A stretch of DNA of 64,000 nt from Giardia intestinalis (taxonomy: Eukaryota). The DNA is taken from the NCBI GenBank assembly GCA_000002435.2, contig CM018793.1. One strand, written 5' to 3'. Of this stretch, positions 1 to 64,000 are shown one piece after another. Both the position numbers and the translations under genes were made by a program. A model generated the notes under the pieces. It had not been told where the DNA came from, made no database searches, and saw nothing but the letters and a program-made list of their open reading frames with translations. Position 1 is the stretch's first letter. The number at the start of each line of letters is the position of its first letter.

Positions 1-332
1 ACAGGCGTATCCTGCGCTATTGCAGAGACTATCGTCTCTAGCATATCGGGCTGCGCTGGCTGGTCGATTAAATAGAGAAGAGGAAGAACGGCGGTAGAAA
101 TAAGCATCTCGACCTCAACAGGCATAGACGGCCAAAGGATCCTAAAAAGCTCCAGATAGCCCGTCGTGAGGACGCCGTCGGGCGCCTTGTACGTTGGTTC
201 GGTCAAATCGGCCTCAGCAACGTAGTTTGCGTGGACGCCCCCCACGTAGGCCAGGAGAGCTAGTGACACGGGGGCCCGATCGGCGCGAAACGTGATGGTT
301 GCGGCTGGTGTCTTGTCCTTCTTCGCGCACAT
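1..332 (-). CDS. Partial hypothetical protein. The ATG is at about 330..332 on the minus strand. The ORF stays open to position 1, so the C-terminus lies outside the window.
   Basis: Hand translation of the reverse complement of 1..332 gives MCAKKDKTPAATITFRADRAPVSLALLAYVGGVHANYVAEADLTEPTYKAPDGVLTTGYLELFRILWPSMPVEVEMLISTAVLPLLYLIDQPAQPDMLETIVSAIAQDTP with no stop. It is absent from the ORF track because it has no in-window stop. The ATG is preceded by an A-rich initiator (AGTAAATAAAAATG). Confidence 0.4.
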   Translation of the reverse strand, partial: MCAKKDKTPAATITFRADRAPVSLALLAYVGGVHANYVAEADLTEPTYKAPDGVLTTGYLELFRILWPSMPVEVEMLISTAVLPLLYLIDQPAQPDMLETIVSAIAQDTP

Positions 333-336
333 TTTT

Positions 337-343
337 ATTTACT
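337..343 (-). terminator. Giardia-type polyadenylation signal AGTAAAT for the proteasome ATPase gene, about 22 nt after its TGA.
   Basis: The reverse complement of atttact matches the AGTRAAY consensus established for Giardia mRNA 3' ends. It lies inside the A-rich initiator of the next downstream gene. Confidence 0.45.
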
Positions 344-365
344 AGGGAACAGCAGTGCGGGTGCA

Positions 366-1898
366 TCAGAGCTTGTTTGCTACAAGGTACTTGGCTGTGG
401 AGACGAGCCGTCGATAGTCTTTGACCACCTTGTTGATGGCCTTCAGGAAGTCGGCCTCGGAGATCAGACGTCTTTTATCACGCAAACAGTACATGCCTGC
501 CTCTGTACATATTGAGCGTATCTCGGCTCCGCTGGCGTTGGGGCTGAGGCGCGCAAGAAGCTTGACGCGGATGTTCTTTTCTACGCTCATCTTCCGGAGG
601 TAGATCTCGTATATTTCTTCACGGCCCTTCTGGTCCGGCAAGCCAAACTCTATCTTCTTATCAATTCTCCCTGGACGCGTCAGTGCAGCATCCAGGATGT
701 CTGGCCTGTTGCTCGCCATGATCACCTTCACATTTCCCCTCTGCTTGAACCCGTCCAGCTGCGTGATTAGCTCAAGCATCGTCCTCTGTACCCCAGTGTC
801 TCCTGTCTCACTTGCATTAACTGATCTCTTCAGCCCCCACGAATCTACTTCGTCAAAGAAGAGGATCGCTGACTTCTTTGTCCTCGCCAAGCTGAAGATC
901 TCACGAACTAGTCGTGCTCCCTCGCTGGAGTATTTCGAGATGAGCTCCGAGCCCAGAATACGAATGAAAGTGGACTCTGTACGGTTGGCCACTGCACGGG
1001 CTGTGAGGGTCTTGCCGCTGCCCGGAGAGCCGTAGAACAAGAGGCCCTTGCAAGGCTCTATGCCCAGGTTTGTGAATCTCTGAGGATGGAGCAGCGGAAG
1101 CTCTAGAGACTCGCGTATCAGCTTCAGCTGCTTAGCGCAACCGCCAATGTCTCTGTACGTTAGGTTAGGTCTATCATCAACCTGCATAAGGGAAACAAGA
1201 GGGTCAATCAAAGGCGGCAGAGGAAAACGGATGGCATACTTGGAGCGGTCGCAGGCCACGCGCATGCCCTCCTCAAGGTCTGCTGGCGCTATGTTTTCAT
1301 CTTTGCTGACAACGTAGTTGAGGTGCCCAAAAAGATCGATGCATGCACGCCACACAGGCTGTGTGCCCCCAAACCGCCTTGACTGGTCGGAAAAGAGCTG
1401 AGGAACCCCCAGGTCGCCTCCGTCAAGCGTGTGCAGATCAGCGGAGGCGGATGTGTCAGAGTCAGGGGGTCTGGGGATCTTGCTCGCCGCTTCCTGAAGT
1501 GCAGCCCCTGGGTCATGCGAAGAGGCAGGTCCGCCTTGCTGTGGAGCGACTCCGGTAGGTGTTATAACTGTGTTGTCATAGCCCAGTATGTTGGTAATTG
1601 TTGCTATTTGCAATGCCATGAAGTTGCGTACAATCGCTGCATCTCCCTCAATGTCCCATTGGCTTGGAGGCGCTAGGCCACAGTCAAGATCCTCGAGGCC
1701 GGAGTTTGTCTTAATGGTGTTGGCTAGGCGCGTTATGGACGTCTCTAGCTTTTCCAGCTCAGATGAATAGGGCCCCTTCCCGATCTGTTTGAGAAGGTCC
1801 AACTCGCTCTGATCGAGAGTTGGCATATTGGCTACAAACTCATCCATATCCGATTCTGTGTCGTCTCTGTATCGCCTCTTCTGGGCCTGTGGGGGCAT
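366..1898 (-). CDS. 26S proteasome regulatory AAA-ATPase subunit (Rpt family) with an extended N-terminal region.
   Basis: It has a Walker A motif in PCKGLLFYGSPGSGKT and a Walker B motif in ILFFDEVD. It has the second region of homology and a C-terminal helical domain (GAEIRSICTEAGMYCLRDKR) typical of proteasomal Rpt ATPases. The ATG start is preceded by AATAAAAAAATATC. Confidence 0.85.
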   Translation of the reverse strand: MPPQAQKRRYRDDTESDMDEFVANMPTLDQSELDLLKQIGKGPYSSELEKLETSITRLANTIKTNSGLEDLDCGLAPPSQWDIEGDAAIVRNFMALQIATITNILGYDNTVITPTGVAPQQGGPASSHDPGAALQEAASKIPRPPDSDTSASADLHTLDGGDLGVPQLFSDQSRRFGGTQPVWRACIDLFGHLNYVVSKDENIAPADLEEGMRVACDRSKYAIRFPLPPLIDPLVSLMQVDDRPNLTYRDIGGCAKQLKLIRESLELPLLHPQRFTNLGIEPCKGLLFYGSPGSGKTLTARAVANRTESTFIRILGSELISKYSSEGARLVREIFSLARTKKSAILFFDEVDSWGLKRSVNASETGDTGVQRTMLELITQLDGFKQRGNVKVIMASNRPDILDAALTRPGRIDKKIEFGLPDQKGREEIYEIYLRKMSVEKNIRVKLLARLSPNASGAEIRSICTEAGMYCLRDKRRLISEADFLKAINKVVKDYRRLVSTAKYLVANKL

Positions 1899-4605
1899 GA
1901 TATTTTTTTATTGTTGGTTCCATCGGGATCTACAGTTCTTGACATGGAACTTTTGCACCATGCACAAAGCGTGCCAGTGTGTTAGGACCCGAAAAATAAA
2001 TTCCATCTGCGTTGAAAATTCAGAACCCCTTATGTCTCTAACGGCCGTAAGCGATCTTCTTAAGGAAAGCGATGCCATGCTGGATGAGGTCCTGCGGATC
2101 AGAACCATTATTCAGCAGTCCAAAGACGCGTCTGCAGCAGAGCTTCTACGCCGCGTTCGCTATGAGGCGGCAGCCGCCCAGTTCATTCCCTCAGATACCA
2201 TAACCACGCAGCAACTGGAGGAAAATGCTAGGCTCTTGAAGGAGCAAGCGGAGGTCTCCAGTGACGCCTTTGATGATCTTAGGCTCACAGATGAGGAGGT
2301 GCACCAATTTGAGCTTGAGCTTCAGGAGAGAGCAGCAGAGGGCATCGATAAAGTTCCGAAGAGCAATCCTACCGGTGGACCGCCTAAACCCGGCTCTCGG
2401 CGTGGCCAACGAAATGTGAAGGGGTCTTCGGGTAAGCCACATCTCCAGGGTAAGTCCCGGGGTAGTGATCGCCTCCAGAAAGGGACTAGCCAGCCTCAGG
2501 GACCGTCCCGTGTACTAAGCGCTGATAGCTCCATGTCAGCAGAGCAAAGCGATTCGTCGCACAACTGTGGAGACTCAGCAGTTCTTCTCTCTGTCATTCT
2601 GCAAGAAGGCACCTCTTATGCACCAGAGAACCCTGACGGGGACCGCTGTGATGCAAACAGCGGAGTGCTCTCAGAGACGCAGGATCTTGATGAGATGCTT
2701 GACGGCCTTCTGGAGTACCACGAGAAACTGGAAAACGACCGTGTGGACGGGTGTCGGGGTCGGGTTTTCCAGACAGAATTGCCAACCATCCTGGAGTCTC
2801 AGACATCGTCCCCAGGCGCTTCCCAGTACACTGCATCTGAGGCATCCCTTCTTCCAGATCCAACATACAACCCCAATAACATCTACAATCCGAACTTTAC
2901 AGTACTATTAACTGAAAAAGAAAACGACAAAGTTGAGAAACTTTTGGCAGAGGATCTCCCCACTGAAAATGCGTTTCGGCTTTCAAACGAAGACATCCGC
3001 CGCGATGCCGAGATATGCGCACAGCTGTCCATGCTTGTTCCGCTGGACCGTAGCGACATGATCTATGCCCCAACCTTCACAACAGAAGCCTCTGCCGACG
3101 AAACCGTAGAGACGGCCTCTAAGCGGCCATCACGTCCTTACACGCACAACTCGTCCTCAACGCTCGTGACTTTGTCAGAGCCTTCCCATATGACGGAGCG
3201 AGGGCGGGAACTTTGGGCCAAGCATACCAGAGGCCTGTCACTGGGCGAGCCACTGGACATCTTTGTTCCTCGCCTCAAGTCTGGAGTCCCTGACTATTTG
3301 AAGGAGCAGCGGCGAGACAACATCTTGGTCCAATATTACTCTGCGATTTCACAGTGCTTGAACGAGCTTAAAAAAGACAGAAGCCTCATCCACATGACAG
3401 GAGAGAGAGTGAAAGAACTCCTCACGGACTTCTATATGACCCCAACAAACTTTGAACTAGTAGGAGACCTCCACAAAGCCATGGATAGTGTTGCGTCGAG
3501 CTCTCTTCCCTTGCGCAGTATAGGAGACGATGAGACCCCCCTAACACCTCAACTCATCCAGAAACCTGAAGACCTTGTACGGAACATCCTTCCTCCAGAA
3601 GATCGTGAAAAGCTAGACGACATTCTCTCAAGGGTGCGTAGCGATGCGTTGGAAGTTATTGAAACAGATGAGTATTACAAAGATCTGGATCTGACGGAGT
3701 ATATTAAGACGGCCACGGCTTTGCAGGACTTGAATGCCGATCCTGAATCCTCTCCTAAAAGCTACACAGCATATTCACGTGCACTAGATGTTGATGATAA
3801 TCCAGGGATACAGGATCCACTTCTTCTTAAGATCTACCGTGAGAGGCAGGCCGCTGCTCAAAACGCCGATAATATCGAGAACAGCAGCTGCGACTACAGC
3901 AGCATCAGTGATGATTATGATTTCGAAGATTATAAATCTAACCAACTTCTAACAGACCAAGAAATTAAGCGCGAGACCAAGAAGTTATTAGATGGAAAAG
4001 ATCAGGAGGGAGGGAAGTTGTATACGATATTGCAAGACGGAACAGGCCTAAACACCGAAGTAATGTCAGGGGCTGCAGGCCCTACCATAGCCCACTTCTC
4101 TCTGCACCAGGGCACTGACGTCAGCACTGCAGGGCTGGGAGGCACAACGGCAACATCTGAGGCAACTGATAGGACTGCCAACAAGACCAAGATCAAAACC
4201 AAAAAGCAGCTCACGAACACTGAACTGTTGGCCAAAAAGAGCAAAAATCTTAGCAACAAGTTCCAAGAGATAATAAACCGTTCTAAGCCATCAGAGATGA
4301 CTGCAGAGCTTAACCGCGTCTACGAGGATCTCCAGCCAGATGACGTAGACAAGATCCTTTCGGGTCCACAGGCCAATCAGCATATCCAGACACTCAAAAG
4401 GCAAGGGATAGCTTTACTGGATCTAGAGCCGGTCGGCACGGAGTGTTCAGGTCAGTCGATGACGACCCAGAACACGTCTGCATCGTCAACTGTGCTTGGA
4501 GCCTCATCTGGAAGAAGCTCTGCCAAGCCTGTCCTGGCAAAGTCGGGCACAAAGGCGTCGTCTTCAAAAGTTCATAGCAGAATTCCGCAAATACAAGATC
4601 ACTAG
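1897..4605 (+). CDS. Hypothetical acidic, Ser-rich protein. The track start at 1828 is a TTG. In-frame ATGs lie at 1897, about 1960 and about 2029, and which one is used is uncertain.
   Basis: A long ORF of 925 codons from the TTG. It has no recognised domain and contains low-complexity segments (NPNNIYNPN, SSCDYSSISDDYDFEDY). The stop is TAG at 4603..4605. Confidence 0.5.
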   Translation: MIFFYCWFHRDLQFLTWNFCTMHKACQCVRTRKINSICVENSEPLMSLTAVSDLLKESDAMLDEVLRIRTIIQQSKDASAAELLRRVRYEAAAAQFIPSDTITTQQLEENARLLKEQAEVSSDAFDDLRLTDEEVHQFELELQERAAEGIDKVPKSNPTGGPPKPGSRRGQRNVKGSSGKPHLQGKSRGSDRLQKGTSQPQGPSRVLSADSSMSAEQSDSSHNCGDSAVLLSVILQEGTSYAPENPDGDRCDANSGVLSETQDLDEMLDGLLEYHEKLENDRVDGCRGRVFQTELPTILESQTSSPGASQYTASEASLLPDPTYNPNNIYNPNFTVLLTEKENDKVEKLLAEDLPTENAFRLSNEDIRRDAEICAQLSMLVPLDRSDMIYAPTFTTEASADETVETASKRPSRPYTHNSSSTLVTLSEPSHMTERGRELWAKHTRGLSLGEPLDIFVPRLKSGVPDYLKEQRRDNILVQYYSAISQCLNELKKDRSLIHMTGERVKELLTDFYMTPTNFELVGDLHKAMDSVASSSLPLRSIGDDETPLTPQLIQKPEDLVRNILPPEDREKLDDILSRVRSDALEVIETDEYYKDLDLTEYIKTATALQDLNADPESSPKSYTAYSRALDVDDNPGIQDPLLLKIYRERQAAAQNADNIENSSCDYSSISDDYDFEDYKSNQLLTDQEIKRETKKLLDGKDQEGGKLYTILQDGTGLNTEVMSGAAGPTIAHFSLHQGTDVSTAGLGGTTATSEATDRTANKTKIKTKKQLTNTELLAKKSKNLSNKFQEIINRSKPSEMTAELNRVYEDLQPDDVDKILSGPQANQHIQTLKRQGIALLDLEPVGTECSGQSMTTQNTSASSTVLGASSGRSSAKPVLAKSGTKASSSKVHSRIPQIQDH

Positions 4606-4625
4606 AGGCTAGCGCGTGTCTACTA

Positions 4626-5753
4626 CTACTTCTTCATGCCAAGAACTCGGAGTATCGCGTCATCTCCCCCCACAACCGTGACCTTGGCCTCCTCATTGAT
4701 TCCTATCTTATTAATCCCACCTCTGCACACAGGAACCCTAAGGACTACCTCTTCTAGTTCATTGTTCCAGATCGTGAGTGTTCCGTCAGAGTGCCCGCAA
4801 TATATCAAGAAGGTTTTCTCCACGAATCGATGCGCAATAGACATGATTGGAACCTTATCAGTAATGGTTACATGGTTGAGTTTAGAGATATCTCCTTCAT
4901 AGTTTTCATAAATAGCGAGAGTTCCATCTGAGTGGCCTACGAAGAGAAGATCATCGTCGGCAGTGAATGCAGTGACTCGCCCGCAATTGTTACTTGGAAA
5001 TGCTAAGTAGTCGGAGCAAGAAGAGGCAACCGCTGCTGCATCAGTCGACCCCCCTGGATTGACAAAGATAGTCTGACCATCGGCGCCACCGAAAACACAC
5101 ATGCTACCGAATGGATAGCACGCAATGACAGATTGTGTAAAGGCCTTCTTCTTCCAGAGGATGTCTCCGTTGCTCTTGTCGAGGACGAAGATACCTCCGT
5201 CTCGGGCGCCTATGCCCACATACTTTCCCCCAAAAATGCAGCAGGTCATTAGATTGGGCGCCGCCTTCATCTTTGGCAGGACAGACGTTTGCCAAACGAG
5301 CCTTGTTTGGTGCATGAGGCAGACCGTTGCATGGGACCCTCCGAAGACACTCTCTTGGGTTTCCCTGTCGAAGAACCCGTTGGCGATCGATCCCATCTGA
5401 ACCTGTTCCGTCCCCTTTGCGCCACCCTTCGCCCACGAGATGACACGCCCGTCCAGGCCTGCGCTGAGAATGTCGCCCGACCGGAGAATCGCAACAAAGG
5501 TGACCCACTCCACGTGACCGCCCTGCTTAAACAGTGTCCTGACGTGCTTCCCGTTGGGCAGGGTAAATACACGGATACTGTGATCTCCAGAAGCGCTGGC
5601 AACAAGCCATGGATCGGTACCATAGTTGTGCTGCTCCCAGTGAAAGTCGAAGAGGGCCCCATGACCCTCGTCGTGACCCCTGCATTCCAAAACGTGGGTG
5701 AAGAAGGGGTTCTGCGGCATGTCAACGCGGACAGTCTCAAAGCCCCCACTCAT
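4626..5753 (-). CDS. WD40 repeat protein.
   Basis: It has repeated beta-propeller signatures (GHSDGTLAIYE, GHSDGTLTIWN, SASGDHSIRVF, SAGLDGRVISW). It has an ATG start. Confidence 0.7.
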   Translation of the reverse strand: MSGGFETVRVDMPQNPFFTHVLECRGHDEGHGALFDFHWEQHNYGTDPWLVASASGDHSIRVFTLPNGKHVRTLFKQGGHVEWVTFVAILRSGDILSAGLDGRVISWAKGGAKGTEQVQMGSIANGFFDRETQESVFGGSHATVCLMHQTRLVWQTSVLPKMKAAPNLMTCCIFGGKYVGIGARDGGIFVLDKSNGDILWKKKAFTQSVIACYPFGSMCVFGGADGQTIFVNPGGSTDAAAVASSCSDYLAFPSNNCGRVTAFTADDDLLFVGHSDGTLAIYENYEGDISKLNHVTITDKVPIMSIAHRFVEKTFLIYCGHSDGTLTIWNNELEEVVLRVPVCRGGINKIGINEEAKVTVVGGDDAILRVLGMKK

Positions 5754-5792
5754 TTTTTACTTTTGTCCATCACTCTGCTCTACGCCTCTGAC

Positions 5793-6452
5793 TTACTCCT
5801 CCCGTCCAGAAATGGCCATGAGGATAATCATTCCGAAAAGCAGAACCTTCGCCCATTTGTGCTCTTGTAAAAGAATCGTCATGTATCCCAGGCCCGGAAG
5901 ATTGATTAGCATTTTCCCGACCAACTCATACGGCTCAAGGTACACTCTCCCCGTAGTATAAAGGAACGTGTCCTTGACTTTGTTTGCGTCTCCCTTTGTG
6001 ATGAATGCCAGTCTGCGACAGGGACTGGGCAGTGCTGGAGGGTTTGCAGCTTTTGCAATACTGGAAGGACCGTGATGCAACACGACTCCAGTAGCGTCTA
6101 CTACAGTGCTATTCACGTCACAAGGAAAGTCGTTGTCGATAATGACACGTCTCTCGGTAACTCTGTGGGATATCGGGATAGCCCTATGCATCAGCGAATA
6201 CCCCACGATGTCTCCGACTTCTATTCCCAGATTGTGGTTGGTGCTCTTAATTGCTGAGATGTCTCCTCGCATGAACCCGGGCACCATGGACCCCGTCAGA
6301 ACTACTATGCCCGGCATATCGTTGTTTAGAAAAAGCTTGAGGAGGTTCCAGTGCATGTAAGCTGTGCATATGGAAAGGACGAACTTCAGTATGTAGTAAA
6401 GAACGTCGAAAACAGAGAGCGAGCGCACGCGCTGGAGGGTCTTGGAGAGCAT
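5793..6452 (-). CDS. SEC11: Signal peptidase complex catalytic subunit (SEC11 / S26B family).
   Basis: It is 219 aa with an N-terminal transmembrane segment followed by VVLTGSMVPGFMRGD, which corresponds to the conserved VVLSGSMEPxFxRGD catalytic Ser box of SEC11. Size and topology fit the family. Confidence 0.65.
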   Translation of the reverse strand: MLSKTLQRVRSLSVFDVLYYILKFVLSICTAYMHWNLLKLFLNNDMPGIVVLTGSMVPGFMRGDISAIKSTNHNLGIEVGDIVGYSLMHRAIPISHRVTERRVIIDNDFPCDVNSTVVDATGVVLHHGPSSIAKAANPPALPSPCRRLAFITKGDANKVKDTFLYTTGRVYLEPYELVGKMLINLPGLGYMTILLQEHKWAKVLLFGMIILMAISGREE

Positions 6453-6478
6453 AGTTTTTAAATTGGAAGCCTTACCAA

Positions 6479-8056
6479 CTAGGTCTTTGTAGCGGATTCC
6501 TCGTACTTTGCCGCATGTGGTCCGCGAAGGAATAGTTCACAGAGGTTCTGAATAGTGAACTCTGCTCCTCTAGTATCATCACTGTCCAAATTGAGGATAA
6601 TGCTACAGTCGCTAATCATATCCGTAGAGGTCAGACAATGAGACACGCAGAAGATCTGGTCAATTTCGTGACTGAGTCGATTGTAGACACTACTATTTAG
6701 AGTTAGTCGCACCCATACAGTGTATCGGTTGGCCGTCAAAGCTAGTGACCAGTCCAGATACTTAAGGATTGCCTCTTGGATGTCTGTCAGACACGTCTGA
6801 GGCGGCAGAGTTAAGAGCTCGTTTGCGTTGGCAAACAATGTGGTTTCTATCTCTGGCAGGAAGAACGTTTGGGGAAGAGATGGCCTATCTCCAGAGTGGG
6901 TAGTGGAGTAAAATGTATTAGCCGATGCCTTAAGCAACGATTCGCGGGAAGGCAAAAGAGTTTGGCTAAGAGAGCTATTTAGAGTGATGGCTTGAAGGTC
7001 GCCAACGTAAGGTAGGGTAATCGAGGACGTCACCTCATCGCATGCCTGGTTCAATGCTTTCCCCACATCTTGGCAACGAGAGAGAAGGCCCGCATATTCC
7101 TTCAGCGTGTATATAGGTATATTTGTGAGAAGAGCAAAGATCACAATAGGGCTTATCCAGAGCTCCACGGCATCCACCAAACACAACATCGCGTCTCTGT
7201 TGGCCATCACTAGACTCCAGTTATATGCAAGCTGTGCAAACAAATCGAAGAGCCGCCGGATCAGAACGTACTTACCCTTTAGGGAGTCTCCATACCAGCC
7301 AGTCGACCCCGCAGTTGATGCATTTGTGCCTCCAAGCAGTCGCGGAAGTATCTCATCCAATTCTGAGGTGTCCTGGCACGTGGTAAGAATGTAGAGGGTG
7401 TCGCACTTGGGCTGCAAAACAGTCAGTGACAAGCTAGACTCATCGAGAACAGATGAAAAGGAGTTCTCCTGTGCTGTTGGTGTGAAGGGGTTCTGTCTTA
7501 GAATGAAGCTAGGGTGCATCCGAAACCGAGCAGAGGCCAGGACTTTGCTAACGGAGGGCTGCTCCAGGACTGTCTTGGATAAATCGGAGAGACACATGCT
7601 TGCCTGATTGGCGTCCTTGATGCTAATGATTGCGGAAGATACGGTAGCAAACTCTTCGTGCCGGACGCCAACAGGATCCGCGTCCGCTGTAGAAAAACGT
7701 GCAGAGGGCTGCCAATTATTACCAGATACTGACAGGTGAGTGTGCTGCGATACGTCTCGCTCGTGCTTATCTAAATAAAACGCTACAGTGTATGTGCCAC
7801 GCTGGCTTGCCGAGATGCTAAATGGAGGTTTAAATGCAAAGCTGTCCGTGGATATACGGCTCCACGTGCCATTGACGGGCTTAAAATACATGGACTTTGG
7901 ATAGCTTTCGAGGTAGACCTTCCCATCGTTCATGCGAAACGTCACCTGTAGAAGAGCATTTGGAGGAAACCAGCGAGGAGCTATGTCATGCAGAAACCCG
8001 GTCTTCAAGCTGCCGGTCTCCCACTTCTTGTTTTTGTGCCGAAAGATAATACGCAT
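6479..8056 (-). CDS. Hypothetical protein (525 aa).
   Basis: A long ORF with an ATG start. Only 7 nt separate its start codon from the stop of the upstream gene. No motif recognised. Confidence 0.55.
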   Translation of the reverse strand: MRIIFRHKNKKWETGSLKTGFLHDIAPRWFPPNALLQVTFRMNDGKVYLESYPKSMYFKPVNGTWSRISTDSFAFKPPFSISASQRGTYTVAFYLDKHERDVSQHTHLSVSGNNWQPSARFSTADADPVGVRHEEFATVSSAIISIKDANQASMCLSDLSKTVLEQPSVSKVLASARFRMHPSFILRQNPFTPTAQENSFSSVLDESSLSLTVLQPKCDTLYILTTCQDTSELDEILPRLLGGTNASTAGSTGWYGDSLKGKYVLIRRLFDLFAQLAYNWSLVMANRDAMLCLVDAVELWISPIVIFALLTNIPIYTLKEYAGLLSRCQDVGKALNQACDEVTSSITLPYVGDLQAITLNSSLSQTLLPSRESLLKASANTFYSTTHSGDRPSLPQTFFLPEIETTLFANANELLTLPPQTCLTDIQEAILKYLDWSLALTANRYTVWVRLTLNSSVYNRLSHEIDQIFCVSHCLTSTDMISDCSIILNLDSDDTRGAEFTIQNLCELFLRGPHAAKYEESATKT

Positions 8057-8063
8057 ACCCTCT

Positions 8064-10358
8064 TTAATTTACCACCGTTGGGGTTACAACGATGCGGTCA
8101 GCCAATAGCCGAAGACTCGCCATTAGCCGTCTGCTGTGACCAAGGTTTTCCCGAGAGACCCGTGCCTTCTTTCTGTACATCACAAGAGAAGAGTAGAGCA
8201 CCTTCAACGACTCCGCAACAATCTCGTTGGCTACAAAGAACAAGGAGGTATTTTCGATTAGAGATAAATAGTCTTGCAATGTATCACATGCAATGCTAGC
8301 GATCTCCGCGTCTGCATCAAAGGACGCTTGTTGCCTTTGCACAGCACGTATTGTACGAAATACGTACTTTAGCCGCAGAAGAGAAAAGCCCTTGCCGCCT
8401 CCCTTGTTTCTCTCATTAGTTAGCGAACCGAGAGAGTCGAAAAATAAAGACCACAATCTACGAAGAAGAGCGCCCAGTGTGTAGCTATCAATCACTTCAG
8501 GATGCTTGATAATCTCCTCTATGGAAAGCTTTCCAATCAGAATGGCCATTAGGACCGCAAATTTGTGGTGTCGAATGCCAGATGCTTTCGGTTCTGCGGC
8601 ACTGTAGTGTTCGAACTGAGCCGTCTGTCGCTGACCCACATTGAGGGCAGGGTGTGTTGAGTGTTGGATGTCTCCTAGAGCCCCATCATTGAGCATCATG
8701 AAATCTATCCCGGCGTCGTCCAGGATCAACCCCGTGGTGTTGTCGCGACCTATCAAGAAGTCAAGCCCAATCATGTCGTCGATCAACTCGTCATTATTGG
8801 CCATGTCTTCTCTAAAGCGGTCTCCCGGACCGGCAGCATTAGCATATGTAGTTCCTAGATCGACGAAAAACTTGTGCATGTCCGTTATCGGCTCGGAGGC
8901 CGTGATGTTATAGAGCTTACGTTGAACGTTAATGATTGCAGTACTGAGACGCTTCACATCCCTAGCCTCCTTGTCCCCGAGGACGTATCCATACCACCCC
9001 CCGTAGAACCGTATGTCCCCTACGCCCATGCGGGCAGCGGTGGCCAAGAGGGAGTGGATCAGGAAGTCAAATAGATAGAGCAGGCATCCTGGACAAGAGT
9101 TGTTGTAAGAGTAGATGTGCAGAGGCAGCAGGTCTTTCAGATACGCTGGAGGAACACCGTAGTGGCAACATCCCTGGGTCACCTCCAAGGATAGCACCTG
9201 TGCCTCCTGCGCAAGGCTGTTGGCACGATTGAATGTTGCACTGAAACCGTTCCAATCCACTATGTAAAGGGACCGTGAGATGGACGAAAGGATGGTGTGC
9301 ATAAGTCTCACATCCTCAACGTAAAAGCAAGGAATTTGATCTCTGTAACGGTCTGGTACGTAGGAGCGCTTGTGGAAGAACCTTTTCCTGGCCATTTCTG
9401 CGGAACTCTGGCCTGGCTTGGCTTCTCCTAATCGACTGAAGAGCTCTGTACGTCTCCTGGCTTCGGCTCCGCTTTCTCCAAACTGAACTGCAATTGCATT
9501 GATATTGGTTGCATCCATAACATCGCTCTCTGCAGCTAAAATCTCAGCTACGCGTCTTGCTAATAAGTCATAGGTTTGCGCCCCAAAGCCAATGGAGAGC
9601 GATGCAGACACGGGCAGAAGCATGTCTGGTCGCTCCAAGATGTCTATTGGTCGTGAGACAAGTGCGCCGTGAAAGACTGCCACAAATCTTATCATTGCGA
9701 TGGACGGAAGGACCAGGTAGTAAATCATATGATAGTTCACGGCGATGGTGGACGGCGCATTCCGTACGAGAAGGTTGAGTAGCCATGCGACGCACGAGAA
9801 GAGGATTGTCCAGCGTATGGCAGCACTGAGAATAAAGATCAGGGTGACCTTGATCGAGTGGCGCAGACCCGCATAGATGCCGATGTAATATGGAGACGTG
9901 AGTCGCAGGGTACCCTTTGCGTGTACTATAGAGCGAAGAAAGAGAGTGAAGAGAACCGTGACAAGTGCATATACAAGAGCGTCTGTGCTTTCGAGCCAAG
10001 TCAAGTCCACAGGTGAGAAGCGCGAGGCCAGCGTAAAGACATCACTATTGGGGCTTGTGTAGGCAACTCTCGGCTCCAGATGCAAAAGCTCGAGTGTGAA
10101 TAGAAACCCGAAAACCAGAACGAGTGGGGTGCCCAGGGAATTGTTCCGAGAGTAGTAAAGGCATGATGTGAGGAAGGGTGACAGGAAGAGGAACAAGGTG
10201 GTAACAGGCGTCCGGTCGTAGACCTGGGGCATGCAGGCGTAAAAGACCATCGAGAGAAACGTATTACAGAGGATCGTCACAAACGCGCATCGGAATGTCC
10301 ACGTCCGCATGAACGAGCGAATGCTGTCGTTGGTGCTACATATAAACGATGGCAGCAT
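8064..10358 (-). CDS. Multi-pass membrane protein with a large C-terminal soluble domain (764 aa), function unknown.
   Basis: There are about 6 to 8 hydrophobic helices in the first roughly 250 aa and then a soluble domain of about 500 aa. It has an ATG start. I could not place it in a family from sequence alone. Confidence 0.55.
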   Translation of the reverse strand: MLPSFICSTNDSIRSFMRTWTFRCAFVTILCNTFLSMVFYACMPQVYDRTPVTTLFLFLSPFLTSCLYYSRNNSLGTPLVLVFGFLFTLELLHLEPRVAYTSPNSDVFTLASRFSPVDLTWLESTDALVYALVTVLFTLFLRSIVHAKGTLRLTSPYYIGIYAGLRHSIKVTLIFILSAAIRWTILFSCVAWLLNLLVRNAPSTIAVNYHMIYYLVLPSIAMIRFVAVFHGALVSRPIDILERPDMLLPVSASLSIGFGAQTYDLLARRVAEILAAESDVMDATNINAIAVQFGESGAEARRRTELFSRLGEAKPGQSSAEMARKRFFHKRSYVPDRYRDQIPCFYVEDVRLMHTILSSISRSLYIVDWNGFSATFNRANSLAQEAQVLSLEVTQGCCHYGVPPAYLKDLLPLHIYSYNNSCPGCLLYLFDFLIHSLLATAARMGVGDIRFYGGWYGYVLGDKEARDVKRLSTAIINVQRKLYNITASEPITDMHKFFVDLGTTYANAAGPGDRFREDMANNDELIDDMIGLDFLIGRDNTTGLILDDAGIDFMMLNDGALGDIQHSTHPALNVGQRQTAQFEHYSAAEPKASGIRHHKFAVLMAILIGKLSIEEIIKHPEVIDSYTLGALLRRLWSLFFDSLGSLTNERNKGGGKGFSLLRLKYVFRTIRAVQRQQASFDADAEIASIACDTLQDYLSLIENTSLFFVANEIVAESLKVLYSSLVMYRKKARVSRENLGHSRRLMASLRLLADRIVVTPTVVN

Positions 10359-10612
10359 TAGGGGCCCAACGACGCCGACTCAGCAAAATTTACTGACTGA
10401 AATCAAAACTGATAAACCAAGCCCCGCACCAACCAAGAAGGGGGACACCGGGCTATCCAGAAGCATTGCCAGGCGCACAGAAAAGGATATGCACAAAGGA
10501 ATTTTCTTTGCTCAATAGGAAGAGACGCGTTGCTTCGTGCTGACAGGCTTATAAAGCAGCTGACGCGTTCCTCGTGTCTTACACAGAAACCTCTGTCTCT
10601 CTGCCGGATCAC

Positions 10613-11330
10613 TCATTGAATACTGCTCCCTTTCAATGAAGCCCCTGGGATCTGAGCAAACTCAGGCCAATACCCCCGATCCAAAGCGCAGAGAACGCAG
10701 ATTGGAAGATCGGCTGGTCCAAGAGAAGAGGGGATTCTAGATGGAGGTTGGTTCACAGGACCAAGCGGACTCAGGGATCGCAGAGTCTTTTGTATAGTTG
10801 TGGAGGTAATTGTCGGTATCCTGCTCACCGTGCGCCTTTCTTTTTCCAGAGGTGGAAGTGCTTGCCACCTGTGAGAGGATAAAGCGTGAAACTCAGCTGT
10901 TAGATTCGGAAATAAAACGGGTGCTGCAGGAGTAATGGATGGCCTACGGGAGGCATTGAAACTTTGCTGTGTACTCCTGTTCGTCATCGTGCAAGGCTGA
11001 GAAGAACGACAGAGTAGGGTAGGGTACGTTGTAATCAGCTCTGCCTCCATCGAGCCGGTGCGCTCATGATGGATAAAGTCTCTTTGTAAACACTGCCCAG
11101 AGGTATCCTCATGTGGTGCTTGTGGTCCTGCATTCATGGTAACTAACTTCGAGGATGTGCTCCGGCCAAATGTTTTGAAATTGCTGGGATCAACTCTAGA
11201 ATAGCCTAAGACTTCTTCTATGCAGGCGATGGACTTTCCAAAGAGCTCCTCAGAGGCAGGATCCTCAAGAGAAAGGATCCGTTCAGAAAGGTCTGGCCGG
11301 GCAAGAAGCTCGGATGCCGCTTCCGTGAGC
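10613..11330 (-). CDS. Hypothetical protein. The track ORF reaches 11476 only through a GTG, and the first ATG is at about 11330 with an A-rich initiator.
   Basis: The ORF starts with a GTG codon (revcomp of cac at 11474..11476). The ATG with the upstream A-rich initiator GAGAAAAAAGCTCATG is the more plausible start. Confidence 0.4.
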
Positions 11331-11481
11331 ATGAGCTTTTTTCTCTGCTTGGATGCGATTTTGGGATCGACATGGCGGAATACAAGTCTCGCGTCGTCAT
11401 GGCTCTTAGAGATATCGGAGATCAAGTCTGTAGAGAAGGATACCTTCGTATCTGGTTTGCTATTCAACGGGCCCACTGCTT

Positions 11482-12150
11482 TTATATTTGTGGCAAATCA
11501 TCTGATGTATCTGTGTATGTAGCGAGGGTGGCACTGAGAACGGTAGAAAGTTTACGAAGACTATACAATTTGCTGACCGTCCTTCCCCTCAAGCACTGAT
11601 GTGAAAGCTCTGCCGATCTAACGGGCCGTCCGTGAAGCAGCGGTCCTAGAATGATGGCCCTGTTGATCCCCTGGACAGCAGCAGCGCGGGCCAACGGGGA
11701 CTCTTCTACTTGGCTTATGCTGGGCACCTCTGCTGGGCACAGGCTGCCATTGAGTGGCATGGGTGAGACGGCCAGCCCGATACTGACAGCCTGCTCACTG
11801 GGTTGCATATCGTGATCAAGTATGCGTATGACAGCAGACTCATTGGAGTCAGCAGACCCCCTCTCTACGGGAGTACATCCTATGTCGATAGTCTCACCGG
11901 CGGAACTACCTCTCAAGTGTATATTCTCAGCGGCTTTGGCAGCAATTTCAATAGTAGGAGCTGTGGCAGAACGCGATGTGTGCCTCTTGTCTTCAATCGC
12001 TTTGGAAGTCATAGCAGGTACTGGTTCCCATAATGCTGTGTCGAGGGGAGTGAGCTGGATGCAGCTTTCTTCCTCAATAGTAACTAGGCGTGGCTCCTGT
12101 GCTTGTGGAATGCCTACGAGAGGGGATAGCAAGGGTCTTTTAGTCCTCAT
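11482..12150 (-). CDS. Hypothetical protein (222 aa).
   Basis: It has an ATG start at 12148..12150. Only 7 nt of AT-rich sequence separate it from the divergent ATG at 12158. Confidence 0.45.
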   Translation of the reverse strand: MRTKRPLLSPLVGIPQAQEPRLVTIEEESCIQLTPLDTALWEPVPAMTSKAIEDKRHTSRSATAPTIEIAAKAAENIHLRGSSAGETIDIGCTPVERGSADSNESAVIRILDHDMQPSEQAVSIGLAVSPMPLNGSLCPAEVPSISQVEESPLARAAAVQGINRAIILGPLLHGRPVRSAELSHQCLRGRTVSKLYSLRKLSTVLSATLATYTDTSDDLPQI

Positions 12151-12157
12151 AAAATAA
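12151..12157. promoter_or_regulatory. Shared 7-bp AT-rich element (AAAATAA) between divergent start codons.
   Basis: The sequence is cat-aaaataa-atg. The minus gene starts at 12148..12150 and the plus gene at 12158..12160. Giardia promoters are short AT-rich initiators immediately at the ATG. Confidence 0.45.
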
Positions 12158-13312
12158 ATGGGCGAAACGGATATTTTGCCATCACGGCAGGCTTCCCCAA
12201 GGGCGAGTGCAGAAGCCTCTGCGCAGCTCTATAAGCCGTGGGAGTACTTGAAACGCGCACAGGCCCTCCAGCCGAACCTACAAGAGACCAGCCCGTGTCA
12301 GCGAGGGCCTTACAATCTAGCCTCCGAGGATCCCGGAGACAGAATACCCCTGTCTAAACATGATCGGCTAGTGACAAGCCCGCAGAAAATCGATGATGCA
12401 GACGGGGTCGCGCTTCCGGTTCTCCGTCAACCGCCTTCCGTCAAGGAAGGTGTGGCTGGGCGGTCTAAGAAGCGATCTTCCAGCTTGGCTACAGTACGGG
12501 CTACAGCCGGAACTGCCGACTACTCCTCAGCAGAGCCTCGCAGCGGTAAGCGTGCGCCTTACCAGAACCTAAACCCCATTCGGTATCGACTTTTCCTTGA
12601 CCAACTATCGTTCCGCAAGAAGACGAACAGTGTTCCAGAGCCCAGCCTGCTCTTGTCTCCACTCGAAACCAGCCTTCTCTCCAACGACAAGCAAAGACTC
12701 CCCGCCGCAAAGCCATGGATTGGATTCCGCTACAACCTGAAACGATCGGATCCGGTAGTCTTCTCCCCTGTTCTCGTCACTAACAGTGATTTATTGGATT
12801 ATGACGGCGCCCCTAGCCTGGCAGACTCACATCGATATAAGATGTTCACTCAGAGCGGGAGCAAATCCATGACAGTCAGCGCTCCGGTCCTGCAGACGAC
12901 TCCCTTAAACTCCTCAACTATCCTTTCTAAGGCTGATGAGTCTCTTCTCTGTGGCTATAACACCATTAGTGCATGCAAGAAAATGCTTGCGCGGTCATTT
13001 TCCAAGCGATCCTCCAGTACAGTCACCCACCGAAGCCTGTCTACCGGTCTAGCAGACGCAGAACAGACCAAGAGTACGACCAACAGCCCGTACGACTCAA
13101 TTTTGCTGGAATTTGCAGACGATGTTGTTCCATTTGCTGAATCATCCAATCACACTCCTCACCAACGGGCCCTAATCAAGGCTCAAGAGCAGCGAATACA
13201 ACACCTAGTAGATACGCAGCCCGATGTGCTAGCAGAGGCCGAGCCCCCCTCCTTTGCCAGCTACTACGTGCGATCAAGAAGGGGGTCCACGGGGATCAAC
13301 AGCGTAAGTTAG
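12158..13312 (+). CDS. Hypothetical Ser/Pro-rich protein (384 aa).
   Basis: It has an ATG start with an AT-rich upstream element and low-complexity composition. Confidence 0.5.
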   Translation: MGETDILPSRQASPRASAEASAQLYKPWEYLKRAQALQPNLQETSPCQRGPYNLASEDPGDRIPLSKHDRLVTSPQKIDDADGVALPVLRQPPSVKEGVAGRSKKRSSSLATVRATAGTADYSSAEPRSGKRAPYQNLNPIRYRLFLDQLSFRKKTNSVPEPSLLLSPLETSLLSNDKQRLPAAKPWIGFRYNLKRSDPVVFSPVLVTNSDLLDYDGAPSLADSHRYKMFTQSGSKSMTVSAPVLQTTPLNSSTILSKADESLLCGYNTISACKKMLARSFSKRSSSTVTHRSLSTGLADAEQTKSTTNSPYDSILLEFADDVVPFAESSNHTPHQRALIKAQEQRIQHLVDTQPDVLAEAEPPSFASYYVRSRRGSTGINSVS

Positions 13313-13449
13313 CGCAATTGCCGGCCCATGGAGTCAGCAGCCCTCTCGGTAAATTATTTTCCTCGTGTTTAGGCTTTACTACTAATCATCACATTTGACC
13401 TACACCTTTGATAGGGTTTAAAACATATTCTTTTGTTTGACAATCATAA

Positions 13450-16400
13450 ATGTCGGGCACTCGTCTTCGGACCGCACCGTCGTACACCCCTGAAGATTTG
13501 GCGAGCGTGATTGCCGGGACCGCCAGTGACGCTGTGATCAAGGCGGTCCTGAACACGGCCGTTGCCAAGCGAGAGCTAGATGTCCTCGAGAGGCTCCGCG
13601 CTGAGGGCCCATTCAGCATCCAGCGCTGCGCAGAGCGCCGTCTGAAGGTTCCGGCCATTGCCAAGCTGATCAGGAACTCGGGCGCGGCTCCTCCTCCCTC
13701 TCTGCCATCGTTCGATTCCTTCACCGGTAACTTTAATCCTTCTATCTTCAAGAGAGCCGTCAAGTCGTTTTACAGGCAGACCCGCCAGCTTCCGTGTGAG
13801 GCGCTTTACAGCGTGTACTTCATCCAGGGCAGCTTTGCCGTTTTCCCCCGTTGCTTTGAGGCGGGCTTCCAGGCCTTTATGCTCAATAAGCTGAGCCTTG
13901 CTTTAGATGACTACAGGGCGAAGTTCACCCTTGACGAGACCCAGACAGCCGAGTCGTCAGATGCGTTGGTGAGGCTCAGAAACATCTGTGCCTACTACGA
14001 GAAGCTGTACTCTCTGGAAGGTATTCGCATCTACTGCTCAGCCCCATCTCAAGGCGTTCCCCTGTCAAGGGAGCAGAGGAAGGCTTGTTCTAGACAGGAA
14101 TTCGCCAACTTCAAAGACCCCCTGGCGGTCAGACAATGCAAGTATCCCCACGAGCTTATCCTGGAGAAGCTTCCCACCAAGGCATTTCTGACGATTCTTT
14201 CGGGATCCTCTTATCCGTCGATTCCCTTCGTTAAGCAGGCAGCCTCGATGAACCCCGTGAAGACTCTTCTGCTGCTCGGCGTCTTGAGCGAGCCCAACGG
14301 CACCGAGGCCCCACGGGTCAACTTCTCCATCTTCGACATGCGCCTCCGCGATGACCTTGTTGTCTATGCGGCCAACGATAGAGGCTTCAAGCTGGCCTAT
14401 TCGTATCACAACCTGACACACTGGTGGATAAACACTTATCTGATTGAGCTTCTGGACACGGGGTTGATGAAGAATCTCGTCAACTCGGGCTACTTCGACC
14501 TCGAAACTGTCTTTGTGCTTACCTTTATGAAGCATCGGGACCCCACTGAAATAGGGCCATCTCTCGACCTCCTTACCTCGTACTTTGCGAAAGTATCACA
14601 GGGGCTCATTCCATTCTTTTCTGGTGACATGATCGAGGTGGATCGGACTCTCCGGGGAGGGGAAAAGGCGGACCCCCATCACGTGCTCGATAAGATGGTC
14701 TCCTCAACCGCGAAGCTGCTTCTCATTTTCCTGGAGTATATGGTCTGCTGGACGCTCGGGATCGGCCGGAAACAGCTTCTTTCGGAGCAAGACCTTGCAG
14801 CTCTGAAGCCGGAGGAGGTTTACACGTGTGTCTCGACCAGTACCATTCTGTCGGCCTTCATGGCGAAGACAAAGAGCTTAGCAAGCGCGCAGTCTGCGTT
14901 CACACTCTACATCCTTGCCCACCAAGTAGCGGTGCTTCACAAGGCCCAGGGAATGGACTGCCCGAAGATCATTTCTAATCTGTCTCTCCAGCAGTACATA
15001 GAGAAGTCGCACCTCCTGACAAACAAGGATGCGCATATCCGCTCTTCTGTTCTTGTCTCTCTCTGCAGACACTGTGAAGCCTTTGCGTCCATGGCCCGCA
15101 TCACGGCTTCGTGCAAGCAGCTACACAAGGTCTTCCTGGACGAGGCTCACGAGACAGCCACATACATCAGGTCCATTGTCGACAAGTTCCTAAAGGACAA
15201 GGAAGCCTTGAGCAACGCTTCCAACTATCTTAACTCGAGATTTGATTCTGATGAGGCCGTTTATAACCTTTTCTATGTTGCGCGGCTCCACGACGTGCTG
15301 TTCCGACTCTGCCCTGAGAAGGCGTCGACTGAGTTTTTCACGAGAGCCTTGAGGGTCTACTTGCGGTTCTCAGGGGATGGTTCGATCAGCATCTCTGATA
15401 GTTACTCTGTCCTCTGTAAAATCTCTACCAGATGGCAGGAAAAGCTTCAGGGAACAATGGATCCCAGCTACAAGTATACTCCGACGCACTACCCGAGCGG
15501 CTGTCTTGTGTCAGTAGAGTATCCGCACCACGTTGACCAGCTGACCTACGACACCTTGTCCAGTGAGATACGGAGTGCCTTGTCGTGTGAAGATCTTTCC
15601 TTGCTCTCCCCTGTGGACATGTCTCGCTACATTGCCCCACGGATTGAGCCGTCCGCCTTCTACGTCGGTCCTGGGTACATGTACAGACGGCACCATCCTG
15701 TCGTTGCAGTCCCACTCCTGTCAGCCTCTTCGGCAGACTCAGTCCTGCTTTCGGTTCCTCTTCGCGTGGCGCCTCGTGACCCGACAAAGAAGGCCGCTAC
15801 GCCATCCCTCAGCGAGAAGACAGAAAAGATTCTCCAGGGCTTGTCCTATTTGCTATTCCGGGACAGGTTTGCCGGCCTGAAGAAGAGCCTGCAACATCTC
15901 GTTCTCCACAAAGACGTCTTGGCTCCTGCCGTGAACGGAGGGGCGCCAGTTGCCGAGAGACTCTTCCAGTATGTGCAGTCTCTTCACAGTTATGTCACGC
16001 GCCTTCTGGGAACTCTGGCTAGAGTTCCAATCTACGACAAGAGCATGCTTATTTGTCACAACAAGGATTTGACAGAGGAACAGGCGCTTTCCCTCGCTAC
16101 AAGAGCCTCCGCGATTGTCCTGAATTATTCCAACAGAAACCTCAAGGACCTGCAGAGTGTTCTTGAAAAGTACATCTCAGTCTTCTTTGAGACTACCCTC
16201 TCCATTAAGAGCGTCAGCGAGCACATCGTGAAGCCAATTTCACTTTTGATTCCGTCGAATGACATGAAGGTATCGCTGCAGCGTAAGCACAATCAACTTC
16301 TTAGGGCGCAGGACCCGTACTTCGCCTCTCCTCCGACAAATGTCCAGATCAGGTTCGACTTCAAGGGCACAGAGGAGTACTACAAAACTCTGATGAGCCT

Positions 16401-19164
16401 CCCCATCATTTCTAAGAACTTGAGGTCTCAGATGAGCACAGACACGGTCACTGCCGTCATCCAGTTTTCCTTGGTTCAGCTTCTTACGGACGACCTCCTC
16501 CCGGTCACCAAGGGAGTCTTCGCTAATTCCTTCAGAGAGAATTTGCTTTTGTACCTGAACTACACAACCCTCTACACAACCCAGAAGAGGCTTGCTGACG
16601 TCATATCTCGCGGGTACGGCACGTTCTTCAGCAACGTCCATGCACACAAGCAGTATGAGAAGGCCTGGAGCTCCCTCGTCAAGAACGTGAGTATAAAGCT
16701 TGACGACTTTGTGAAGGTCCGCGAAGCTATGATTAGCCACAACCACAGGGACTACGTAGAGAACATCTGCAAAGTGCGTACATCCAAGACTTTCATGGGC
16801 GATTGTGAGCATATCTTCTACAAAGCGCTCTGCTTGATGATCGACGACAGAAATCTGAAAGTGGTTGACCAGCTGTCCGACGAGGCTAGGAAATACTTGC
16901 ATCCGTTCGACCCCGACCAGCCCCAGGCACAGCGCGCCTTCGACACAGAAGGATTCAATAGGCTATTTGGGTGGATGATCCTCCTGTGTGAGTGCATCAT
17001 CAGCTATAGCGTTCTCGAGGAGGACGTCCTGGACTCCCCTGACCTTGGCTTCCTTTGTACAAAGCTGGACGACATAGAGAAGATCTTGGGTGCAGCCGGG
17101 CTGCTTTGCAAGGAAAAGGCTTGCACTTTGAACATCGGGGCGTTCATGACTTCTCTCAGGAGCATCTCTACAGGCAGTGGCCTCGCGGTTGCGCACCGGT
17201 CCCTCCTGATCATGCTGTCTACCTCGGTTGTGGTGACTGCCCACCTGGCGCCTGTCCCAGCCGAAAGGTCCAACGTCGATCTTAAGCCTCTGCAGCCCAG
17301 CTTCGTCAAATATGTGAAGGAGCACATCAGGGTGTACATGAGACACGCTTGCCCTGCCCCGGTTCCAATGAAGATGGCGCGGACGGGCATGGCGGCCAGA
17401 GCCTGTGCAGTAGATTCAGCCCAGCCTATGATGCTCTGCGCTGCATCGAATCGTGTTGTCCCAGAACGAGAGACGAAGCGCAAGAAGCTCGTTCGTGGCG
17501 GACGAGGAAATCAGCGTGTCTTTAAGCATGTGGACTATCTGGTTTCGATCATGGCTCGCTTTTATCGTGCCGCCAGCATGAAGCTAGCGATCACTGCGGG
17601 TGTTCTGCTCATTTCCAGCAACACAAATGCCTTTGTCTCCCCGCTGATCTCGATTTTACAGGCATCCGTTTTGAATGAGTCGGATGTCACCTCCGTGATC
17701 GAGTCGTTGGAGGCCATCACGGCCAAGTCCTTCTCCGTGGCATCTATGTCTATGATCGTCAAGATCATCACGCTCCCCGTTCTCCTGCAGCACCCGCGGG
17801 CTCCGGAGTTCTTGTTCAAGAAGGTCGTCTTCTCCCACTTCGACGTCGACCTTCTGCTTATCCGGTGCTGCATCATGCAGTTTAATACCGACCGCGCCAT
17901 GGAGGTCATCGAGCACTACATAGATAGGATCTCCAAGGGCTACCATAATGCGTGTGCAAATCCTGGCAAAGATGATGGAATTGTGGAGTCGCTCAAGATT
18001 GGAGCAACGGACAATATCACAGAGATCCCGCAGGATGATGACCTCGTTGCGTTGCCGAAGAACGTCGAGACCGCCCTGCGCTATATGGCCATTATTCCTA
18101 CCATGCTGAACCCGGAGATCCGTCCCCGTGGCTTCAGCGGGGACATCCTTCCCAAGAGCGACCAGGAGAAGTATCCCCTCATCGTCACCAAGGAGTCGAA
18201 GCGTGACGCCTTCATTGAGCCCGAGCGGATCCTCCGCCTCGTTCAGCTCACTGAGTTCTTGATAGATCTGCCCAATCCATTTAAGACGGGCCAAGTCGCC
18301 GAAATCAAGATGGCGTGGTTCGTCAACGCTGTTACACACGGCTACTTTAAGAAGTCTGTCATGGACACGGCGTTCACGTTTCTGGACAATTGCAACGGTA
18401 AGAGCCTGAAGTACCTGATACCAGGAGCATCCGAGGCGGAGCTCCGCTACCTCCATGAGAACATATCGGCGATCTCTGAAGCGAGTGTCCTCTGCGTCGC
18501 AAGCCTTGTTAGGGCTGGCGAGAAAGAAAAGGAGGACTTCGCCGCCGACAGGTTCATCAACAACATGAAGTTCATCGTCAGCACGGCCACCTCAGAACCG
18601 GATTACCGCGTAGACTCGTGCATCTTCACCTACTTCGATCTTGCTCGGGAACTGGTTCAGCGCCAGCAGGATGCCCACGGGTATTGCTGCGACGCGTGCG
18701 GCGGCGATCGCGTGCCGCATACAGAGTGCACGCTCTACAAGGACATGTGCTTTATGGTCCGACTGATTGAGTGGGCTGCTGAATACAGGACCTCGTTGCC
18801 GGACTTTGTTAAGTTCCGGACTCTCTACAAGAGTCTTCCCATAGACGAGATTGACGCGATGGGCTCGTTCGCCCTCGCGATCGTCAAGAACCACGAGGCC
18901 CCGGGTGAGTCTTCCTGCCTTAATGCCGTAAGCGCTGAATTGGCCAAGTTCGCGACCGCGGCCATCGCCATGGGCGTAAACATTCGTGTGGATAGGTCGT
19001 ACGTGAGTGTCTACACGCCTGTCGTCTATTCCGATGCACCTCTATTCACTCGCGGGATCTTTGCCAAAACCTTCAACCTGCATGACGCTATGAGTGACAT
19101 CTTAGCTCAAATGACTCTTGAGGAGAGGAGCAAGCTGTTTGCATACCTCTGTTACTGTTTGTAG
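13450..19164 (+). CDS. Large hypothetical protein (1904 aa).
   Basis: An uninterrupted 5.7 kb ORF with an ATG preceded by the A/T-rich TTTGTTTGACAATCATAA. An AGTGAAT polyA signal overlaps its TAG stop. No catalytic motif recognised. Confidence 0.7.
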   Translation: MSGTRLRTAPSYTPEDLASVIAGTASDAVIKAVLNTAVAKRELDVLERLRAEGPFSIQRCAERRLKVPAIAKLIRNSGAAPPPSLPSFDSFTGNFNPSIFKRAVKSFYRQTRQLPCEALYSVYFIQGSFAVFPRCFEAGFQAFMLNKLSLALDDYRAKFTLDETQTAESSDALVRLRNICAYYEKLYSLEGIRIYCSAPSQGVPLSREQRKACSRQEFANFKDPLAVRQCKYPHELILEKLPTKAFLTILSGSSYPSIPFVKQAASMNPVKTLLLLGVLSEPNGTEAPRVNFSIFDMRLRDDLVVYAANDRGFKLAYSYHNLTHWWINTYLIELLDTGLMKNLVNSGYFDLETVFVLTFMKHRDPTEIGPSLDLLTSYFAKVSQGLIPFFSGDMIEVDRTLRGGEKADPHHVLDKMVSSTAKLLLIFLEYMVCWTLGIGRKQLLSEQDLAALKPEEVYTCVSTSTILSAFMAKTKSLASAQSAFTLYILAHQVAVLHKAQGMDCPKIISNLSLQQYIEKSHLLTNKDAHIRSSVLVSLCRHCEAFASMARITASCKQLHKVFLDEAHETATYIRSIVDKFLKDKEALSNASNYLNSRFDSDEAVYNLFYVARLHDVLFRLCPEKASTEFFTRALRVYLRFSGDGSISISDSYSVLCKISTRWQEKLQGTMDPSYKYTPTHYPSGCLVSVEYPHHVDQLTYDTLSSEIRSALSCEDLSLLSPVDMSRYIAPRIEPSAFYVGPGYMYRRHHPVVAVPLLSASSADSVLLSVPLRVAPRDPTKKAATPSLSEKTEKILQGLSYLLFRDRFAGLKKSLQHLVLHKDVLAPAVNGGAPVAERLFQYVQSLHSYVTRLLGTLARVPIYDKSMLICHNKDLTEEQALSLATRASAIVLNYSNRNLKDLQSVLEKYISVFFETTLSIKSVSEHIVKPISLLIPSNDMKVSLQRKHNQLLRAQDPYFASPPTNVQIRFDFKGTEEYYKTLMSLPIISKNLRSQMSTDTVTAVIQFSLVQLLTDDLLPVTKGVFANSFRENLLLYLNYTTLYTTQKRLADVISRGYGTFFSNVHAHKQYEKAWSSLVKNVSIKLDDFVKVREAMISHNHRDYVENICKVRTSKTFMGDCEHIFYKALCLMIDDRNLKVVDQLSDEARKYLHPFDPDQPQAQRAFDTEGFNRLFGWMILLCECIISYSVLEEDVLDSPDLGFLCTKLDDIEKILGAAGLLCKEKACTLNIGAFMTSLRSISTGSGLAVAHRSLLIMLSTSVVVTAHLAPVPAERSNVDLKPLQPSFVKYVKEHIRVYMRHACPAPVPMKMARTGMAARACAVDSAQPMMLCAASNRVVPERETKRKKLVRGGRGNQRVFKHVDYLVSIMARFYRAASMKLAITAGVLLISSNTNAFVSPLISILQASVLNESDVTSVIESLEAITAKSFSVASMSMIVKIITLPVLLQHPRAPEFLFKKVVFSHFDVDLLLIRCCIMQFNTDRAMEVIEHYIDRISKGYHNACANPGKDDGIVESLKIGATDNITEIPQDDDLVALPKNVETALRYMAIIPTMLNPEIRPRGFSGDILPKSDQEKYPLIVTKESKRDAFIEPERILRLVQLTEFLIDLPNPFKTGQVAEIKMAWFVNAVTHGYFKKSVMDTAFTFLDNCNGKSLKYLIPGASEAELRYLHENISAISEASVLCVASLVRAGEKEKEDFAADRFINNMKFIVSTATSEPDYRVDSCIFTYFDLARELVQRQQDAHGYCCDACGGDRVPHTECTLYKDMCFMVRLIEWAAEYRTSLPDFVKFRTLYKSLPIDEIDAMGSFALAIVKNHEAPGESSCLNAVSAELAKFATAAIAMGVNIRVDRSYVSVYTPVVYSDAPLFTRGIFAKTFNLHDAMSDILAQMTLEERSKLFAYLCYCL

Positions 19165-19170
19165 TGAATC

Positions 19171-21501
19171 CTATGGTTCGTCGCTGGAGTAGTAGTCCGA
19201 GCTTTCTTCCTCGGAGCTCGAGACCCAGCCCCTGTAGCGCCACACAGCTGGGTTCTTCTTCCTTCTGCCGCCTGTCTTGCGTCGTGCTGCCTTGGATGTT
19301 TTGGCTATGTCGACCAGCTGGATGGCGAGCTGTGCATAATCTTTGTCGTAGATAGGCAGCCTGTGCCCTTGTTCGTCTGTGGCCGGTTTGCTGTGCGCCA
19401 TCTGATCTAGTAGCGCTCCTCTATCCACGTGGCCGTGTGGCTGTTCTCCTCCTGGAGCTGAAACAGCAGCAGGCGACAGTAGTGGAGGTGGCGAGGTGTC
19501 TCTGAGCCTTTTCCGCGATCTGGTATGCCGCGGCGCCTCAGGAGTGTTCAATTGCTGCTGAATCTCTGTGTCTGCACCCAGCTCTGCCTTCAGCAACTCC
19601 AGGTCTAAGTCTGCTTCTGTAAAAAAGAGAGGAGAGGGCGGTACAAAGTGATAGTCGTAGAGCCGCCTACTAAGCACGAAGCACGGCACCATAGCAAGCT
19701 TTCTACCGCTGCCATTCACTTCTTCGCTGGCTGCAGAGGCACCCAAGAAGAGCTGCATGACATCTTTATAGCTGGAGTGCTTGACAACAGGCTTCTTCGG
19801 GGCAGCAAAGTAGCGATGATTAACGCCCGACTCTGCCGTGGAGCTATTAAGCCGCGTCTTGTAAACATAGTAAAGGCGCTTGTACTGCTCCTTTGCTAGC
19901 TGCTGCTCCCTTTGGAGAGAGGCCAGGGACAGCTTTACAATATCCTGTATGTACTTACGCTCGGACTCGCCTATGTATGTCTTGCAGCATGTTGGCGGCA
20001 GGGTCAAAAAGAGATACTGATAGAACGCTCCGAATGCACAAAGCATGTCCCCATGGGGAGACCACGACACACAAGTTAGAAAAGCTGTTTGGTAGCTCTC
20101 TCCCTTGAACACGGCTATGCAAGAAAAGTCCTGGGTAGTATAAAAGTGAACGTCACAGCCTGCGACGATGGCAAAGATCATGCTGTAAGGAAGCCCAGAG
20201 TAGTTTGGAATTCCCGGACACAGCTCATAAAGATGTGGTGAGAAGGCAACGTCTACAGACGGAAAGCGGTGTCCGGGCAAGACAATGTCAGGAGCCATGG
20301 ACTTGTCTCTGTCCAGGAGAAGAGACTGACGAGACAGGACATACGAGCAGAAGGTGTACCCCAGTATATCGTCTTCCCGGTTGTCTGGTACAACTGGGAG
20401 GAATCCGCAGGTAGCAACAAGGAACGACCCGTCTGGAGAGTATGCACAGCCGCGTCGGTAGAGAGATATGGCGTACATGGTCCGCAAAGAGCGCCGTTCC
20501 TGATTCATGGCCTTTTCAGGTCCACGTTCCAGAAAAAGACTGACAGTGGAGGGAGAGGTGGCGTGTTCAGAAAGACTCTTGGATCCTTGGGTAAGCAAAG
20601 CCATCTGAGCCCTGGCAAGTTCTTCAGGCTGTTGAGGTGGATTTATTATTCCCCCACTATCATCTCGCAAGAAGCAATCTCTGAGATATCTTTCATATTC
20701 ACCGGGAGTAGTCATGCGCCCGAAGGCTAGGAACTCTCCCAGAAGCTTTATATCCACTGAAGACACTTTGGATCTGAGAGAGTAGGACGCGTGTCCGTTC
20801 TTAGTGCGTGTTCGAAGAATGAGAAATAGGGACGACAGAGATTGAGCAGCTAGGATGGATCCACAAGGGGACCACGATATGCTCAGGAGTTGTGACGAGC
20901 TAACTTTGACTGTTTGTGGATTTGAGTCCCGCGGACGCTCGTCGCTGACTGAGTTGTAAAAGAGGTTGTCTGTACAAACTGGGATAATAGTGATCGTTCC
21001 GTTTCCTCCAGCGAGTGCAATCGACGTTCCATCCGGAGACCACACGATGCTCGTGGGCCAAGTATCTATCAAGAAGCGTCGGAAGTGCGTCAGCATATTG
21101 CCCTCGGAGTCAGACAGCACAGAAAAATCACTGGGGAGGATGGCAGCAGAAGTAGGCACTAGGTTAGGAAGAGTTTCAAGGCCCTGGATCTCGGCCGTGC
21201 TCGGCCGGAAGTGGTAGACCAAGAGCTTGTATGATTCAGAGTCACAGCCCGCCACAGCCAAAAATCTGCCGCTGGGAGAGAAGCGCAAGGCCTCGACAGA
21301 GTTCAGAGGGAGTACCTCTTCGAGGGAGACCTCAAACATGTTCTCGTCTGGGCCGCACTGAGAGCGTCTGCACACAAACTTGACCGCTCCAGACTCCTTG
21401 TATATTCCACCGGCAGCTAGGACGCAGAGCTGCGGGTGAAAATCTATGTGCTTTGCAATGATGTTGTCCTTGGGATCCAGCCCAAGGTTGTAGGCGTCCA
21501 T
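19171..21501 (-). CDS. WD40 repeat protein with a basic/acidic C-terminal tail (776 aa).
   Basis: It has WD-like segments (VWSPDGTSIALAGGNGTITI, ISWSPCGSILAA, RFSPSGRFLAVAG). Its ATG start is preceded by TTTTAAAAATTTCG. It is convergent with the 13450..19164 gene, and their stops are about 6 nt apart. Confidence 0.7.
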   Translation of the reverse strand: MDAYNLGLDPKDNIIAKHIDFHPQLCVLAAGGIYKESGAVKFVCRRSQCGPDENMFEVSLEEVLPLNSVEALRFSPSGRFLAVAGCDSESYKLLVYHFRPSTAEIQGLETLPNLVPTSAAILPSDFSVLSDSEGNMLTHFRRFLIDTWPTSIVWSPDGTSIALAGGNGTITIIPVCTDNLFYNSVSDERPRDSNPQTVKVSSSQLLSISWSPCGSILAAQSLSSLFLILRTRTKNGHASYSLRSKVSSVDIKLLGEFLAFGRMTTPGEYERYLRDCFLRDDSGGIINPPQQPEELARAQMALLTQGSKSLSEHATSPSTVSLFLERGPEKAMNQERRSLRTMYAISLYRRGCAYSPDGSFLVATCGFLPVVPDNREDDILGYTFCSYVLSRQSLLLDRDKSMAPDIVLPGHRFPSVDVAFSPHLYELCPGIPNYSGLPYSMIFAIVAGCDVHFYTTQDFSCIAVFKGESYQTAFLTCVSWSPHGDMLCAFGAFYQYLFLTLPPTCCKTYIGESERKYIQDIVKLSLASLQREQQLAKEQYKRLYYVYKTRLNSSTAESGVNHRYFAAPKKPVVKHSSYKDVMQLFLGASAASEEVNGSGRKLAMVPCFVLSRRLYDYHFVPPSPLFFTEADLDLELLKAELGADTEIQQQLNTPEAPRHTRSRKRLRDTSPPPLLSPAAVSAPGGEQPHGHVDRGALLDQMAHSKPATDEQGHRLPIYDKDYAQLAIQLVDIAKTSKAARRKTGGRRKKNPAVWRYRGWVSSSEEESSDYYSSDEP

Positions 21502-21987
21502 CGAAATTTTTAAAATGGCACCCCAATGAGGTCATCGAGGCACAACGGCTTCACTGGCTGTCATCGCTCTATGTGGGGACGTGTCCCGCCACAGCTGCCA
21601 AAACTCTAGCTCTCCGTGCCAACCAGCTTTTGAGGTAAAGAGTGACTTGACAGGAGCTAAGAACTGGGACAAAAGATGGTCTACGTTGGTCAATAACTAA
21701 TCCGTATAAGAATATAATCAAGGTAGGCAGAGTGTTGAGCCTCCAAGAAAGCTGTCGGAATGGAGCACTACTGTAGATCTAATGACGCGTGTTCCTATAC
21801 CCGGCGCACGACGCCTGGTGGCAACAGTTGACCGCGTCTAACTGTGTTGCAAAATTTATAAGGAAAAGATGTTGATACATATTCAGTTTAAGTTGGTACG
21901 CTGTTGTGGCTGTAGTCCCATGCAGTTATTAATTAGATGGCTGAGATAATCATAATTGACCCAAAACCTTTTAACTGAAATTCCCAT

Positions 21988-22007
21988 TCCAAATAATTAA
22001 ACTGGCC
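21988..22007 (+). promoter_or_regulatory. AT-rich initiator immediately upstream of the HCMP ATG (CCAAATAATTAAACTGGCC-ATG).
   Basis: The AT-rich element abuts the start codon, as in known Giardia promoters. Confidence 0.4.
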
Positions 22008-25000
22008 ATGCTTTTTGCGGCGTTGGCGGTCCTGTTTAGCTCTGCGTCCTCTCCGGGATGCATAGATCCTACACAGAACCCAGACGGCGAGTACGAGTGC
22101 CAGCACGGAGGCGTCTGCACGAGGTTCGAGACGCTTCTCAGCTCCGGCTTTATCTGCGACTGTCCTCGCGGGTCCTTCGGCCGCGCATGTAACTTCTGCG
22201 ACCGGTCATTCATGCTCATCAATGATCGGTGTGTCAGCCCCGCTTGCGTCCTTGATGGTGTGAGCGTTTGCGGGGGCAGCGGCGAGTGCCTCTACACCGA
22301 GGACACAGACTCATGGTCGTGTTCGTGCAGAGATGGATTCGTTAACATCGCAGGGACGTGCGTCTCCTCCTCATGCATTAATCCAGAGAGTCCGGATCTC
22401 ATTTGCAGCGGCAACGGCAGCTGTAGGTCTCTTCCAGGTGGGGAAACAGGCGATGACTATCTCTGCGACTGTAACGATCTCCACTTGGGCGACCATTGTG
22501 AGGCATGTAATCGCAGAACGTCTAAGCCCGTGACTACAAACGGGGTGACAGAGTGTGTTTCCCTGGAATGCTTTACTGAAGATGAGGAGCTACCCTGCGG
22601 CGGTCACGGACACTGTGGCAGCTACCCTGTCGATGGGAAACTCTCCTATACTTGCATGTGCGGGTTTGGATACTCTCTCGTGAACAAGACATGTGTAGCA
22701 TCATCGTGTATTTTTGAATACAGTAACGGACATCATGTCTGCGGCTACGACGACTCCTTCAAGACGGCGTGCGTAGAAAGTGCCCAAGGTGAGTGGTCCT
22801 GTAGATGCCCGTCCGACACTACATTCATGGACGGCTATGGCTGTGTTTCTAGCCAGTGCATCGAGAATAGTGGCGAGCCTCCATGCGGTGGCGTTGGTGG
22901 ATGTTATGTATTCCAGATTAGCGGTGAGACGAAGACGTACAAGTGTCAATGCCCGCATTACACTGTTGGAAACTTTTGCAAGACTTGTTCTCCTAACGAG
23001 GCAACGAACATAGACGGTGTTTGCGTTCCTAATGATTGTATTTATGGCAACACATCGTGTAATGACCACGGGGTGTGTCATAGTCTTTTAGTTCATAGCT
23101 TCTGCGAATGTGAGTCGGAATTTGACACTGTTGATGAGATGAAGCACTACTGCGGGATACCGGAGTGCCATGACCCCAACACAAAGATGCTTTGCTCCGG
23201 GGCTGGTGCGTGTAACGAGCAAACGCGGGTCTGCGTGTGCATCAACGGTTTTCAGTATCAATCATATGGCGGCTGTGTTCCTGATAAACTAATTAACGAG
23301 AATGGTGTTTGCAATGGGCGCGGAACGGCCTCCCTGAAGGACCCGTGGGACCTTCCTGCCAACGAAAAGCTTAATGCCACAAACCCCGAGCATTGGATCT
23401 GCGTGTGTGGTACTCTATACACTGGCGAAACTTGTGACCAATGCAACCCATCAACATCCTTCACGCCAACAGCTTCCCCACCAGAATCACAACCTACGGG
23501 TGCTCCTCCTCAACTACCAACTTGCACGCCTCGTGATTGTTATAATGATGGGTATGAGTTGAAGGATCCTGATCCTCCTGTCGATCCTAATCAGCCGTCT
23601 GATCCTACTTATATCGATCAGCCTACTAAGCTATGCACGAATCCTTTACAGGAGAATAACAGTCCCTTGGGTACGTGTGAGAGCTACAAGATAGAGGACG
23701 AAGACATGTTCATATGCACCTCGAACGATCCGAATCAGTACCAGCAGGCCTATAATTCTTCCTCCATCTATCCCGTCGCCTGTACGACACCGGGACAGCA
23801 TTACGTTCGCCAAAATTTCATGTGCGGGCTTCTACAGGGCAAAACAGCTCCTCTTGAGATCAGGATGGTTAGCTGTAGCACTACCGAAACCAACGGTTAC
23901 AACTGTACGTGCAATGGAGAGTACAACTGGGTTAGCAGGACGATCAATGGCGTGATACACTACAGCTGTATGCACGACGAGTGTCTTAACGATGGGGCTA
24001 CTTCCGGGTCTTCAGACATTAACGACTATTGCTCCGGGCTGGGCGATTGCATACTGGATCTTACTGGAACAACTCACACTTGCGCCTGCAGCGCCAACGC
24101 CGTGTTCTACAAGAATAAGTGCATTCCAAGAGCGTGTGTTTCTGGGTGGAAAGATGAGCAGACGCCAATCATATGCGGCGGCCGTGGAACCTGCACACAC
24201 TGGGGAGACGGCGACTGGGGCTGCAAGTGCATGGATGTCGATCACTATACTTACGTGAGCGGGGGCTGCTATCCGAATTCTTGTGTCTATCTCTGGCAAA
24301 ATCCTACCGATGGCGCCTCATACATCCAACTCTGCGGTGGTGATAGCGTGGTTGCAGGGGGCACGTGCATCGTTGACGAGGCTGATCCTTCGAAGTCCTA
24401 TTGTGAGTGCAATGCCGACTTCGTGAGATATGGGCAGACGTGTGTGCATAAGAAGTGCACATCTGTGGATTATCACAACGACTTTCAGGTAACCCCCGAC
24501 TCCATCTGTTCTGGAAACGGCTACTGTCTGTTCAACTCCCGTACCAATATGTCCACCTGCTTCTGCACGAAGGGGACTGCCTACGGTCCATTTTGCTCCG
24601 TCGAACCATGCATTACGAATATTGAGTATGAGTTTGGAGATACTTGGGGTGAGATAACTCTGAATTGCGGAAGGCCTGGGGCCGGCGTTTGTAACATCAC
24701 TGGGGAGTCCACCGGCGAATGCTCATGCAATCCCGATTATGAGCTTTTGCCACCAACTTCTGAGCATCCAGAACTGGCCAAAATTTGCGTCAATACAGGG
24801 TGCATCGACAATGGAGTATACTGTGGCGGAGACCTGGCCGCAGTTTGTGGTATATCCAGAGCCGTGGCTACGTGCCTATGCAGCCAGGCATTCGAGGCCG
24901 TGAACAACACATGTGTGCCGAAGATGTGCTATGCGCCGAATCCAGACGGGATGATGGCCGTCTGTGGCGGCGTGGGAACGTGCGAAAAGGAATCAGGCTC

Positions 25001-28000
25001 TAATGTGTACTCTTGCAAGTGCCCCACGAGCGGCTACACAGCTGCTCAGATGAAATATAACGGTAACACAGTCTGGACTTGCGCCCCGCAGAGCTGCGTC
25101 AATGGCACAGACAGTAGCGCCACAGTGTGTGGAGGAACTACTGGGGGGTCTTGCGTAGGCTCCGGCGGGCAGTATCGCTGTTCATGTAGTGACGGATTCT
25201 TCCTTATCACCCCCACCCAGTGCGTCAGCAACAATTGCCTCTCGCAGAATATGAATGGTCAGATTTCCGTTTGCAGCGGGGTAGGAACGTGTTCTGAGAG
25301 TACAATGGGCATGTTCACTGAGTACTACTGTACTGGCTGTACTACTGGTTTCAAAGCTATAGATGGAAAATGCGTCAGCGAGAGCTGCTACTTCCAAATC
25401 GATTCCCTGAGCAAGTACTACGTTTGTGGAAAGCTGGGCAACTTCGGCGAGTGCGTGGGGACGGGTTCGGGATTCACCTGCTCTTGCTCCTACGGCTTTT
25501 TCCTAGCCGAGAAATACTGCGTCCCTAATCAGTGCACAGATAACCGCAGACACCCGGCAGAGTGTGGGGGCCATGGCGAATGCAAGCTTAAGAGCCTGGC
25601 CGAGTTCACCTGCGTTTGTAATGCCAACTATGAAACTGTCGACACCGATGAGCTTGGACTTCACTATTGTGTCGCCCAAGCTTGCATGGTGAAGGATAAC
25701 GGAGTTGTTACATCCATATGTAATGGTCATGGCTTGTGCAGGAAAGATAGGTGTTCCTGTTATGAAGGATATGCAGACGATCCATCTGCATCAACTAATG
25801 ATCCAACAGGAAACTGTACGGTTTGTGCTACTGGTTATAAAGAGTATCCTGCTCCTAACACTCTCACCGCCATCGCAGCCAACGCAAACTGCGTCAAAAA
25901 TAACTGCGGCCGGTCGACTCAAGACGATGACTGCGGCGGGTCCACTGTTGCCAATAATCCCTCCTGTGTGTACTCGTCTAAGACTTCGACCTATGAGTGC
26001 TCTTGCAAGACAGGCCACTACTCTAACAATGGAATTTGTAAGGTCTCCAGCTGTACGGACGGCGACTCCACTGTAGAGTGCGGTGGCTCTCAATTTGGCA
26101 CGTGTGATAACACAAACAATATATGCACGTGCGTCTCTGGGATGGTTTTGGTCAAGCCGTACCTTTGTGTCTCCCCGCGCTGCATCTCCAACAGTGCAAC
26201 GAACGAGGTCTGCAATGGGCACGGAACCTGCGCAATAAATCCTCGCACGCAGATAGCCGCCTGTAGGTGTACTGACGACTACGTTACAGCCAGGGACGGT
26301 CTGTGCTACCTCAGCACTTGCTTCAACGATCCCGAGCATTCTCAGCCAGTGGTTTGTGACGGTGCTGACAACAGCTGCAATACAGGAGGTGAATGCTCTT
26401 GCACACCGCCGTTCGTTAAATTCGCTGGCCAGAACGGGTGCGTGCATAGCAATTGTATCCAGAACGGGGTCGTTTGTGGAGGTCGCGGCGTGTGCCGTGC
26501 AAACCTTCTTTACACGCAGTACTCGTGTTTCTGCAATGATGAGTACATCCTAGCGTCAGACGGAACATGCCAGCCTAGGTCCTGCTCCCGAGACGGGGTG
26601 ACCGTCTGCGACAACAACGGCACCTGCGAGGCGGATGCAAGTGGCTCGACATATAGCTGTAAGTGCAATGGTACAACTATACTCTACATGAATGGCTGCG
26701 TTCCACGCGCCTGTTTCCCGCAATACAATCCTCGAGCATCTCTTTGCGGAGGAAATGGTCTATGTGATATGTCATCTGGGATGTGCCAATGCAATAGCGA
26801 CGCGTCGCTTACGGACGAACTTCTCTGCCAGCCAACCGACTGCGTTAATCCTCAGTACTCGGCAACAGTGTGCACGAATAACGGAGTGTGCAATTCTGTC
26901 AGCAACGTTTGTTTGTGTGTCGAGGGAAGCTCTGGGAAGTACTGTGAGTCGTGTGCCTCCGGATATAAGAAGTACACTAGTAACGACGAGTACAACGGCA
27001 GGTGCGTCAAGGACTCCTGCGGAAGCAAGAATTGTGGGACCCCAGGAAAATGCATCTTCGACTCCGACATCATCGAATATCGCTGCCTATGCAATGACGG
27101 GTTCTACTACAGCACATCCGAGCAGGAGTGCCGCCGATGCCTCATGGATAACTGCGTTACCTGCAACGGGGAGTCTTCATGCGCCGTTTGCGAGGATGGC
27201 TATTATTCCAACGGAGGGCGCTGCAGGGAGTGCGACGATGATTGTCGGACCTGCTCAGGACCAGAGGAGAGCCATTGCTTGAGTTGCATGCCGGGGAAGG
27301 TCCATAGCACAGGGGTCGGTCCCGCAAATTGCATTGACGAGTGCAAGGAGAATGAGGACGGATGCGCGACGTGTGGCTCGGTGATTGCGGGAAGCAGGTA
27401 TTGCTCCGTCTGTCGTGGACAGACCAGCTTCCCTCTCGAGGGTACCTGCCATGCGAAGACCTCCCGGGCCGGCGACGCCTGCGAGAGCGTCGTGGCAGGC
27501 AGGTGCACCAGGTGCTTGGGAAACTACTTCCTTTACGAAGGCGGATGTTATAGTAGCAGTCGTCTTCCTGGGAGCCAAGTGTGTTCCGTGGTTCTCGGGG
27601 GCAACTGCCTGAAGTGTGCCGACGGGTACTATAAGGCCGGGAGCGACGTCGAGCACGCATGCGTGTCATGCGATGGTCTGATGGAAGGATGCACTAAGTG
27701 CATGGCAAGCGGTTGCACAGAGTGCAAGGCTGGGTACTATCCAGACACTTCCAATGGACGGTGCATGGAGTGCGCCAGCCCATGCAAGACGTGTAACGGC
27801 GCTGGCGGTCGGTGCACATCCTGCGCGAAAGGATATTTCGCTCAGTTCATGGCCGATGATCTGAACAACTACGGTGAGTGCCGGAATTGTAGCAACACCA
27901 CCGCAGACAACGGGCTGGTTGGTGTGAGGAATTGCAAGGAGTGCGTCGTTTTTGCAGTCGGATCCCTTTCGCAACCGGAGATGGTCCACTGTAGCGAATT

Positions 28001-28238
28001 CTCCTCCGTCAAGTCGTCGGCCGGCGTCATAGCGGGCTCTGTCATAGCAGTGCTTCTTGTGCTAGGCGGAGTCATCGGGTTCTGTGTCTGGTGGTTCCTG
28101 GTCCGCGGCAAGAAGGGTCAGGCAGCTCAGAAAGGACGACGTGGAAAGTCCTATTCTGGCCGAAAGTATGTGCGGACTGTTTCCGATCCTGACAGCACGT
28201 CGTTGCTATCCACAGACATGACTAACTCGCTTCTTTAG
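22008..28238 (+). CDS. High-cysteine membrane protein (HCMP), VSP-like/EGF-like, 2076 aa.
   Basis: About 10% Cys arranged in dozens of tandem CXXC/CXC modules (for example CV..C....CGG.G.C). It has a GGCY motif (YEGGCYSSSRLPG), a VSP-like CXXC-rich C-terminal ectodomain and a single C-terminal transmembrane helix ending in CVWWFLVRGKKG. A 60-aa basic cytoplasmic tail follows. The N-terminal MLFAALAVLFSSASS looks like a signal peptide. Confidence 0.85.
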   Translation: MLFAALAVLFSSASSPGCIDPTQNPDGEYECQHGGVCTRFETLLSSGFICDCPRGSFGRACNFCDRSFMLINDRCVSPACVLDGVSVCGGSGECLYTEDTDSWSCSCRDGFVNIAGTCVSSSCINPESPDLICSGNGSCRSLPGGETGDDYLCDCNDLHLGDHCEACNRRTSKPVTTNGVTECVSLECFTEDEELPCGGHGHCGSYPVDGKLSYTCMCGFGYSLVNKTCVASSCIFEYSNGHHVCGYDDSFKTACVESAQGEWSCRCPSDTTFMDGYGCVSSQCIENSGEPPCGGVGGCYVFQISGETKTYKCQCPHYTVGNFCKTCSPNEATNIDGVCVPNDCIYGNTSCNDHGVCHSLLVHSFCECESEFDTVDEMKHYCGIPECHDPNTKMLCSGAGACNEQTRVCVCINGFQYQSYGGCVPDKLINENGVCNGRGTASLKDPWDLPANEKLNATNPEHWICVCGTLYTGETCDQCNPSTSFTPTASPPESQPTGAPPQLPTCTPRDCYNDGYELKDPDPPVDPNQPSDPTYIDQPTKLCTNPLQENNSPLGTCESYKIEDEDMFICTSNDPNQYQQAYNSSSIYPVACTTPGQHYVRQNFMCGLLQGKTAPLEIRMVSCSTTETNGYNCTCNGEYNWVSRTINGVIHYSCMHDECLNDGATSGSSDINDYCSGLGDCILDLTGTTHTCACSANAVFYKNKCIPRACVSGWKDEQTPIICGGRGTCTHWGDGDWGCKCMDVDHYTYVSGGCYPNSCVYLWQNPTDGASYIQLCGGDSVVAGGTCIVDEADPSKSYCECNADFVRYGQTCVHKKCTSVDYHNDFQVTPDSICSGNGYCLFNSRTNMSTCFCTKGTAYGPFCSVEPCITNIEYEFGDTWGEITLNCGRPGAGVCNITGESTGECSCNPDYELLPPTSEHPELAKICVNTGCIDNGVYCGGDLAAVCGISRAVATCLCSQAFEAVNNTCVPKMCYAPNPDGMMAVCGGVGTCEKESGSNVYSCKCPTSGYTAAQMKYNGNTVWTCAPQSCVNGTDSSATVCGGTTGGSCVGSGGQYRCSCSDGFFLITPTQCVSNNCLSQNMNGQISVCSGVGTCSESTMGMFTEYYCTGCTTGFKAIDGKCVSESCYFQIDSLSKYYVCGKLGNFGECVGTGSGFTCSCSYGFFLAEKYCVPNQCTDNRRHPAECGGHGECKLKSLAEFTCVCNANYETVDTDELGLHYCVAQACMVKDNGVVTSICNGHGLCRKDRCSCYEGYADDPSASTNDPTGNCTVCATGYKEYPAPNTLTAIAANANCVKNNCGRSTQDDDCGGSTVANNPSCVYSSKTSTYECSCKTGHYSNNGICKVSSCTDGDSTVECGGSQFGTCDNTNNICTCVSGMVLVKPYLCVSPRCISNSATNEVCNGHGTCAINPRTQIAACRCTDDYVTARDGLCYLSTCFNDPEHSQPVVCDGADNSCNTGGECSCTPPFVKFAGQNGCVHSNCIQNGVVCGGRGVCRANLLYTQYSCFCNDEYILASDGTCQPRSCSRDGVTVCDNNGTCEADASGSTYSCKCNGTTILYMNGCVPRACFPQYNPRASLCGGNGLCDMSSGMCQCNSDASLTDELLCQPTDCVNPQYSATVCTNNGVCNSVSNVCLCVEGSSGKYCESCASGYKKYTSNDEYNGRCVKDSCGSKNCGTPGKCIFDSDIIEYRCLCNDGFYYSTSEQECRRCLMDNCVTCNGESSCAVCEDGYYSNGGRCRECDDDCRTCSGPEESHCLSCMPGKVHSTGVGPANCIDECKENEDGCATCGSVIAGSRYCSVCRGQTSFPLEGTCHAKTSRAGDACESVVAGRCTRCLGNYFLYEGGCYSSSRLPGSQVCSVVLGGNCLKCADGYYKAGSDVEHACVSCDGLMEGCTKCMASGCTECKAGYYPDTSNGRCMECASPCKTCNGAGGRCTSCAKGYFAQFMADDLNNYGECRNCSNTTADNGLVGVRNCKECVVFAVGSLSQPEMVHCSEFSSVKSSAGVIAGSVIAVLLVLGGVIGFCVWWFLVRGKKGQAAQKGRRGKSYSGRKYVRTVSDPDSTSLLSTDMTNSLL

Positions 28239-28245
28239 AGTGAAT
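28239..28245 (+). terminator. PolyA signal AGTGAAT directly after the HCMP TAG.
   Basis: TAG-AGTGAAT. It matches the AGTRAAY consensus. Confidence 0.45.
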
Positions 28246-28278
28246 TCCTATCTACCGCTGTTTACTATCCGAACAAAA

Positions 28279-28710
28279 ATGGTCAACGACGAGGGGACGG
28301 CTCTCCTCTATGCTAAAGAGGCATCCGAGTCGACGAGAAGAACGCAAATCTATAGTATGGAGCCGTACGCGTCTCCAGGCGAGATACCGTTCCAGGAGCA
28401 GGCGTCTCCATGGCCAAACACCGGTTCTCTTATCCACCTGAGCCCAAGTGTTGAGCCTGTGAAGAAGAATGAGTATGCCCTTCAGCCTGGCATGCCGCTC
28501 TGCACGATACTGTTTGTCATGGGCTGTCTACTCCCTCCAGTGCTCTGGCTAGTCGGCCCTATATTAAGTGCTAGCCCTACTGTGCACCCGGATGTGCGCA
28601 CCAGGTTCTTCTACGCGACAGTGGCTTCCCTGGCATTCACAAGCATGCTTGCACTGGCAGCCCTAGTGACAAGTTTCATTCTCTACAACCAGACGGTCTC
28701 ATCTGAGTAA
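28279..28710 (+). CDS. Small hypothetical two-transmembrane protein. The track ORF starts at a GTG at 28240, and the first ATG is at about 28279.
   Basis: It has two hydrophobic helices (LCTILFVMGCLLPPVLWLVG and VASLAFTSMLALAALVTSFIL). ACAAAAATG is an A-rich initiator. Its 3' end overlaps by 12 nt the stop of the convergent giant gene. Confidence 0.35.
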   Translation: MVNDEGTALLYAKEASESTRRTQIYSMEPYASPGEIPFQEQASPWPNTGSLIHLSPSVEPVKKNEYALQPGMPLCTILFVMGCLLPPVLWLVGPILSASPTVHPDVRTRFFYATVASLAFTSMLALAALVTSFILYNQTVSSE

Positions 28711-31700
28711 AGCGGCATTTTTGTTGAACCATTCAATGAAATCTGCCCATTCATGACACTCAGTGTAGTAGTAACTTCTACGGTAGCGAATGACGACTCC
28801 ATCGACAACAATATAAAGGCGGAGCTCTCGGACAGGGCCAGTTGGGAGGAGCTTGAAGAGGACGGTATAGGAATGGTTGCTCAGTTTCTCAATAAAGACG
28901 CGGTAGCCAGGTTTTGATGATTGAAGAAGCGTCTGTTTGGCTTGCTCCTTTGCAGGCTCGCCCTCCTCGTCTTTTCCGCTCACAAAGTAGCTGCTTCGCG
29001 CGATGGAGCGCAGAAAGTTATTAATCGGTCGGACAAAGTCTCGTATGATGCTCTCCAAAGAGTCAAAAACACGCTCGTTGGGAAAGGAAAGGGCCTCGTC
29101 GGGTAAGACCAGCTGCCTGATCACCAGTTTCTTGCTCACTGCCAGAGAGTTGCGTTGCCCGTTTGGAAGGAGAGGTTTGTAGCGCTCATCCTCCTGAATA
29201 GTGAAGTACATTAGCGACCTTGTGGTCTGCTGAGCCTCGGGGACACACATCACTAAGCGCAGCTTGTTGGGCCCGTTTCTGTGCGGTACAAAAATGAATG
29301 GTCGCTCGTCCACCTCTCGTTGAGCGTTCAGATACTCATATATCTTGCTCCCAAAGATATTCCTGAAATAAGGGTCGCTGATCTCTCTGCGAACGATGCT
29401 TGGGCGGAGGTCCTGCTGCTGTCGGTGAAGATGGTCTGCGTATCGCTGGGAGCCAATAAAAAGAAGGACAGGAATGTAAGTGAAGTAGTTCCAGTGGGCC
29501 TCCCTGCAGAGAAAGACAAGAGGCATGTGTGTCTCCACCGTTAGCCTGTCTAAGAACACTTGGTCAGCCCTTTCTAGTGGGTCAGAAATGTCACTGTACT
29601 CTGCCAAAATAGATGCCAGCTCAGTCCGGAGCTGCGGATGTCGGTCCTCGATAGTGCCGATATTGTTCAAGAAGTAACTCAGATAGTTAGCGAATAGCTC
29701 ATCAATCCTAAACGCGTTACTGAAAAAGCCTCTGTCGCCAAATAGCTCATTCAGCTGCGTCTGCAGGGCCTTGTTCAAAAGGTCCCGATACAAGCTCCCA
29801 ATAATGGTCCCGGACGACCCGGATAGAAGAGTGTACAGAGCAAGCCTAGTGAACGTTCTACACTGGGTTTGCCTCGTTTCGCCAGGATCAGATATGCCTA
29901 CGTCTGACAGTGCTCTGAGGAGATGCATTAGTGCCTCGCTGATGGAGACGGGTTTCTCCAAAAATGAGGCGAATTTCTTTGGCATCTTGTCGATTCTATT
30001 AAAGTACGTATTGGTTATAGAGGTGCTTAGCTTGCTGTACCTATAGCATTGTTCTGTACTCAAAATTGCATCCAGAAGACGAAGCTGTAGCTTATTCATG
30101 TGAAGCTGAGGAAGACAGTCCACTACCTTGACCTGCCTGTCAAACGCTGCGTCTTCGTCACGGGAGAGCGTGACCACAAGGGAAAGGACATTTTGATGAA
30201 GATCTATGCCAAAAAGGTAAGCATCAAACTCTGTTTCGATGGCACCCTCAGTTTCCAGTGTGGAAAGATCAGACAGCAAGGAAACCTGGCCTGTAAGACC
30301 TTCGTAACGGCTCACGCGCACCCGCTTCATCACAGAGTTGGTAATCCACTGAGCTGCAGGACAGAACACCTTGAATGCCCTATACCGCGAAAAAACTGCA
30401 GGGTTGGATTCCCCAGATAAAGATATGAAGATTATCTCCTTGCTGTACTCAATGAACGGCCGTCCCGCATCGATAAGCTCCATTGTGGGATAACGGAGCT
30501 GGTGATAGCGCGTTGCTTGGGTAATGACATCCAGTACTTGGGAGAGAACGGGCCGAATATTCTCGGCAGAGCACAGAAGATCCCGCAAAAGAGGATCTAT
30601 TGTCATAAGTTGGGAGCATAGGAAAATGAACCCCTCTGTGAAGTCCTTCTTCCCGCTACCAAGCTCATCACCGGAACTGCTTCTTGCAGTTCGATTGAGC
30701 CGCCCAACCAAGTACTTTACCAGCTCCTGCTGAAGAACGGATGCCGACCCTCCTGCGACAGAGGAGTGCTCCACGTAGTCGTCGCCAATGCTAGACACAT
30801 ACGTCTCTTTAAATCCCTTGTAAAAAGCCAGCAATAGGTTTTCAACAGGCTCTTCGTCACCAAGTTTGTCTAGTTCTCGGTCCATTCCTTTGTAGAGAGT
30901 ACAGATCTTTTTATAGTCATCGAGCTCCTCAAGATACAGTTGCAGCGCTTTGTTGTCCCCACTCTGCTTTATAGATAAATACCTGTAAAGCTCTTTGGCA
31001 AATAGAAGCCTAGACGGTTGAGGATTTAGATCCTTTAGTGGCACGCCCTCTGCTATGCTTGGCTGTATTCTTCCTAGCCAGTTTGGAGCCTCTTCCAAGG
31101 CAAGCTGATTGATCGAGCTGAAAAATTGGCGATGATTTTCTTCAGCCTTATTATGCAACTCGTTACGAAGACCGTCCAGCGCAGATCTTAAATCAGTGCC
31201 TCTGTTAAATAAAGGGTCAGCAATCAAACTACTACATGATGCCTTAAACAGCAGGCTTGTTAATATTAGTGCAAGGTTCCTAGCGGCACAATAGTCTGTC
31301 TGATACAAACCCATCTTGAGGGTCAAGTTGTGTAGAAAATCATCAAGCTTTTTGGAACCTTTAAACAAGCAAAACTTGAGGAAAAGACTAGCAACTAGTT
31401 GGGTCTCTTTACCAGATAGAGACACCATGTCATGATAGGTGAGCCCCATAAATTCCTTCAGCTCCAAACTGCTCAGGTAGTTAGTAAGGTTTTCAGGCCA
31501 GAAGATGGCATCTGAGTACAGAGTCTGCGGCTGGGTCCTTTCCGTCAAGCTTTCATTTGTGTAGCCATCCTCCTCATCCTGCACACTATTAGAAAATGCA
31601 TTGATGGAGACACTATGATAAAGCTGGGTGTAGTACAACTCCAACGAATTTTGTATCAGCATAGTACGATCGATAGCGTGTCGGTACCTGTTAAATGAAA

Positions 31701-34700
31701 AATCTTTAATTCGTGGCCCAATCCAACGTAGAAGCAGTGTAGTTACAATATTAGGATTCTCAGCAGTGTAGGCAGCAGAGTATGCTCCACCCGGGTAGCT
31801 CAATATCACGTCATGTGTGATCGAACACCCGTGGGCCAACGCGACGTTAACCAACTCGATGTATTTGCAGACTCTTTTCATGACATTCGTGGGGGTGTAC
31901 TTTGGATTGGTAAAGAAATCTATTAAGCTCTTCTTCATGTAAATCCGTGTCAGCTTAGTGAAGTAGACATTTGCTATAAGATACCGAGTAGCGTCTGCAG
32001 AAGGCGGCCTTTCAAATGGATCCTTAACCAATCCTATATCCTCAAGGTGTACAGAACTGGTCAACCCTGAAGGCAGGCTACTCTCATGTTTATCCACATA
32101 CTTCTTGTAAAGAGCGAGTTCTGGATTTATGAGCTGTATATTGCAGATATCCGCGACCGTGCAACTCGACCTTGCCAGCCCGACTAAGCCTTTGGCAACG
32201 TGCTCGATATTTTGAACGGCCTCCTGATATGTAAACGGGGTATCGTCCTCTATGCTTTTGAAACGATTAAACGCGTCATCTTGAAACTCCTTAGTGGAAA
32301 CGCAATATGTAATGACAAAATCCTCTAGAATTAGCTCTGCAATTATGTTAGCTAGAAACGCCTTATTTTTGAAAACCATCCCTAGTCTATGCTCATCGTT
32401 AGCTTTCTTCCCTGCAGAGAGTTCTGTGTCCATTTCACGTACACCTCTCCGCTTGCTAGAAGATTCGACGGTTATCCGCTCTCCGTGAATATTACACGAC
32501 GTAGCTGCCAGAATAGCCAGATATGACTGGCGAATCATCTTGAGGAGATCCCCATTAAAGTAATCCTCCAATGATTGTATGGTCTTCATGAGGGAGTCTT
32601 TGGTGGAGTCGTCGCTAGGAAGATCGGCTTTATGTAGGTCTGTTAATTTGTCAATATAAGCCTGCAACTCTTGCGCTTTTTCAAGCCCGCTGGCATACTT
32701 CTCGATATCACTGCTTAAAGCTAGAAAATTATCGTGGCGACGAGATATGAAAACTCTCTTGTACACTCTGAGAAGCTTCCGTGCAGAAAGCCACGGGAGA
32801 AAGGCTATCAGATGGGTATAGTGAGGAGATATAAACGGCAAGTTGATGTCTGGACGGCGTCTGTAGATGGCTAGTGAGAGTGCATAGTGGGCTATGAATG
32901 AAAAGCAGAGCTTAAACCTCGCATGGAAATCAGATGAGACGTTGATCGTGCGGACCTTATCACTGCTCTCAAGATTGGTTAAGGGAGCAAAGTCGGTCAT
33001 AAAATTAATCAGGGGGGCTGCTACCAAGTCTTCTATCGACCCACCCCCATTTGCAAGGCATGCATAAGCAGCGAGCGGGTCCAACAAATAGCGTCCTGCC
33101 CAGATGCCAAGGACAACGCTCTCGCCGTGGTAATGATCCTCTATTGCCCGGTAGTCTACCTTGGGGTGCACATACAATCCAGGGAGATACTGACCCCTAA
33201 AAAGCTCTGGTGGAAGCGCATCTTTTTGCAAACGTGCCCCGGTCTCATCCAACTGCAAACCATCAAGCGCAAGTCTAGTGGCAACACTATACATTTTAAC
33301 GTTACCAGTGGTGAGAGAAAGCTTCTGTCTACAGAGGCGAATCCGATCATGTGCCTGCGAGACGGGATAGAGATTCCAATGGAAGGGGCTGCTACTTATG
33401 ATGAGATTTGTAGACGTCTTAAGCATGCTGCTAATAACATTCAGCATTATGTCTCTTTGCCTTTGAAAGCTAAGTCGAGCCCCTTCTTCTCTGTGCGTAC
33501 CTCTAAGTATGAAACTGGGATCATGCATCATACGGAACTTCTTACTATATAACGACATTGGGACATCAGCAGGGATGCGTAGGAGATTGATTCTTGTTAT
33601 GTTGTAAGCTAATGGCTGTCTCTTAAAGAAGAGATCATCTATGAAGAGCGGATTTCCACTGATCAAAGCCTTCTCTAAACATGGGAACTCCACGTTTCTC
33701 CACTGATCTACTTGAAAATTGGATCCGGAGGCATCGTTCGCCTCTTTTCTTAAAAGACTTGCCTCAATGTATTTTGGTAGTGGAAGGTTGAGATACTGAA
33801 GTGTGGCCTCCAAGTTTCGATACGTTGAGTCACTAGTAAACCCGCGGGATAAGACCCCAACCGCACAAACGCCGGAAGAAATAATGTAGTCGTGAAGCCT
33901 AGCTTCGTCCAGGATGCGTTGAAACTCTGATTGGCGAGAAGAGTAGACCTGCAATGCAGGCTCCAGAACCTTGAAGAGCTTTTCACGGGGACAGCTGACA
34001 AGGGAGGCGAAGATGGGATCCAAGGATCTGACAAGCGCTCTGTACTCGTTCCGGACCTGCTCGCACGCTTTTTCAGTGCGCAGAGGGTTGGGGAGCTGCT
34101 CATGATACTGTGAAAGAATCAAGTGGGATACGTACCGGCCGTAGCGGTCTAACACGACAAAGGTGGTGCAGTCGTGTCCAACTCCTGCTACGGATAAACC
34201 CAGGTGCTTGTCGTCTCTAGATATCTTTGACTTGTTCACAGAAACAATCCTATGGGGTATGCATATCATAATTCGGAAGTGTTTGCACGCTCCTACAAAA
34301 CTCGGAGATTTGTTGCGTGTAGAGTCGATGTCAAACGGAGTTTTATTTTCATTATAAAGCGGAACCAGGTTTGGCTTTTCACGTCGCTCCTTATCTGTTT
34401 GGCTCATGGTTGGCTTTTGCAAGCGGAGAGGATTATATTCTGGGGTGGAAAAGCGGATGCTCAACGAGTGAAGCGCCTGCGTTTCTAGAGCCTCTATTGC
34501 ATGACTATGTAGGACCTTTATGAGATTCTCCTGGGCTCGGAAAAGAATCTTTGACACAATATCGTCTAAAAATGTATTACAGTTATCGTACCAGCATTGG
34601 AAATTGTCGGCGACAATCTCGTGCAGATCACTGATCTGATGACCACTCCGTTCTTCCAGTCTACGTTGTGTCAATTCCAGAAGGCTATCAAATGATGAGA

Positions 34701-37700
34701 AGTCATGCAACCGGTCTAGATGGTCAAAGAAGCACCCATATGGAAAAATAAAGGCTGAAACGGCCTCTTTTAGCTCCCCAAACTTGCACACGTCGAGAAC
34801 CTTAGGGCACACAACTAGAGGATGCTTCGTCTTAGCTATTGAAAACTCTATCCTCGGAGTCACTTTGTTTGAGGCAGGAATACCCTCGTGAGACGAAGCA
34901 CGCTTGGAGCACTCATAGATCTCGTTAATATATATAAATGCAACGCGATTGAATCCCTGTGCGTAGTACTTGCTGAATAAATACAGAGGTGCTTCATGGA
35001 TGTAGCACACACTGGAGAATATATCATCTACATTAACTACATAGGATGCTTCGCTAAATAGAGACTTGTATGCAACTGGATCCTCCGTAAATTCTGACAC
35101 AAGCCCTTGACTTGGGACATTTCTGCGCTGAGAGACATCTGCCGGCAACTCGACTGAGATAGCCCCGAACTTGAGCAAGAACATCATTGTCATGTATTCT
35201 ACGATCGGATTTGACTCCAGATAACTTTGCAAATACACCTTAACGTTTTCGAAGAATTTAAACTTCATCTCTTCTGGGGTAACACCAAGGTATTCATCGT
35301 CTTGCGAATAGTATCTGGATCTGTGAGTGACCAGTTTATATAAGTGCGGAAATTCTTCGGGCTGCTCCCCTTCTATTGCTCTTTTATAGATAGTATAGAT
35401 CTTGGAGATGGGCATCTCGGCCGCCTTCTGCGCATAGATAATTTGGATTTTATCCAGAAGCCGCTTTCTAAACAGTTCTGGGCTTTCTGTATAACCTAAA
35501 CAGCTCTCCAGTCCTGGCGGGACGTAGTTTTCATCATCTATCATACTTGCTTGCTCGTCTGGAGAGAGATCCGTATAGAAGGTGACTTCTCTATCCTTAA
35601 TTTGGTAGAACTCCATGAGAGTACGAGCAAATAGCTCGTCAGTCATGGTGTCAATATACTTGGCCAGCAAAGTATCCACTGAGATGGAGCCAAAGTAGTA
35701 GATGAAAAACGGTACTGGATAGGTGTTGTGCTCTGTGGCTGCTGAAGCAAGCACGATATTATATACTAGGTCATTGACAGACGAAGACGCGGCAACGGTA
35801 GAAGTAGAAGTATTAGGGAGAGTCTTTCCTAGAAACTCGTGAAAAAGAGCGGATGCTGTCTCTGATATTGGCAGAGAGCATTTATTAAAAGAAAACGGTG
35901 CCAAGAAGGTTGAAACGACATAGTTGAGAACACGGATACGTTCAGAGATCGAACGATAGGTGAGCAATCCTATGTATTCAATCATGTCATGACTATCAGC
36001 AAGTAGGGTATCCATGGATGCAAAATCAATGGGCGCATCCTGCTGTATTTGAAGTTTGAAGCTGGCACATATACCAGCTAGTTTCCTAATGCATCTTCCG
36101 ATGTGATCTGCAGCCAGAATGTCTGTGCTGTTCTTTACCCACTCCTCCAGTGTTTCTGGAATGAAGAGGTGACCCATGTAGTCAGCAGCCTTCTTGTAGA
36201 GTGACGCGGTCTTAAGGCCGTGGACGTCCAGTTCATCAAGCGTGTTGAGCGTAGCAGATAGTAGGTCCCTGATTGTAGCGTCTTTGAAAGAAGTATTATC
36301 TAATAGCATGGGCCCAATATGCTCGCGAATGGAGACATCAGAAGAGGTACTTCTACACAGTCGTTCATGTATAACACATACATTGTGCAACTTCGTCACC
36401 AAGAAAGACGCGGCAGCCTGTTGAATTCGATAGACAGTCAGATCAAATGCAAAGCCCACCAGCTCACGCTTATGTGTTACTTCGTAGTCCTTGGGGATTA
36501 GCGCGTGCTTATTAATCCCTCCGTTTGAGGATGGCCTATACATGTCACTGAACATCGTAGGGGTGTCGGTAGCAAGCACAACCGACCCTACAAGGTCCGT
36601 CATTGCTGAACTATACATGTTCGCTTCAGTAGCAACAACGGCTGCGCTTACCCCCTTGGTAAACTTCTCGATAGCAAAGAAGACAAATTTGATCGAATGG
36701 AGGAGGCGAACGTTGTAATTAAGGATCTCTTCTACCTCAGCACATATGTCCTTCTGTGCGCGCTTCAGTGTGTCGTTAATAGCGATGTCTTGACGTTCTC
36801 CATAGGAGCGGTCCAGTAGGTGATTCCCACTATCTGTGCCGAGATAGATCATGTCAGCAGCCAAAAATACCTCGTATTTAGATGTGATTGTCTCCATCTT
36901 CTGTTCTACCTGAAGGCTCTTGGCAAGCATGATGGCAACATCAGCACACGTGCCTGAGGAAAGATGACTATCTGAGGGATACTCCGAAGATGCACTGAGT
37001 ATGATCTGCTCAGAATTCACGGCAAGAGTCCCGATATCTTCTATAACATCCTGGATATCTAACTTAAGCTTAGCAAACAAGTCCATGTTCTGCAGATCTG
37101 CATTCAGAGTCCTAGTATTTTCAATTTCAATTATTATATGCAAGAGCTCCTCTAGGTGTCGCGTTGTGCCTTTCAGAGTAGTCAAAATTCGAATGAAAGA
37201 AGCAGAGGAAATGTGAAAGACATGGTTCATCTGCTCTGCTACAGCTGCAATGTCACGAGGCACGACTCTGGTTAAGGAGATGGTTGGTATAGCGCGAAAA
37301 TCAGTACAGCTGTCCACGAACTTCGCCACAAACTGGGCAAAAGGCTTAATCGCTAGGACATACGGTTGCGTCTCACCTAGGACAGAGCGGTCTAGAAAAG
37401 ACGCCTCAAAAGCAGAGGGCACAAAGATATCATAGAGAACGGCCACGGTGATCTCGTGAAGCAGACTGTCCTGGTCCACATGGTTTGGAAGATGGCGGCA
37501 TATTTCCAGAAAGAGATGCTGTACAAGCTGTGTCTCATTGATGAACATCGAGGAAAACCTTCGGCCGATGTTACTAACCTGGAACTCATCTAGGGCGCTT
37601 AGCTTCTGTAAAATCTTGCCTTTCTTCCGTGAGGTCTCGCCTCCTGCCTTGCTCCTTACCTTATGGCGCTTGACGACACTTTCCTTAAAGTTCTTAGAAG

Positions 37701-37833
37701 CAAAATAGTTTTCTAGGGCGTTGTCTCCAAAAAGATCCTCCATTGGATCATCGTCAGTCTCGGACGATTCATCCACGTCGTCTTCAGTGTTAACAAAGCT
37801 ATAGTCTTCGGACTCGTGAGACTCGTCGGACAT
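28699..37833 (-). CDS. Giant hypothetical protein (3044 aa) with an acidic N-terminus.
   Basis: An uninterrupted 9.1 kb ORF with an ATG start. I did not spot a P-loop, kinase or HECT motif. The composition is helical/leucine-rich. Confidence 0.75.
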   Translation of the reverse strand: MSDESHESEDYSFVNTEDDVDESSETDDDPMEDLFGDNALENYFASKNFKESVVKRHKVRSKAGGETSRKKGKILQKLSALDEFQVSNIGRRFSSMFINETQLVQHLFLEICRHLPNHVDQDSLLHEITVAVLYDIFVPSAFEASFLDRSVLGETQPYVLAIKPFAQFVAKFVDSCTDFRAIPTISLTRVVPRDIAAVAEQMNHVFHISSASFIRILTTLKGTTRHLEELLHIIIEIENTRTLNADLQNMDLFAKLKLDIQDVIEDIGTLAVNSEQIILSASSEYPSDSHLSSGTCADVAIMLAKSLQVEQKMETITSKYEVFLAADMIYLGTDSGNHLLDRSYGERQDIAINDTLKRAQKDICAEVEEILNYNVRLLHSIKFVFFAIEKFTKGVSAAVVATEANMYSSAMTDLVGSVVLATDTPTMFSDMYRPSSNGGINKHALIPKDYEVTHKRELVGFAFDLTVYRIQQAAASFLVTKLHNVCVIHERLCRSTSSDVSIREHIGPMLLDNTSFKDATIRDLLSATLNTLDELDVHGLKTASLYKKAADYMGHLFIPETLEEWVKNSTDILAADHIGRCIRKLAGICASFKLQIQQDAPIDFASMDTLLADSHDMIEYIGLLTYRSISERIRVLNYVVSTFLAPFSFNKCSLPISETASALFHEFLGKTLPNTSTSTVAASSSVNDLVYNIVLASAATEHNTYPVPFFIYYFGSISVDTLLAKYIDTMTDELFARTLMEFYQIKDREVTFYTDLSPDEQASMIDDENYVPPGLESCLGYTESPELFRKRLLDKIQIIYAQKAAEMPISKIYTIYKRAIEGEQPEEFPHLYKLVTHRSRYYSQDDEYLGVTPEEMKFKFFENVKVYLQSYLESNPIVEYMTMMFLLKFGAISVELPADVSQRRNVPSQGLVSEFTEDPVAYKSLFSEASYVVNVDDIFSSVCYIHEAPLYLFSKYYAQGFNRVAFIYINEIYECSKRASSHEGIPASNKVTPRIEFSIAKTKHPLVVCPKVLDVCKFGELKEAVSAFIFPYGCFFDHLDRLHDFSSFDSLLELTQRRLEERSGHQISDLHEIVADNFQCWYDNCNTFLDDIVSKILFRAQENLIKVLHSHAIEALETQALHSLSIRFSTPEYNPLRLQKPTMSQTDKERREKPNLVPLYNENKTPFDIDSTRNKSPSFVGACKHFRIMICIPHRIVSVNKSKISRDDKHLGLSVAGVGHDCTTFVVLDRYGRYVSHLILSQYHEQLPNPLRTEKACEQVRNEYRALVRSLDPIFASLVSCPREKLFKVLEPALQVYSSRQSEFQRILDEARLHDYIISSGVCAVGVLSRGFTSDSTYRNLEATLQYLNLPLPKYIEASLLRKEANDASGSNFQVDQWRNVEFPCLEKALISGNPLFIDDLFFKRQPLAYNITRINLLRIPADVPMSLYSKKFRMMHDPSFILRGTHREEGARLSFQRQRDIMLNVISSMLKTSTNLIISSSPFHWNLYPVSQAHDRIRLCRQKLSLTTGNVKMYSVATRLALDGLQLDETGARLQKDALPPELFRGQYLPGLYVHPKVDYRAIEDHYHGESVVLGIWAGRYLLDPLAAYACLANGGGSIEDLVAAPLINFMTDFAPLTNLESSDKVRTINVSSDFHARFKLCFSFIAHYALSLAIYRRRPDINLPFISPHYTHLIAFLPWLSARKLLRVYKRVFISRRHDNFLALSSDIEKYASGLEKAQELQAYIDKLTDLHKADLPSDDSTKDSLMKTIQSLEDYFNGDLLKMIRQSYLAILAATSCNIHGERITVESSSKRRGVREMDTELSAGKKANDEHRLGMVFKNKAFLANIIAELILEDFVITYCVSTKEFQDDAFNRFKSIEDDTPFTYQEAVQNIEHVAKGLVGLARSSCTVADICNIQLINPELALYKKYVDKHESSLPSGLTSSVHLEDIGLVKDPFERPPSADATRYLIANVYFTKLTRIYMKKSLIDFFTNPKYTPTNVMKRVCKYIELVNVALAHGCSITHDVILSYPGGAYSAAYTAENPNIVTTLLLRWIGPRIKDFSFNRYRHAIDRTMLIQNSLELYYTQLYHSVSINAFSNSVQDEEDGYTNESLTERTQPQTLYSDAIFWPENLTNYLSSLELKEFMGLTYHDMVSLSGKETQLVASLFLKFCLFKGSKKLDDFLHNLTLKMGLYQTDYCAARNLALILTSLLFKASCSSLIADPLFNRGTDLRSALDGLRNELHNKAEENHRQFFSSINQLALEEAPNWLGRIQPSIAEGVPLKDLNPQPSRLLFAKELYRYLSIKQSGDNKALQLYLEELDDYKKICTLYKGMDRELDKLGDEEPVENLLLAFYKGFKETYVSSIGDDYVEHSSVAGGSASVLQQELVKYLVGRLNRTARSSSGDELGSGKKDFTEGFIFLCSQLMTIDPLLRDLLCSAENIRPVLSQVLDVITQATRYHQLRYPTMELIDAGRPFIEYSKEIIFISLSGESNPAVFSRYRAFKVFCPAAQWITNSVMKRVRVSRYEGLTGQVSLLSDLSTLETEGAIETEFDAYLFGIDLHQNVLSLVVTLSRDEDAAFDRQVKVVDCLPQLHMNKLQLRLLDAILSTEQCYRYSKLSTSITNTYFNRIDKMPKKFASFLEKPVSISEALMHLLRALSDVGISDPGETRQTQCRTFTRLALYTLLSGSSGTIIGSLYRDLLNKALQTQLNELFGDRGFFSNAFRIDELFANYLSYFLNNIGTIEDRHPQLRTELASILAEYSDISDPLERADQVFLDRLTVETHMPLVFLCREAHWNYFTYIPVLLFIGSQRYADHLHRQQQDLRPSIVRREISDPYFRNIFGSKIYEYLNAQREVDERPFIFVPHRNGPNKLRLVMCVPEAQQTTRSLMYFTIQEDERYKPLLPNGQRNSLAVSKKLVIRQLVLPDEALSFPNERVFDSLESIIRDFVRPINNFLRSIARSSYFVSGKDEEGEPAKEQAKQTLLQSSKPGYRVFIEKLSNHSYTVLFKLLPTGPVRELRLYIVVDGVVIRYRRSYYYTECHEWADFIEWFNKNAALLR

Positions 37834-37900
37834 ATCTCTCTACACCTAGAGCACCTTCTGGCAACTTTTTTTTCAATCGCTCGGGCCAGTTGAACTTCTT

Positions 37901-40900
37901 ATGAGCTTTCAGCTCCACGTCTCCCCTGGGCCTTCCCAGCAGTTGCTGCACCAGGGGATAGTTGTCAAGTACTCTGGGTCCACCTCTGTGGCAGCGCAGA
38001 AGAGTCCAGTACTCTCCGACAATTTGAATGCCTGCACGGCTTCAGCCTTATCGAAACAGATTGCAAAAGTAGGAACTCTCAGTTCTCATAAAGTCATAGA
38101 CATATCTCTTTGTGATGACGCGGCATATGTTCTACTCTCCACCGGACAGCGCCTGAAGCTAGCCGTTACTCCTCCTGAGGACCAAGCCGCCACTTCCCTT
38201 TTTACCTCCGCTCCTGTCGAAGACTTTGTAGCCTGGCCAGCCCTGTCCTTTCCGGGGCCAGAGTATCTTGCATGCCAGACGCGAGTCGTAGTCGTATACA
38301 ACTTTCTATTCAGGCCCTCAAATGTATCTACCAATGTTTTGGCAGAACAGCCAGATAATGCTGCTGGCGAGGGTTCGCAAAAGCACCTTTTTTCGTATGT
38401 AGCGCTTATTTTCAGCAATCCACAATTTCTACCAATGAACAGATTGCTTCTCGACGGTAACTTTCTAATTACTAACTGTGCATTTGATGAAAGCACAGTT
38501 ATAGTATCTCTTCTTTCCGGTCATATTCTATTTATAGATCGTACACAGCAACTCCAAAAGCACAATGTAATTGACTCCAGCAACTATAGCTATTACGGTT
38601 TAATTTCCTATGCTTCTCTTGCTTCGCAATTAATGAGTGACTTCCAGTCAGCCTTTTCAGGCAATTTCTCTTTCCGTGAAGCGATCCGCCTTCTATCTAT
38701 CTCCCCCTCCAAACACGTTCCATTCATTGCATTTCGTGGTTGTGACTTTATCCTTGCCATGCCACTAGGATGTATTTTCATATTTACAAGGCATAGACTA
38801 CATGACGGTGGCTCTAGTCGCCTAGTTCTTTCTCACGCCACAGTGACTCTTCCATTTGTGCGCCATGACCTCCCTAACAAGAGCTTCAAGATAACGCACT
38901 ATGCGGCAAGCCGAGTTTCTTTCTTCCTGCCGGTCAGTGATACCATACTGATCGTTGGCTATGATAATTCTGTGATTCAATATTACTGCTGGGATGTTGA
39001 TGGAATGGCACATCCATTAGATGGTGTGGATCTTTCTGCGGGAAGGATAACCCATATTCACGCTGGCTTGATGCTTTTATCAGACTCCAGGGACTCGGCG
39101 TCCAGTTCGAGCACCTCTGGGCTTACACACCCAACACAACCATCTAACATGGTTCCCGTTAAGGTGCTTATTGTAGCGACCATTGGCTCGTCGCTTTTCT
39201 TTGTTGTCCAATGCTTTCCCAAAATGGCGCTTATTACCACCATTTCTGCTCCAGAAAGATTTATCGACTCTGGAAAAATCTGTTCGCCTACTAATCAGCA
39301 GTTTTCCCCTATACTTATTTACACTGCAATTGATGGGTCGCTACGATATACCCACTTCCCGAACGGGTATCTATTCCGATCCGGTCTTTATGAATCCGGT
39401 GAAACTGCTCAGCATCACGAGCGGCCAGACAAGACAGTTCAAAAGATTACTTCACTCCTTAAAAATGTCACCTGTCAATATGAGAGCGATGAGTCTGCAT
39501 CTGAACTTAATGTACTTAATGATAGATCTAAGGCCGCCATTCCTGCGTTTCTACTTAGTTCTAGTGAACACGAAGCTTCTTCGCACTCGACAGAAGAACA
39601 CAATAGGCCAAAACGATCCATTTTGGACATAGGTAATATAAAGACTGAGCCCACTGGCTCTTCCCACCGTAGAAAACGGCCCCGAAAGTTAACCAGCATT
39701 GGTGCACGCTCCAGTCTTTGGACTCCGTCAGTTCACAATAAAGTGTTAGCTCTGGGTGAGCCAGCCGAACCTGAACTGCTGCAATCGATAGAATCGCTTA
39801 GTATTTCACCATTCGATAATAAGTCTACATCTCCCCATGTAGCGCCAACATTTCAGCTTGCATGTAGACCCTTTGAACAAGTCAGTGTTCAGCTCGGTAC
39901 TGAGCCGCTTCTGGTGGAGCTCCAGGGACTATATTCGCTTCTAGGGACAATACACCGAAGGAAGTTAGAGACGGGAGAACGGGTGTCCTATGATGATAGT
40001 TCTTTGACCAGACTTAGCATTATCCGCAACACCCACGATCTGATCAAAAGGACAGCACTTATGACACAACGAGTTACAATCTCAGAATACCAGAAGTCTA
40101 TCTCCCCCTCTATAAACATTCATAAGCTGTTGATGTCACCAGAAAATCTCACGCGCGCAACAGAGCTACTCGCTAGAAACGACCAGATTTTTCGTTCATC
40201 CAGAAACAGAATTCTGCCTCACGTTCGAAATGCATATCTCCACCTCAAGTATGCTGATAGAGTAACTGGAAAGGCGAAAAAGAGGCCAAGTAGCCCTTTC
40301 CGCTTGGCAAGACCCTTGGCCAATCAATTTGCCCCACTAACTAAAACTGGCTCCCTGACCTCCACCATATTCTCTGGTCCACGAAGATCCTTGAGTTTAA
40401 AACCATATGGAAGTCATCGTGGTGTGCACGGTCACCTTAGTGCTGAACGTGTCCTGAAGCACAAGGGGAGTCATGCGTTTCGGTATCTCCCTATCCTAGC
40501 CCGGGATCTTATGCTCGATAATGTCTATCCTGTTCTTATGGAGCCAGAATACATTTCACGAAGTGCATGGTCTCCCTCGCTTAAACCCCGTGAAGGACCA
40601 CATCACCTAACTAGTATTATAATGAGATCAAGAAGCAGGCAAACAGAGCTAATCACTCACAGACATACGGATAACTTCATTGGTGTACTCCGCAGCAAAG
40701 TGCTTGAGAAACCGGTAGAAGGAACTCTCAATAGAGTCAAACACAAGGAGAAGGAAAGGGCCCGCCCCAAAATAGTAGTTAACAGATATGAGCATATCAA
40801 AGTGATAGACAAAGAGTTATTGAAGGACCTTCGCCGCTTCAAGGCGCTCAGGCTTGGCCGTGACTTAGGAGGTAGAATTCTTCGAGACAAGGCAGTTCTT

Positions 40901-43900
40901 AGTGCTCTCCTGACGGGTAAAAATGCCTCTGAGAACCTGAAAGGCCTTATCGATCTTACCAACCACGATAGCATGTTCCTGGACGACATTCTTTCTATGG
41001 GTAAGAATATCATTAGCATACTCGATCCTGAAAACGACTGCATTCTTGAAAGCATCCCAGCGTCTAGAATGGCAAGCAGTCGCAAAGGCCTGAGACCTGG
41101 TAATCTCACTGATCATGAGAGCTCCACTCAAATGGATGCCGTCGAGATCGCTCGTCTTATTACACCAAAGGATACTTCGTTGAGGACTCTGCAGCACAGT
41201 AGGCCACCTACTGCAGAGCAAAAGGATCTCTTTGGGTTTGATCTAATGAACCAACTGCTTCGTAATTTCGACTATAGACTAAATCGGAGGCGTGTGCGGA
41301 GCGGCATAAATGGCATCATCACTGTTTCTGATGAGTATACCAAAACAGTTTTGCTCCGAAGATCAGCCTCGTTGCCAACAATTGAGACCCTTAATAGAAA
41401 CAGGATTGATTTGGCCACAAAACTAGATTCCATTTTGGGCCATGAGATGGGGATAAGTAGATGGGATGAGGACGCAAATCGTAGCTATCGTGCACGCATC
41501 CTTTCAATAGATCGTCTTTCTGATCCTGAGAGCAGCATTTGGGATACTGAGGAAACGTTCAGCTCTTCCTACAGCTCTGTGCCGAGCGATTTAGAGGATA
41601 GCGGGGTATGTATTCCTATGCCTGCTACAAGTTTGGTACCATTCGCTGCACGGAACTGCTTTTCAGCAGATGCGCCTAGACGAGTGAAGTTGTCGTTAGA
41701 CAAAGACCCTCTTCCTAGAAGATCGTATTCTGCTAGGCGAGCCGCTGAGGCGACACTCATAAATCTGCAACCTTTAGACACAGACCTGTATGCTACTCGC
41801 ATAGCTACCTGTGGAACCATAGATTTAGGAATAGATCTGGATAATGACAGGGCAGTTACTCCGACAGGACGTGTGCACCCTGATAATGTTGACAGTTCAG
41901 GCTCAGAGGGTCCTTCAGATAGCGATGTGCCCCGCTTGAACTCCGGGACAAGATCTCCGAGCCCTACTACATCGTTGTCTGATACCATATCCAATGAACC
42001 CACTGAATACGCACCATCTATCTTCGGCATTAGAGGAGAGTTTGATCCTAATCAATACGTCGTCTCTTCGTCGTATCTCCCTGACCTTTTGCTTCGTGCA
42101 GCGCTTCAAGATTTAAAAAAGCAAATGGCGACTACGAGCAATACAAAAAGGCCTTTACCCCTGCTTCGAGACGATTGTTCACAAATATTTAAAGCATTGC
42201 GCAAACCATCTATTATATCCAACATCAAGGTTCAGAAAAAGCAAAGTCAATACGGATACAACCCGTTGTCCCGGTACTGCATGCAAAACCATATGTTTTG
42301 TCCGCGAGAGCACTTCGAGCTCCGCACTCTAGCCACGAGAGATGTAGCTCTTGATGTAAAGCGGAGAGCATATTCATTTGATAAGCTGGAGCCTTTAATT
42401 CTCGCTAAAGAAAAGTATGGACAAAAGCCCATACAGTCCCAGCGTGCGCATAACCATCTTCTGAATGCTGACCTTAACGACAACACGTGCCTGTCTAACT
42501 GTCCAGATTGGTCGCTTAGAGACGATTATGACTATCTAAGTTTTAAGCCTATAAAGAGCAGAAGATGGGAAAGAAGAGGATATGCTGACCATACCGGTGC
42601 ATCGCTTATTACAAACCAACAACGAACCCCGCCAATAGTACAGCAATCTACAACCGTTGCCCCATATACTTTTGTTGGAGACGAAGACCATAGAGCTGCT
42701 GTTAGACTCAAAGCGTTTACTACCCACGCAGAGACCCTGGCCCTAAACCGGATAAAGCGAAGACAAGCAAGCACTCTGCCACTTATTACAAAAATGAGGG
42801 CCTTTAAGAAGCTTTTCACCAGAGAACTATACGAGGATTGGGCCAGATTGTATCGTCACAATGTGATCAGAAGGGATACCCTCTACGATGATCAGTTTGA
42901 GGTTACCGTCATGAAGCCAACGTTTCCACTATATTATCATGTAATGACAAACAAAACTGAAATGGACGGAATGATCAATAACATAATCAACGACGAAGCC
43001 GACGGCTTAGAGTCGGTTGTGCATGCAAATTTAGTGGTTACAAAAGCGCAGTTTCCCTTTTCTGGTCCTCAAAATCAGTCTATCGATTCTCTCTTTGACG
43101 ACATGCAGTTAGCACTAGGCTCATGGCCCGAGCAGCAGTCTGAAGAAAGCATGATACCACATCATTATGCTCTTCCTCCTAAACCACCTTATTACAACCC
43201 GCGAATTCCTGTTGTTGACTCCTTCGATGGATTCTATGATCCTGCTTCTATTGTTCCACTGGAGCCACTCCTTCCAGAAGGAGAGGACGGAATCCAGCTG
43301 CAAATTGGCGTGTTTACACCATATGCGTTTTGTCTAAAGAATCCCGAGTTTGTTGATAACGAAAAGCTAACAACGGTTTTAAATCCAGTTGCATACATGA
43401 GCTGCAATGACGTTATACTGAGTTCTTCTCACTGTGAGAAACCGCATAGTTTCCTAGCAAAGCATTTAAAGGAGGCGGGATACCCCCTGGCTGATGGTAC
43501 TGACAATGAACCATTAGACTTGGAGCAACTAGACTCGCGACAAGGCTGTCTAGCATCCTTTGATGTCAGAGTCAATGAGTTTATTACATCTTTCTTTAGT
43601 CTTTCCGAGGCTAGATCAGAGGACCTTCCAAAATACCACAAGGGTATCTATGCTCACTCAGTTCATTCATTGCCGTCGCATACAGAAGGTTTCCTTCCCA
43701 GGGTTCGGCTTTCCATGCTCACAGTTGGGCAGGCAGCAAAGACAGTATTCATACGATATTTTCAATCATTCACGCCAGTGCAGAGGAAGATAATGGCCCA
43801 GACTGCGTCACGAGGCATTACCATTGATTACAACCGGCTTAATTATGTTCCATATTCATTTTTGCAGCTACTGTTGCTCTACTCCACTGCACTAGCAATC

Positions 43901-46183
43901 CTTGAGCTCCTGAAGGGCCAAAGATATGCATCCAAGCATCCAGAACAATCAGTGCCGTTACCAGGTTCTCGCCGGTTGCGTTATATTCTTGATACGCAAT
44001 TCCCTGTAGAGCCAATCCTGCCGTCCAAAATGAAAAATAAAAAAGATAGCTATGGACGTGCCTCATCAGACGTATATACAGAGCCATACTTTAATTTCTA
44101 TAGTGTCCAGGCTGTACTGACATACAGCTGCGAAACCTTTGTTCGATATTTATTAATAATAATATACTATGTGCGATTGTGCAATCTGGAGACCTGCATT
44201 TCGAGATTTGTGGATTATCAACTTAGGCGAGTGCTCAAACAGGATGCGTATATACAAGAGCTTTCAGACCCATACAAAGGTGTGGTGAGAATCTATGAGC
44301 AAATGGAAACTCACATTTGCGCTGTCCGTAGCTTGCAAAAGGTCAAGGAATTCAGCTGTGTCTACGAAGATTGCCTTCGGCAATCTATATTTAAAGCCGC
44401 TTCGGGTGAAGTTTCAGTAACTCGACCGTTTCCCTTTCTAACATACTTTGGGCCTCGATCAGATCTTGCAGCCTTGTCCCGTATACTAGGGAAAACTCTA
44501 GGAATATCTGCAGATTTGCTACCAATGCAAAGTACCACCTTAGCCGTGATTTACAATGACAGTGACTTAAAGGCGGAAGCACTTGAGGCCATTCTAAGTA
44601 AGTATGCCATCGGCTGCATGCTTGATGATACAAAAATGCATATCCATGGAGTCTACGCTGCGATTCTGAATCGTTTCCAACTTACCAAGAGGACTCTTGC
44701 GAGCGAAAGTACTCAGTACTTCTCTGGGTTTATAACCAACTTAGTTGCGATACCTCTATCTATACTAATTCTACTCAGTAGATTGGAAGAGATTGAATCG
44801 CTAGACATATCGCATACCCAAAAGGCCGTTATTTGTCGCAAGTTACACATAGTATTGCTTGAGGCATACATTAGGGCGTTCATTACACACAAGAAACTAT
44901 CGCTGGCCATATTTTCTCCGTTGGTTCCCATGTATGTCCATACCTTTAGAATTCCAAGGTCATCAAGCTACCAGAGCTATGCATCAATGCTCCGTCAGAG
45001 GCAGCATGCTATTTATAAGATTCTTTATAACGCTTCTATGCACGAATTGCGGCTGCGCATGCACAACAACTATGTAATACAGCATCCTGATATAACAGGT
45101 GTCATTGGAATAGCTAAAGCAAATGCGCTCTCTCACTTCTTCTCTACTCACTTTCATCCTGCATATGTGGCTGGCTATGTGAAGTATACCGTTTGCCACA
45201 AGGTAATAATAGGTGAGGGGATTTATTCCGAGGCAGATATTGGCGCCAAGGATGAGTCATCTCAGTTAGATGCTTCAACTATCTCTATCCCCGGCAAGGC
45301 CTACTCTGAGCTACGTGATAACCAGTCTGAGTCTTCTCTCAATCTTTCGTGGTATACGTCACTCTGCAACGCCGTGATTAAGAATCCATTGGCAGAAGGA
45401 ATACAAAAAGCATACAAGAATAGATACTCGTATGACCTCTATGAAGACAACGTTTCTCTGTTAGAGCAAGTCAACCAATCCTCCTACAAAGGAAACTCGC
45501 AATTTCTAGCATTAGTCGCTACAAACAAATTTGACGAGCTGCGTCGAAACATTGAGGAACGGAGACTTAGCTTAGACAGAGGACGCCTTAGTGAAGAGCC
45601 GACAGGCCGGAGCATTGACCAATCAAGAGAGGACCTTCCCGCCCTTGGGAGGAGCATCTTTCGCAATCGGATATTAGACACGTTGAAAAGCAGCATTGTA
45701 GATCCGGCGCAGAAGAACTTCGGGGATAAGAGTATGATTGAAAGGTCATCGGCGGAGGAGCTATGCATTAGTGAATCCCTCGGGGATTCTGTTCAGGCTG
45801 GTGAGCGGATACTTGCGAATACTACTGTGCAACTCCTCAAAACACAGAAGCTGGCGCATAACATATCGAACTGGACTGAGATTGCAAAAGATGAGGAATC
45901 AAACCTGGAGCAATCCTGCATAGCAAACCCTCCAGACGCTACGACGCAAAATTCAAATAGAGCTAGCGTTGACTCTACATATGAATTGCGTAGGGCATTT
46001 ACTGATATCCGTGTACCTAGGTATCGTACATCCAGTGTACTGGTGCATACTAACACAAAGCGTCTTGGAATCTTACTCAACAAACCATTGCCGTCTATTC
46101 CTGCCGGTTCCACTCATAGATCTTCTTTCATAGAGGAAGAAGAGTTATTCGCAAAGGGTAGGAGGAGCGCTTCAAATGCTTAG
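37901..46183 (+). CDS. Giant hypothetical protein (2760 aa), Ser/Arg-rich.
   Basis: An uninterrupted 8.3 kb ORF with an ATG start. It is divergent from the 3044-aa gene across a spacer of about 67 bp containing a T9 run. Confidence 0.7.
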   Translation: MSFQLHVSPGPSQQLLHQGIVVKYSGSTSVAAQKSPVLSDNLNACTASALSKQIAKVGTLSSHKVIDISLCDDAAYVLLSTGQRLKLAVTPPEDQAATSLFTSAPVEDFVAWPALSFPGPEYLACQTRVVVVYNFLFRPSNVSTNVLAEQPDNAAGEGSQKHLFSYVALIFSNPQFLPMNRLLLDGNFLITNCAFDESTVIVSLLSGHILFIDRTQQLQKHNVIDSSNYSYYGLISYASLASQLMSDFQSAFSGNFSFREAIRLLSISPSKHVPFIAFRGCDFILAMPLGCIFIFTRHRLHDGGSSRLVLSHATVTLPFVRHDLPNKSFKITHYAASRVSFFLPVSDTILIVGYDNSVIQYYCWDVDGMAHPLDGVDLSAGRITHIHAGLMLLSDSRDSASSSSTSGLTHPTQPSNMVPVKVLIVATIGSSLFFVVQCFPKMALITTISAPERFIDSGKICSPTNQQFSPILIYTAIDGSLRYTHFPNGYLFRSGLYESGETAQHHERPDKTVQKITSLLKNVTCQYESDESASELNVLNDRSKAAIPAFLLSSSEHEASSHSTEEHNRPKRSILDIGNIKTEPTGSSHRRKRPRKLTSIGARSSLWTPSVHNKVLALGEPAEPELLQSIESLSISPFDNKSTSPHVAPTFQLACRPFEQVSVQLGTEPLLVELQGLYSLLGTIHRRKLETGERVSYDDSSLTRLSIIRNTHDLIKRTALMTQRVTISEYQKSISPSINIHKLLMSPENLTRATELLARNDQIFRSSRNRILPHVRNAYLHLKYADRVTGKAKKRPSSPFRLARPLANQFAPLTKTGSLTSTIFSGPRRSLSLKPYGSHRGVHGHLSAERVLKHKGSHAFRYLPILARDLMLDNVYPVLMEPEYISRSAWSPSLKPREGPHHLTSIIMRSRSRQTELITHRHTDNFIGVLRSKVLEKPVEGTLNRVKHKEKERARPKIVVNRYEHIKVIDKELLKDLRRFKALRLGRDLGGRILRDKAVLSALLTGKNASENLKGLIDLTNHDSMFLDDILSMGKNIISILDPENDCILESIPASRMASSRKGLRPGNLTDHESSTQMDAVEIARLITPKDTSLRTLQHSRPPTAEQKDLFGFDLMNQLLRNFDYRLNRRRVRSGINGIITVSDEYTKTVLLRRSASLPTIETLNRNRIDLATKLDSILGHEMGISRWDEDANRSYRARILSIDRLSDPESSIWDTEETFSSSYSSVPSDLEDSGVCIPMPATSLVPFAARNCFSADAPRRVKLSLDKDPLPRRSYSARRAAEATLINLQPLDTDLYATRIATCGTIDLGIDLDNDRAVTPTGRVHPDNVDSSGSEGPSDSDVPRLNSGTRSPSPTTSLSDTISNEPTEYAPSIFGIRGEFDPNQYVVSSSYLPDLLLRAALQDLKKQMATTSNTKRPLPLLRDDCSQIFKALRKPSIISNIKVQKKQSQYGYNPLSRYCMQNHMFCPREHFELRTLATRDVALDVKRRAYSFDKLEPLILAKEKYGQKPIQSQRAHNHLLNADLNDNTCLSNCPDWSLRDDYDYLSFKPIKSRRWERRGYADHTGASLITNQQRTPPIVQQSTTVAPYTFVGDEDHRAAVRLKAFTTHAETLALNRIKRRQASTLPLITKMRAFKKLFTRELYEDWARLYRHNVIRRDTLYDDQFEVTVMKPTFPLYYHVMTNKTEMDGMINNIINDEADGLESVVHANLVVTKAQFPFSGPQNQSIDSLFDDMQLALGSWPEQQSEESMIPHHYALPPKPPYYNPRIPVVDSFDGFYDPASIVPLEPLLPEGEDGIQLQIGVFTPYAFCLKNPEFVDNEKLTTVLNPVAYMSCNDVILSSSHCEKPHSFLAKHLKEAGYPLADGTDNEPLDLEQLDSRQGCLASFDVRVNEFITSFFSLSEARSEDLPKYHKGIYAHSVHSLPSHTEGFLPRVRLSMLTVGQAAKTVFIRYFQSFTPVQRKIMAQTASRGITIDYNRLNYVPYSFLQLLLLYSTALAILELLKGQRYASKHPEQSVPLPGSRRLRYILDTQFPVEPILPSKMKNKKDSYGRASSDVYTEPYFNFYSVQAVLTYSCETFVRYLLIIIYYVRLCNLETCISRFVDYQLRRVLKQDAYIQELSDPYKGVVRIYEQMETHICAVRSLQKVKEFSCVYEDCLRQSIFKAASGEVSVTRPFPFLTYFGPRSDLAALSRILGKTLGISADLLPMQSTTLAVIYNDSDLKAEALEAILSKYAIGCMLDDTKMHIHGVYAAILNRFQLTKRTLASESTQYFSGFITNLVAIPLSILILLSRLEEIESLDISHTQKAVICRKLHIVLLEAYIRAFITHKKLSLAIFSPLVPMYVHTFRIPRSSSYQSYASMLRQRQHAIYKILYNASMHELRLRMHNNYVIQHPDITGVIGIAKANALSHFFSTHFHPAYVAGYVKYTVCHKVIIGEGIYSEADIGAKDESSQLDASTISIPGKAYSELRDNQSESSLNLSWYTSLCNAVIKNPLAEGIQKAYKNRYSYDLYEDNVSLLEQVNQSSYKGNSQFLALVATNKFDELRRNIEERRLSLDRGRLSEEPTGRSIDQSREDLPALGRSIFRNRILDTLKSSIVDPAQKNFGDKSMIERSSAEELCISESLGDSVQAGERILANTTVQLLKTQKLAHNISNWTEIAKDEESNLEQSCIANPPDATTQNSNRASVDSTYELRRAFTDIRVPRYRTSSVLVHTNTKRLGILLNKPLPSIPAGSTHRSSFIEEEELFAKGRRSASNA

Positions 46184-46333
46184 GGCACGTCTCTACTTCA
46201 ACCTCTTGGTCTATTCTGGATTGTTGGTAAAGCATACTGCGCCGTTAACTGTTAGCAACGTCTGTTGATATTATGCTAAAGTGTGGCAAACTACGAATAC
46301 ACAGCATCGGGTGAAGCGGATTGAAGGCTTGTC

Positions 46334-48094
46334 CTAAGTTAGTGAGGGAGACCCCAAGCATTCAGATAGCAAGCTGGGTGCCTCTTTTGTCCTTTCCTTT
46401 GACACCTTAATTACCCTATGCTCAGGGCTGCAATTATTGTGAATAAGCTCTTCGCACAGGTGGCAAAGTAGTGAGCCTCCTGCGCAAGTTAAGCAAATCC
46501 TATTACCATAGGCCAGCAAGCAAAACATGCATCTCTTTCTGACTTTTTTTGGTATAGCAATCTTTTGAGGAGCCGTCGGAGCATGTTTATCGCAAAAACA
46601 AGTTACTTTTGTTGCGGTAAGCAGCATCCATCGGATAGGATTATTACACTCCTCATCCTCCTCGTTACATTTGGATGGAGCAGCATGAATTATAACTGGT
46701 CCCTTTAATATATCATTTGGTGTCAATCCAGAAAGTAACCTTGGATTGTGATAAATAGATTTCATCCGAGGCTGATTTCCTCCACGAGAGAGGTACTCGA
46801 GGAGGAGGATTCTCTGACGGGCCTCATTGTTGCGAGGCAAGAGAATTGTTTGGACTAGCTCTATCATTGTCTTTTCCGAGCAGGACCAGAATTTAGGGGT
46901 GATGCGCACATATGGTCGCCAGGTTGCAGATTGGGTAAGTGGGGACAGGTCGAGCTGGGGGTTGTACCGCAGGAGCCAGAGATTTAGAGGTTTGCTTATA
47001 TCTAGAAGTGGAAAGCTATCCCAACACCTTGAGAGATATACCTTTTTGGGACGAAGTGCTCCATGGGTGGAACATGCACGCTCTAGTATCCAGATTACTG
47101 TGATGCCGAGTAAACACAGGCCAATAAGCTCCAGGATGAGGATAACCGCATTGGGCATGTCTGGCACAGCGGCTGCGTTTTGCAGCGTCTGCTCTACACA
47201 GTCTTCAAGTGACTTGTTCAAAGAATAGATTGTGTAGCTTACTAAAGAGGGCAGCAGCTTGTCTTGTTCAGTTGCTGCCATATAGAGGGTTGAAGGAGGT
47301 AGAACAGAGGGCACGCTACTGGCATTGTATACACGCCATACACCGCTTCTAAAGCGTGCACAAAGAAACTGTGAGACCTCCATAGATTGCTCGATTGTGC
47401 TGGGTACAGTTTCCACAGTACCGGGTAACTCGCATACATCAAATATGTTTGGTGCTGCACCCTCTACGATAGCATATAGTACTCGGACAGTAACAGAATC
47501 ACTGAGCTGTGTGTTTGCAGAAAGGGATGCTAAAAGGGGCACGGGGCGGTATAGGAGGCGAGCCTGTGTAGGAGAGACAATCCCAGCCGCGAGGAGACGG
47601 CTTCTATCTTCCAGGAGATCAACATTGACTATACTATCGAGGGTGCCCCTTATCCAGTCTTTCTCTGTCCAAAGTGAGATCGTAGGAATAGCAAGCACGG
47701 CACGTCTGCACACGTTTATTCGTTGAGGAATGGAGACACGTCCATCAGCATCTGCCCAAATGTAGAGGGGGCCATCCCTAAGCAGATTGTCAGAGACACG
47801 AAGGATAGTGGGAACATCGGGGGTCACTTCAAATGACTCCAGCCCAAAGGCACCCTCATCAGCAGGATCTGCTGTGCTGACATAGATTGTTGTACTGCAG
47901 CCGGAGACTTGTAAGACAGGACTGTCTGTGGCATAACATGGTCTCGAGTAGGAAAACGAAAGAAACGATCCAGAAATACTGGCTTCCGTACCCTTCTCGC
48001 GCATCGGCAAAAGTACTATTCTTGGCATGCAGTCTATGGACTCGTGAACAACTTCTAAGCAGATGGCCCATACAGTGAGAAATAGGAGGAGCAT
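46334..48094 (-). CDS. Membrane protein with a signal peptide, one transmembrane segment and a C-terminal Cys/His-rich zinc-finger-like tail. The track start at 48121 is a TTG, and the ATG is at about 48094.
   Basis: From the ATG the N-terminus MLLLFLTVWAICLEVVH is signal-peptide-like. The internal transmembrane helix is ILILELIGLCLLGITVIWIL. The C-terminal cluster is CFCDKH...CMFC...CLTC...CHLC...CSPEH. Confidence 0.5.
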   Translation of the reverse strand: MLLLFLTVWAICLEVVHESIDCMPRIVLLPMREKGTEASISGSFLSFSYSRPCYATDSPVLQVSGCSTTIYVSTADPADEGAFGLESFEVTPDVPTILRVSDNLLRDGPLYIWADADGRVSIPQRINVCRRAVLAIPTISLWTEKDWIRGTLDSIVNVDLLEDRSRLLAAGIVSPTQARLLYRPVPLLASLSANTQLSDSVTVRVLYAIVEGAAPNIFDVCELPGTVETVPSTIEQSMEVSQFLCARFRSGVWRVYNASSVPSVLPPSTLYMAATEQDKLLPSLVSYTIYSLNKSLEDCVEQTLQNAAAVPDMPNAVILILELIGLCLLGITVIWILERACSTHGALRPKKVYLSRCWDSFPLLDISKPLNLWLLRYNPQLDLSPLTQSATWRPYVRITPKFWSCSEKTMIELVQTILLPRNNEARQRILLLEYLSRGGNQPRMKSIYHNPRLLSGLTPNDILKGPVIIHAAPSKCNEEDEECNNPIRWMLLTATKVTCFCDKHAPTAPQKIAIPKKVRKRCMFCLLAYGNRICLTCAGGSLLCHLCEELIHNNCSPEHRVIKVSKERTKEAPSLLSECLGSPSLT

Positions 48095-48579
48095 AGCTTT
48101 TGTAACCAAGTACGTTTCCAATTAGTCGATCGGAAACGACGCACTCTTTGGAAACACACTAGATCGTCACCCTTTGGGAGCTCTGTTACAATGAGCCTTG
48201 TGCAACATGAGATTGGTCTTTTGCACTAGCTTGTGTCTACCGAAATGGCTTCACAGCTCTTTATCTATGACCTTGGTGATAATTGCTGAGTATTATTAGG
48301 CAATTACACACCTAAATCTCAGAGAAAACTAAGTACATGCGTTTACTTAGCCATTACACAGGATAGGGGGATTTCGTCGATGTTGATCAGTAACAATTTT
48401 CTTAGGTATGACTGGGGTAGACAAACTGTAGGGCGAATTATAGGGCCCCATACCGAACACTGCTGAACCACTGGCTAAAGAGTAACATTTGCTTCTGATA
48501 TTTCTAATTCAATTACATACCGGCTCCATTCTTGACGTCACAGCTCTACGCAAGGGCTGTCCCCTGTTCTCACAGCGCT

Positions 48580-51500
48580 ATGAAGGACACATCTACCGAA
48601 TCTATGCAGCAGTGTAGCACTGCAATAACAGCTATATCTCTCATTCTAAAGAGGGCCATAACTGCCTCCGAAAGCGTGCATCGAGAACTGAACGATGATG
48701 TTACAGTCGTTCATCATAATACGGTCCAGGCTGCCATGAATACTGACAATTATTCTCTAAATATGGACTACGAGCAAGAACTTCTTCAACTTAGAGAGGA
48801 GCTACACGCTGAGCTTAAGAAACTGTTGTCGACACTAGTTGGTGAATACCTACGGCATAAAGATTTAATAGAGTCGTTATCTAGAAGATTAGAGAGCCTG
48901 TGCTCTATAGAGGCCAAACAGGTATCCGGTGCACCTTCAAATCAACCAAGCAGTGATCTTCCATCTTCATTTCCTAATATCCATCGGCCTGAAGATAACG
49001 TCATAGCCACTGCAGCCGATGCCATTATAGAAGATCTAATTTTGCAGCATGCTCCCAACTTGTGCCTTGATTTGACGGAGATTCAGTTATGGGGTAAAAG
49101 AGCTAGTCTTCCTGTATTAATTGGCATCGTTAACCGGCTTATTTTGCAGTATACTACCACAGAGCTTACACTTTCTGAAATAACGCAAATACTTAATTCT
49201 ACAATTACTAGCATAAATGATTTAAAGCTTTCCTTTGAGCTATTAACCTCCCATCTAACTAGAGACGCCTTCAGACTAGTAGATATTAGCCATACTAATC
49301 CACCAAGAGGAAAAGGTGCAAGTATCATTGAACCTCTTTGTCTAGCATTATTATATTGGCTAACCGAATTGATACTTAAGGCTAAAGAAAAAGATTCTCA
49401 AATTGAAGCCATATTTTGTGCAGATAGAATGTCTGATGACGCGACACTTAAAGACTTGATGATGCAGTTGCAAGTCATTCGAGCAGACAACACTAGCACT
49501 CTGCTATCTGAGTCTGCCCTTTGGGAAGTAGAAGATAACCTGGAATGCCGCAAAGCTGAGCTACTGGTGGAGTCATGTAAAGAGGCGTCGGTGCTACTCA
49601 TTGAGAAGGACCGATATGTTCAAGAGATCAATAAGCTATTGACGATTCTGCTGAGTATTTTACATAAGAACAGCAGCCTTCCTTGTCCTTCTTTCAACGG
49701 GTCTCTTCTTTCAGATTTAGTTTCATCCAAGCTAGCTCTGCAACGGGTTGAGTTGGAGAAACAGCTGCTGGCCTGTTCTACGTCCTCAGTATTGCTGAAA
49801 AAGCTTATAATCTTACATGTAATGCGCCACTATGGCTATTCATCATCCCTGGATGTATGGTCTGTTCCATTAGGACCCCACGACAGTCTGTTGGTGGAGC
49901 AAGAGTATCTCTCTGCACAGGAATATTCAGCTCTTGCAAACTTACATAGTAATCATAGCGACTACGAGAACAAAGCGCTCTTGATGAAATTGATAGCGGA
50001 ACTCACTGAAGATCTGGATGCAGCCAAGCAGCTGCTAGATGGGCTTTCACTTAATATGTGCATTCCTGAGATAATTTTAGATAATACTGAGCAGTCTACC
50101 GATCCTTTATATTCATTGTCAGACTTAGATTGCTTTTCCAGTTTAGACGTAATTAGGAAACCTCTTATGATTCTATCCTACGAAGAATCTATTCCACAGA
50201 TAGCTGGACTTAAATGTAGATCTGGAAGTCATAAGGACTCTAGCAACCAGATTACTACTCTGACAGAGGATCTTCAAGCCATGATTTTGGATCATACATC
50301 TGATCAAGAGGTTTCTTTCTTATCTGCAACACAGTACACTGCCAGGACAACAATGAAAGAGCTTAGTGAGCTCATCCAAAGTAGGCTCCAGCTGTTCAAG
50401 ACTATCTGGGAAGATCTTTTAGAGATTGCTGGAAAGCGAAAAGAGATAATGAAGAATATCAAAGGTTTCTTATCTGGCTGCATCGACGAAGTGTCTAGTA
50501 CAGTAGCAGATTCTTCTCAAAAGCTGTCGCTGATTGTCAAGGATGCGCTTTTGCACGCTTTGAAACTTCTTTCCGCATCACCTTCAGCAAATATGGATCT
50601 GCTGAAAATCATATTGAACAAACTAAAGCATCAATTAGAAGAATTTGAGGTCAAGTGCATGCACAGTTCATGCGAGCTCCGATTCGATCTCTTAGGGGAG
50701 ACCCTGTCAATAGAGTCGGTTCTGGATGAATTCATTGAAAAAGCTCAACTCCAATATGACATGGTGATATCAAGAGCATATTTGACCGTCACCTGGACAA
50801 AGCTGATTTGTCTTAAAGAGTGTTGGTATCCTAGGCCCATGGCCGAACCCTTATTAATGGGACACAAGGCTCATTGCTCATCTATACACTCGGCCATAGA
50901 ACACTTCGTTACACCTATAGCCGTTCGCCAGGCACTATTGGATACGTTGGATGCACTAGCTTTGCAACCAAATACAGACACGTCTTTAGCTGAAGACGAT
51001 TTGCATGTTTCAGGCTTGGTGATCAGTCGCCCAACACCTCATCTTACCGCCAGTATCAAGGATAGTAAGAAGACTGCATCTAGCGTTTGCAGCGTCTCGT
51101 CAACTATTTCCGCTGCATCTTCGTTAGCATGCAAAGTAGCGGCCGACGTGCTCGCGCCAGATGCATCTGAAAAGGGGTATATTAGTGCCCTTCAAATGTC
51201 GCAATATGCCAAGGTTTCTAACTATGCTTATTCTGCGGCTCATTCTACTTTTGCTACTGATTCGGTAACCAGAACAAAACAGAGCACTGGATCATTGATG
51301 GCCAGTCAAGCTGTTTACAAGTTAGGAACTGGCGTCAAGGCAAGGCAACATGACACTTTATTCAACGGATATTCAGAAGATGTGGACACCCCCATGGAGC
51401 ATGGAACCATACACTACTTTGATGAAAATTATGACAAGCTCTATGTGGTTAAAGCTCTGGGAAGTTTGCGGAGACCGGAGGTGCGGATGTTGGAATACCT

Positions 51501-51864
51501 GTTTGGGTACATGAAGCGTCCCCACCATGTTCTTTACTGGACGGCAAAGGCGTTGCATCTCTGTGATTGCGCGGTTTATCTTTCCGCCAACCTACAAGCT
51601 ATCGTCATAACGCACTGTGAAAAAACCATCTGTTCAATCTCATCGCGATCCCTCGTGGCTGTGACAGAAAATCCTCTCAAAATGCATCCTATAGATAAAG
51701 CAACTCGTTCTCTTCCTCTTGTTTTATCAACCAGCAATAAGGGAGATTTAATGCTACTTTTCACTGAAGAGAGAGGAGCAGTGGTTTTTAAGGTTGGTTT
51801 GCAAACACTTGTCCGACACCGTAATAACCTCTCTAGACTGGCAATTGTAAGTCAGTGCGAATAG
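48580..51864 (+). CDS. Hypothetical leucine-rich/coiled-coil protein. The track start at 48532 is a TTG. In-frame ATGs lie at about 48580 and about 48604.
   Basis: A 3.3 kb ORF with heptad-like leucine-rich stretches. No enzymatic motif recognised. Confidence 0.5.
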   Translation: MKDTSTESMQQCSTAITAISLILKRAITASESVHRELNDDVTVVHHNTVQAAMNTDNYSLNMDYEQELLQLREELHAELKKLLSTLVGEYLRHKDLIESLSRRLESLCSIEAKQVSGAPSNQPSSDLPSSFPNIHRPEDNVIATAADAIIEDLILQHAPNLCLDLTEIQLWGKRASLPVLIGIVNRLILQYTTTELTLSEITQILNSTITSINDLKLSFELLTSHLTRDAFRLVDISHTNPPRGKGASIIEPLCLALLYWLTELILKAKEKDSQIEAIFCADRMSDDATLKDLMMQLQVIRADNTSTLLSESALWEVEDNLECRKAELLVESCKEASVLLIEKDRYVQEINKLLTILLSILHKNSSLPCPSFNGSLLSDLVSSKLALQRVELEKQLLACSTSSVLLKKLIILHVMRHYGYSSSLDVWSVPLGPHDSLLVEQEYLSAQEYSALANLHSNHSDYENKALLMKLIAELTEDLDAAKQLLDGLSLNMCIPEIILDNTEQSTDPLYSLSDLDCFSSLDVIRKPLMILSYEESIPQIAGLKCRSGSHKDSSNQITTLTEDLQAMILDHTSDQEVSFLSATQYTARTTMKELSELIQSRLQLFKTIWEDLLEIAGKRKEIMKNIKGFLSGCIDEVSSTVADSSQKLSLIVKDALLHALKLLSASPSANMDLLKIILNKLKHQLEEFEVKCMHSSCELRFDLLGETLSIESVLDEFIEKAQLQYDMVISRAYLTVTWTKLICLKECWYPRPMAEPLLMGHKAHCSSIHSAIEHFVTPIAVRQALLDTLDALALQPNTDTSLAEDDLHVSGLVISRPTPHLTASIKDSKKTASSVCSVSSTISAASSLACKVAADVLAPDASEKGYISALQMSQYAKVSNYAYSAAHSTFATDSVTRTKQSTGSLMASQAVYKLGTGVKARQHDTLFNGYSEDVDTPMEHGTIHYFDENYDKLYVVKALGSLRRPEVRMLEYLFGYMKRPHHVLYWTAKALHLCDCAVYLSANLQAIVITHCEKTICSISSRSLVAVTENPLKMHPIDKATRSLPLVLSTSNKGDLMLLFTEERGAVVFKVGLQTLVRHRNNLSRLAIVSQCE

Positions 51865-52877
51865 AACAAATAGAGTTTTTACTGCTCACTTTATCTTACT
51901 TCGTTAATGATATTTACATGAAAAAGATCTATGGAAGTTTTGGATTGTATATATCATAGAATAGATTTATGGTTTGCTTGTGCTTATAACAGAGTGTATT
52001 TATCATGTAAAATACCTTCTATGCTTACAACCTTCTTGATTCTTCGTGAGTATTGCATTTAGGACTTTGTCTTCAAAACCTCCAATCGCCCTATATAGTG
52101 AATTGTGTGGTGAAGGCATCAAGCTGTGGTTTTTTCTGCTAACCGATCTGAATCCACCCTCTAGTTGATATAACGTTCTTCTGATGCATGTGCAATAGGC
52201 TTATCCAATGAAGGGGCGGCTTCCAAGCTCACTGGCGGGATATACCTACGCTAGTACACATTGTAGGCTACGCCAATGGAGCAGAGCTACGACTCCGTCT
52301 GAACGGCCGCACATCCCGCTGTGCACCCCTGGATTAGCACTCGTAGCTACACATACTGAACAGAACATCCCCGCCAGCTCGCCTGTTCTGCTGATACTGT
52401 CAGGATCACCGATTCCTCCAACGTCCCAGTAAGCCGGCCATCCGATACCGGCCAGGAAGCACAGATACATAGGACATCGGAGGATGCTCGAAATCTCCCG
52501 CTCTGGAATGGCTGTCGTCCTCCCCCTCTGGGTCTCTATTATAGTTGTACTAGTAGCCCACTGGCGTCCAACTCAATAATCACACACTCATCAAGCTAGT
52601 AACATCCAGAACAAGCCCTCTATAGACTCCTGCTAGTGTAACTGCCACGTGGTTGGAAGCGCACTACTAGAGGCTAGCCATTTACTATAGGGCTACTTTG
52701 TAAGGATGGCCACTATCTCCTTGAGAGCTGGAACAGGTGGAAGGCATCTTTAGAGGGCCTGCTTCTCTTAGGGACGGTGGTCCCGTGCACCGACTCACCT
52801 TGCGGTCAGAGAGACCATACTGGGACAGTTTGCCTGTGTGGCTCTAGGTCAGACCCACAAACAGAATTCGTCGACGC

Positions 52878-52884
52878 ATTTACT
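52878..52884 (-). terminator. PolyA signal AGTAAAT 9 nt after the VSP stop.
   Basis: The reverse complement of atttact. VSP genes characteristically carry AGTRAAY within about 15 nt of the stop. Confidence 0.55.
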
Positions 52885-52892
52885 ATCTAAGT

Positions 52893-55097
52893 CTACGCCT
52901 TGCCTCTGCACATAAACCACCAGCAGAGGAAACCGACGAGGCCGCCGACGACAATGATGACAGCCACGGCAATACCAGCGATGGCGCCAGTGGAGAGCCC
53001 GCCCTTGTTAGTGTTCTCGCCACTCTGCACGAGGTAACAGAGGACAGACCCTTTATCGTTAAGTGGAGGAGCGCAGCTAGCGCAGTTGGCGACGCCGGTG
53101 ATGGTGCTATCAGCGGTATTTGCCGTGCAAGACACACAGGTAGTCCCAGATTTGTAGTACCCAGTGCTGCAAATGTCGCAATTTGAGGCGGATCCTGCAC
53201 ACGTAGCACAGCCAGTGGCACACTTTGTGCACTTATTATCAGTCTTTACATACCCATACATGCATGTAGTACACACGGTGTTACTAGTGCAGGTCTTACA
53301 TCCAGGCGAGCAAGTCACAAGGTCATTGTTATTAAGATGATAGCCTGGAGCCTCTGTTTTGCAGGTATCCCCATCCTGCGTTACCTCCTCACAGACGTTC
53401 TTTCCAGGAAGTTTGGTCGTCTCATAGCAGCCCCCGTTCATACGAAGAAGCCCGTTGGCGCATTTGTTGCAAACACCACCTCCTTGAGTAGTGCACGTAA
53501 TAGCCTTTCCGGCCGCCGCCGAGCAGACTCCGTTCTGTGGAAACTGGTTGGCGTCCTTGCACTTGGAGCAGTAGGCCGTGCCATCGACTGTCAGCTCGCA
53601 CTTCTCGCAGTTGTTAGTACCCGGTTTGCATTCTGATTTGCACGTCCCCGTGTTGCCCTCTCCTTCGTAGCTGAGGGCCTTCTTAGGCTCGCAGCTCGTG
53701 CACCCGTTGGAGTTCCCGTTCGCGCATGTCTTACACGAGGTATCGCACTTGGCACAGGCGGCTCCGCTCTTGTAGTACCCGTCCTTGCAGGTATCACACT
53801 GTCCCTGAAGATTGCACAGGAGGCAGTTCTCAACCTCGCACTTCTTGCAGGCCTTCTTGCCCCCCTCGTTGGTGCCCGCGTAGTAGCCTCCCAGATCTCC
53901 GCAGTTATCGATGCACTGGCCCGTGGGCGTGAGGGCCTTGGGGCCTTCGCACTCTGTGCACACCTCCTTGCTTGTCTTCGGCTCGCTGCACGTCTTGCAG
54001 CCGGGGGTGTTGCACTGGGGGTCGGGCTTCTTCGTGCACCCGGTGCCCGCGCCGTTGAGAACGTAGCCATCAACGCACTCACAGGTGCCAGCGGTCTTTT
54101 CATCGTTGGAGTTCGAGGGGCAGTTCTCAACGCACGACTTCTTTCCAAGGCCAAACTTGGTCTTCGTACCACTCGTACATGTCTTGCAAACCACTCCGGT
54201 GGGGCCTTTCTCACAAGTGGTGCAGTCAGTTGTTCCAGCCGACACACATGTATTGCACTCCTTTGCTCCTTCATCAACGTAATGAGTTTCCGGGCAGCCT
54301 TTTGCGTCAACGCATGTGCCAGTTGTGGACTCGCCATCCTTCTTCAGGTACGGCTTGTCTCCGTTGCAGGAGGTGCACTTCGCAGCCTCGGTTTTACAGG
54401 TCTTGCATGTCTCAGCGCACTTGCTGCATTTTTTACCGTCAGTTGTATCGACGAAAAAGCCTGGGGCATCCGTGCACTCTTTTTCTGTCACGCAGGAGGT
54501 GGCTGGGTCTGTGGCCGTCTTCAGATACTTATCCGCCTGGCACGCAGTACACGTCGCCACCTTAGCCCCGCTGGCATCGGCTGGCGCAGGTGCATCGCAC
54601 GCTGTGCACCCATCCACGCCTTTGTACGTCTTATCAGCAAGCGTTACGCCCGTCGCGTCTCCGCACGAAACAACCGAGTCGTGGGTCTTATCTGCCCCCG
54701 GCGGAACAAAGTAAGCCTTCGATTCGAGAGCTTCTGTACACTTTCCGTCTGCCGCTGTTTTGCACATGCTACTGCCAGGTGCTTGACTCGTTTGGTAGCA
54801 GCTGCCCTTGTACATGAAAGTCTGCTCGGCGCACTGTGCACAGGTCCGATCAGCTGTATCGCCTCCATCGGCACCTTTACAGTTGGCTTTTGCACCTTCT
54901 TTGTCTGCACATTTTCCATTGATAGGAACAAATCCTGTGTTACATCGAGAGCAATACAATTTACCATCAATTAGAACGTCGCAGATTTCACAGTCATTTG
55001 TTTTATCTGCGCATTCAGCCTGTCGCGCGCGCTCTGTTACTTTTTCTGCCAACGCAATCTGGACGAGTACCCCCGCGAGAACAAAACTGCCAAACAT
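52893..55097 (-). CDS. Variant-specific surface protein (VSP). The track ORF extends to 55247 through a TTG. The true start is the ATG at about 55097, which opens a signal peptide.
   Basis: The C-terminus ...GLVGFLCWWFMCRGKA-stop carries the invariant CRGKA tail. It has a GGCY motif (MNGGCYETTKLPG) and many CXXC motifs. From the ATG the N-terminus MFGSFVLAGVLVQIALA is a signal peptide. Confidence 0.9.
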   Translation of the reverse strand: MFGSFVLAGVLVQIALAEKVTERARQAECADKTNDCEICDVLIDGKLYCSRCNTGFVPINGKCADKEGAKANCKGADGGDTADRTCAQCAEQTFMYKGSCYQTSQAPGSSMCKTAADGKCTEALESKAYFVPPGADKTHDSVVSCGDATGVTLADKTYKGVDGCTACDAPAPADASGAKVATCTACQADKYLKTATDPATSCVTEKECTDAPGFFVDTTDGKKCSKCAETCKTCKTEAAKCTSCNGDKPYLKKDGESTTGTCVDAKGCPETHYVDEGAKECNTCVSAGTTDCTTCEKGPTGVVCKTCTSGTKTKFGLGKKSCVENCPSNSNDEKTAGTCECVDGYVLNGAGTGCTKKPDPQCNTPGCKTCSEPKTSKEVCTECEGPKALTPTGQCIDNCGDLGGYYAGTNEGGKKACKKCEVENCLLCNLQGQCDTCKDGYYKSGAACAKCDTSCKTCANGNSNGCTSCEPKKALSYEGEGNTGTCKSECKPGTNNCEKCELTVDGTAYCSKCKDANQFPQNGVCSAAAGKAITCTTQGGGVCNKCANGLLRMNGGCYETTKLPGKNVCEEVTQDGDTCKTEAPGYHLNNNDLVTCSPGCKTCTSNTVCTTCMYGYVKTDNKCTKCATGCATCAGSASNCDICSTGYYKSGTTCVSCTANTADSTITGVANCASCAPPLNDKGSVLCYLVQSGENTNKGGLSTGAIAGIAVAVIIVVGGLVGFLCWWFMCRGKA

Positions 55098-55679
55098 TGC
55101 CCGATTGATAGATTGGTAGGAACATACTCGCGGTACATCAGTCAATCCGCGTCGATTGATGCAGTTGATTGATCCTTCTGGCACACGTTGACCACAGGCG
55201 CTGATGGAATCAACACTCACCGGGTCTATCGCGAACACTACTTGCAATCTGCAATCTCGGCACAGGGCCAGAAGGAGGTGGATTGAGCCGAACAGAACTG
55301 CGGCTGTCTCAATGTGTATGTCATACTAATGCACCTCGTGGCTCCGTTGCAATCTGTACGGACCATCCAGTGCGAGCCAAAGCTGCCACACGTGCACTGG
55401 GACAGTACTGCCCAGTAGCGGTCCAGAGCTTTCAATGGCTCCATCAACGGCCCACTGACAACTGCAAGGGCGACCCCCGCAGCTCTGCATAACGTGCATC
55501 CAAGGCCCGAGAGGCAGTGCACAGCAACGAGCGTCTCTCAGATGCGCCAGGAGCCCGTCCCAAGGAGTGTTCAGCCCCGATACCGCTTGGTGTGGCTGTG
55601 CTGCGTCTCATAAGGCACCTTCTGCAGCAGAACTAGGATCCATAACTGCGTTCTCCATTTGAAAAGTCAAAGGGAGCAG

Positions 55680-56000
55680 GAGCGCCCGCCACGAGGAGCC
55701 GGCCCCCGGGACGGCTGGGGCGGCACGCCTGTCTGCGGACCCATCCCGGGCTGCTGCGGCGCGCTCCAGGCGCATGGGCACAGCAGCAGCCCAGGGCGTT
55801 CCACCGGTTGCCGCTGCCGAGTCGATGGTCCGGTGGTCTCCCGGCGCCACCGCACCAGCAGGAGGCCGAGCACTGGCCCCCGTCCTCGGCTCTGTCCGCG
55901 GGCCGCTCGCATTGGAGCAGGGGCAGGGCCAGAAATGTTTTGTCCCTCGGGGCCCGCCTCTGGGGCGCCGCTGCCAGGTGGAGCCTGTCTGGGACGCGTC
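55680..56000. other. GC-rich island of about 70% GC, with a weaker extension to about 56470. It is stop-free in several frames on both strands and contains an inverted repeat at 55748..55792.
   Basis: This is seen directly. The composition contrasts sharply with the roughly 50% GC flanks. Overlapping Pro/Arg/Gly-rich ORFs on both strands are typical of a GC-rich sequence with no clear coding assignment. GGGCTGCTG at 55748..55756 pairs with CAGCAGCCC at 55784..55792. Confidence 0.5.
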
Positions 56001-57090
56001 GTAGCGTGTGATTCTGTTAACACTACACCCAGAAAAGCGTTGACTGCATCTGGCGCATTTCCGGCAGACCTCTTCTGCGCCTGGTGCTGCTCGATGGGAC
56101 GACGGGGGCGCTCATAGCCCTCCGGTGGGCGGATGGGATTACGCCTGCCTAGTTCTCTGTCCTCTGAGCACAGCAAGAAGCGGACGATCGGGCTTTCCGG
56201 TGGAGCCATGAAGCGCCGCTGACGGGTAGGATGCACCCCAACACCGGCAGATGCATTGAGGGTCTCTTCTGCTGCCCTGGTCGAGGAAGATGTCATCCCC
56301 GGAAAGCGACGATTTACTTCGACAGCCAGCTATTTCTAGCGCTCTAGTACTGAGCCCCCTGCAGCCGCGGCCCAAGGGTTGCGCAAGTAAACCCACCTCC
56401 CCGCTCTTGTGTGAAGACGGGGACGAGCCAAGCCCGGCTCTCCCACTGCAGCAAGCTCTGGTGACTGGTAGTCCTTCCTCTCCCCAGTCTGTCTGAGCTA
56501 TTCGACAAGAATCAAGAGTGTCGGCTGGACGAGACCCATAGAGGCACTCAGTCTAGCTTTAGGACCCGTCTAATTAGCTAAATATAGTGTCTGTCTCCTG
56601 ATGTTGCGTAGACAGGGTATAAATTGAAAACTTTCCATCACCTAATGGAGTCTTCGAGCCGTTTCTCCAACTCGGAACGGAAGAGGCCATCCGCTCTGTG
56701 GTCCTTGATGCATATCTTGAACACGATCAAAAATAAGCAGGTTTCCCACGCGAGTTTTGGACCACGTCCACAAAGGGTTCAATATTACGGCAACACTTGT
56801 GAACAACAAAGCACCAGAGACAGCTTGCCAGAATAGTCAACACCTCACTACTTATCTGAAAGCTTTTCTACAATAATCAACATAAACAACTGCCATGTAC
56901 TTTCATCAGACCTGATTTACACAATATGCATTAGACACCACGAGCGATGGGATATTGCTCAAGCAACGGAAGTCAGGTAACGCAGCCCTTTGCAATAGGC
57001 ACCTGTATTGTAGTTTGCTCCTGTATATTATATAGTAAGTTTGTTGATATTTAAAGAGTTACCAAGACTGTTCAACTATTCGATAGCTAA

Positions 57091-58455
57091 ATGCAGATGT
57101 CCAGGAAATTTTTGTTAGCAATATTTATTCTACAACTGGCATGGGCCGTCCAAGTAGAAGATGAACGTGAAGAGGCAGCCAGTGACAATGTCAGTACGTC
57201 CGGGATATATAGTTTCACCATCGAAGACAAAAGGTATTGTCCCCAATGCAACCATAGTGAAGACAATCCTGACTCCATAAGCAGAGAGCATGTGGTAAAC
57301 AACACCATAAATAGCAAAGAGGCAGAAGAAGAGCCCACCAAATGCGGCGAGAATCTATACTTAAAAGTGGATTCAGGGACAACTTCATGCGTAGCAGGCG
57401 AAGACTGTGGAACTGGATCATTCCCTGGGACTGATAGTGCTGGTAATAGGAAGTGCATTTCTTGTAGCGATAGCGCTAACGGAGGCATACAACACTGTAG
57501 TGAATGCTCCTTGCTCGCTCCTACGAGTAGATCTGTCACTGTCCTTATCACGTGCTCTAAATGCTCTGCTAATAATCTTAGCCCTTTGGGCGATAAATGC
57601 TTAAGAAAGTGTCCTTTTGGGACATATGATAATGGTGATAACGTCTGTGCTCGCTGTCATGAATCGTGCGCTAGTTGCAATAACAGTCCTGAACCTACTT
57701 CTTGCACTTCTTGTTATCCAGGGTTTGTACTGGATCACGCTGGTGGGCCTGCTGGCACATGCATCCCAGAGTGCACGGGAAGATACGCGGAGAACTGCGA
57801 GGCTGGCCAGTGCACGGCTGTTGTGGGAACGTCCAAGTACTGCAGCAAGTGCAAGACTGGATACGTCCCAGTAGATGGTATTTGCGTATCGACAGCAACA
57901 AGAGAAGTCATGGGATGCACGCCAGGAAACGACGGGACATGTACGGCCTGTACAGGTACATATTTCTTACAATCTGGTGGCTGTTATCAGTCAACAGCGT
58001 ATCCTGGTATGAGATTATGTGAGCAAGCTCAAGATGGAAAGTGCACAAAGTGTGCTAACTTGCAAGCTGTAGATAAACAGGGCTCTTGCCCCTTGTGTGA
58101 AACTGGATGTGACCTATGCGGTACTTCAAGGACGACAGCATGCCAGGCTTGCTTTCCTGGATACTATCACTCTGGCACTAAATGTTTTAAGTGTACAGAT
58201 GATAGTGATGAAAGCGGTGTGAAAATCACTGGCGCCCCTAATTGTGTAAGCTGTGAACCCCCTAATCCCGGCAAGTCTGGTCCTGTTACATGCTATGTAA
58301 CACAGCAACCAAATAACGATAATACTGGGTGGTCCATGAATAGTAATGCACTTTCCCCGGGGGCCATTACAGGGATCTCTATTACAGTTATCCTTATTAT
58401 CGGTGGCGTGGCTGGCTTTCTTTGCTGGTGGTTCTTTTGCCACAAGAAAAAATAG
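57091..58455 (+). CDS. High-cysteine membrane protein / VSP-like protein (454 aa).
   Basis: It has a signal peptide (MQMSRKFLLAIFILQLAWA). It is CXXC-rich and has a GGCY motif (QSGGCYQSTAYPG). The C-terminal transmembrane segment GFLCWWFFCHKKK resembles the VSP anchor, but the tail is CHKKK rather than CRGKA. The ATG is preceded by TTCGATAGCTAA. Confidence 0.85.
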   Translation: MQMSRKFLLAIFILQLAWAVQVEDEREEAASDNVSTSGIYSFTIEDKRYCPQCNHSEDNPDSISREHVVNNTINSKEAEEEPTKCGENLYLKVDSGTTSCVAGEDCGTGSFPGTDSAGNRKCISCSDSANGGIQHCSECSLLAPTSRSVTVLITCSKCSANNLSPLGDKCLRKCPFGTYDNGDNVCARCHESCASCNNSPEPTSCTSCYPGFVLDHAGGPAGTCIPECTGRYAENCEAGQCTAVVGTSKYCSKCKTGYVPVDGICVSTATREVMGCTPGNDGTCTACTGTYFLQSGGCYQSTAYPGMRLCEQAQDGKCTKCANLQAVDKQGSCPLCETGCDLCGTSRTTACQACFPGYYHSGTKCFKCTDDSDESGVKITGAPNCVSCEPPNPGKSGPVTCYVTQQPNNDNTGWSMNSNALSPGAITGISITVILIIGGVAGFLCWWFFCHKKK

Positions 58456-58468
58456 ACGCTCACTTGAG

Positions 58469-58475
58469 AGTAAAC
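58469..58475 (+). terminator. PolyA signal AGTAAAC about 14 nt after the HCMP stop.
   Basis: It matches AGTRAAY. Confidence 0.4.
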
Positions 58476-58661
58476 ATGAATCTCTATGAATACACCCGTG
58501 GATGGTTACCTGGGAAGCGAGCTGCTAAGTTGCCATTCAGAGCAGGTAACAACATCCACTCTAACTTGTGAAATCCAAGATTTATCAGAAGAGGAGAGGT
58601 AAATGGTTGCGTATCTATCCAGTGAACTCCAACTCCTGCTCCTTCTGACATCAAGTTTCCC

Positions 58662-60143
58662 TTGTATGACGAGCATCCGTCTGTTGAATGTCTCATAGAA
58701 GGTGGCATTAGCCTAGTATCTACACCAATAGGCCAAAAGTACAAATTCTGCAGGGATAGGCCATATGTACATGGCAACAGCCGTTGGAATAAGCCATGTG
58801 AATTGTTATGCGAATTTAATTCTTCTCTTGAATTGCTTGTTATGCTAGAGTGTCCACAACGTCCATCTACTGCCGCCAGTACAGCTTTCAGGAAAAATAC
58901 TCGCCATGGCAGTGCACTTCCACCTAAATCTGAAAGTGGTCTACTGCCGCTTGCAAGACTCCAGACTTGTCAATCTGCTCTCGGTAGTCTAAGATCAAAG
59001 ATAGACAATAGCCGAGGCCGTGTAAGCACTTTGTCGCGACCTAGAACAAGTTACTTTCAACGATTCAATCAACAGCCAGCTCAGGAATACTCGCCCCACT
59101 ACTTGCAGTCGCTCCACACGTCAGAATGGCTCTCTAATAGGCGCGTGACACATGACGAAATCTTAATTCCCCGGGTTATTGATATTTCTGCACTGCCCTC
59201 TTTGGAAGAAACTACATTTTACTCCAAAGCTACTCTATCTAATAACAGAAACCAGATTGATGAGGTGCTGGAGCCTGAAGACACTAACAGATCCTTCTTT
59301 TATAACAGAAAGCGCAGACAGGCAGACTTTGAATTTATAGAGCAGGAACTGCTTGCACAGGAGGAAGCATACAACAATAGTAAGTGTCCTTCGAAAGGTG
59401 CACTTGCAGCTCTTCGGAAGACTGCACAAATGATCACATGCTCTATTCCAGTAGCCTCATTGTCTGGTGAAACTGCTGCAAACTCATTACTGCTCTCTGC
59501 ATCAGCAACACAAGCAGCGCCGGAGGGTGGTGAGGAGAACAAAAATAGATATCCCTACACTGAAGAGCTGACCAAGAGCCAGTCTAATGAAGGCACCTTC
59601 CTCAATGCGTCTAGTCCTGCTTACAAGTCTACTCACAACCAGGATGGCAATACTGGAGCCGAGAACAATCATCATGCCACCTTTATGACAGGAATCAGCA
59701 AGTCTACTGTACCGCCGGAAACAACGTCTAAGTCTACCCGGGCCTCTCAACAGGCAACAAGCTTGACACGTCCTACACATGTAGACACCCAGCAGGTGTA
59801 CCATCCGCCAAATCGTGACACTCAGATATCCACCAAGGACCCAACTCTACATATTACCAGTTCTATTAATTTGGGAGCAGGCTCGTACAATCTTTCATTC
59901 GCATCTTTGAGGCCACTGTCCCGTAGTCAGCTTAATACTTACATCCCTCCACTCTCACACACCGCTCAACACACCTCCAGACACATCGCCAGACACGCTT
60001 CTCAATTGAGAGCTGTGTATAATGCCAATGAATTCAATGATAATTATTCAATGGGTTCTGGCATCAAGCAGAATGCTGGTGAGGTCCCTGTGATGCAAAC
60101 ATCCCCCATCCCAGTTACTATTCTTGATTTCTTCGCATATTAA
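58662..60143 (+). CDS. Hypothetical low-complexity Ser/Thr/Gln-rich protein. The track start is a TTG and the first ATG is at about 58842. Reality of the gene is uncertain.
   Basis: The ORF runs between the HCMP and STT3. It has no ATG near the track start, and the composition is low-complexity. Confidence 0.3.
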   Translation: MYDEHPSVECLIEGGISLVSTPIGQKYKFCRDRPYVHGNSRWNKPCELLCEFNSSLELLVMLECPQRPSTAASTAFRKNTRHGSALPPKSESGLLPLARLQTCQSALGSLRSKIDNSRGRVSTLSRPRTSYFQRFNQQPAQEYSPHYLQSLHTSEWLSNRRVTHDEILIPRVIDISALPSLEETTFYSKATLSNNRNQIDEVLEPEDTNRSFFYNRKRRQADFEFIEQELLAQEEAYNNSKCPSKGALAALRKTAQMITCSIPVASLSGETAANSLLLSASATQAAPEGGEENKNRYPYTEELTKSQSNEGTFLNASSPAYKSTHNQDGNTGAENNHHATFMTGISKSTVPPETTSKSTRASQQATSLTRPTHVDTQQVYHPPNRDTQISTKDPTLHITSSINLGAGSYNLSFASLRPLSRSQLNTYIPPLSHTAQHTSRHIARHASQLRAVYNANEFNDNYSMGSGIKQNAGEVPVMQTSPIPVTILDFFAY

Positions 60144-60198
60144 TGAGGGGGAAAGACGTGAGACAAAGGGTCAAATAAAAAGGACAAAAAAACCTTGG

Positions 60199-62358
60199 AT
60201 GACTGTTAGACATTCCCTGGAGCAGTACGCCCTGCGGCCTCTGGCGCTCATCGGGATGATCTTTATTGGTGCGCTAGCCTTCTTCTGCCGCCTCATGTCT
60301 GTCATCCGGTATGAAACTGTAATTCATGAATTTGATCCATATTTCCAATACAAATCCACACTCTACCTTAACGAGAAGGGTACCACGGCCTTTCAGGGGT
60401 GGCTGGACACTGATACATGGTATCCCCTGTCTCGCTCAATGCCCATTTCACTCTACCCCGGACTCATGTACACTGCCGAAGCTTTTCTACGCCTGTGCAG
60501 GGCAATAGTGTACACCCCCATTTCTGTTCTTCAAGCTAGTGTGTTCATGGGCCCTGTGATGTCTGTAGTTGGCTCAATCTTTAGCTTCGATATTGGGTAT
60601 ATTATTGATGAATCCCCCAGCACCCAGGTCATGACCGGCCTCTTGACAGCGTTATTCTTTAGCATAATCCCCGGGTTCATTCAAAGATCGGTTGCAGGGA
60701 GCTATGACAACGAGTCGTCTTCCATAACCGCCATGATGGTCATCTTTGACATATGGCTCCGGGCTTGCACTGCAAAACAAGGGAACATTGTGCTTCCGTT
60801 CCTCGCTGCACTTGCATATTTCTATATGGCTGTCTCCTGGGGCGGCTATGTCTTCTTGACCGTCCTTATACCTCTTCACGTGTTTCTGGGGGTATTATCG
60901 GGAATAGCGACACCTCAAACCCTTCTTGCATTCAAAGTCTGGCAAACAGTCGGCCTGCTCTCTATTGGTTTGATCTGGCGCGAGTACTCCGGCACATTCT
61001 CTTCACCAGTGTATCTACCCGGTATAGGCGTGTTCTTTCTTGTTATCTTGTCAGAGTACCGCCAGGTTCTCAAGTCAAAACTGCCAGCAGACACATACAG
61101 CGCTCTAAAGAAACAGGTAGCGGTCTATCTCTGCATCTTGGGAGCCCTAATAACCCCGCTCCTCATTAGAATGGGTCTGATCGGAAAGCTTTCTGGTCGC
61201 CTTCTTTCCTTCATCAACCCTACCTATGCGAAAAGATTCAACCCCATAGTTGCATCAGTGGCAGAACACCAACCAACTGTCTGGTCATCTTTTTATTTTA
61301 ACACAGGGTTTCTGATTGTTACGGTTCCTGTGGCACTCTATTTTTGCATTCTTGTCAATCGAACTGTCCCTACTTTGTTCCTTGCAGCGTACATTGCCAC
61401 AACCATTTGGTTTTCAGCCGTTATGGCCAGGATGATCCTTATTTCATCCCCTGCCGTTTCTGTGTGCGCTGCGTATACGATAAGCAAGGCTTTTGAAACT
61501 ATTGTCAACATGCCTGGCAAACAGAGATTGAGGCGTTCTAGTTCCCAAGATAGATCTAAGGCAAGAGACAAAGACGTTGAAAGCAAGTGGGGGTCACATT
61601 CAGGAGCTGTGAAGAAACTCGTTTCTGTGACTGTGGCAATATTATTGACATTGGTGTTTATAGTTGCATTCATCAAGCACTCTCTCTTCTGCGCAAAAGA
61701 GGTCTATTCATCCCCGTCAATTGTTCTCATCTCTTCTCAGCGTCGAGAGAACGGTAAGGCTGCATATATAGACGACTTTCGCGAGGCATATGCATGGCTG
61801 GAGCACAACACCCATCCAACCGCAAAGGTTGCATCGTGGTGGGACTACGGCTATCAGATAAACCAAATTGGCAACAAGACCACGCTGGCTGATGGCCTTA
61901 CGCGCTCCACCTATTGGATAGGGCTGATAGGGGCAGCTCTGGCGTCTGACGAAGCAACTGCTTGGCGCATTTGTCGAGAGTTGAATATCGATTACATGCT
62001 AATTTTATATGGTGGCATGTCTGGCTATTCCGGTGACGACCTCAACAAATTCATATGGCCGATCCGAATTTCTGGTAATCGCCATTTTGAAGAAACCTAT
62101 CCGTGGATTGCACCTATTCACGAGCACAACTACTACGCAAATGGAGAATACCGCACAGACCATGCCGCGTCCAGCACAATGCTAAAGAGTCTGTTGCTCA
62201 AGCTGTCGTATCACAACGCCCACCAGTTGGGTATGCCAATCGATAGAGCCAGGAATGCACAATTTACACCGTCAACGTTGCAACACTTCGAGGAAGTGTT
62301 CTCTTCTCAGCATTTTATAGTAAGAATATATAAGGTAAAGGATTCGCTGAACTTTTGA
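60199..62358 (+). CDS. STT3: Oligosaccharyltransferase catalytic subunit STT3. The track start at 60124 is a TTG, and the ATG is at about 60199 (MTVRHSLEQYALRPL...).
   Basis: It has the diagnostic WWDYGYQI motif (ASWWDYGYQINQIGNKTTLADG). It has a multi-pass N-terminal transmembrane domain of about 13 helices followed by a C-terminal lumenal domain, which is the STT3/AglB/PglB architecture. The A-rich initiator is GGACAAAAAAACCTTGGATG. Confidence 0.85.
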   Translation: MTVRHSLEQYALRPLALIGMIFIGALAFFCRLMSVIRYETVIHEFDPYFQYKSTLYLNEKGTTAFQGWLDTDTWYPLSRSMPISLYPGLMYTAEAFLRLCRAIVYTPISVLQASVFMGPVMSVVGSIFSFDIGYIIDESPSTQVMTGLLTALFFSIIPGFIQRSVAGSYDNESSSITAMMVIFDIWLRACTAKQGNIVLPFLAALAYFYMAVSWGGYVFLTVLIPLHVFLGVLSGIATPQTLLAFKVWQTVGLLSIGLIWREYSGTFSSPVYLPGIGVFFLVILSEYRQVLKSKLPADTYSALKKQVAVYLCILGALITPLLIRMGLIGKLSGRLLSFINPTYAKRFNPIVASVAEHQPTVWSSFYFNTGFLIVTVPVALYFCILVNRTVPTLFLAAYIATTIWFSAVMARMILISSPAVSVCAAYTISKAFETIVNMPGKQRLRRSSSQDRSKARDKDVESKWGSHSGAVKKLVSVTVAILLTLVFIVAFIKHSLFCAKEVYSSPSIVLISSQRRENGKAAYIDDFREAYAWLEHNTHPTAKVASWWDYGYQINQIGNKTTLADGLTRSTYWIGLIGAALASDEATAWRICRELNIDYMLILYGGMSGYSGDDLNKFIWPIRISGNRHFEETYPWIAPIHEHNYYANGEYRTDHAASSTMLKSLLLKLSYHNAHQLGMPIDRARNAQFTPSTLQHFEEVFSSQHFIVRIYKVKDSLNF

Positions 62359-62376
62359 AGCTCAGGTAAATACAAT

Positions 62377-64000
62377 CTATTGCTTTTCTCCTTGGACCGG
62401 CTGTGTTGTGCATGCCACGGTTGCTGGGTCATCGGGATTAATCAATGCACGCTTTTCGTCGTTTTCTGTACCTTCTACTAACTTAGGATTGCTAAGTTTT
62501 ACGCGTTTCCTATGTATTACCGTTCTTATTACAAGTCCCAGAACGGCGGAGATGATCGCTAGAAGCAAAATGATTATTACTGATGTCACTATCGGAGATT
62601 GGGATTTAGGAGTAGAGTTTTTAAATATTATTAAAGAGGGAACTGTAGTGACAGGCAGCGAATTGTGAGGGACTCCCCTGTGAGGAAGACCCGGCCAGTC
62701 AGAAAAAGTAAACTTAGGAAGGTCATTGTGAGTCCCCAGGGTGGGGCCAAAAATGGCCCAGAAGCTCATGTCGTTGAAGTTATAGTTGGCAACAACCTTG
62801 GCATCTGTGGCACCGAAGGGGGCAGGGTTTTTCCCGCACTCCTCATATGATCGCAGGTCGTACCGTGATGCAATAGCACTACCCGGATCCTTATTGGATG
62901 CACTGTCGGTCTTATAACTGTTATGACGCATAAGAGTTACCATAGACTTACAATTACCAACTCTGGTCCCTTCTCTCATGAAAATAGAATAGCGGGGGCT
63001 TCCCTCGTACGGATCATCGTCATGGAAGTACCCATACTTCCTGACATAAGGATCTGCAGGGACGTTAATACTGACATACAGACCATCGTGGATGAGCTTG
63101 GAAGTGGCATCAAAGGACTTATAGTATCCTGGAACGACCTCCAAGGAAGTCAGTATAACAGGCGAATGAGTCCTTATATAGCTATCACGCTCTCCGCGTG
63201 TCTTGCACATAGAGTTGATTGTATCCAGGATAGCATAATCGGTGATGAGCCAATTGTCATTATATGTATAAGAGATTTTGTTGGTAAAAACCTCTGGCCA
63301 ATTGGCAGCCGATGAGGCTATTAGGTTTGCTGCCATAGCTCTAGACCATGTCAGAACAGAGGTGTTACTGGCTCGTGATATAGCGGAAAGTGCTGCTGTA
63401 GTATTCATGATGTTGTAGGATGTTTCTATGACTGAAAACTTGATAGGGTGCCCGGTTGTTTTTTCTGTCCCCTTAACGATATAGAAATCGTCAACAGAGG
63501 AAACAAAGCCAGGATACGAGCTGAAGCTAATTTGCTGTGCAGTTGTGTTGAGGGTCTGGAAATTGAAATCATAAATCTTCATCACACGCAAGAAACCAAA
63601 TCCCCAGGATGTCCACGTGGCATGCCCTGTGAAGATTTCATCTAAATCGTCTGCTATTCTCACACACCCGCTGCAATGTGAATAGAGCTGTTCTGCAGCT
63701 CTGTGCTCAATGGATTGGATGACTGTTTCATTGTCACCATAAAGAAGGAGCTCTAGACCTATTTCCCAGTCACCTATTGACGAGAGCATGTAAAACTCGT
63801 CTTCCGATATGTCAATCAGCTTCAGAGACGGATTATCAATACTATAGCGCATGTATCCTGCGTGAAGACCACTTATGTACCTGTCACTCATCAGATACGT
63901 TGCCACCCAGAAGGGCTCGAGTCCGTGGGTGTGATAGTTGTGCACAATGCGGGCTCTGCTTTCGGATGCATACTCTCGGAACTTACTCGGCCAATTGCCG
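62377..64000 (-). CDS. Partial phospholipase-B-like (PLBD/LAMA family) candidate with a C-terminal transmembrane anchor. The N-terminus lies beyond the window end.
   Basis: The reading frame stays open from the track start, a GTG at 63945, to the window edge. The soluble domain of about 480 aa is followed by a hydrophobic helix (IVTSVIIILLLAIISAVLGLVI) and a basic/acidic tail. The family assignment rests on overall resemblance only, not on a verified motif. Confidence 0.4.
   Translation of the reverse strand, partial: GNWPSKFREYASESRARIVHNYHTHGLEPFWVATYLMSDRYISGLHAGYMRYSIDNPSLKLIDISEDEFYMLSSIGDWEIGLELLLYGDNETVIQSIEHRAAEQLYSHCSGCVRIADDLDEIFTGHATWTSWGFGFLRVMKIYDFNFQTLNTTAQQISFSSYPGFVSSVDDFYIVKGTEKTTGHPIKFSVIETSYNIMNTTAALSAISRASNTSVLTWSRAMAANLIASSAANWPEVFTNKISYTYNDNWLITDYAILDTINSMCKTRGERDSYIRTHSPVILTSLEVVPGYYKSFDATSKLIHDGLYVSINVPADPYVRKYGYFHDDDPYEGSPRYSIFMREGTRVGNCKSMVTLMRHNSYKTDSASNKDPGSAIASRYDLRSYEECGKNPAPFGATDAKVVANYNFNDMSFWAIFGPTLGTHNDLPKFTFSDWPGLPHRGVPHNSLPVTTVPSLIIFKNSTPKSQSPIVTSVIIILLLAIISAVLGLVIRTVIHRKRVKLSNPKLVEGTENDEKRALINPDDPATVACTTQPVQGEKQ

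What the first reader, a model, noticed from the sequence alone, without database searches (positions are those of the whole stretch)
22008..28238. A 2076-aa cysteine-module surface protein with a long cytoplasmic tail
This is among the largest Cys-rich ectodomain proteins one would expect in this genome. Dozens of tandem 40 to 50-aa modules, each with 4 to 6 Cys, make it prone to recombination and to expansion or contraction. Unlike VSPs, whose tail is 5 aa, its anchor ...CVWWFLVRGKKGQAAQKGRRGKSYSGRKYVRTVSDPDS... carries an RGK motif reminiscent of CRGKA followed by a basic/Ser-rich tail of about 60 aa that could signal or be phosphorylated. The internal repeat structure is not explained by a simple annotation.
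Basis: partly seen in the sequence, partly recalled or inferred. Interest (0 to 1): 0.55.

Follow-up and report, generated by a model that had tools for sequence, protein, structure and literature searches.

The report
Known Giardia high-cysteine membrane protein 16318
The ORF is real, but it is the already catalogued Giardia lamblia WB gene GL50803_16318, a non-variant surface-type protein that is stable between Giardia lineages rather than a recombining repeat protein.

Summary
The ORF at 22008-28238 (+) is real: 2076 aa, 243 Cys (11.7%), one C-terminal transmembrane helix. Its transmembrane and tail sequences and its mass (220.5 kDa) match those printed for Giardia lamblia WB ORF 16318 ("HCMp Group 1") in Davids et al. 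2006, so it is already known and annotated.

Anatomy, N- to C-terminus:
- signal peptide
- about 30 divergent EGF-like modules with 6 or 8 Cys each, mostly joined by 4-residue linkers
- a 235-aa atypical, Pro-rich segment interrupting the array
- a roughly 300-aa CxxC domain of VSP (variant-specific surface protein) / furin-repeat type
- a VSP-type transmembrane helix
- a 44-aa tail (not about 60 aa)

The claim that the gene is prone to recombination, expansion or contraction is not supported. There are no DNA repeats in the gene. The orthologues from assemblage E (84% identity) and a B-like lineage (72%) are collinear, with all 243 Cys and all 28 strict modules conserved and no indel longer than 5 aa. 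dN/dS is about 0.11 and synteny with P15 is complete. These same orthologues rule out mis-assembly.

RGK is homologous to the VSP CRGKA tail, but the palmitoylated Cys is replaced by Val and the poly(A) signal is the conventional one.

One small lead remains. The distal tail (DSTSLL...SLL-COOH) is more conserved than the proximal tail, and a similar pattern recurs in other long-tailed HCMPs. It could be a sorting signal.

The parts
21990..22007 (+). AT-rich initiator region directly upstream of the ATG (caaataattaaactggcc)
   Evidence: Read from the sequence. The last ~40 nt before the ATG are almost invariant between the window and the P15 orthologous locus. Promoter function is inferred from general knowledge of Giardia promoters.
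22008..28238 (+). Complete ORF of HCMP GL50803_16318 (2076 aa plus stop)
   Evidence: The helix and tail are letter-identical to ORF 16318 in Table 1 of Davids et al. 2006. The computed mass of 220.5 kDa equals the published value.
22008..22055 (+). Putative signal peptide (MLFAALAVLFSSASSP, about aa 1-16)
   Evidence: Short hydrophobic N-terminus, conserved in both orthologues. The cleavage site was not predicted with a dedicated tool.
22059..23276 (+). EGF-like module block 1 (aa 18-423; 8 modules, three of them 8-Cys with a CxxC extension)
   Evidence: Pattern segmentation and module alignment. All Cys are invariant in the orthologues.
23277..23981 (+). Atypical segment (aa 424-658): one stretched module, a Pro/Thr/Asn-rich linker (aa ~480-545), and a conserved Cys-containing stretch that does not fit the strict EGF pattern
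   Evidence: The Pro-rich linker is absent from the paralogue 15317, while the distal Cys stretch is shared with it. No PDB sequence match.
23982..27131 (+). EGF-like module block 2 (aa 659-1708; 21 modules, mostly joined by 4-residue linkers)
   Evidence: The AlphaFold2 model of aa 1344-1662 (pLDDT 69) matches tandem-EGF structures by Foldseek: NEL, Pfs25/Pvs25/Pfs28, DLL1, Notch1, NELL2, integrin beta.
27132..28016 (+). Membrane-proximal CxxC domain of VSP / furin-repeat type (aa ~1709-2003)
   Evidence: Pfam VSP PF03302, E = 4e-56, aa 1700-2035. 34% identity, E = 1e-53, collinear with the C-terminal half of the VSP at 52893-55247. Model pLDDT 75; best PDB matches are the R-spondin Fu1-Fu2 furin-like repeats.
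28017..28103 (+). VSP-type transmembrane helix (aa 2004-2032, SAGVIAGSVIAVLLVLGGVIGFCVWWFLV)
   Evidence: Highest hydropathy in the protein. Predicted as a helix in the model. Aligns with the VSP helices ...GGLVGFLCWWF.
28104..28160 (+). Proximal tail (aa 2033-2051): RGKK followed by a basic, Gly/Ser-rich stretch
   Evidence: Variable in sequence but always basic in the orthologues: 8-13 of 19 residues identical. RGK aligns with the RGK of VSP CRGKA, but the Cys position is Val.
28161..28235 (+). Distal tail (aa 2052-2076): RKYVRTVSDPDSTSLLSTDMTNSLL, containing D2062-STS-LL ([DE]xxxL[LI]) and a C-terminal S-L-L
   Evidence: 21-22 of 25 residues are identical among the three orthologues. 10 of 19 are identical to the paralogue 15317 tail, against about 30% identity overall.
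28239..28245 (+). Conventional Giardia poly(A) signal AGTGAAT (AGTRAAY) immediately after the TAG stop
   Evidence: The VSP in the same window instead carries the extended signal ACTTAGATAGTAAAT. Davids et al. state that all HCMps but one use the conventional signal.

Best explanation
[quoted passage not shown] It is an invariant, single-copy, positionally conserved type I membrane protein, not a variant antigen.

Shown here: its ectodomain is a chimera of two disulfide-rich building blocks. The first is a long array of about 30 ancient, mutually divergent EGF-like modules, interrupted once by a Pro-rich linker and an atypical Cys segment. The second is a membrane-proximal CxxC domain that is homologous, together with the transmembrane helix, to the C-terminal half of a VSP. 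The 5-residue VSP tail CRGKA is replaced by V-RGK plus 41 further residues.

Inferred: the EGF array forms a long, protease-resistant, disulfide-stabilised stalk or ligand-binding surface that projects beyond the VSP coat. The basic proximal tail satisfies the positive-inside rule. The conserved distal tail (acidic dileucine-type DSTSLL plus a hydrophobic C-terminus SLL) is a sorting signal. It would be read by adaptor or coat proteins and would control traffic between the ER, the peripheral vacuoles and the plasma membrane.

From published data: the mRNA rises about 4-fold in mid to late encystation.
For: Identity:
- The helix (23 aa) and the tail (44 aa) are letter-identical to ORF 16318 in Table 1 of Davids et al. 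2006.
- The computed mass of 220.5 kDa equals the published value.

Invariance:
- Gene order is the same as in the P15 locus: 384 aa, 1904 aa, 777 aa (-), the HCMP, 143 aa, 3045 aa (-), 2751 aa.
- All 243 Cys are conserved in three lineages, indels are 5 aa or shorter, and dN/dS is 0.08-0.11. The five neighbouring genes give 0.07-0.16.
- All three orthologues have 28 strict modules, whereas both members of the paralogue 15317 lineage have 18.
- The gene contains no DNA repeats.

Architecture:
- Pfam VSP, E = 4e-56, over aa 1700-2035.
- BLASTP against the in-window VSP gives 34% identity, E = 1e-53, through the helix to RGK.
- Fold searches return tandem-EGF proteins for the EGF fragment and furin-like repeats for the C-terminal fragment.
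- The EGF pattern occurs 28 times against 1.1 in shuffles.

Tail:
- The distal 25 aa are 84-88% identical among orthologues, against 42-68% for the proximal 19 aa.
- DSTSLL matches [DE]xxxL[LI].
- In 16 long-tailed HCMP lineages, 12 end in a hydrophobic residue (3.5 expected) and 8 end in two (0.7 expected).

Expression and protein evidence:
- FPKM is 11 in trophozoites, 37 at 7 h, 45 at 22 h and 18 in cysts. No value is listed for host-cell contact or for HDAC-inhibitor treatment.
- SAGE shows up-regulation at 4-12 h of encystation.
- The protein was detected by mass spectrometry.
Against: - No localisation, ligand or phenotype has been published for this gene in the papers I could search. 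Every functional step is therefore inference.
- Dileucine signals have not been shown to work in Giardia. Only tyrosine-based YxxPhi signals have.
- The paralogue 15317 has its acidic residue at -5/-6 rather than -4, so the canonical [DE]xxxL[LI] spacing is not conserved across the subfamily.
- The tail-motif statistics use related, hand-picked sequences.
- The structure models are of only moderate confidence (pLDDT 69 and 75), and the TM-scores are low because the arrays are flexible.
- Pfam EGF hits fall below the curated cut-offs: 19.8 against 21.5 bits.
Confidence: 0.85

Rival explanations
1. It is a VSP-like variable antigen. Its tandem modules would recombine, so that module number expands and contracts between isolates, contributing to antigenic diversity.
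For: It is Cys-rich and contains a genuine VSP-type domain and helix. The HCMP family as a whole is described as variable and is often found next to VSPs in non-syntenic islands. A real VSP lies 25 kb away in this window.
Against: There are no tandem or long direct DNA repeats. Modules share only 16% identity outside the Cys. Cys count, strict module count and length (2076, 2074 and 2068 aa) are the same in three assemblages, with no indel above 5 aa, and selection is purifying. Synteny is perfect. There is no CRGKA tail and no extended VSP poly(A) signal. The gene is transcribed in bulk populations at all stages, and no HDAC-inhibitor response is listed for it, unlike the VSP-like HCMPs.
Confidence: 0.03
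2. The 6.2-kb ORF is an assembly artefact that concatenates several shorter HCMP genes.
For: None beyond the general difficulty of assembling Cys-rich gene families. One assemblage B gene model (P0020) is visibly mis-built at this locus.
Against: Full-length, collinear orthologues exist in an independent genome assembly (P15, on a 191-kb contig) and on an independent metagenome scaffold. Both have the same start, stop and Cys positions. The gene has no internal repeats that could mislead an assembler. The published mass for ORF 16318 is the same.
Confidence: 0.01
3. It is a Notch-like signalling receptor. The EGF array would bind a ligand, regulated proteolysis would release the basic tail, and the tail would signal inside the cell, possibly in the nucleus.
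For: It has a long EGF-like array, a single helix and a conserved tail. Fold matches include Notch1 and DLL1 EGF repeats. The proximal tail is strongly basic, with 9 K/R in its first 22 residues. The idea is raised for HCMPs in general by Peirasmaki et al..
Against: Pfam finds no LNR/NRR, ankyrin, RAM or other signalling domain. The tail is only 44 aa. The basic part is the least conserved part of the tail. None of the modules has the calcium-binding EGF consensus. The membrane-proximal region is a VSP-type domain, not a Notch-type one.
Confidence: 0.04
4. It is mainly an encystation or cyst protein, like the Group 1 member HCNCp. It would be carried with cyst-wall material and would act in the cyst wall or on the excyzoite surface. 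This overlaps with the best explanation rather than excluding it.
For: mRNA rises about 4-fold at 7-22 h of encystation, and SAGE shows a rise at 4-12 h. It falls in the same MEME group as HCNCp. Four Myb2-like hexamers cluster 95-240 nt upstream of the ATG.
Against: Induction is modest next to HCNCp, which goes from 13 to 168 FPKM. None of the four Myb2-like hexamers is conserved in the P15 promoter, and the motif is not enriched window-wide (79 matches against 73 expected). The gene is also expressed in trophozoites.
Confidence: 0.12

Closest known systems
[quoted passage not shown] 2006, PLoS One 1:e44)
   Same: It is the same protein. The transmembrane helix, the 44-aa tail, the mass (220.5 kDa) and the Cys content (12%) are all identical.
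   Different: Nothing of substance differs. The published table lists CxxC = 30 and CxC = 25, whereas I count 25 and 30. The columns look swapped for that row.
Paralogue GL50803_15317 (HCMP Group 1, 1615 aa; P0003)
   Same: It has the same architecture: EGF-like array, atypical Cys segment, VSP-like CxxC domain, helix and long tail. It shares the distal tail motif ...STSLLSxD...S[LM][LI]-COOH and a similar encystation expression profile.
   Different: Overall identity is about 30%. It has 18 rather than 28 strict EGF modules and no Pro-rich linker. Its helix is of the VLVWFF type rather than FCVWWF. The acidic residue before LL sits at -5/-6.
Giardia variant-specific surface proteins (VSPs; Pfam PF03302), for example the VSP at window 52893-55247
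   Same: The last ~330 ectodomain residues plus the helix are homologous and collinear (34% identity, E = 1e-53). Both have CxxC repeats, a GGCY motif and RGK after the helix.
   Different: VSPs lack the 1700-aa EGF-like array and have almost no CxC motifs (1 against 30). The VSP tail is exactly CRGKA, with a palmitoylated Cys; here that Cys is Val and 41 residues follow. VSPs carry an extended poly(A) signal, which is absent here. This gene is syntenic and invariant rather than variable.
Metazoan and apicomplexan tandem-EGF surface proteins (Notch/Delta, tenascin, NELL, Plasmodium Pfs25/Pvs25)
   Same: They share the six-Cys C...C-x5-C...C-x-C...C module with short linkers and the predicted EGF fold.
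   Different: No sequence-level match to any PDB chain. No calcium-binding consensus. Pfam EGF scores are below the cut-off. No associated signalling domains.
Furin-like cysteine-rich repeats (R-spondin Fu1-Fu2; EGFR and insulin-receptor Cys-rich domains)
   Same: The predicted fold of the CxxC domain matches them (Foldseek probability 1.0, E = 1e-4 to 1e-3).
   Different: This is a local fold resemblance only (TM-score normalised to the target 0.4-0.5, 20-30% identity). There is no evidence of shared function.

Membership tests
HCMp/HCMP (criteria of Davids et al. 2006) | Type I topology: N-terminal signal peptide and a single C-terminal transmembrane helix | tested here: met
   There is one strong hydropathy peak at aa 2004-2032 and a hydrophobic N-terminus. 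The segment is a helix in the model. No dedicated signal-peptide predictor was available.
HCMp/HCMP (criteria of Davids et al. 2006) | At least 400 aa, at least 10% Cys, and at least 20 CxxC/CxC motifs | tested here: met
   2076 aa, 11.7% Cys, 25 CxxC and 30 CxC motifs. The criteria are quoted.
HCMp/HCMP (criteria of Davids et al. 2006) | Lacks the VSP tail CRGKA | tested here: met
   The tail is RGKKGQ...NSLL, 44 aa.
GL50803_16318 (identity with the published ORF) | Same helix, tail and mass as listed in Table 1 of Davids et al. 2006 | tested here: met
   23 of 23 helix residues and 44 of 44 tail residues are identical, and the mass is 220.5 kDa in both.
VSP (variant-specific surface protein) | Invariant 5-residue cytoplasmic tail CRGKA | tested here: not met
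   The sequence is V-RGK-K followed by 40 more residues. The in-window VSP ends in CRGKA.
VSP (variant-specific surface protein) | Extended poly(A) signal ACTYAGRTAGTRAAY | tested here: not met
   Only AGTGAAT follows the stop. The in-window VSP has ACTTAGATAGTAAAT.
VSP (variant-specific surface protein) | VSP-type CxxC ectodomain and conserved helix (Pfam PF03302) | tested here: met
   191 bits against a cut-off of 31.4, over aa 1700-2035 only. 34% identity to a VSP.
VSP (variant-specific surface protein) | Mutually exclusive expression and switching | not testable with these tools
   Bulk RNA-seq shows expression at all stages. Single-cell data would be needed.
EGF-like domain | Six Cys in the pattern C1..C2-x5-C3..C4-x-C5..C6, repeated in tandem | tested here: met
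   28 strict matches against 1.1 in shuffles, and about 30 modules by manual segmentation.
EGF-like domain | Passes the curated Pfam EGF model threshold | tested here: not met
   PF00008 scores 19.8 bits against a cut-off of 21.5. The laminin and teneurin EGF models are also below their cut-offs. Davids et al. reported E = 2e-29 with an older model and scoring.
EGF-like domain | EGF fold | tested here: inconclusive
   The model of aa 1344-1662 has pLDDT 69. All top PDB matches are tandem-EGF proteins, but with low TM-scores.
Calcium-binding EGF (cbEGF) | [DN]-x-[DN]-[EQ]-C1 and C3-x-[DN]-x4-[FY]-x-C4 consensus | tested here: not met
   Neither pattern matches anywhere in the protein.
Notch-type receptor | LNR/NRR module and an intracellular RAM/ankyrin domain | tested here: not met
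   No such Pfam hits. The tail is only 44 aa.
Adaptor-binding acidic dileucine signal [DE]xxxL[LI] | Motif present in the cytoplasmic tail and conserved | tested here: met
   D2062-S-T-S-L-L is invariant in the three orthologues. The spacing differs in the paralogue 15317.
Adaptor-binding acidic dileucine signal [DE]xxxL[LI] | Binds AP hemicomplexes and directs sorting | not testable with these tools
   Only YxxPhi signals have been shown to work in Giardia, according to the review read.

The most novel reading that the evidence does not exclude
Long-tailed, EGF-containing HCMPs of Giardia, with 16318 and 15317 as the clearest cases, share a previously unremarked bipartite cytoplasmic signal. 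It consists of an internal Ser/Thr-flanked di-hydrophobic motif (TSLLS, VSLIN, VSFMT, APLLS, TMLIS) about 10-17 residues from the end, plus a hydrophobic or di-hydrophobic C-terminus (SLL, SML, TFI, NFI, TII, VQL). This signal would direct adaptor- or COPII-dependent sorting, and so would set these invariant proteins apart from VSPs in trafficking. It would also explain the mixed surface and internal localisation reported for HCMPs.
Probability: 0.3. Interest if true: 0.4.

Novelty: already known. Interest (0 to 1): 0.15.

Why it matters
The practical value is mainly negative: this locus should not be followed up as a new or unstable repeat protein. Two points are modestly useful for Giardia biology.

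First, the gene is a clean example of the few positionally conserved HCMPs, whose function the P15 genome paper called unknown. It is under purifying selection with every cysteine fixed. That makes it a better candidate for an invariant diagnostic or vaccine antigen than VSPs.

Second, its conserved distal tail gives a directly testable hypothesis for how non-VSP Cys-rich proteins are sorted.

Tried and rejected
1. Tandem Repeats Finder and direct-repeat searches on the gene found no arrays. Only 22-27-nt chance-level matches turned up.
2. A sequence search of the whole protein, and of a profile of the atypical segment, against the PDB gave no hits.
3. I considered Myb2-dependent encystation control. 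Four CWACAG hexamers cluster upstream (21771-21915), but none is conserved in P15. The motif occurs 79 times in the window against 73 expected, so this is not usable evidence.
4. A database search with only the helix and tail returned a single 98-aa fragment of the same gene and no new tail relatives.
5. A search of the papers for GL50803_16318 by identifier gave no main-text hits. '16318' appears only in Davids 2006 and in one proteomics table.
6. Neither the calcium-binding EGF consensus nor a YxxPhi signal in the tail is present.
7. I considered and dropped a Notch-like reading and a mis-assembly reading (see the rival explanations).
8. The profile-free search of 1.84 billion representatives found 342 relatives at E <= 0.001. 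All of them look like Cys-rich repeat proteins. It added tails for comparison but no new architecture.

Full report
**Observation.** The window carries one uninterrupted ORF at 22008-28238 on the + strand, encoding 2076 aa. The product has 243 Cys (11.7%), 25 CxxC and 30 CxC motifs. It has a single strong internal hydrophobic segment at aa 2004-2032 and a short hydrophobic N-terminus. The tail after the helix is 44 aa (R2033-L2076), not about 60 aa.

**Modules.** The repeat structure is real at the protein level.
- A six-Cys EGF-type pattern, C-x(4-20)-C-x(3-10)-C-x(4-16)-C-x-C-x(6-25)-C, matches 28 times, against 1.1 +/- 1.0 (maximum 6) in 1000 shuffles.
- In 20 of 27 junctions, C6 and the next C1 are separated by exactly four residues.
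- Counting variants by hand gives about 30 modules of 37-72 aa. Five of them have 8 Cys because of a CxxC extension.
- The array is only quasi-periodic. The best Cys autocorrelation lag is 44, with z = 3.7.
- The modules are old and divergent. Mean pairwise identity is 30% overall and 16% outside the aligned Cys.
- At the DNA level nothing is repeated. Tandem Repeats Finder returns no arrays even at its lowest score threshold, and the longest direct repeat is 27 nt at 67-81% identity.

**Architecture.** Pfam gives a strong VSP (variant-specific surface protein; PF03302) match for aa 1700-2035, with E = 4e-56. The match runs to position 396 of the 397-position model, which means through the helix to R-G-K. 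The EGF models score just below their cut-offs.

A genuine VSP lies in the same window at 52893-55247 (-). It scores E = 3e-152 against the Pfam VSP model, ends in CRGKA and carries the extended poly(A) signal ACTTAGATAGTAAAT. Its C-terminal ~330 residues align collinearly with aa 1698-2035 of the finding, at 34% identity and E = 1e-53.

Two AlphaFold2 models were compared with the PDB.
- aa 1660-2076 (pLDDT 75) is all-beta hairpins followed by a helix at the transmembrane segment and a disordered tail. Its best PDB matches are the furin-like repeats of R-spondin.
- aa 1344-1662 (pLDDT 69) matches only tandem-EGF proteins: NEL, Pfs25/Pvs25/Pfs28, DLL1, Notch1, NELL2 and integrin beta.

TM-scores are low in both searches, as expected for flexible bead-like arrays, so the fold assignment is class-level only. 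None of the modules has the calcium-binding EGF consensus.

Between modules 8 and 10 lies a 235-aa segment (aa 424-658). It consists of one stretched module, a Pro/Thr/Asn-rich linker, and a Cys-containing stretch that does not fit the strict pattern. That last stretch is shared with the paralogue 15317; the Pro-rich linker is not. It has no PDB sequence relative.

[quoted passage not shown] Table 1 of Davids et al. 2006 (PMC1762436) lists WB ORF 16318 as follows:
- mass 220.5 kDa and 12% Cys
- helix GSVIAVLLVLGGVIGFCVWWFLV
- tail RGKKGQAAQKGRRGKSYSGRKYVRTVSDPDSTSLLSTDMTNSLL

These are letter for letter the helix and tail in the window, and the computed mass is also 220.5 kDa. The window is therefore Giardia lamblia WB (assemblage A) and the gene is GL50803_16318. 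The same paper already reports its VSP and EGF HMM scores and places it in MEME 'Group 1'. Later work renames the family CRMPs and notes that their tails range from 1 to 60 aa.

**Is it unstable or mis-assembled?** Two orthologues were recovered with their DNA. One is from P15 (assemblage E), on a 191-kb contig. The other is on an ENA metagenome scaffold. I infer that the ENA lineage is B-like, because its C-terminus is nearly identical to an assemblage B fragment (P0020).
- The three proteins are 2076, 2074 and 2068 aa long and align collinearly.
- All 243 Cys are conserved in all three, and no indel exceeds 5 aa.
- Each has 28 strict modules, whereas both members of the paralogue 15317 lineage have 18.
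- dN/dS is 0.08-0.11 overall and similar in every region of the ectodomain. This lies within the range of the five flanking genes, 0.07-0.16.
- Gene order around the locus is identical in WB and P15.

So the gene belongs to the small set of positionally conserved HCMPs mentioned in the P15 genome paper, whose function is described there as unknown. Changes in module number happened before the assemblages split and are not ongoing. The mis-assembly alternative is excluded.

**Regulatory signals and expression.** The stop codon is followed at once by the conventional poly(A) signal AGTGAAT, not the extended VSP signal. The ~40 nt before the ATG are AT-rich and nearly invariant in P15. Four Myb2-like hexamers cluster upstream, but none is conserved in P15 and the motif is not enriched in the window.

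Published data show the following.
- FPKM is 11 in trophozoites, 15 at 1.5 h, 37 at 7 h, 45 at 22 h and 18 in cysts. No value is listed for host-cell contact or for HDAC-inhibitor treatment (Table S8 of PMC7461913).
- SAGE shows a rise at 4-12 h of encystation.
- The protein was detected by mass spectrometry and was higher in a metronidazole-resistant line.

**Tail.** RGK is homologous to the RGK of CRGKA. The Cys that is palmitoylated in VSPs is Val here.

The proximal 19 residues are basic but poorly conserved, with 8-13 of 19 identical among orthologues. The distal 25 residues are well conserved, with 21-22 of 25 identical. The distal part contains D-S-T-S-L-L, which matches [DE]xxxL[LI], and it ends in S-L-L. 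The paralogue 15317 shares ...STSLLSxD...S-M-L: 10 of 19 residues are identical, against about 30% identity overall.

I extracted tails from the relatives found in the 1.84-billion-protein search. In 16 long-tailed lineages:
- 15 contain an adjacent hydrophobic pair, against 10.5 expected from shuffling (15 or more in 0.66% of the 5000 shuffles)
- 12 end in a hydrophobic residue, against 3.5 expected
- 8 end in two hydrophobic residues, against 0.7 expected

These sequences are related and were picked by hand, so this is a lead and not a result. The terms 'dileucine' and 'sorting' do not occur in the 2022 CRMP preprint. The 2018 review of Giardia membrane proteins reports only tyrosine-based signals as functional in Giardia.

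**Mechanism.**

*Shown:* this is a type I membrane protein. Its ectodomain joins about 30 EGF-like modules to a VSP-type membrane-proximal domain and helix. It is invariant and under purifying selection, and it is moderately induced in encystation.

*Inferred:* the EGF array forms a long, disulfide-stabilised, protease-resistant stalk or binding surface. The basic proximal tail fixes the topology. The conserved distal tail is a sorting signal read by adaptor or coat proteins.

Rivals are scored in the report sections: variant antigen, assembly artefact, Notch-like receptor, and dedicated cyst protein. Only the cyst-protein reading keeps appreciable weight, and it overlaps with the main reading.

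**Verdict.** It is wrong on instability and on the lack of annotation. The gene is already known, so interest is low. The only new element is the conserved bipartite tail motif, which is a testable but unproven lead.

Noticed in passing
window 52893-55247 (-): A genuine VSP gene. It scores E = 3e-152 against the Pfam VSP model, is 734 aa from its first ATG, ends in ...GFLCWWFMCRGKA, and is followed by the extended VSP poly(A) signal ACTTAGATAGTAAAT. It sits in a GC-rich island (GC 0.53-0.58 at 52-56 kb), about 25 kb from the HCMP.
   Followed up: partly
window 28279-28710 (+): A 143-aa ORF begins only 40 nt after the HCMP stop. It is conserved in P15 (88.8% aa identity, dN/dS 0.13), has a hydrophobic C-terminal half and gives no Pfam hit. 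Its 3' end overlaps tail-to-tail by 12 nt with the 3044-aa gene on the minus strand.
   Followed up: partly
P0020 (assemblage B gene model QR46_2222, 237 aa), corresponding to window ~28000-28710: This public gene model fuses the last ~60 codons of the HCMP orthologue, frameshifted just after ...CVWWF, to the downstream 143-aa ORF. It looks like an assembly or annotation artefact in that assemblage B assembly.
   Followed up: no
window 23523-23981 (aa ~506-658 of the HCMP): A conserved Cys-containing segment that does not fit the 6-Cys EGF pattern. It is shared with the paralogue 15317 (invariant residues include F..C, AYNSS, CG.L, SC.H..CLN). It may be a stretched EGF module or a distinct small domain.
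   Followed up: partly
window 28699-37833 (-) and 13450-19164 (+), 37901-46183 (+): Three very large neighbouring ORFs of 3044, 1904 and 2760 aa. They give no confident Pfam domain; the 3044-aa one has only a sub-threshold Spt6-type SH2 hit (PF14633, E = 1.4e-5). The first two are well conserved in P15 (91.5% and 89.5% identity).
   Followed up: no
window 21771-21915: A cluster of four Myb2-like hexamers (CWACAG or its complement) within 145 nt of the HCMP upstream region. None is conserved in the P15 orthologous promoter.
   Followed up: yes
Davids et al. 2006, Tables 1 and 3, row 16318: The published counts are CxxC = 30 and CxC = 25. The sequence gives CxxC = 25 and CxC = 30. The counts for 15317 agree with mine, so the two columns appear swapped for 16318 only.
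   Followed up: yes

Follow-up and report, generated by a model that had tools for sequence, protein, structure and literature searches.

Which proteins are encoded by two giant genes standing head to head in the genome of Giardia intestinalis WB, and does their arrangement point to a shared function? The initial annotation of the window, i.e. the whole stretch of 64,000 nucleotides analysed here, had described two divergent genes of 3044 and 2760 aa separated by a 67-bp spacer and had proposed them as candidates for lineage-specific cytoskeletal or trafficking scaffolds. The ORF listing reproduced their coordinates, with an ATG start for both genes:

28699..37833 (-): GL50803_16317 (gene A; 3044 aa), a putative orthologue of Spt6 of giant size (ORF; diplomonad orthologues)
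37834..37900 (.): divergent spacer, 67 bp, with a central T8/A8 run at 37866-37873 (sequence and assemblage comparison)
37901..46183 (+): GL50803_101948 (gene B; 2760 aa), an orphan for which relatives were observed in Giardia alone (ORF; homologue searches)

Together, both genes span 17,485 bp or 27.3% of the window, in agreement with the earlier figures of 17.5 kb and 27%. Their unusual length is the sole ground found for suspecting that one or both ORFs are artefacts of mis-assembly or of fusion with a neighbouring gene. Against this, the exact protein A falls into a 16-member cluster and was found on 125 contigs, and the exact protein B into a 17-member cluster on 64 contigs, in both cases from independent assemblies and with unchanged length. 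Orthologues of the same length are present in other G. duodenalis assemblages (61–82% identity retained), and A is collinear from end to end with giant orthologues from three other diplomonad species. Uninterrupted ORFs of ~3000 codons do not originate by chance, which, together with the concordant assemblies and the conservation, indicates that A and B are genuine genes. Mis-assembly, a concern of the initial annotation, is ruled out by the many concordant assemblies, and the chance that either ORF is artefactual is negligible.

The following features were identified in gene A:

28786..29418 (-): aa 2806-3016, Spt6-type tandem SH2 domain (Pfam and PDB profile matches)
30154..30264 (-): aa 2524-2560, S1-like segment within conserved block 4 (aa ~2430-2607; hhalign)
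32749..32865 (-): aa 1657-1695, helix-hairpin-helix (HhH)-like motif 'PDINLPFISPHYTHLIAFLPWLSARKLL', which aligns to human SPT6
33034..34275 (-): aa ~1187-1600, Tex/Spt6-type YqgF region (RNase H-like)
37723..37833 (-): aa 1-37, acidic N-terminus (direct sequence reading)

The Pfam model SH2_2 (PF14633) matched aa 2806-3016 with an E value of 1.4e-5 and 25.1 bits, and the consensus of the A family scored 26.7 bits; both scores are marginally under the curated cut-off of 27. When the family profile was compared with PDB, the best four matches were all SPT6 (E 1.6e-4). The presence of the tandem SH2 domain rules out an identity of A as SRBD1 or Tex. The diplomonad orthologues of A are 2406-3471 aa long, and Pfam scans of four distant ones yielded no matches. 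In the N-SH2 of A, 'FIFVPHRNG' (29266-29298) stands in the place of the canonical 'IIRPSSKG', with the betaB5 arginine replaced by valine. Where the human protein has 'IIRPSS', FVPH, FTPD, FGPH, FIPI and FIPK were observed in diplomonads (an alignment-dependent correspondence), and the phosphate-binding betaB5 arginine (yeast R1282) is V, T, G or I in every diplomonad sequence aligned. At the other end of the protein, acidic residues (D or E) account for 17 of the first 37 positions, and the conserved motif 'EDLFGD..L...F.S..F' follows this stretch. The acidic N-terminus with its motif is common to the orthologues from G. muris, P0012 and Hexamita. With ~300 aa, the acidic N-terminal region of yeast Spt6 is far longer.

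A Tex-like core including a YqgF domain, which is expected of an Spt6, was found in A as well. The first hairpin of the YqgF region spans aa 1217-1240 (34114-34185), its 'GRYLLDPLAAYA' motif lies at aa 1573-1596 (33046-33117), and the region contains a lineage-specific insertion of ~250 aa. The best match of a partial AlphaFold model of A was the Tex/Spt6 core. Comparison of the core model with PDB (Foldseek) yielded a best E value of 1.1, which is not significant; the matches at this level included RNase H-like folds, ASKHA folds and one SPT6 chain. For the HhH-like 'PDINLPFISPHYTHLIAFLPWLSARK', comparison with human SPT6 was weakly significant (whole-sequence P ~0.012 in 2000 shuffles, best-domain P 0.04), while the Pfam HHH models did not match A and block-wise hhalign was not significant. 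The region aa 2400-2620 aligned to the Tex S1 profile with P 0.006 in hhalign (reversed control: 0.5), and a Pfam S1 domain was detected neither in A nor in the family consensus. HtH and DLD domains gave no Pfam match at E values up to 10; the regions in which they are expected (aa 40-1076 and 1700-2430) are outside the model or of low confidence.

Sequence-profile comparisons of the core remained at background. With hhalign, the core matched E. coli Tex alone no better than controls, and a 53-sequence Tex profile, used with and without human SPT6 and also block by block, stayed at control level; the Tex relatives gathered from genome contigs and metagenomes all share 61-100% identity with E. 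coli Tex, so that the diversity of this profile is limited. The family consensus recovered SH2_2 alone from Pfam, the core-domain models being absent, and searches of A and B as single sequences or as 4-/5-sequence profiles against PDB sequences returned nothing relevant.

The failure of all sequence-profile tests of the core would fit a protein that is not the functional Spt6 orthologue, but a lineage-specific giant that kept or captured an Spt6-type tandem SH2 domain, possibly along with some degenerate Tex-like remnant; the real Spt6 would then be absent or encoded elsewhere. That more than half of A is without counterpart in known Spt6 and that the canonical arginine of the N-SH2 is gone point in the same direction. 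This arginine, which is conserved but not family-defining, binds phospho-Thr/Tyr of the Rpb1 linker in yeast (PMC5599234). We regard such an origin of A as quite improbable. Homology to a well-known family had been named at the outset as the finding that would speak against lineage-specific scaffolds; A's homology to Spt6 is of this kind, and A therefore belongs to a well-known transcription family. The proposed cytoskeletal or trafficking role is not upheld for A, whose Spt6 features presumably place it in a nuclear transcription family.

Gene B has a different character. Three regions were delineated:

38423..39376 (+): aa 175-492, conserved N-terminal domain (BLASTP, 31% identity to G. muris GMRT_10117)
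39398..42790 (+): aa ~500-1630, poorly conserved linker rich in polar and charged residues (conservation and composition profiles)
42800..45130 (+): aa 1634-2410, conserved C-terminal domain (27% identity to G. muris)

Judged by eye from its sequence, the N-terminal domain looks rich in beta-strands, and helices are predicted in the C-terminal domain from ~aa 1925 onwards (AF2 secondary structure; mean pLDDT of the model 33.5). The linker contains one NLS-like motif, 'RRKRPRK' (aa 590-596), which is missing in G. muris. Relatives of B outside Giardia were not found, which is a weak negative, as the word-index search overlooked even the orthologue of A from G. muris, a 409-bit match, and the exhaustive search covered A. 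An assignment of B as Iws1/Spn1 was set aside, since no relevant Pfam domain was detected. A scaffold combining beta-propeller and alpha-solenoid, of coat, nucleoporin or IFT type, was also considered for B; nothing observed speaks for or against a cytoskeletal or trafficking role of this protein. B is a large, fast-evolving orphan confined to Giardia so far as searched. The earlier statement that neither protein shows a recognisable motif holds for B, which has no match in Pfam or PDB, but not for A with its SH2_2 match. Likewise, the description as lineage-specific scaffolds fails for A on account of the Spt6-type tandem SH2 domain and the Tex/Spt6-like core, and stands for B only in so far as B is lineage-restricted within the searches performed.

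The best-conserved stretch of the spacer across three G. duodenalis assemblages is the central GAAAAAAA(A)GTT, and the T8/A8 run is, judging from the sequence, a probable shared AT-rich core promoter element. A shared bidirectional promoter could make A and B a functional pair acting in one complex, either as a cytoskeletal or trafficking scaffold or with B as a Giardia-specific partner of Spt6. In favour of this, the head-to-head arrangement is kept, at spacer lengths of 64-67 bp, in WB, DHA2 and P15 as well as in two G. duodenalis assemblages of greater divergence, the central A7-8 GTT element is conserved, and B carries its NLS-like motif. However, the assemblages are closely akin, so that retained synteny is expected regardless, and the motif of B is not kept in G. 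muris. Adjacency was observed in G. duodenalis only: the orthologues of A and B are located on different chromosomes in G. muris, and in G. muris, S. salmonicida and H. inflata, the A orthologue has no B-like sequence in its neighbourhood up to a distance of 10 kb. Similar spacers and divergent pairs are common in the window, which is ~92% coding, has many gaps of 5-70 bp and features a second divergent pair only 7 bp apart. Giardia promoters are ~60 nt in length and inherently bidirectional (PMC1885649). The Spt6 features of A speak against a cytoskeletal scaffold in particular. Pairing of this kind is a generic trait of the Giardia genome and does not imply a shared function; the head-to-head arrangement by itself is of little information. 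The argument of the initial annotation from divergent orientation via co-regulation to membership in the same complex is weak for these reasons, and a functional pair is unlikely.

Taken together, we conclude with a probability of about 0.75 that A is a very divergent, double-sized Spt6, a transcription elongation factor of universal occurrence, that B is an orphan and that their pairing looks like ordinary genome compaction and not like a sign of a shared complex. Speculatively, and with low probability, the diplomonad Spt6 may have been rebuilt to ~2,400-3,500 aa, with more than 1,300 lineage-specific and partly conserved residues in and around the Tex-like core and with loss of the phosphate-binding SH2 arginine. 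The transcription apparatus of Giardia is usually portrayed as pared-down: its CTD is degenerate, and clear CDK7/8/9 are lacking (PMC521075). A rebuilt Spt6 would reflect a different coupling to Pol II without heptad CTD and without CDK7/9-type kinases. The extra modules of A may replace elongation or chromatin factors missing from Giardia; a less likely idea is that Spt6 has a lineage-specific partner in the Giardia-only B, with which it shares its promoter in G. duodenalis.

The NCBI and UniProt entries consulted list GL50803_16317 as 'hypothetical', and no mention of it or of GL50803_101948 was found in the literature searched or in the supplements of a 2026 elongation-factor survey. If GL50803_16317 is Spt6, a gene can be assigned to one core elongation factor and histone chaperone of Giardia. 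This Spt6 would be two-fold expanded instead of reduced and would lack the arginine used by yeast Spt6 for the phosphorylated Rpb1 linker. It would also provide a handle on Spt6 recruitment without a canonical CTD code and on the role of the diplomonad-specific insertions.

Compared to Spt6/SUPT6H (human PDB 7oop_M, yeast core PDB 3psi), A is about twice as long (3044 aa; human protein 1726 aa, yeast protein 1451 aa) and carries extra sequence N-terminal to the YqgF domain. Further extra sequence is found inside this domain, where the distance from the hairpin to the DPL is 360 aa in A and ~110 aa in Spt6, and in the ~830 aa that separate the HhH-like motif from the S1-like segment. In further contrast to Spt6, no Pfam core-domain model matches A, HtH and DLD were not identified and the betaB5 arginine is missing from A and all diplomonad sequences. 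Bacterial Tex/YhgF (P. aeruginosa, PDB 3bzc) is much smaller (~780 aa) and possesses neither SH2 domains nor an acidic N-terminus; profile-profile comparison of A with the Tex alignment was not significant. In Giardia head-to-head pairs that share a short bidirectional promoter, such as ran/phd (153 bp; PMC1885649), a short AT-containing spacer likewise lies between divergent ORFs. The A/B spacer also resembles such pairs in its central A/T tract, which is conserved between assemblages.

The two giant divergent ORFs, genes A and B, both have an ATG start in the ORF listing and are located 67 bp apart:

28699-37833 (-): gene A, 3044 aa
37901-46183 (+): gene B, 2760 aa

Together they account for 27.3% of the window, and the coordinates, spacer and share (~27%) given in the initial annotation were thus found to be exact. 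In public collections, gene A is an exact match to GL50803_16317 (XP_001707424.1, A8BEU7) and gene B to GL50803_101948 (XP_001707423.1, A8BEU4), both currently annotated as 'hypothetical protein'. Together with the neighbouring VSP genes, these matches mark the source as Giardia intestinalis WB. Copies of identical length are present on many independent contigs, and orthologues of both genes with 61-82% identity were found in other G. duodenalis assemblages. This rules out an assembly artefact; A and B are real genes.

Both proteins had been described as lacking a recognisable motif, which holds for B but not for A. The sole Pfam match in A, at aa 2806-3016 (E 1.4e-5), is to the model of the Spt6 tandem SH2 (SH2_2, PF14633), and its score of 25.1 bits is just under the curated cut-off of 27 bits. 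The consensus of the A family scored 26.7 bits. The N-terminus of A is strongly acidic, D or E making up 17 of the first 37 residues. A word-index search with A yielded only G. duodenalis orthologues; negatives from this method are weak, since it missed the G. muris orthologue (409 bits in an exhaustive search) and gave zero matches, self included, with a concatenated alignment query. An exhaustive HMMER search with aa 1101-2300 of A, run on 1.84 billion representatives, yielded seven proteins in total, four of which are full-length giants:

G. muris GMRT_15359: A orthologue, 2780 aa, UniRef automatic name 'Spt6 SH2 domain-containing protein'
Spironucleus salmonicida SS50377_23683: A orthologue, 2493 aa
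Hexamita inflata CAL6081817: A orthologue, 2406 aa
Protein from run SRR31929897: A relative, 3471 aa

These four align to A over its whole length in five blocks of the same order (aa 10-511, 786-1000, 1077-2188, 2430-2607 and 2760-3041). Scanned individually against Pfam, none of them gave a match. When the seven-sequence family profile was compared with all PDB sequences, the best four matches were human SPT6 (E 1.6e-4; 7oop_M, 6ted_M), with the alignment spanning its tandem SH2 (residues 1316-1497).

The SRR31929897 protein, the longest of the family, is Ala/Gly/Arg-rich; the standard genetic code suffices to read through its 11,418 bp contig, which may stem from an unsampled diplomonad or fornicate. 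H. inflata carries the Spt6-like gene twice, as near-identical copies of 2406 and 2409 aa that lie on separate contigs. Two genes downstream of the Spt6-like gene of G. muris, at 19820-21301 of the G. muris sequence, lies a gene for an mRNA capping enzyme, probably by coincidence; no equivalent is present in the G. intestinalis window.

The core of A was compared with E. coli yhgF, PDB alignments and 51 metagenomic Tex genes. By eye, the family consensus features three signatures in the same order as in human SPT6 and bacterial Tex: 'TTFVVLDSxGRYISHLIL' resembles the first hairpin of YqgF, 'aGRYLLDPLAxYA' resembles 'ARRIQDPLIEF' and 'ARRLQDPLAEL', and 'PDINLPFxSPHYTYxxxFLPGLSxRKLL' resembles a 26-letter human segment. 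Formal sequence tests of the core are weak. With hhalign, the hairpin of A lands on the YqgF hairpin of Tex, but unrelated controls score as high, and block-wise comparisons were not significant. The score of the A core HMM against the human SPT6 core was exceeded by 24 of 2000 shuffles (P ~0.012), the HhH motif pair being one of the sub-alignments, while block 4 against Tex S1 beta1-beta3 gave P 0.006 (reversed control 0.5). The structural evidence from modelling is stronger. With a mean pLDDT of 40.6, the AF2 model of aa 1077-2188, made without templates, is of low quality overall, but it contains an island at aa ~1187-1420 (pLDDT 60-80) with the predicted order beta-beta-beta-alpha-beta-alpha-beta, as in the RNase H-like fold. 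A begins with an acidic stretch, has a YqgF of Tex/Spt6 type as well as HhH-like and S1-like elements in the expected order, and ends with a tandem SH2; on this combined basis, we consider A to be the diplomonad Spt6 orthologue with a probability of about 0.8.

For gene B, its family consensus and G. muris GMRT_10117, no match was obtained in Pfam, PDB sequences or profile searches. Conservation between B and the G. muris protein is confined to aa 175-492 (31% identity) and aa 1634-2410 (27%); the ~1,100 aa between them form a linker with little conservation and a raised content of polar and charged residues. B is the faster-evolving of the two genes, with 66-67% and 61% identity in the genome pairs for which A shows 80% and 75%. 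AF2 yielded no usable model of its C-terminal domain. The architecture of B suggests a scaffold, and B is provisionally regarded, on the basis of word-index searches, as an orphan found only in Giardia.

The divergent arrangement had been taken as a hint that A and B may belong to one complex. DHA2, P15 and a further two, more divergent assemblages keep the head-to-head order; the spacers measure 64-67 bp, and the part of the spacer conserved best is a central GAAAAAAA(A)GTT tract. Giardia promoters are short, AT-rich and inherently bidirectional (PMC1885649), and the conserved A/T tract is consistent with such a promoter. The window is ~92% coding, with many gaps of 5-70 bp and a second divergent pair only 7 bp apart, and the spacing of A and B is ordinary in this setting. 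In G. muris, the orthologues are located on separate chromosomes, and no B-like sequence was found next to the A orthologues in the flanks of G. muris, Spironucleus (where the A-type giant of 2493 aa is present) and Hexamita. The inference of a common complex is therefore unsupported, and this arrangement is what a compact genome normally produces. The initial observation holds, and its interpretation is supported in part: the giant pair is real and B is an orphan, whereas A is read as a member of a known family, Spt6.

Other features of the window are:

366-1898 (-): proteasome AAA ATPase
1828-4605 (+): ORF with TTG start
11482-12150 (-) and 12158-13312 (+): the 7-bp divergent pair
13450-19164 (+): third large orphan, 1904 aa, no Pfam match at E <= 0.001
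22008-28238 (+): VSP-domain gene, 2076 aa, with an EGF-like match
28240-28710 (+): 156-aa ORF with GTG start
52893-55247 (-): VSP-domain gene
57091-58455 (+): VSP-domain gene

The first two, both mechanically called ORFs, overlap by 71 bp (1828-1898); for the plus-strand gene, an ATG further downstream is the probable start. Since 7 bp is too short for a minimal Giardia promoter, one start codon at 12150/12158 may be mis-assigned, or a promoter may lie inside coding sequence. The product of 22008-28238 resembles a surface protein of giant size that is rich in cysteine. The G + C content of the VSP flanks (0.51-0.58) is higher than that of the A/B region (0.44-0.47). Most of the 460-bp convergent gap that follows A is taken up by the 156-aa ORF, which also covers the final 12 bp of A, stop codon included. 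Two other assemblages have gene calls of 184 and 140 aa in the corresponding place, so this ORF may be a genuine small gene.

Compared to known Spt6 proteins, A is about twice as large (by PDB chain length, 1726 aa in human SPT6 and 1503 aa in K. phaffii Spt6; yeast Spt6 has 1451 aa), and giant size is common to all its diplomonad orthologues. The extra sequence is distributed as follows:

Before YqgF: ~1,000 aa
Inside YqgF: 360 aa from hairpin to DPL, vs ~110 in human SPT6 and Tex
From the HhH-like motif to the S1-like block: ~830 aa

In the alignment of the tandem SH2, the canonical betaB5 Arg (human 'IIRPSS') is replaced in diplomonads (FVPH, FTPD, FGPH, FIPI, FIPK). Its yeast counterpart, R1282, binds pT1471/pY1473 of the Rpb1 linker (PMC5599234). 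Giardia has neither a canonical CTD nor clear CDK7/8/9 orthologues (PMC521075), which makes an altered recruitment mode for A plausible. Taken together, A is a member of the Spt6 family that has diverged very far and is double the usual size; its SH2 was already flagged by automated annotation. In the most interesting reading, A may be an Spt6 re-engineered to suit a Pol II that lacks the heptad CTD.

What the first reader, a model, noticed from the sequence alone, without database searches (positions are those of the whole stretch)
52893..58455. Convergent VSP and HCMP genes flank a 1.8 kb spacer with a 70%-GC island
A canonical CRGKA-tailed VSP on the minus strand and a VSP-like HCMP on the plus strand point towards each other across about 1.8 kb of non-coding sequence. 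This is very long for Giardia, where spacers are usually under 200 bp. Inside it is a block of roughly 70% GC with no stops on either strand and a 9-bp-stem inverted repeat. VSP/HCMP loci are sites of antigenic variation and are often near rDNA and subtelomeres, and Giardia rDNA is extremely GC-rich. The island could be an rDNA-like relic, a structured ncRNA gene, or an unannotated Pro/Arg-rich ORF. The 209-aa minus-strand ORF at 55667..56296 is one candidate.
Basis: partly seen in the sequence, partly recalled or inferred. Interest (0 to 1): 0.6.

Follow-up and report, generated by a model that had tools for sequence, protein, structure and literature searches.

The report
GC-rich two-copy repeat beside VSP genes
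The GC-rich block in this long Giardia spacer is not a gene or an rRNA relic but one copy of a roughly 0.9 kb non-coding repeat; its second copy lies beside another surface-antigen gene, and the two copies are kept alike by gene conversion.

Summary
The window is Giardia intestinalis WB. The long spacer and its GC island are real: 1993 bp, with a peak of 76.5% GC, 5.2 SD above the window mean. However, the VSP (52893..55097, minus) and the HCMP (57091..58455, plus) are divergent (head-to-head), not convergent.

The island (55640..56544) is copy A of a two-copy repeat.
- **Copy B in assemblage A:** it lies next to a RING-finger gene and the 3' end of another VSP. In WB that RING gene sits on a different chromosome-sized contig.
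- **P15 (assemblage E):** the two copies form a 1173-bp inverted repeat around the orthologous VSP.
- **Concerted evolution:** copies within a genome are 97-98% identical, but copies from A and E are only about 70% identical.
- **Independent check:** short-read contigs break exactly where k=31 paralogue differences predict.

Nothing supports a gene.
- Substitutions show no codon periodicity.
- The 209-aa ORF is frameshifted or truncated in other copies, is no longer than chance allows, and has no homologue among 1.84 billion proteins.
- There is no Rfam or rRNA hit, no conserved RNA structure, no Giardia ncRNA 3' motif and no published miRNA.
- A-versus-E divergence equals that of fourfold-degenerate sites.

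The best reading is a neutral low-copy repeat homogenised by gene conversion. GC-biased conversion as the cause of the GC content is inferred, not shown. Interest is modest.

The parts
52893..55097 (-). VSP gene (734 aa, CRGKA tail). Its 5' end faces the spacer.
   Evidence: The exact protein is KAE8305733.1 / XP_001707422.1 of G. intestinalis WB. Pfam VSP hit at 4.5e-152.
55098..55639 (.). Unique left part of the spacer (56% GC). It contains a block, 55177..55273, that is 82-88% identical between WB and P15. The stretch 55330..55700 is essentially unalignable between the two.
55640..56544 (.). Copy A of the two-copy repeat, i.e. the GC island (905 bp, 64% GC).
   Evidence: It is 95.5% identical, in inverted orientation, to L012 9665..10570, which is copy B next to the RING-finger gene. 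In P15, L004 6389..7561 matches 3060..1888 at 97.2%. Identity matrix. k=31 contig breaks.
55673..56000 (.). Extreme-GC core (75% GC) at the VSP-proximal end of the repeat. It lies inside the 666-bp tract 55673..56338 over which copies A and B of one AII genome are identical.
55667..56296 (-). 209-aa ORF, judged a composition artefact and not a gene.
55745..55795 (.). It is found only in the A lineage.
   Evidence: Folding z is -2.5 and -3.7 in WB but about +0.2 in the P15 orthologue.
56012..56053 (.). Best-conserved block of the repeat: two 16-mers, TTCTGTTAACACTACA and CGTTGACTGCATCTGG, that are invariant in all eight copies examined. Identity between A and E is about 90% over 55996..56055.
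56545..57090 (.). Unique AT-richer right part of the spacer (42% GC), with large indels relative to P15.
57091..58455 (+). High-cysteine membrane protein gene (VSP family, tail CHKKK). Its 5' end faces the spacer.
   Evidence: XP_001707420.1 (454 aa) and KAE8305734.1 (452 aa, starting at 57097). Pfam VSP hit at 1.8e-57.

Best explanation
The GC island is copy A of a non-coding, low-copy (two-copy) repeat of about 0.9 kb in assemblage A and 1.17 kb in assemblage E. It sits beside VSP-family genes.

Copy A lies between the divergent VSP and HCMP genes on the 4.02-Mb WB chromosome. Copy B lies, in inverted orientation, between a RING-finger gene and the 3' end of another VSP. In WB that RING gene is on a 1.97-Mb chromosome. 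In the P15 assembly, copy B lies on the other side of the same VSP.

**Shown:**
- The duplication predates the split of assemblages A and E.
- The copies are kept nearly identical within each genome by recurrent ectopic gene conversion.
- The sequence drifts at the neutral rate between lineages.

**Inferred:**
- Repeated conversion, if GC-biased as proposed for Giardia rDNA, has driven the GC content up.
- High GC removes stop codons and so creates long spurious ORFs and incidental hairpins.

On this reading the element does nothing as a gene. It matters as a recombination substrate at a VSP locus and as a breakpoint for short-read assemblies.
For: **Two copies with unique flanks.**
- P15 L004 6389..7561 matches 3060..1888 at 97.2% over 1173 bp with no gaps.
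- In an AII assembly, copy A is in L009 and copy B is in L012.

**Orthologous positions in both lineages.**
- L012 is colinear with the left side of the P15 locus: RING gene, copy B, then the VSP 3' end.
- The right-hand boundary of the repeat, near 56544-56550, is the same in A and E.

**Concerted evolution.**
- Within-genome identity is 98.1% (AII) and 97.3% (P15), against 70-72% between A and E.
- Copies A and B of the AII genome are identical over 666 bp.
- Derived alleles are shared by copies of the same genome.

**Independent confirmation from contig ends.**
- Logan contigs L001, L002 and L007 start at 56495. The last 31-mer shared between WB copy A and L003 starts at 56494.
- L011 starts one base after the last 31-mer shared between L009 and L012.

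**No gene signal.**

**Neutral rate.** Island identity between A and E is 0.70-0.735. Fourfold-site identity is 0.696 in STT3 and 0.723 in the 433-aa gene.

**GC pattern.** GC is higher inside the repeat than in the distal flanks at all four copies. GC-biased gene conversion has been proposed for Giardia rDNA (PMC10123126).
Against: - GC-biased conversion is not shown directly. Polarised recent changes are 29 S>W against 20 W>S, with a 30%-diverged outgroup.
- The left flank of copy A is also fairly GC-rich (56%).
- From 55716 to 56400 the A/E alignment is almost free of indels, and one 60-nt block is 90% identical. A purely neutral repeat does not predict either feature.
- Copy B was not read from the WB reference chromosome itself. 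Its presence in WB-type isolates rests on L003 and on the k-mer logic.
- L003 may be a mosaic of reads from copies A and B.
- The SPAdes-resolved AII copies could hide a few differences between paralogues.
- The P15 inverted arrangement could be a mis-join through VSP paralogues.
- No expression data were available.
Confidence: 0.62

Rival explanations
1. The repeat is a functional non-coding element of VSP loci, kept in two copies by selection. It could be a regulatory or recombination-promoting sequence, or a lncRNA gene. In the inverted P15 arrangement, read-through transcription could give double-stranded RNA for the Dicer/Argonaute pathway that silences VSPs.
For: - Both copies are adjacent to VSP genes in two lineages.
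- The alignment is nearly indel-free over about 685 bp at 30% divergence.
- Two 16-mers are invariant in all copies, and one block is 90% identical between A and E.
- The repeat has persisted since before the A/E split.
Against: - Overall divergence equals that of fourfold-degenerate sites.
- There is no conserved secondary structure and no Rfam hit.
- The spacer lacks the Giardia ncRNA 3' processing motif.
- None of about 100 published Argonaute-bound small RNAs maps here.
- The assemblage B RING locus shows no copy in the 2.1 kb that is available.
Confidence: 0.17
2. The island is a relic of a mobile element or of subtelomeric/rDNA-spacer DNA that was dispersed to two VSP loci.
For: - The repeat boundaries are sharp, and the right-hand one is conserved between lineages.
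- GC content is close to that reported for Giardia rDNA and its spacers (PMC10123126).
- Another unrelated 65-77% GC non-genic stretch lies near copy B.
Against: - No rRNA model matches, even at E<=10.
- The island ORFs give no Pfam domain, so no reverse transcriptase or transposase was found.
- No terminal inverted repeats are visible at 55640 or 56544 (sequence inspection).
- Only two copies are seen, and only one 90%-identity protein cluster was recovered from all public assemblies.
- The window is gene-dense.
Confidence: 0.08
3. The island encodes an unannotated Pro/Arg/Gly-rich protein, either the 209-aa minus-strand ORF or an overlapping frame.
For: - The ORF is open in WB.
- An AI-like isolate carries a 99%-identical copy (P0081).
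- The same frame is partly open in P15 as a 145-aa ORF.
Against: - A/E substitutions fall evenly across codon positions (29/33/33, p=0.84). The VSP control gives 26/5/18, p=0.001.
- One-nucleotide indels between WB and P15 upstream of 56074 break the N-terminal half of the ORF.
- DH has a 1-nt insertion at 56257, and copy B encodes only 180 or 149 aa.
- Several frames on both strands are open at once.
- The ORF length is expected by chance.
- There are no homologues among 5.8 billion or 1.84 billion proteins, and no Pfam hit.
- The current WB annotation has no gene between KAE8305733 and KAE8305734.
Confidence: 0.03

Closest known systems
Low-copy repeats or segmental duplications under concerted evolution, such as palindrome arms and rDNA arrays, where GC-biased gene conversion raises GC content
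   Same: There are two copies at distinct loci. Paralogues are far more alike (97-98%) than orthologues (about 70%). One tract is identical between copies. GC is raised inside the repeat. The copies are inverted in P15.
   Different: There are only two copies, they are short (0.9-1.2 kb), and they carry no gene. A W>S fixation bias was not demonstrated here.
Duplicated or inverted VSP gene pairs and VSP-associated synteny breaks in Giardia. These are described in the VSP repertoire literature, and gene conversion among VSPs is cited in PMC7641422.
   Same: The repeat lies at VSP loci, and the A-versus-E synteny break coincides with the VSP flanked by the repeat. Gene conversion operates between loci.
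   Different: What is duplicated and homogenised here is a non-coding flank, not the VSP coding sequence. One copy lies 5' of a VSP and the other lies 3' of a VSP.
The Giardia rDNA unit (about 75% GC, subtelomeric)
   Same: Extreme GC content for Giardia, repeated in the genome, and probably shaped by conversion.
   Different: No similarity to SSU, 5.8S or LSU models. The copy number is two. The location is gene-dense and internal. Similarity to the rDNA intergenic spacer is untested.

Membership tests
Low-copy repeat under concerted evolution | At least two copies at different loci with unrelated flanks | tested here: met
   Copies are at P15 L004 6389..7561 and 1888..3060. In the AII assembly, copy A is in L009 and copy B in L012. 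The flanks diverge completely outside 55640..56544.
Low-copy repeat under concerted evolution | Both copies sit at orthologous positions in two lineages, so the duplication is older than the split | tested here: met
   L012 (RING gene, copy B, VSP 3' end) is colinear with P15 L004 1..3979. Copy A is followed by the HCMP gene in both lineages.
Low-copy repeat under concerted evolution | Paralogue identity is much greater than orthologue identity, with shared derived alleles or identical tracts | tested here: met
   Identity is 98.1% and 97.3% within genomes, against 70-72% between A and E. There is a 666-bp identical tract and shared derived sites. Caveat: assembly of repeats may hide some differences.
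GC-biased gene conversion tract | GC is raised in the converted tract relative to the unique flanks | tested here: met
   In WB the repeat is 64% GC (core 75%) against flanks of 56% and 42%. In L012 it is 65% against 52% and 45%. In P15 it is 59% against distal flanks of 36% and 46%.
GC-biased gene conversion tract | An excess of W>S over S>W among derived changes | tested here: inconclusive
   There were 29 S>W and 20 W>S changes, polarised with a 30%-diverged outgroup. Per-site rates are about equal.
Protein-coding gene | Substitutions are concentrated at third codon positions | tested here: not met
   Counts are 29/33/33 over 359 gap-free sites (p=0.84). The VSP control gives 26/5/18 (p=0.001).
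Protein-coding gene | The ORF is intact in relatives and longer than chance allows | tested here: not met
   The ORF is 209 aa in WB, 180 or 149 aa in copy B, and 145 aa in P15, and DH carries a frameshift. 12% of shuffles give a stop-free run of 220 codons or more.
Protein-coding gene | Homologues or a known domain | tested here: not met
   Only a near-identical self-cluster was found. There is no Pfam hit.
rDNA relic | Similarity to SSU, 5.8S or LSU rRNA | tested here: not met
   Rfam gave no hit at gathering thresholds on the window, or at E<=10 on the spacer.
rDNA relic | Similarity to the rDNA intergenic or transcribed spacers | not testable with these tools
   No Giardia rDNA sequence could be fetched. 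The metagenome scan for the SSU 5' end returned nothing.
Structured ncRNA gene (Giardia) | A match to a described RNA family | tested here: not met
   The best hits are chance-level miRNA matches with E of 0.37 or more.
Structured ncRNA gene (Giardia) | Secondary structure conserved between lineages | tested here: not met
   Alifold energy was compared with column shuffles in 34 windows. The lowest z was -1.99. The hairpin is lost in P15.
Structured ncRNA gene (Giardia) | The 12-nt 3' end processing motif (CCTTYNHTHAA-like) | tested here: not met
   The spacer has no match, and the window has six matches against an expected 3.8. The motif is taken from PMC3510501.
Structured ncRNA gene (Giardia) | A discrete transcript | not testable with these tools
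   No RNA-seq data were available.
Giardia miRNA precursor | A published Argonaute-associated small RNA maps to the locus | tested here: not met
   About 100 sequences from Table S1 of PMC3937270 gave no hits at 3 mismatches or fewer in the window, L012, L004 or L008.
VSP family (flanking genes) | Pfam VSP domain and a CRGKA cytoplasmic tail | tested here: met
   The VSP has both features. The HCMP has the domain but ends in CHKKK, so it is a VSP-family HCMP rather than a canonical VSP.
Transposable element | Terminal repeats or target-site duplication, an element-encoded enzyme, and many copies | tested here: not met
   No terminal inverted repeats are seen at the boundaries (inspection). There are no Pfam domains. 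Only two copies were detected.

The most novel reading that the evidence does not exclude
The repeat could be a dedicated cis-element of VSP loci. As an inverted pair bracketing a VSP, as in P15, or as an inter-chromosomal pair, as in assemblage A, it could promote inversion, translocation or conversion of the enclosed or adjacent VSP. Alternatively, read-through transcription could fold it into long double-stranded RNA that feeds the Dicer/Argonaute pathway controlling which VSP is expressed. The invariant 42-nt block at 56012..56053 would be its functional core.
Probability: 0.07. Interest if true: 0.7.

Novelty: new member of a known kind. Interest (0 to 1): 0.3.

Why it matters
- **Annotation and assembly.** The result explains an odd feature of the WB genome: the longest and most GC-rich spacer in this 64-kb window. 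It argues against annotating the 209-aa ORF. It also explains why short-read Giardia assemblies consistently break here.
- **Biology.** It documents ongoing ectopic gene conversion between non-coding flanks of VSP loci that, in assemblage A, lie on two different chromosomes. The site coincides with an A-versus-E synteny break. This gives a small, well-defined locus for measuring conversion, and any GC bias in it, in an organism whose sexual or recombinational biology is still debated.
- **If the repeat proved functional,** it would bear on how antigenic variation is controlled.

Tried and rejected
- **Known RNA families.** Rfam at gathering thresholds on the window, and at E<=10 on the spacer and on the L012 copy-B region, gave only chance miRNA or snoRNA scores. 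There are no tRNAs.
- **Repeat within the window.** No second copy exists in the 64 kb.
- **Protein homology for the 209-aa ORF.** The word-indexed search and the full HMMER search both returned only the near-identical self-cluster. Pfam found nothing.
- **Exact look-ups of other ORFs.** Other ORFs in the spacer and overlapping the VSP were looked up to identify the old-annotation entry XP_001707421. None is in the collection.
- **Published small RNAs and motifs.** Published Giardia miRNAs gave no hits. The ncRNA 3' motif is absent from the spacer. A telomerase-template-like (CCCTA)n string is absent apart from a single 7-mer.
- **Metagenome scans.** Scans for the invariant island block and for the Giardia SSU 5' end, intended to reach the rDNA intergenic spacer, both returned nothing.
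- **Assemblage B.** All contigs carrying the RING gene end within 2.1 kb of it and show no island. Contigs from a more distant lineage (L005, L006) have unrelated AT-rich DNA upstream.
- **Bacterial origin.** A BLAST search against plasmids gave only a 78-nt chance match.
- **WB chromosome records.** They could not be fetched through the look-up tool, so copy B was not read from the WB reference itself.


Full report
**Identity of the window.** Exact protein look-ups place the window in Giardia intestinalis WB C6 (ATCC 50803), on a 4,018,654-bp chromosome-sized record. The minus-strand gene at 52893..55097 is VSP KAE8305733.1 / XP_001707422.1 (734 aa, CRGKA tail). The plus-strand gene at 57091..58455 is the High cysteine (membrane) protein XP_001707420.1 / KAE8305734.1. 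The newer annotation starts it at 57097. Both proteins hit Pfam VSP PF03302. Their accession numbers in the current annotation are consecutive, so no protein-coding gene is annotated between them.

**Checking the observation.** The VSP lies to the left on the minus strand and the HCMP lies to the right on the plus strand.
- The ATG-to-ATG spacer is 55098..57090, or 1993 bp. It is the longest spacer in the window. The second longest, 1029 bp, is on the other side of the same VSP.
- The GC island is real. It reaches 76.5% GC in 200 bp at 55701, which is 5.2 SD above the rest of the window. The core 55673..56000 is 75% GC.
- The 209-aa ORF and an imperfect hairpin with a 10-bp perfect core at 55745..55795 both exist.
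- 'No stops on either strand' is overstated, because every frame has 1-2 stops in 55667..56117.
- The longest stop-free run, 220 codons, is reached by 12% of composition-preserving shuffles.

**What the island is.** The syntenic locus of assemblage E isolate P15 (L004) has the same divergent VSP/HCMP pair. Its spacer is 2018 bp and also carries a GC island.
- BLAST of the spacer against that locus found two matches. P15 6389..7561 and 3060..1888 form a 1173-bp inverted repeat, 97.2% identical with no gaps, bracketing the VSP.
- The window holds only one copy.
- The only protein cluster related to the 209-aa ORF in 5.8 billion sequences contains 209-aa and 180-aa versions.
- The 180-aa version lies on contig NODE_591 of an AII-like assembly (L012). 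That assembly also holds copy A on NODE_146 (L009).
- L012 9665..10570 matches window 56544..55640 in inverted orientation at 95.5%. On one side lies a RING-finger gene. On the other side, 757 bp away, lies the 3' end of another VSP.
- L012 is colinear with the left half of the P15 locus.
- The RING protein is identical in WB (KAE8302585.1), where it sits on a 1,973,847-bp record, which is a different chromosome.

The island is therefore copy A of a two-copy repeat whose copies lie beside VSP genes. The A and E assemblies differ by a rearrangement whose junction lies within or next to the VSP.

**Concerted evolution.** Over the core, within-genome copies are 98.1% identical in AII and 97.3% in P15. 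Any A copy is only 70-72% identical to any E copy.
- Both copies occupy orthologous positions in both lineages, and the right-hand repeat boundary (about 56544-56550) is shared. The duplication therefore predates the A/E split, and the within-genome similarity requires gene conversion.
- In the AII genome the two copies are identical over 55673..56338 (666 bp), which includes the GC-richest core.
- Lineage-specific derived alleles are shared by the copies of one genome.

Contig ends give an independent check.
- The 921-bp Logan contig L003 carries the copy-B flank (58 of 60 bases identical to L012).
- The last 31-mer L003 shares with WB copy A starts at 56494. WB-type contigs L001, L002 and L007 start at exactly 56495.
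- Likewise, the AII contig L011 starts one base after the last 31-mer shared by L009 and L012.
- None of the 23 longest contigs carrying STT3 crosses the island.

Caveats: repeat assembly can hide some differences between paralogues, L003 may be a mosaic of the two copies, and the P15 arrangement could be a mis-join through VSP paralogues.

**Not a gene.**
- *Coding potential.* WB-versus-P15 substitutions in the gap-free block 55716..56074 fall evenly on the three phases (29/33/33, p=0.84). The VSP N-terminus gives 26/5/18 (p=0.001).
- *ORF integrity.* One-nucleotide indels break the upstream half of the ORF between A and E. DH has a 1-nt insertion at 56257, copy B encodes 180 aa, and P15 encodes 145 aa.
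- *Homology.* A full HMMER scan of 1.84 billion representative proteins finds only the ORF itself. Pfam finds nothing.
- *RNA.* There is no Rfam family, including the rRNA models, even at E<=10. RNAalifold energies do not beat column shuffles (minimum z of -1.99 over 34 windows). The hairpin has z of -2.5 and -3.7 in WB but about +0.2 in P15.
- *Giardia-specific marks.* The ncRNA 3' processing motif (PMC3510501) is absent from the spacer. About 100 published Argonaute-bound small RNAs (PMC3937270) do not map here.
- *Rate.* Island identity between A and E (0.70-0.735) equals fourfold-site identity in the neighbouring STT3 (0.696) and the 433-aa gene (0.723). The sequence as a whole therefore evolves at the neutral rate.

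**Mechanism.** The presence of two copies, their orthologous positions, their concerted evolution, and the neutral rate without coding or RNA signals are shown. It is inferred that recurrent conversion with a GC bias raised the GC content. This has been proposed for Giardia rDNA (PMC10123126). High GC would in turn create the spurious ORFs and hairpins.
- In support, GC is higher inside the repeat than in the distal flanks at all four copies.
- Not supportive: polarised recent changes are 29 S>W against 20 W>S. This is roughly compositional equilibrium, and the outgroup is poor.

Some residual oddities keep a functional reading alive at low probability.
- The A/E alignment is almost indel-free over about 685 bp.
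- Two 16-mers, TTCTGTTAACACTACA and CGTTGACTGCATCTGG at 56012..56053, are invariant in all eight copies.
- Both copies abut VSP genes.

**What could not be done.** The WB chromosome records could not be fetched. Assemblage B contigs stop short of the relevant region. No Giardia rDNA spacer could be obtained, so similarity to the intergenic spacer is untested. No expression data were available.

**Verdict.** The feature is a new example of a known kind, a low-copy repeat homogenised by gene conversion at a VSP locus. Its interest is modest.

Noticed in passing
window 51865..52892: This is a second unusually long spacer (1029 bp), between the 3' ends of the 1110-aa gene and the VSP. It has no counterpart in P15, whose VSP 3' flank is orthologous to the copy-B locus (L012) instead. 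The A-versus-E synteny break therefore lies within or beside this VSP.
   Followed up: partly
L012 6700..8400: Between the RING-finger gene and copy B lies another non-genic stretch of 65-77% GC, about 1.8 kb long. It is unrelated in sequence to the island and absent from P15. Short-read contigs of WB-type, DH and other isolates also end at its edge. It has no Rfam or Pfam hit.
   Followed up: partly
window 55177..55273: This block, 80-180 nt upstream of the VSP start codon, is 82-88% identical between WB and P15, which is above the neutral level of about 70%. In both isolates the VSP frame stays stop-free for about 45-50 codons upstream of the annotated ATG, with similar peptides (SVDSI..CG.., RRGL). 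It may be a regulatory or 5' leader element of this VSP.
   Followed up: no
L004 (P15), positions aligned to window 55964..56037: Fourteen of the 33 differences between the two P15 copies cluster in this roughly 75-bp patch. Part of the patch overlaps the block that is best conserved between A and E. P15 copy A resembles WB here and copy B does not, which looks like a local patch that escaped conversion.
   Followed up: no
window 55098..57300 compared with L008 (DH): WB (AI) and DH (AII) are only 95.9% identical across this spacer. From my own knowledge of AI/AII divergence, that is several-fold more divergent than usual. The DH HCMP is annotated from a downstream ATG (376 aa, against 452 or 454 aa in WB).
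   Followed up: no
L019 1..2136 (GS_B, assemblage B): In assemblage B the RING-finger gene is followed after 346 bp by VSP fragments. Neither the GC-rich stretch nor copy B is present in the 2.1 kb available. All other assemblage B contigs end within 175 bp of the RING gene.
   Followed up: partly
L005 / L006 1..847: In a more distant Giardia lineage (45% amino-acid identity for the 433-aa gene), the DNA upstream of that gene is AT-rich. It shows no similarity to the WB HCMP or spacer.
   Followed up: partly
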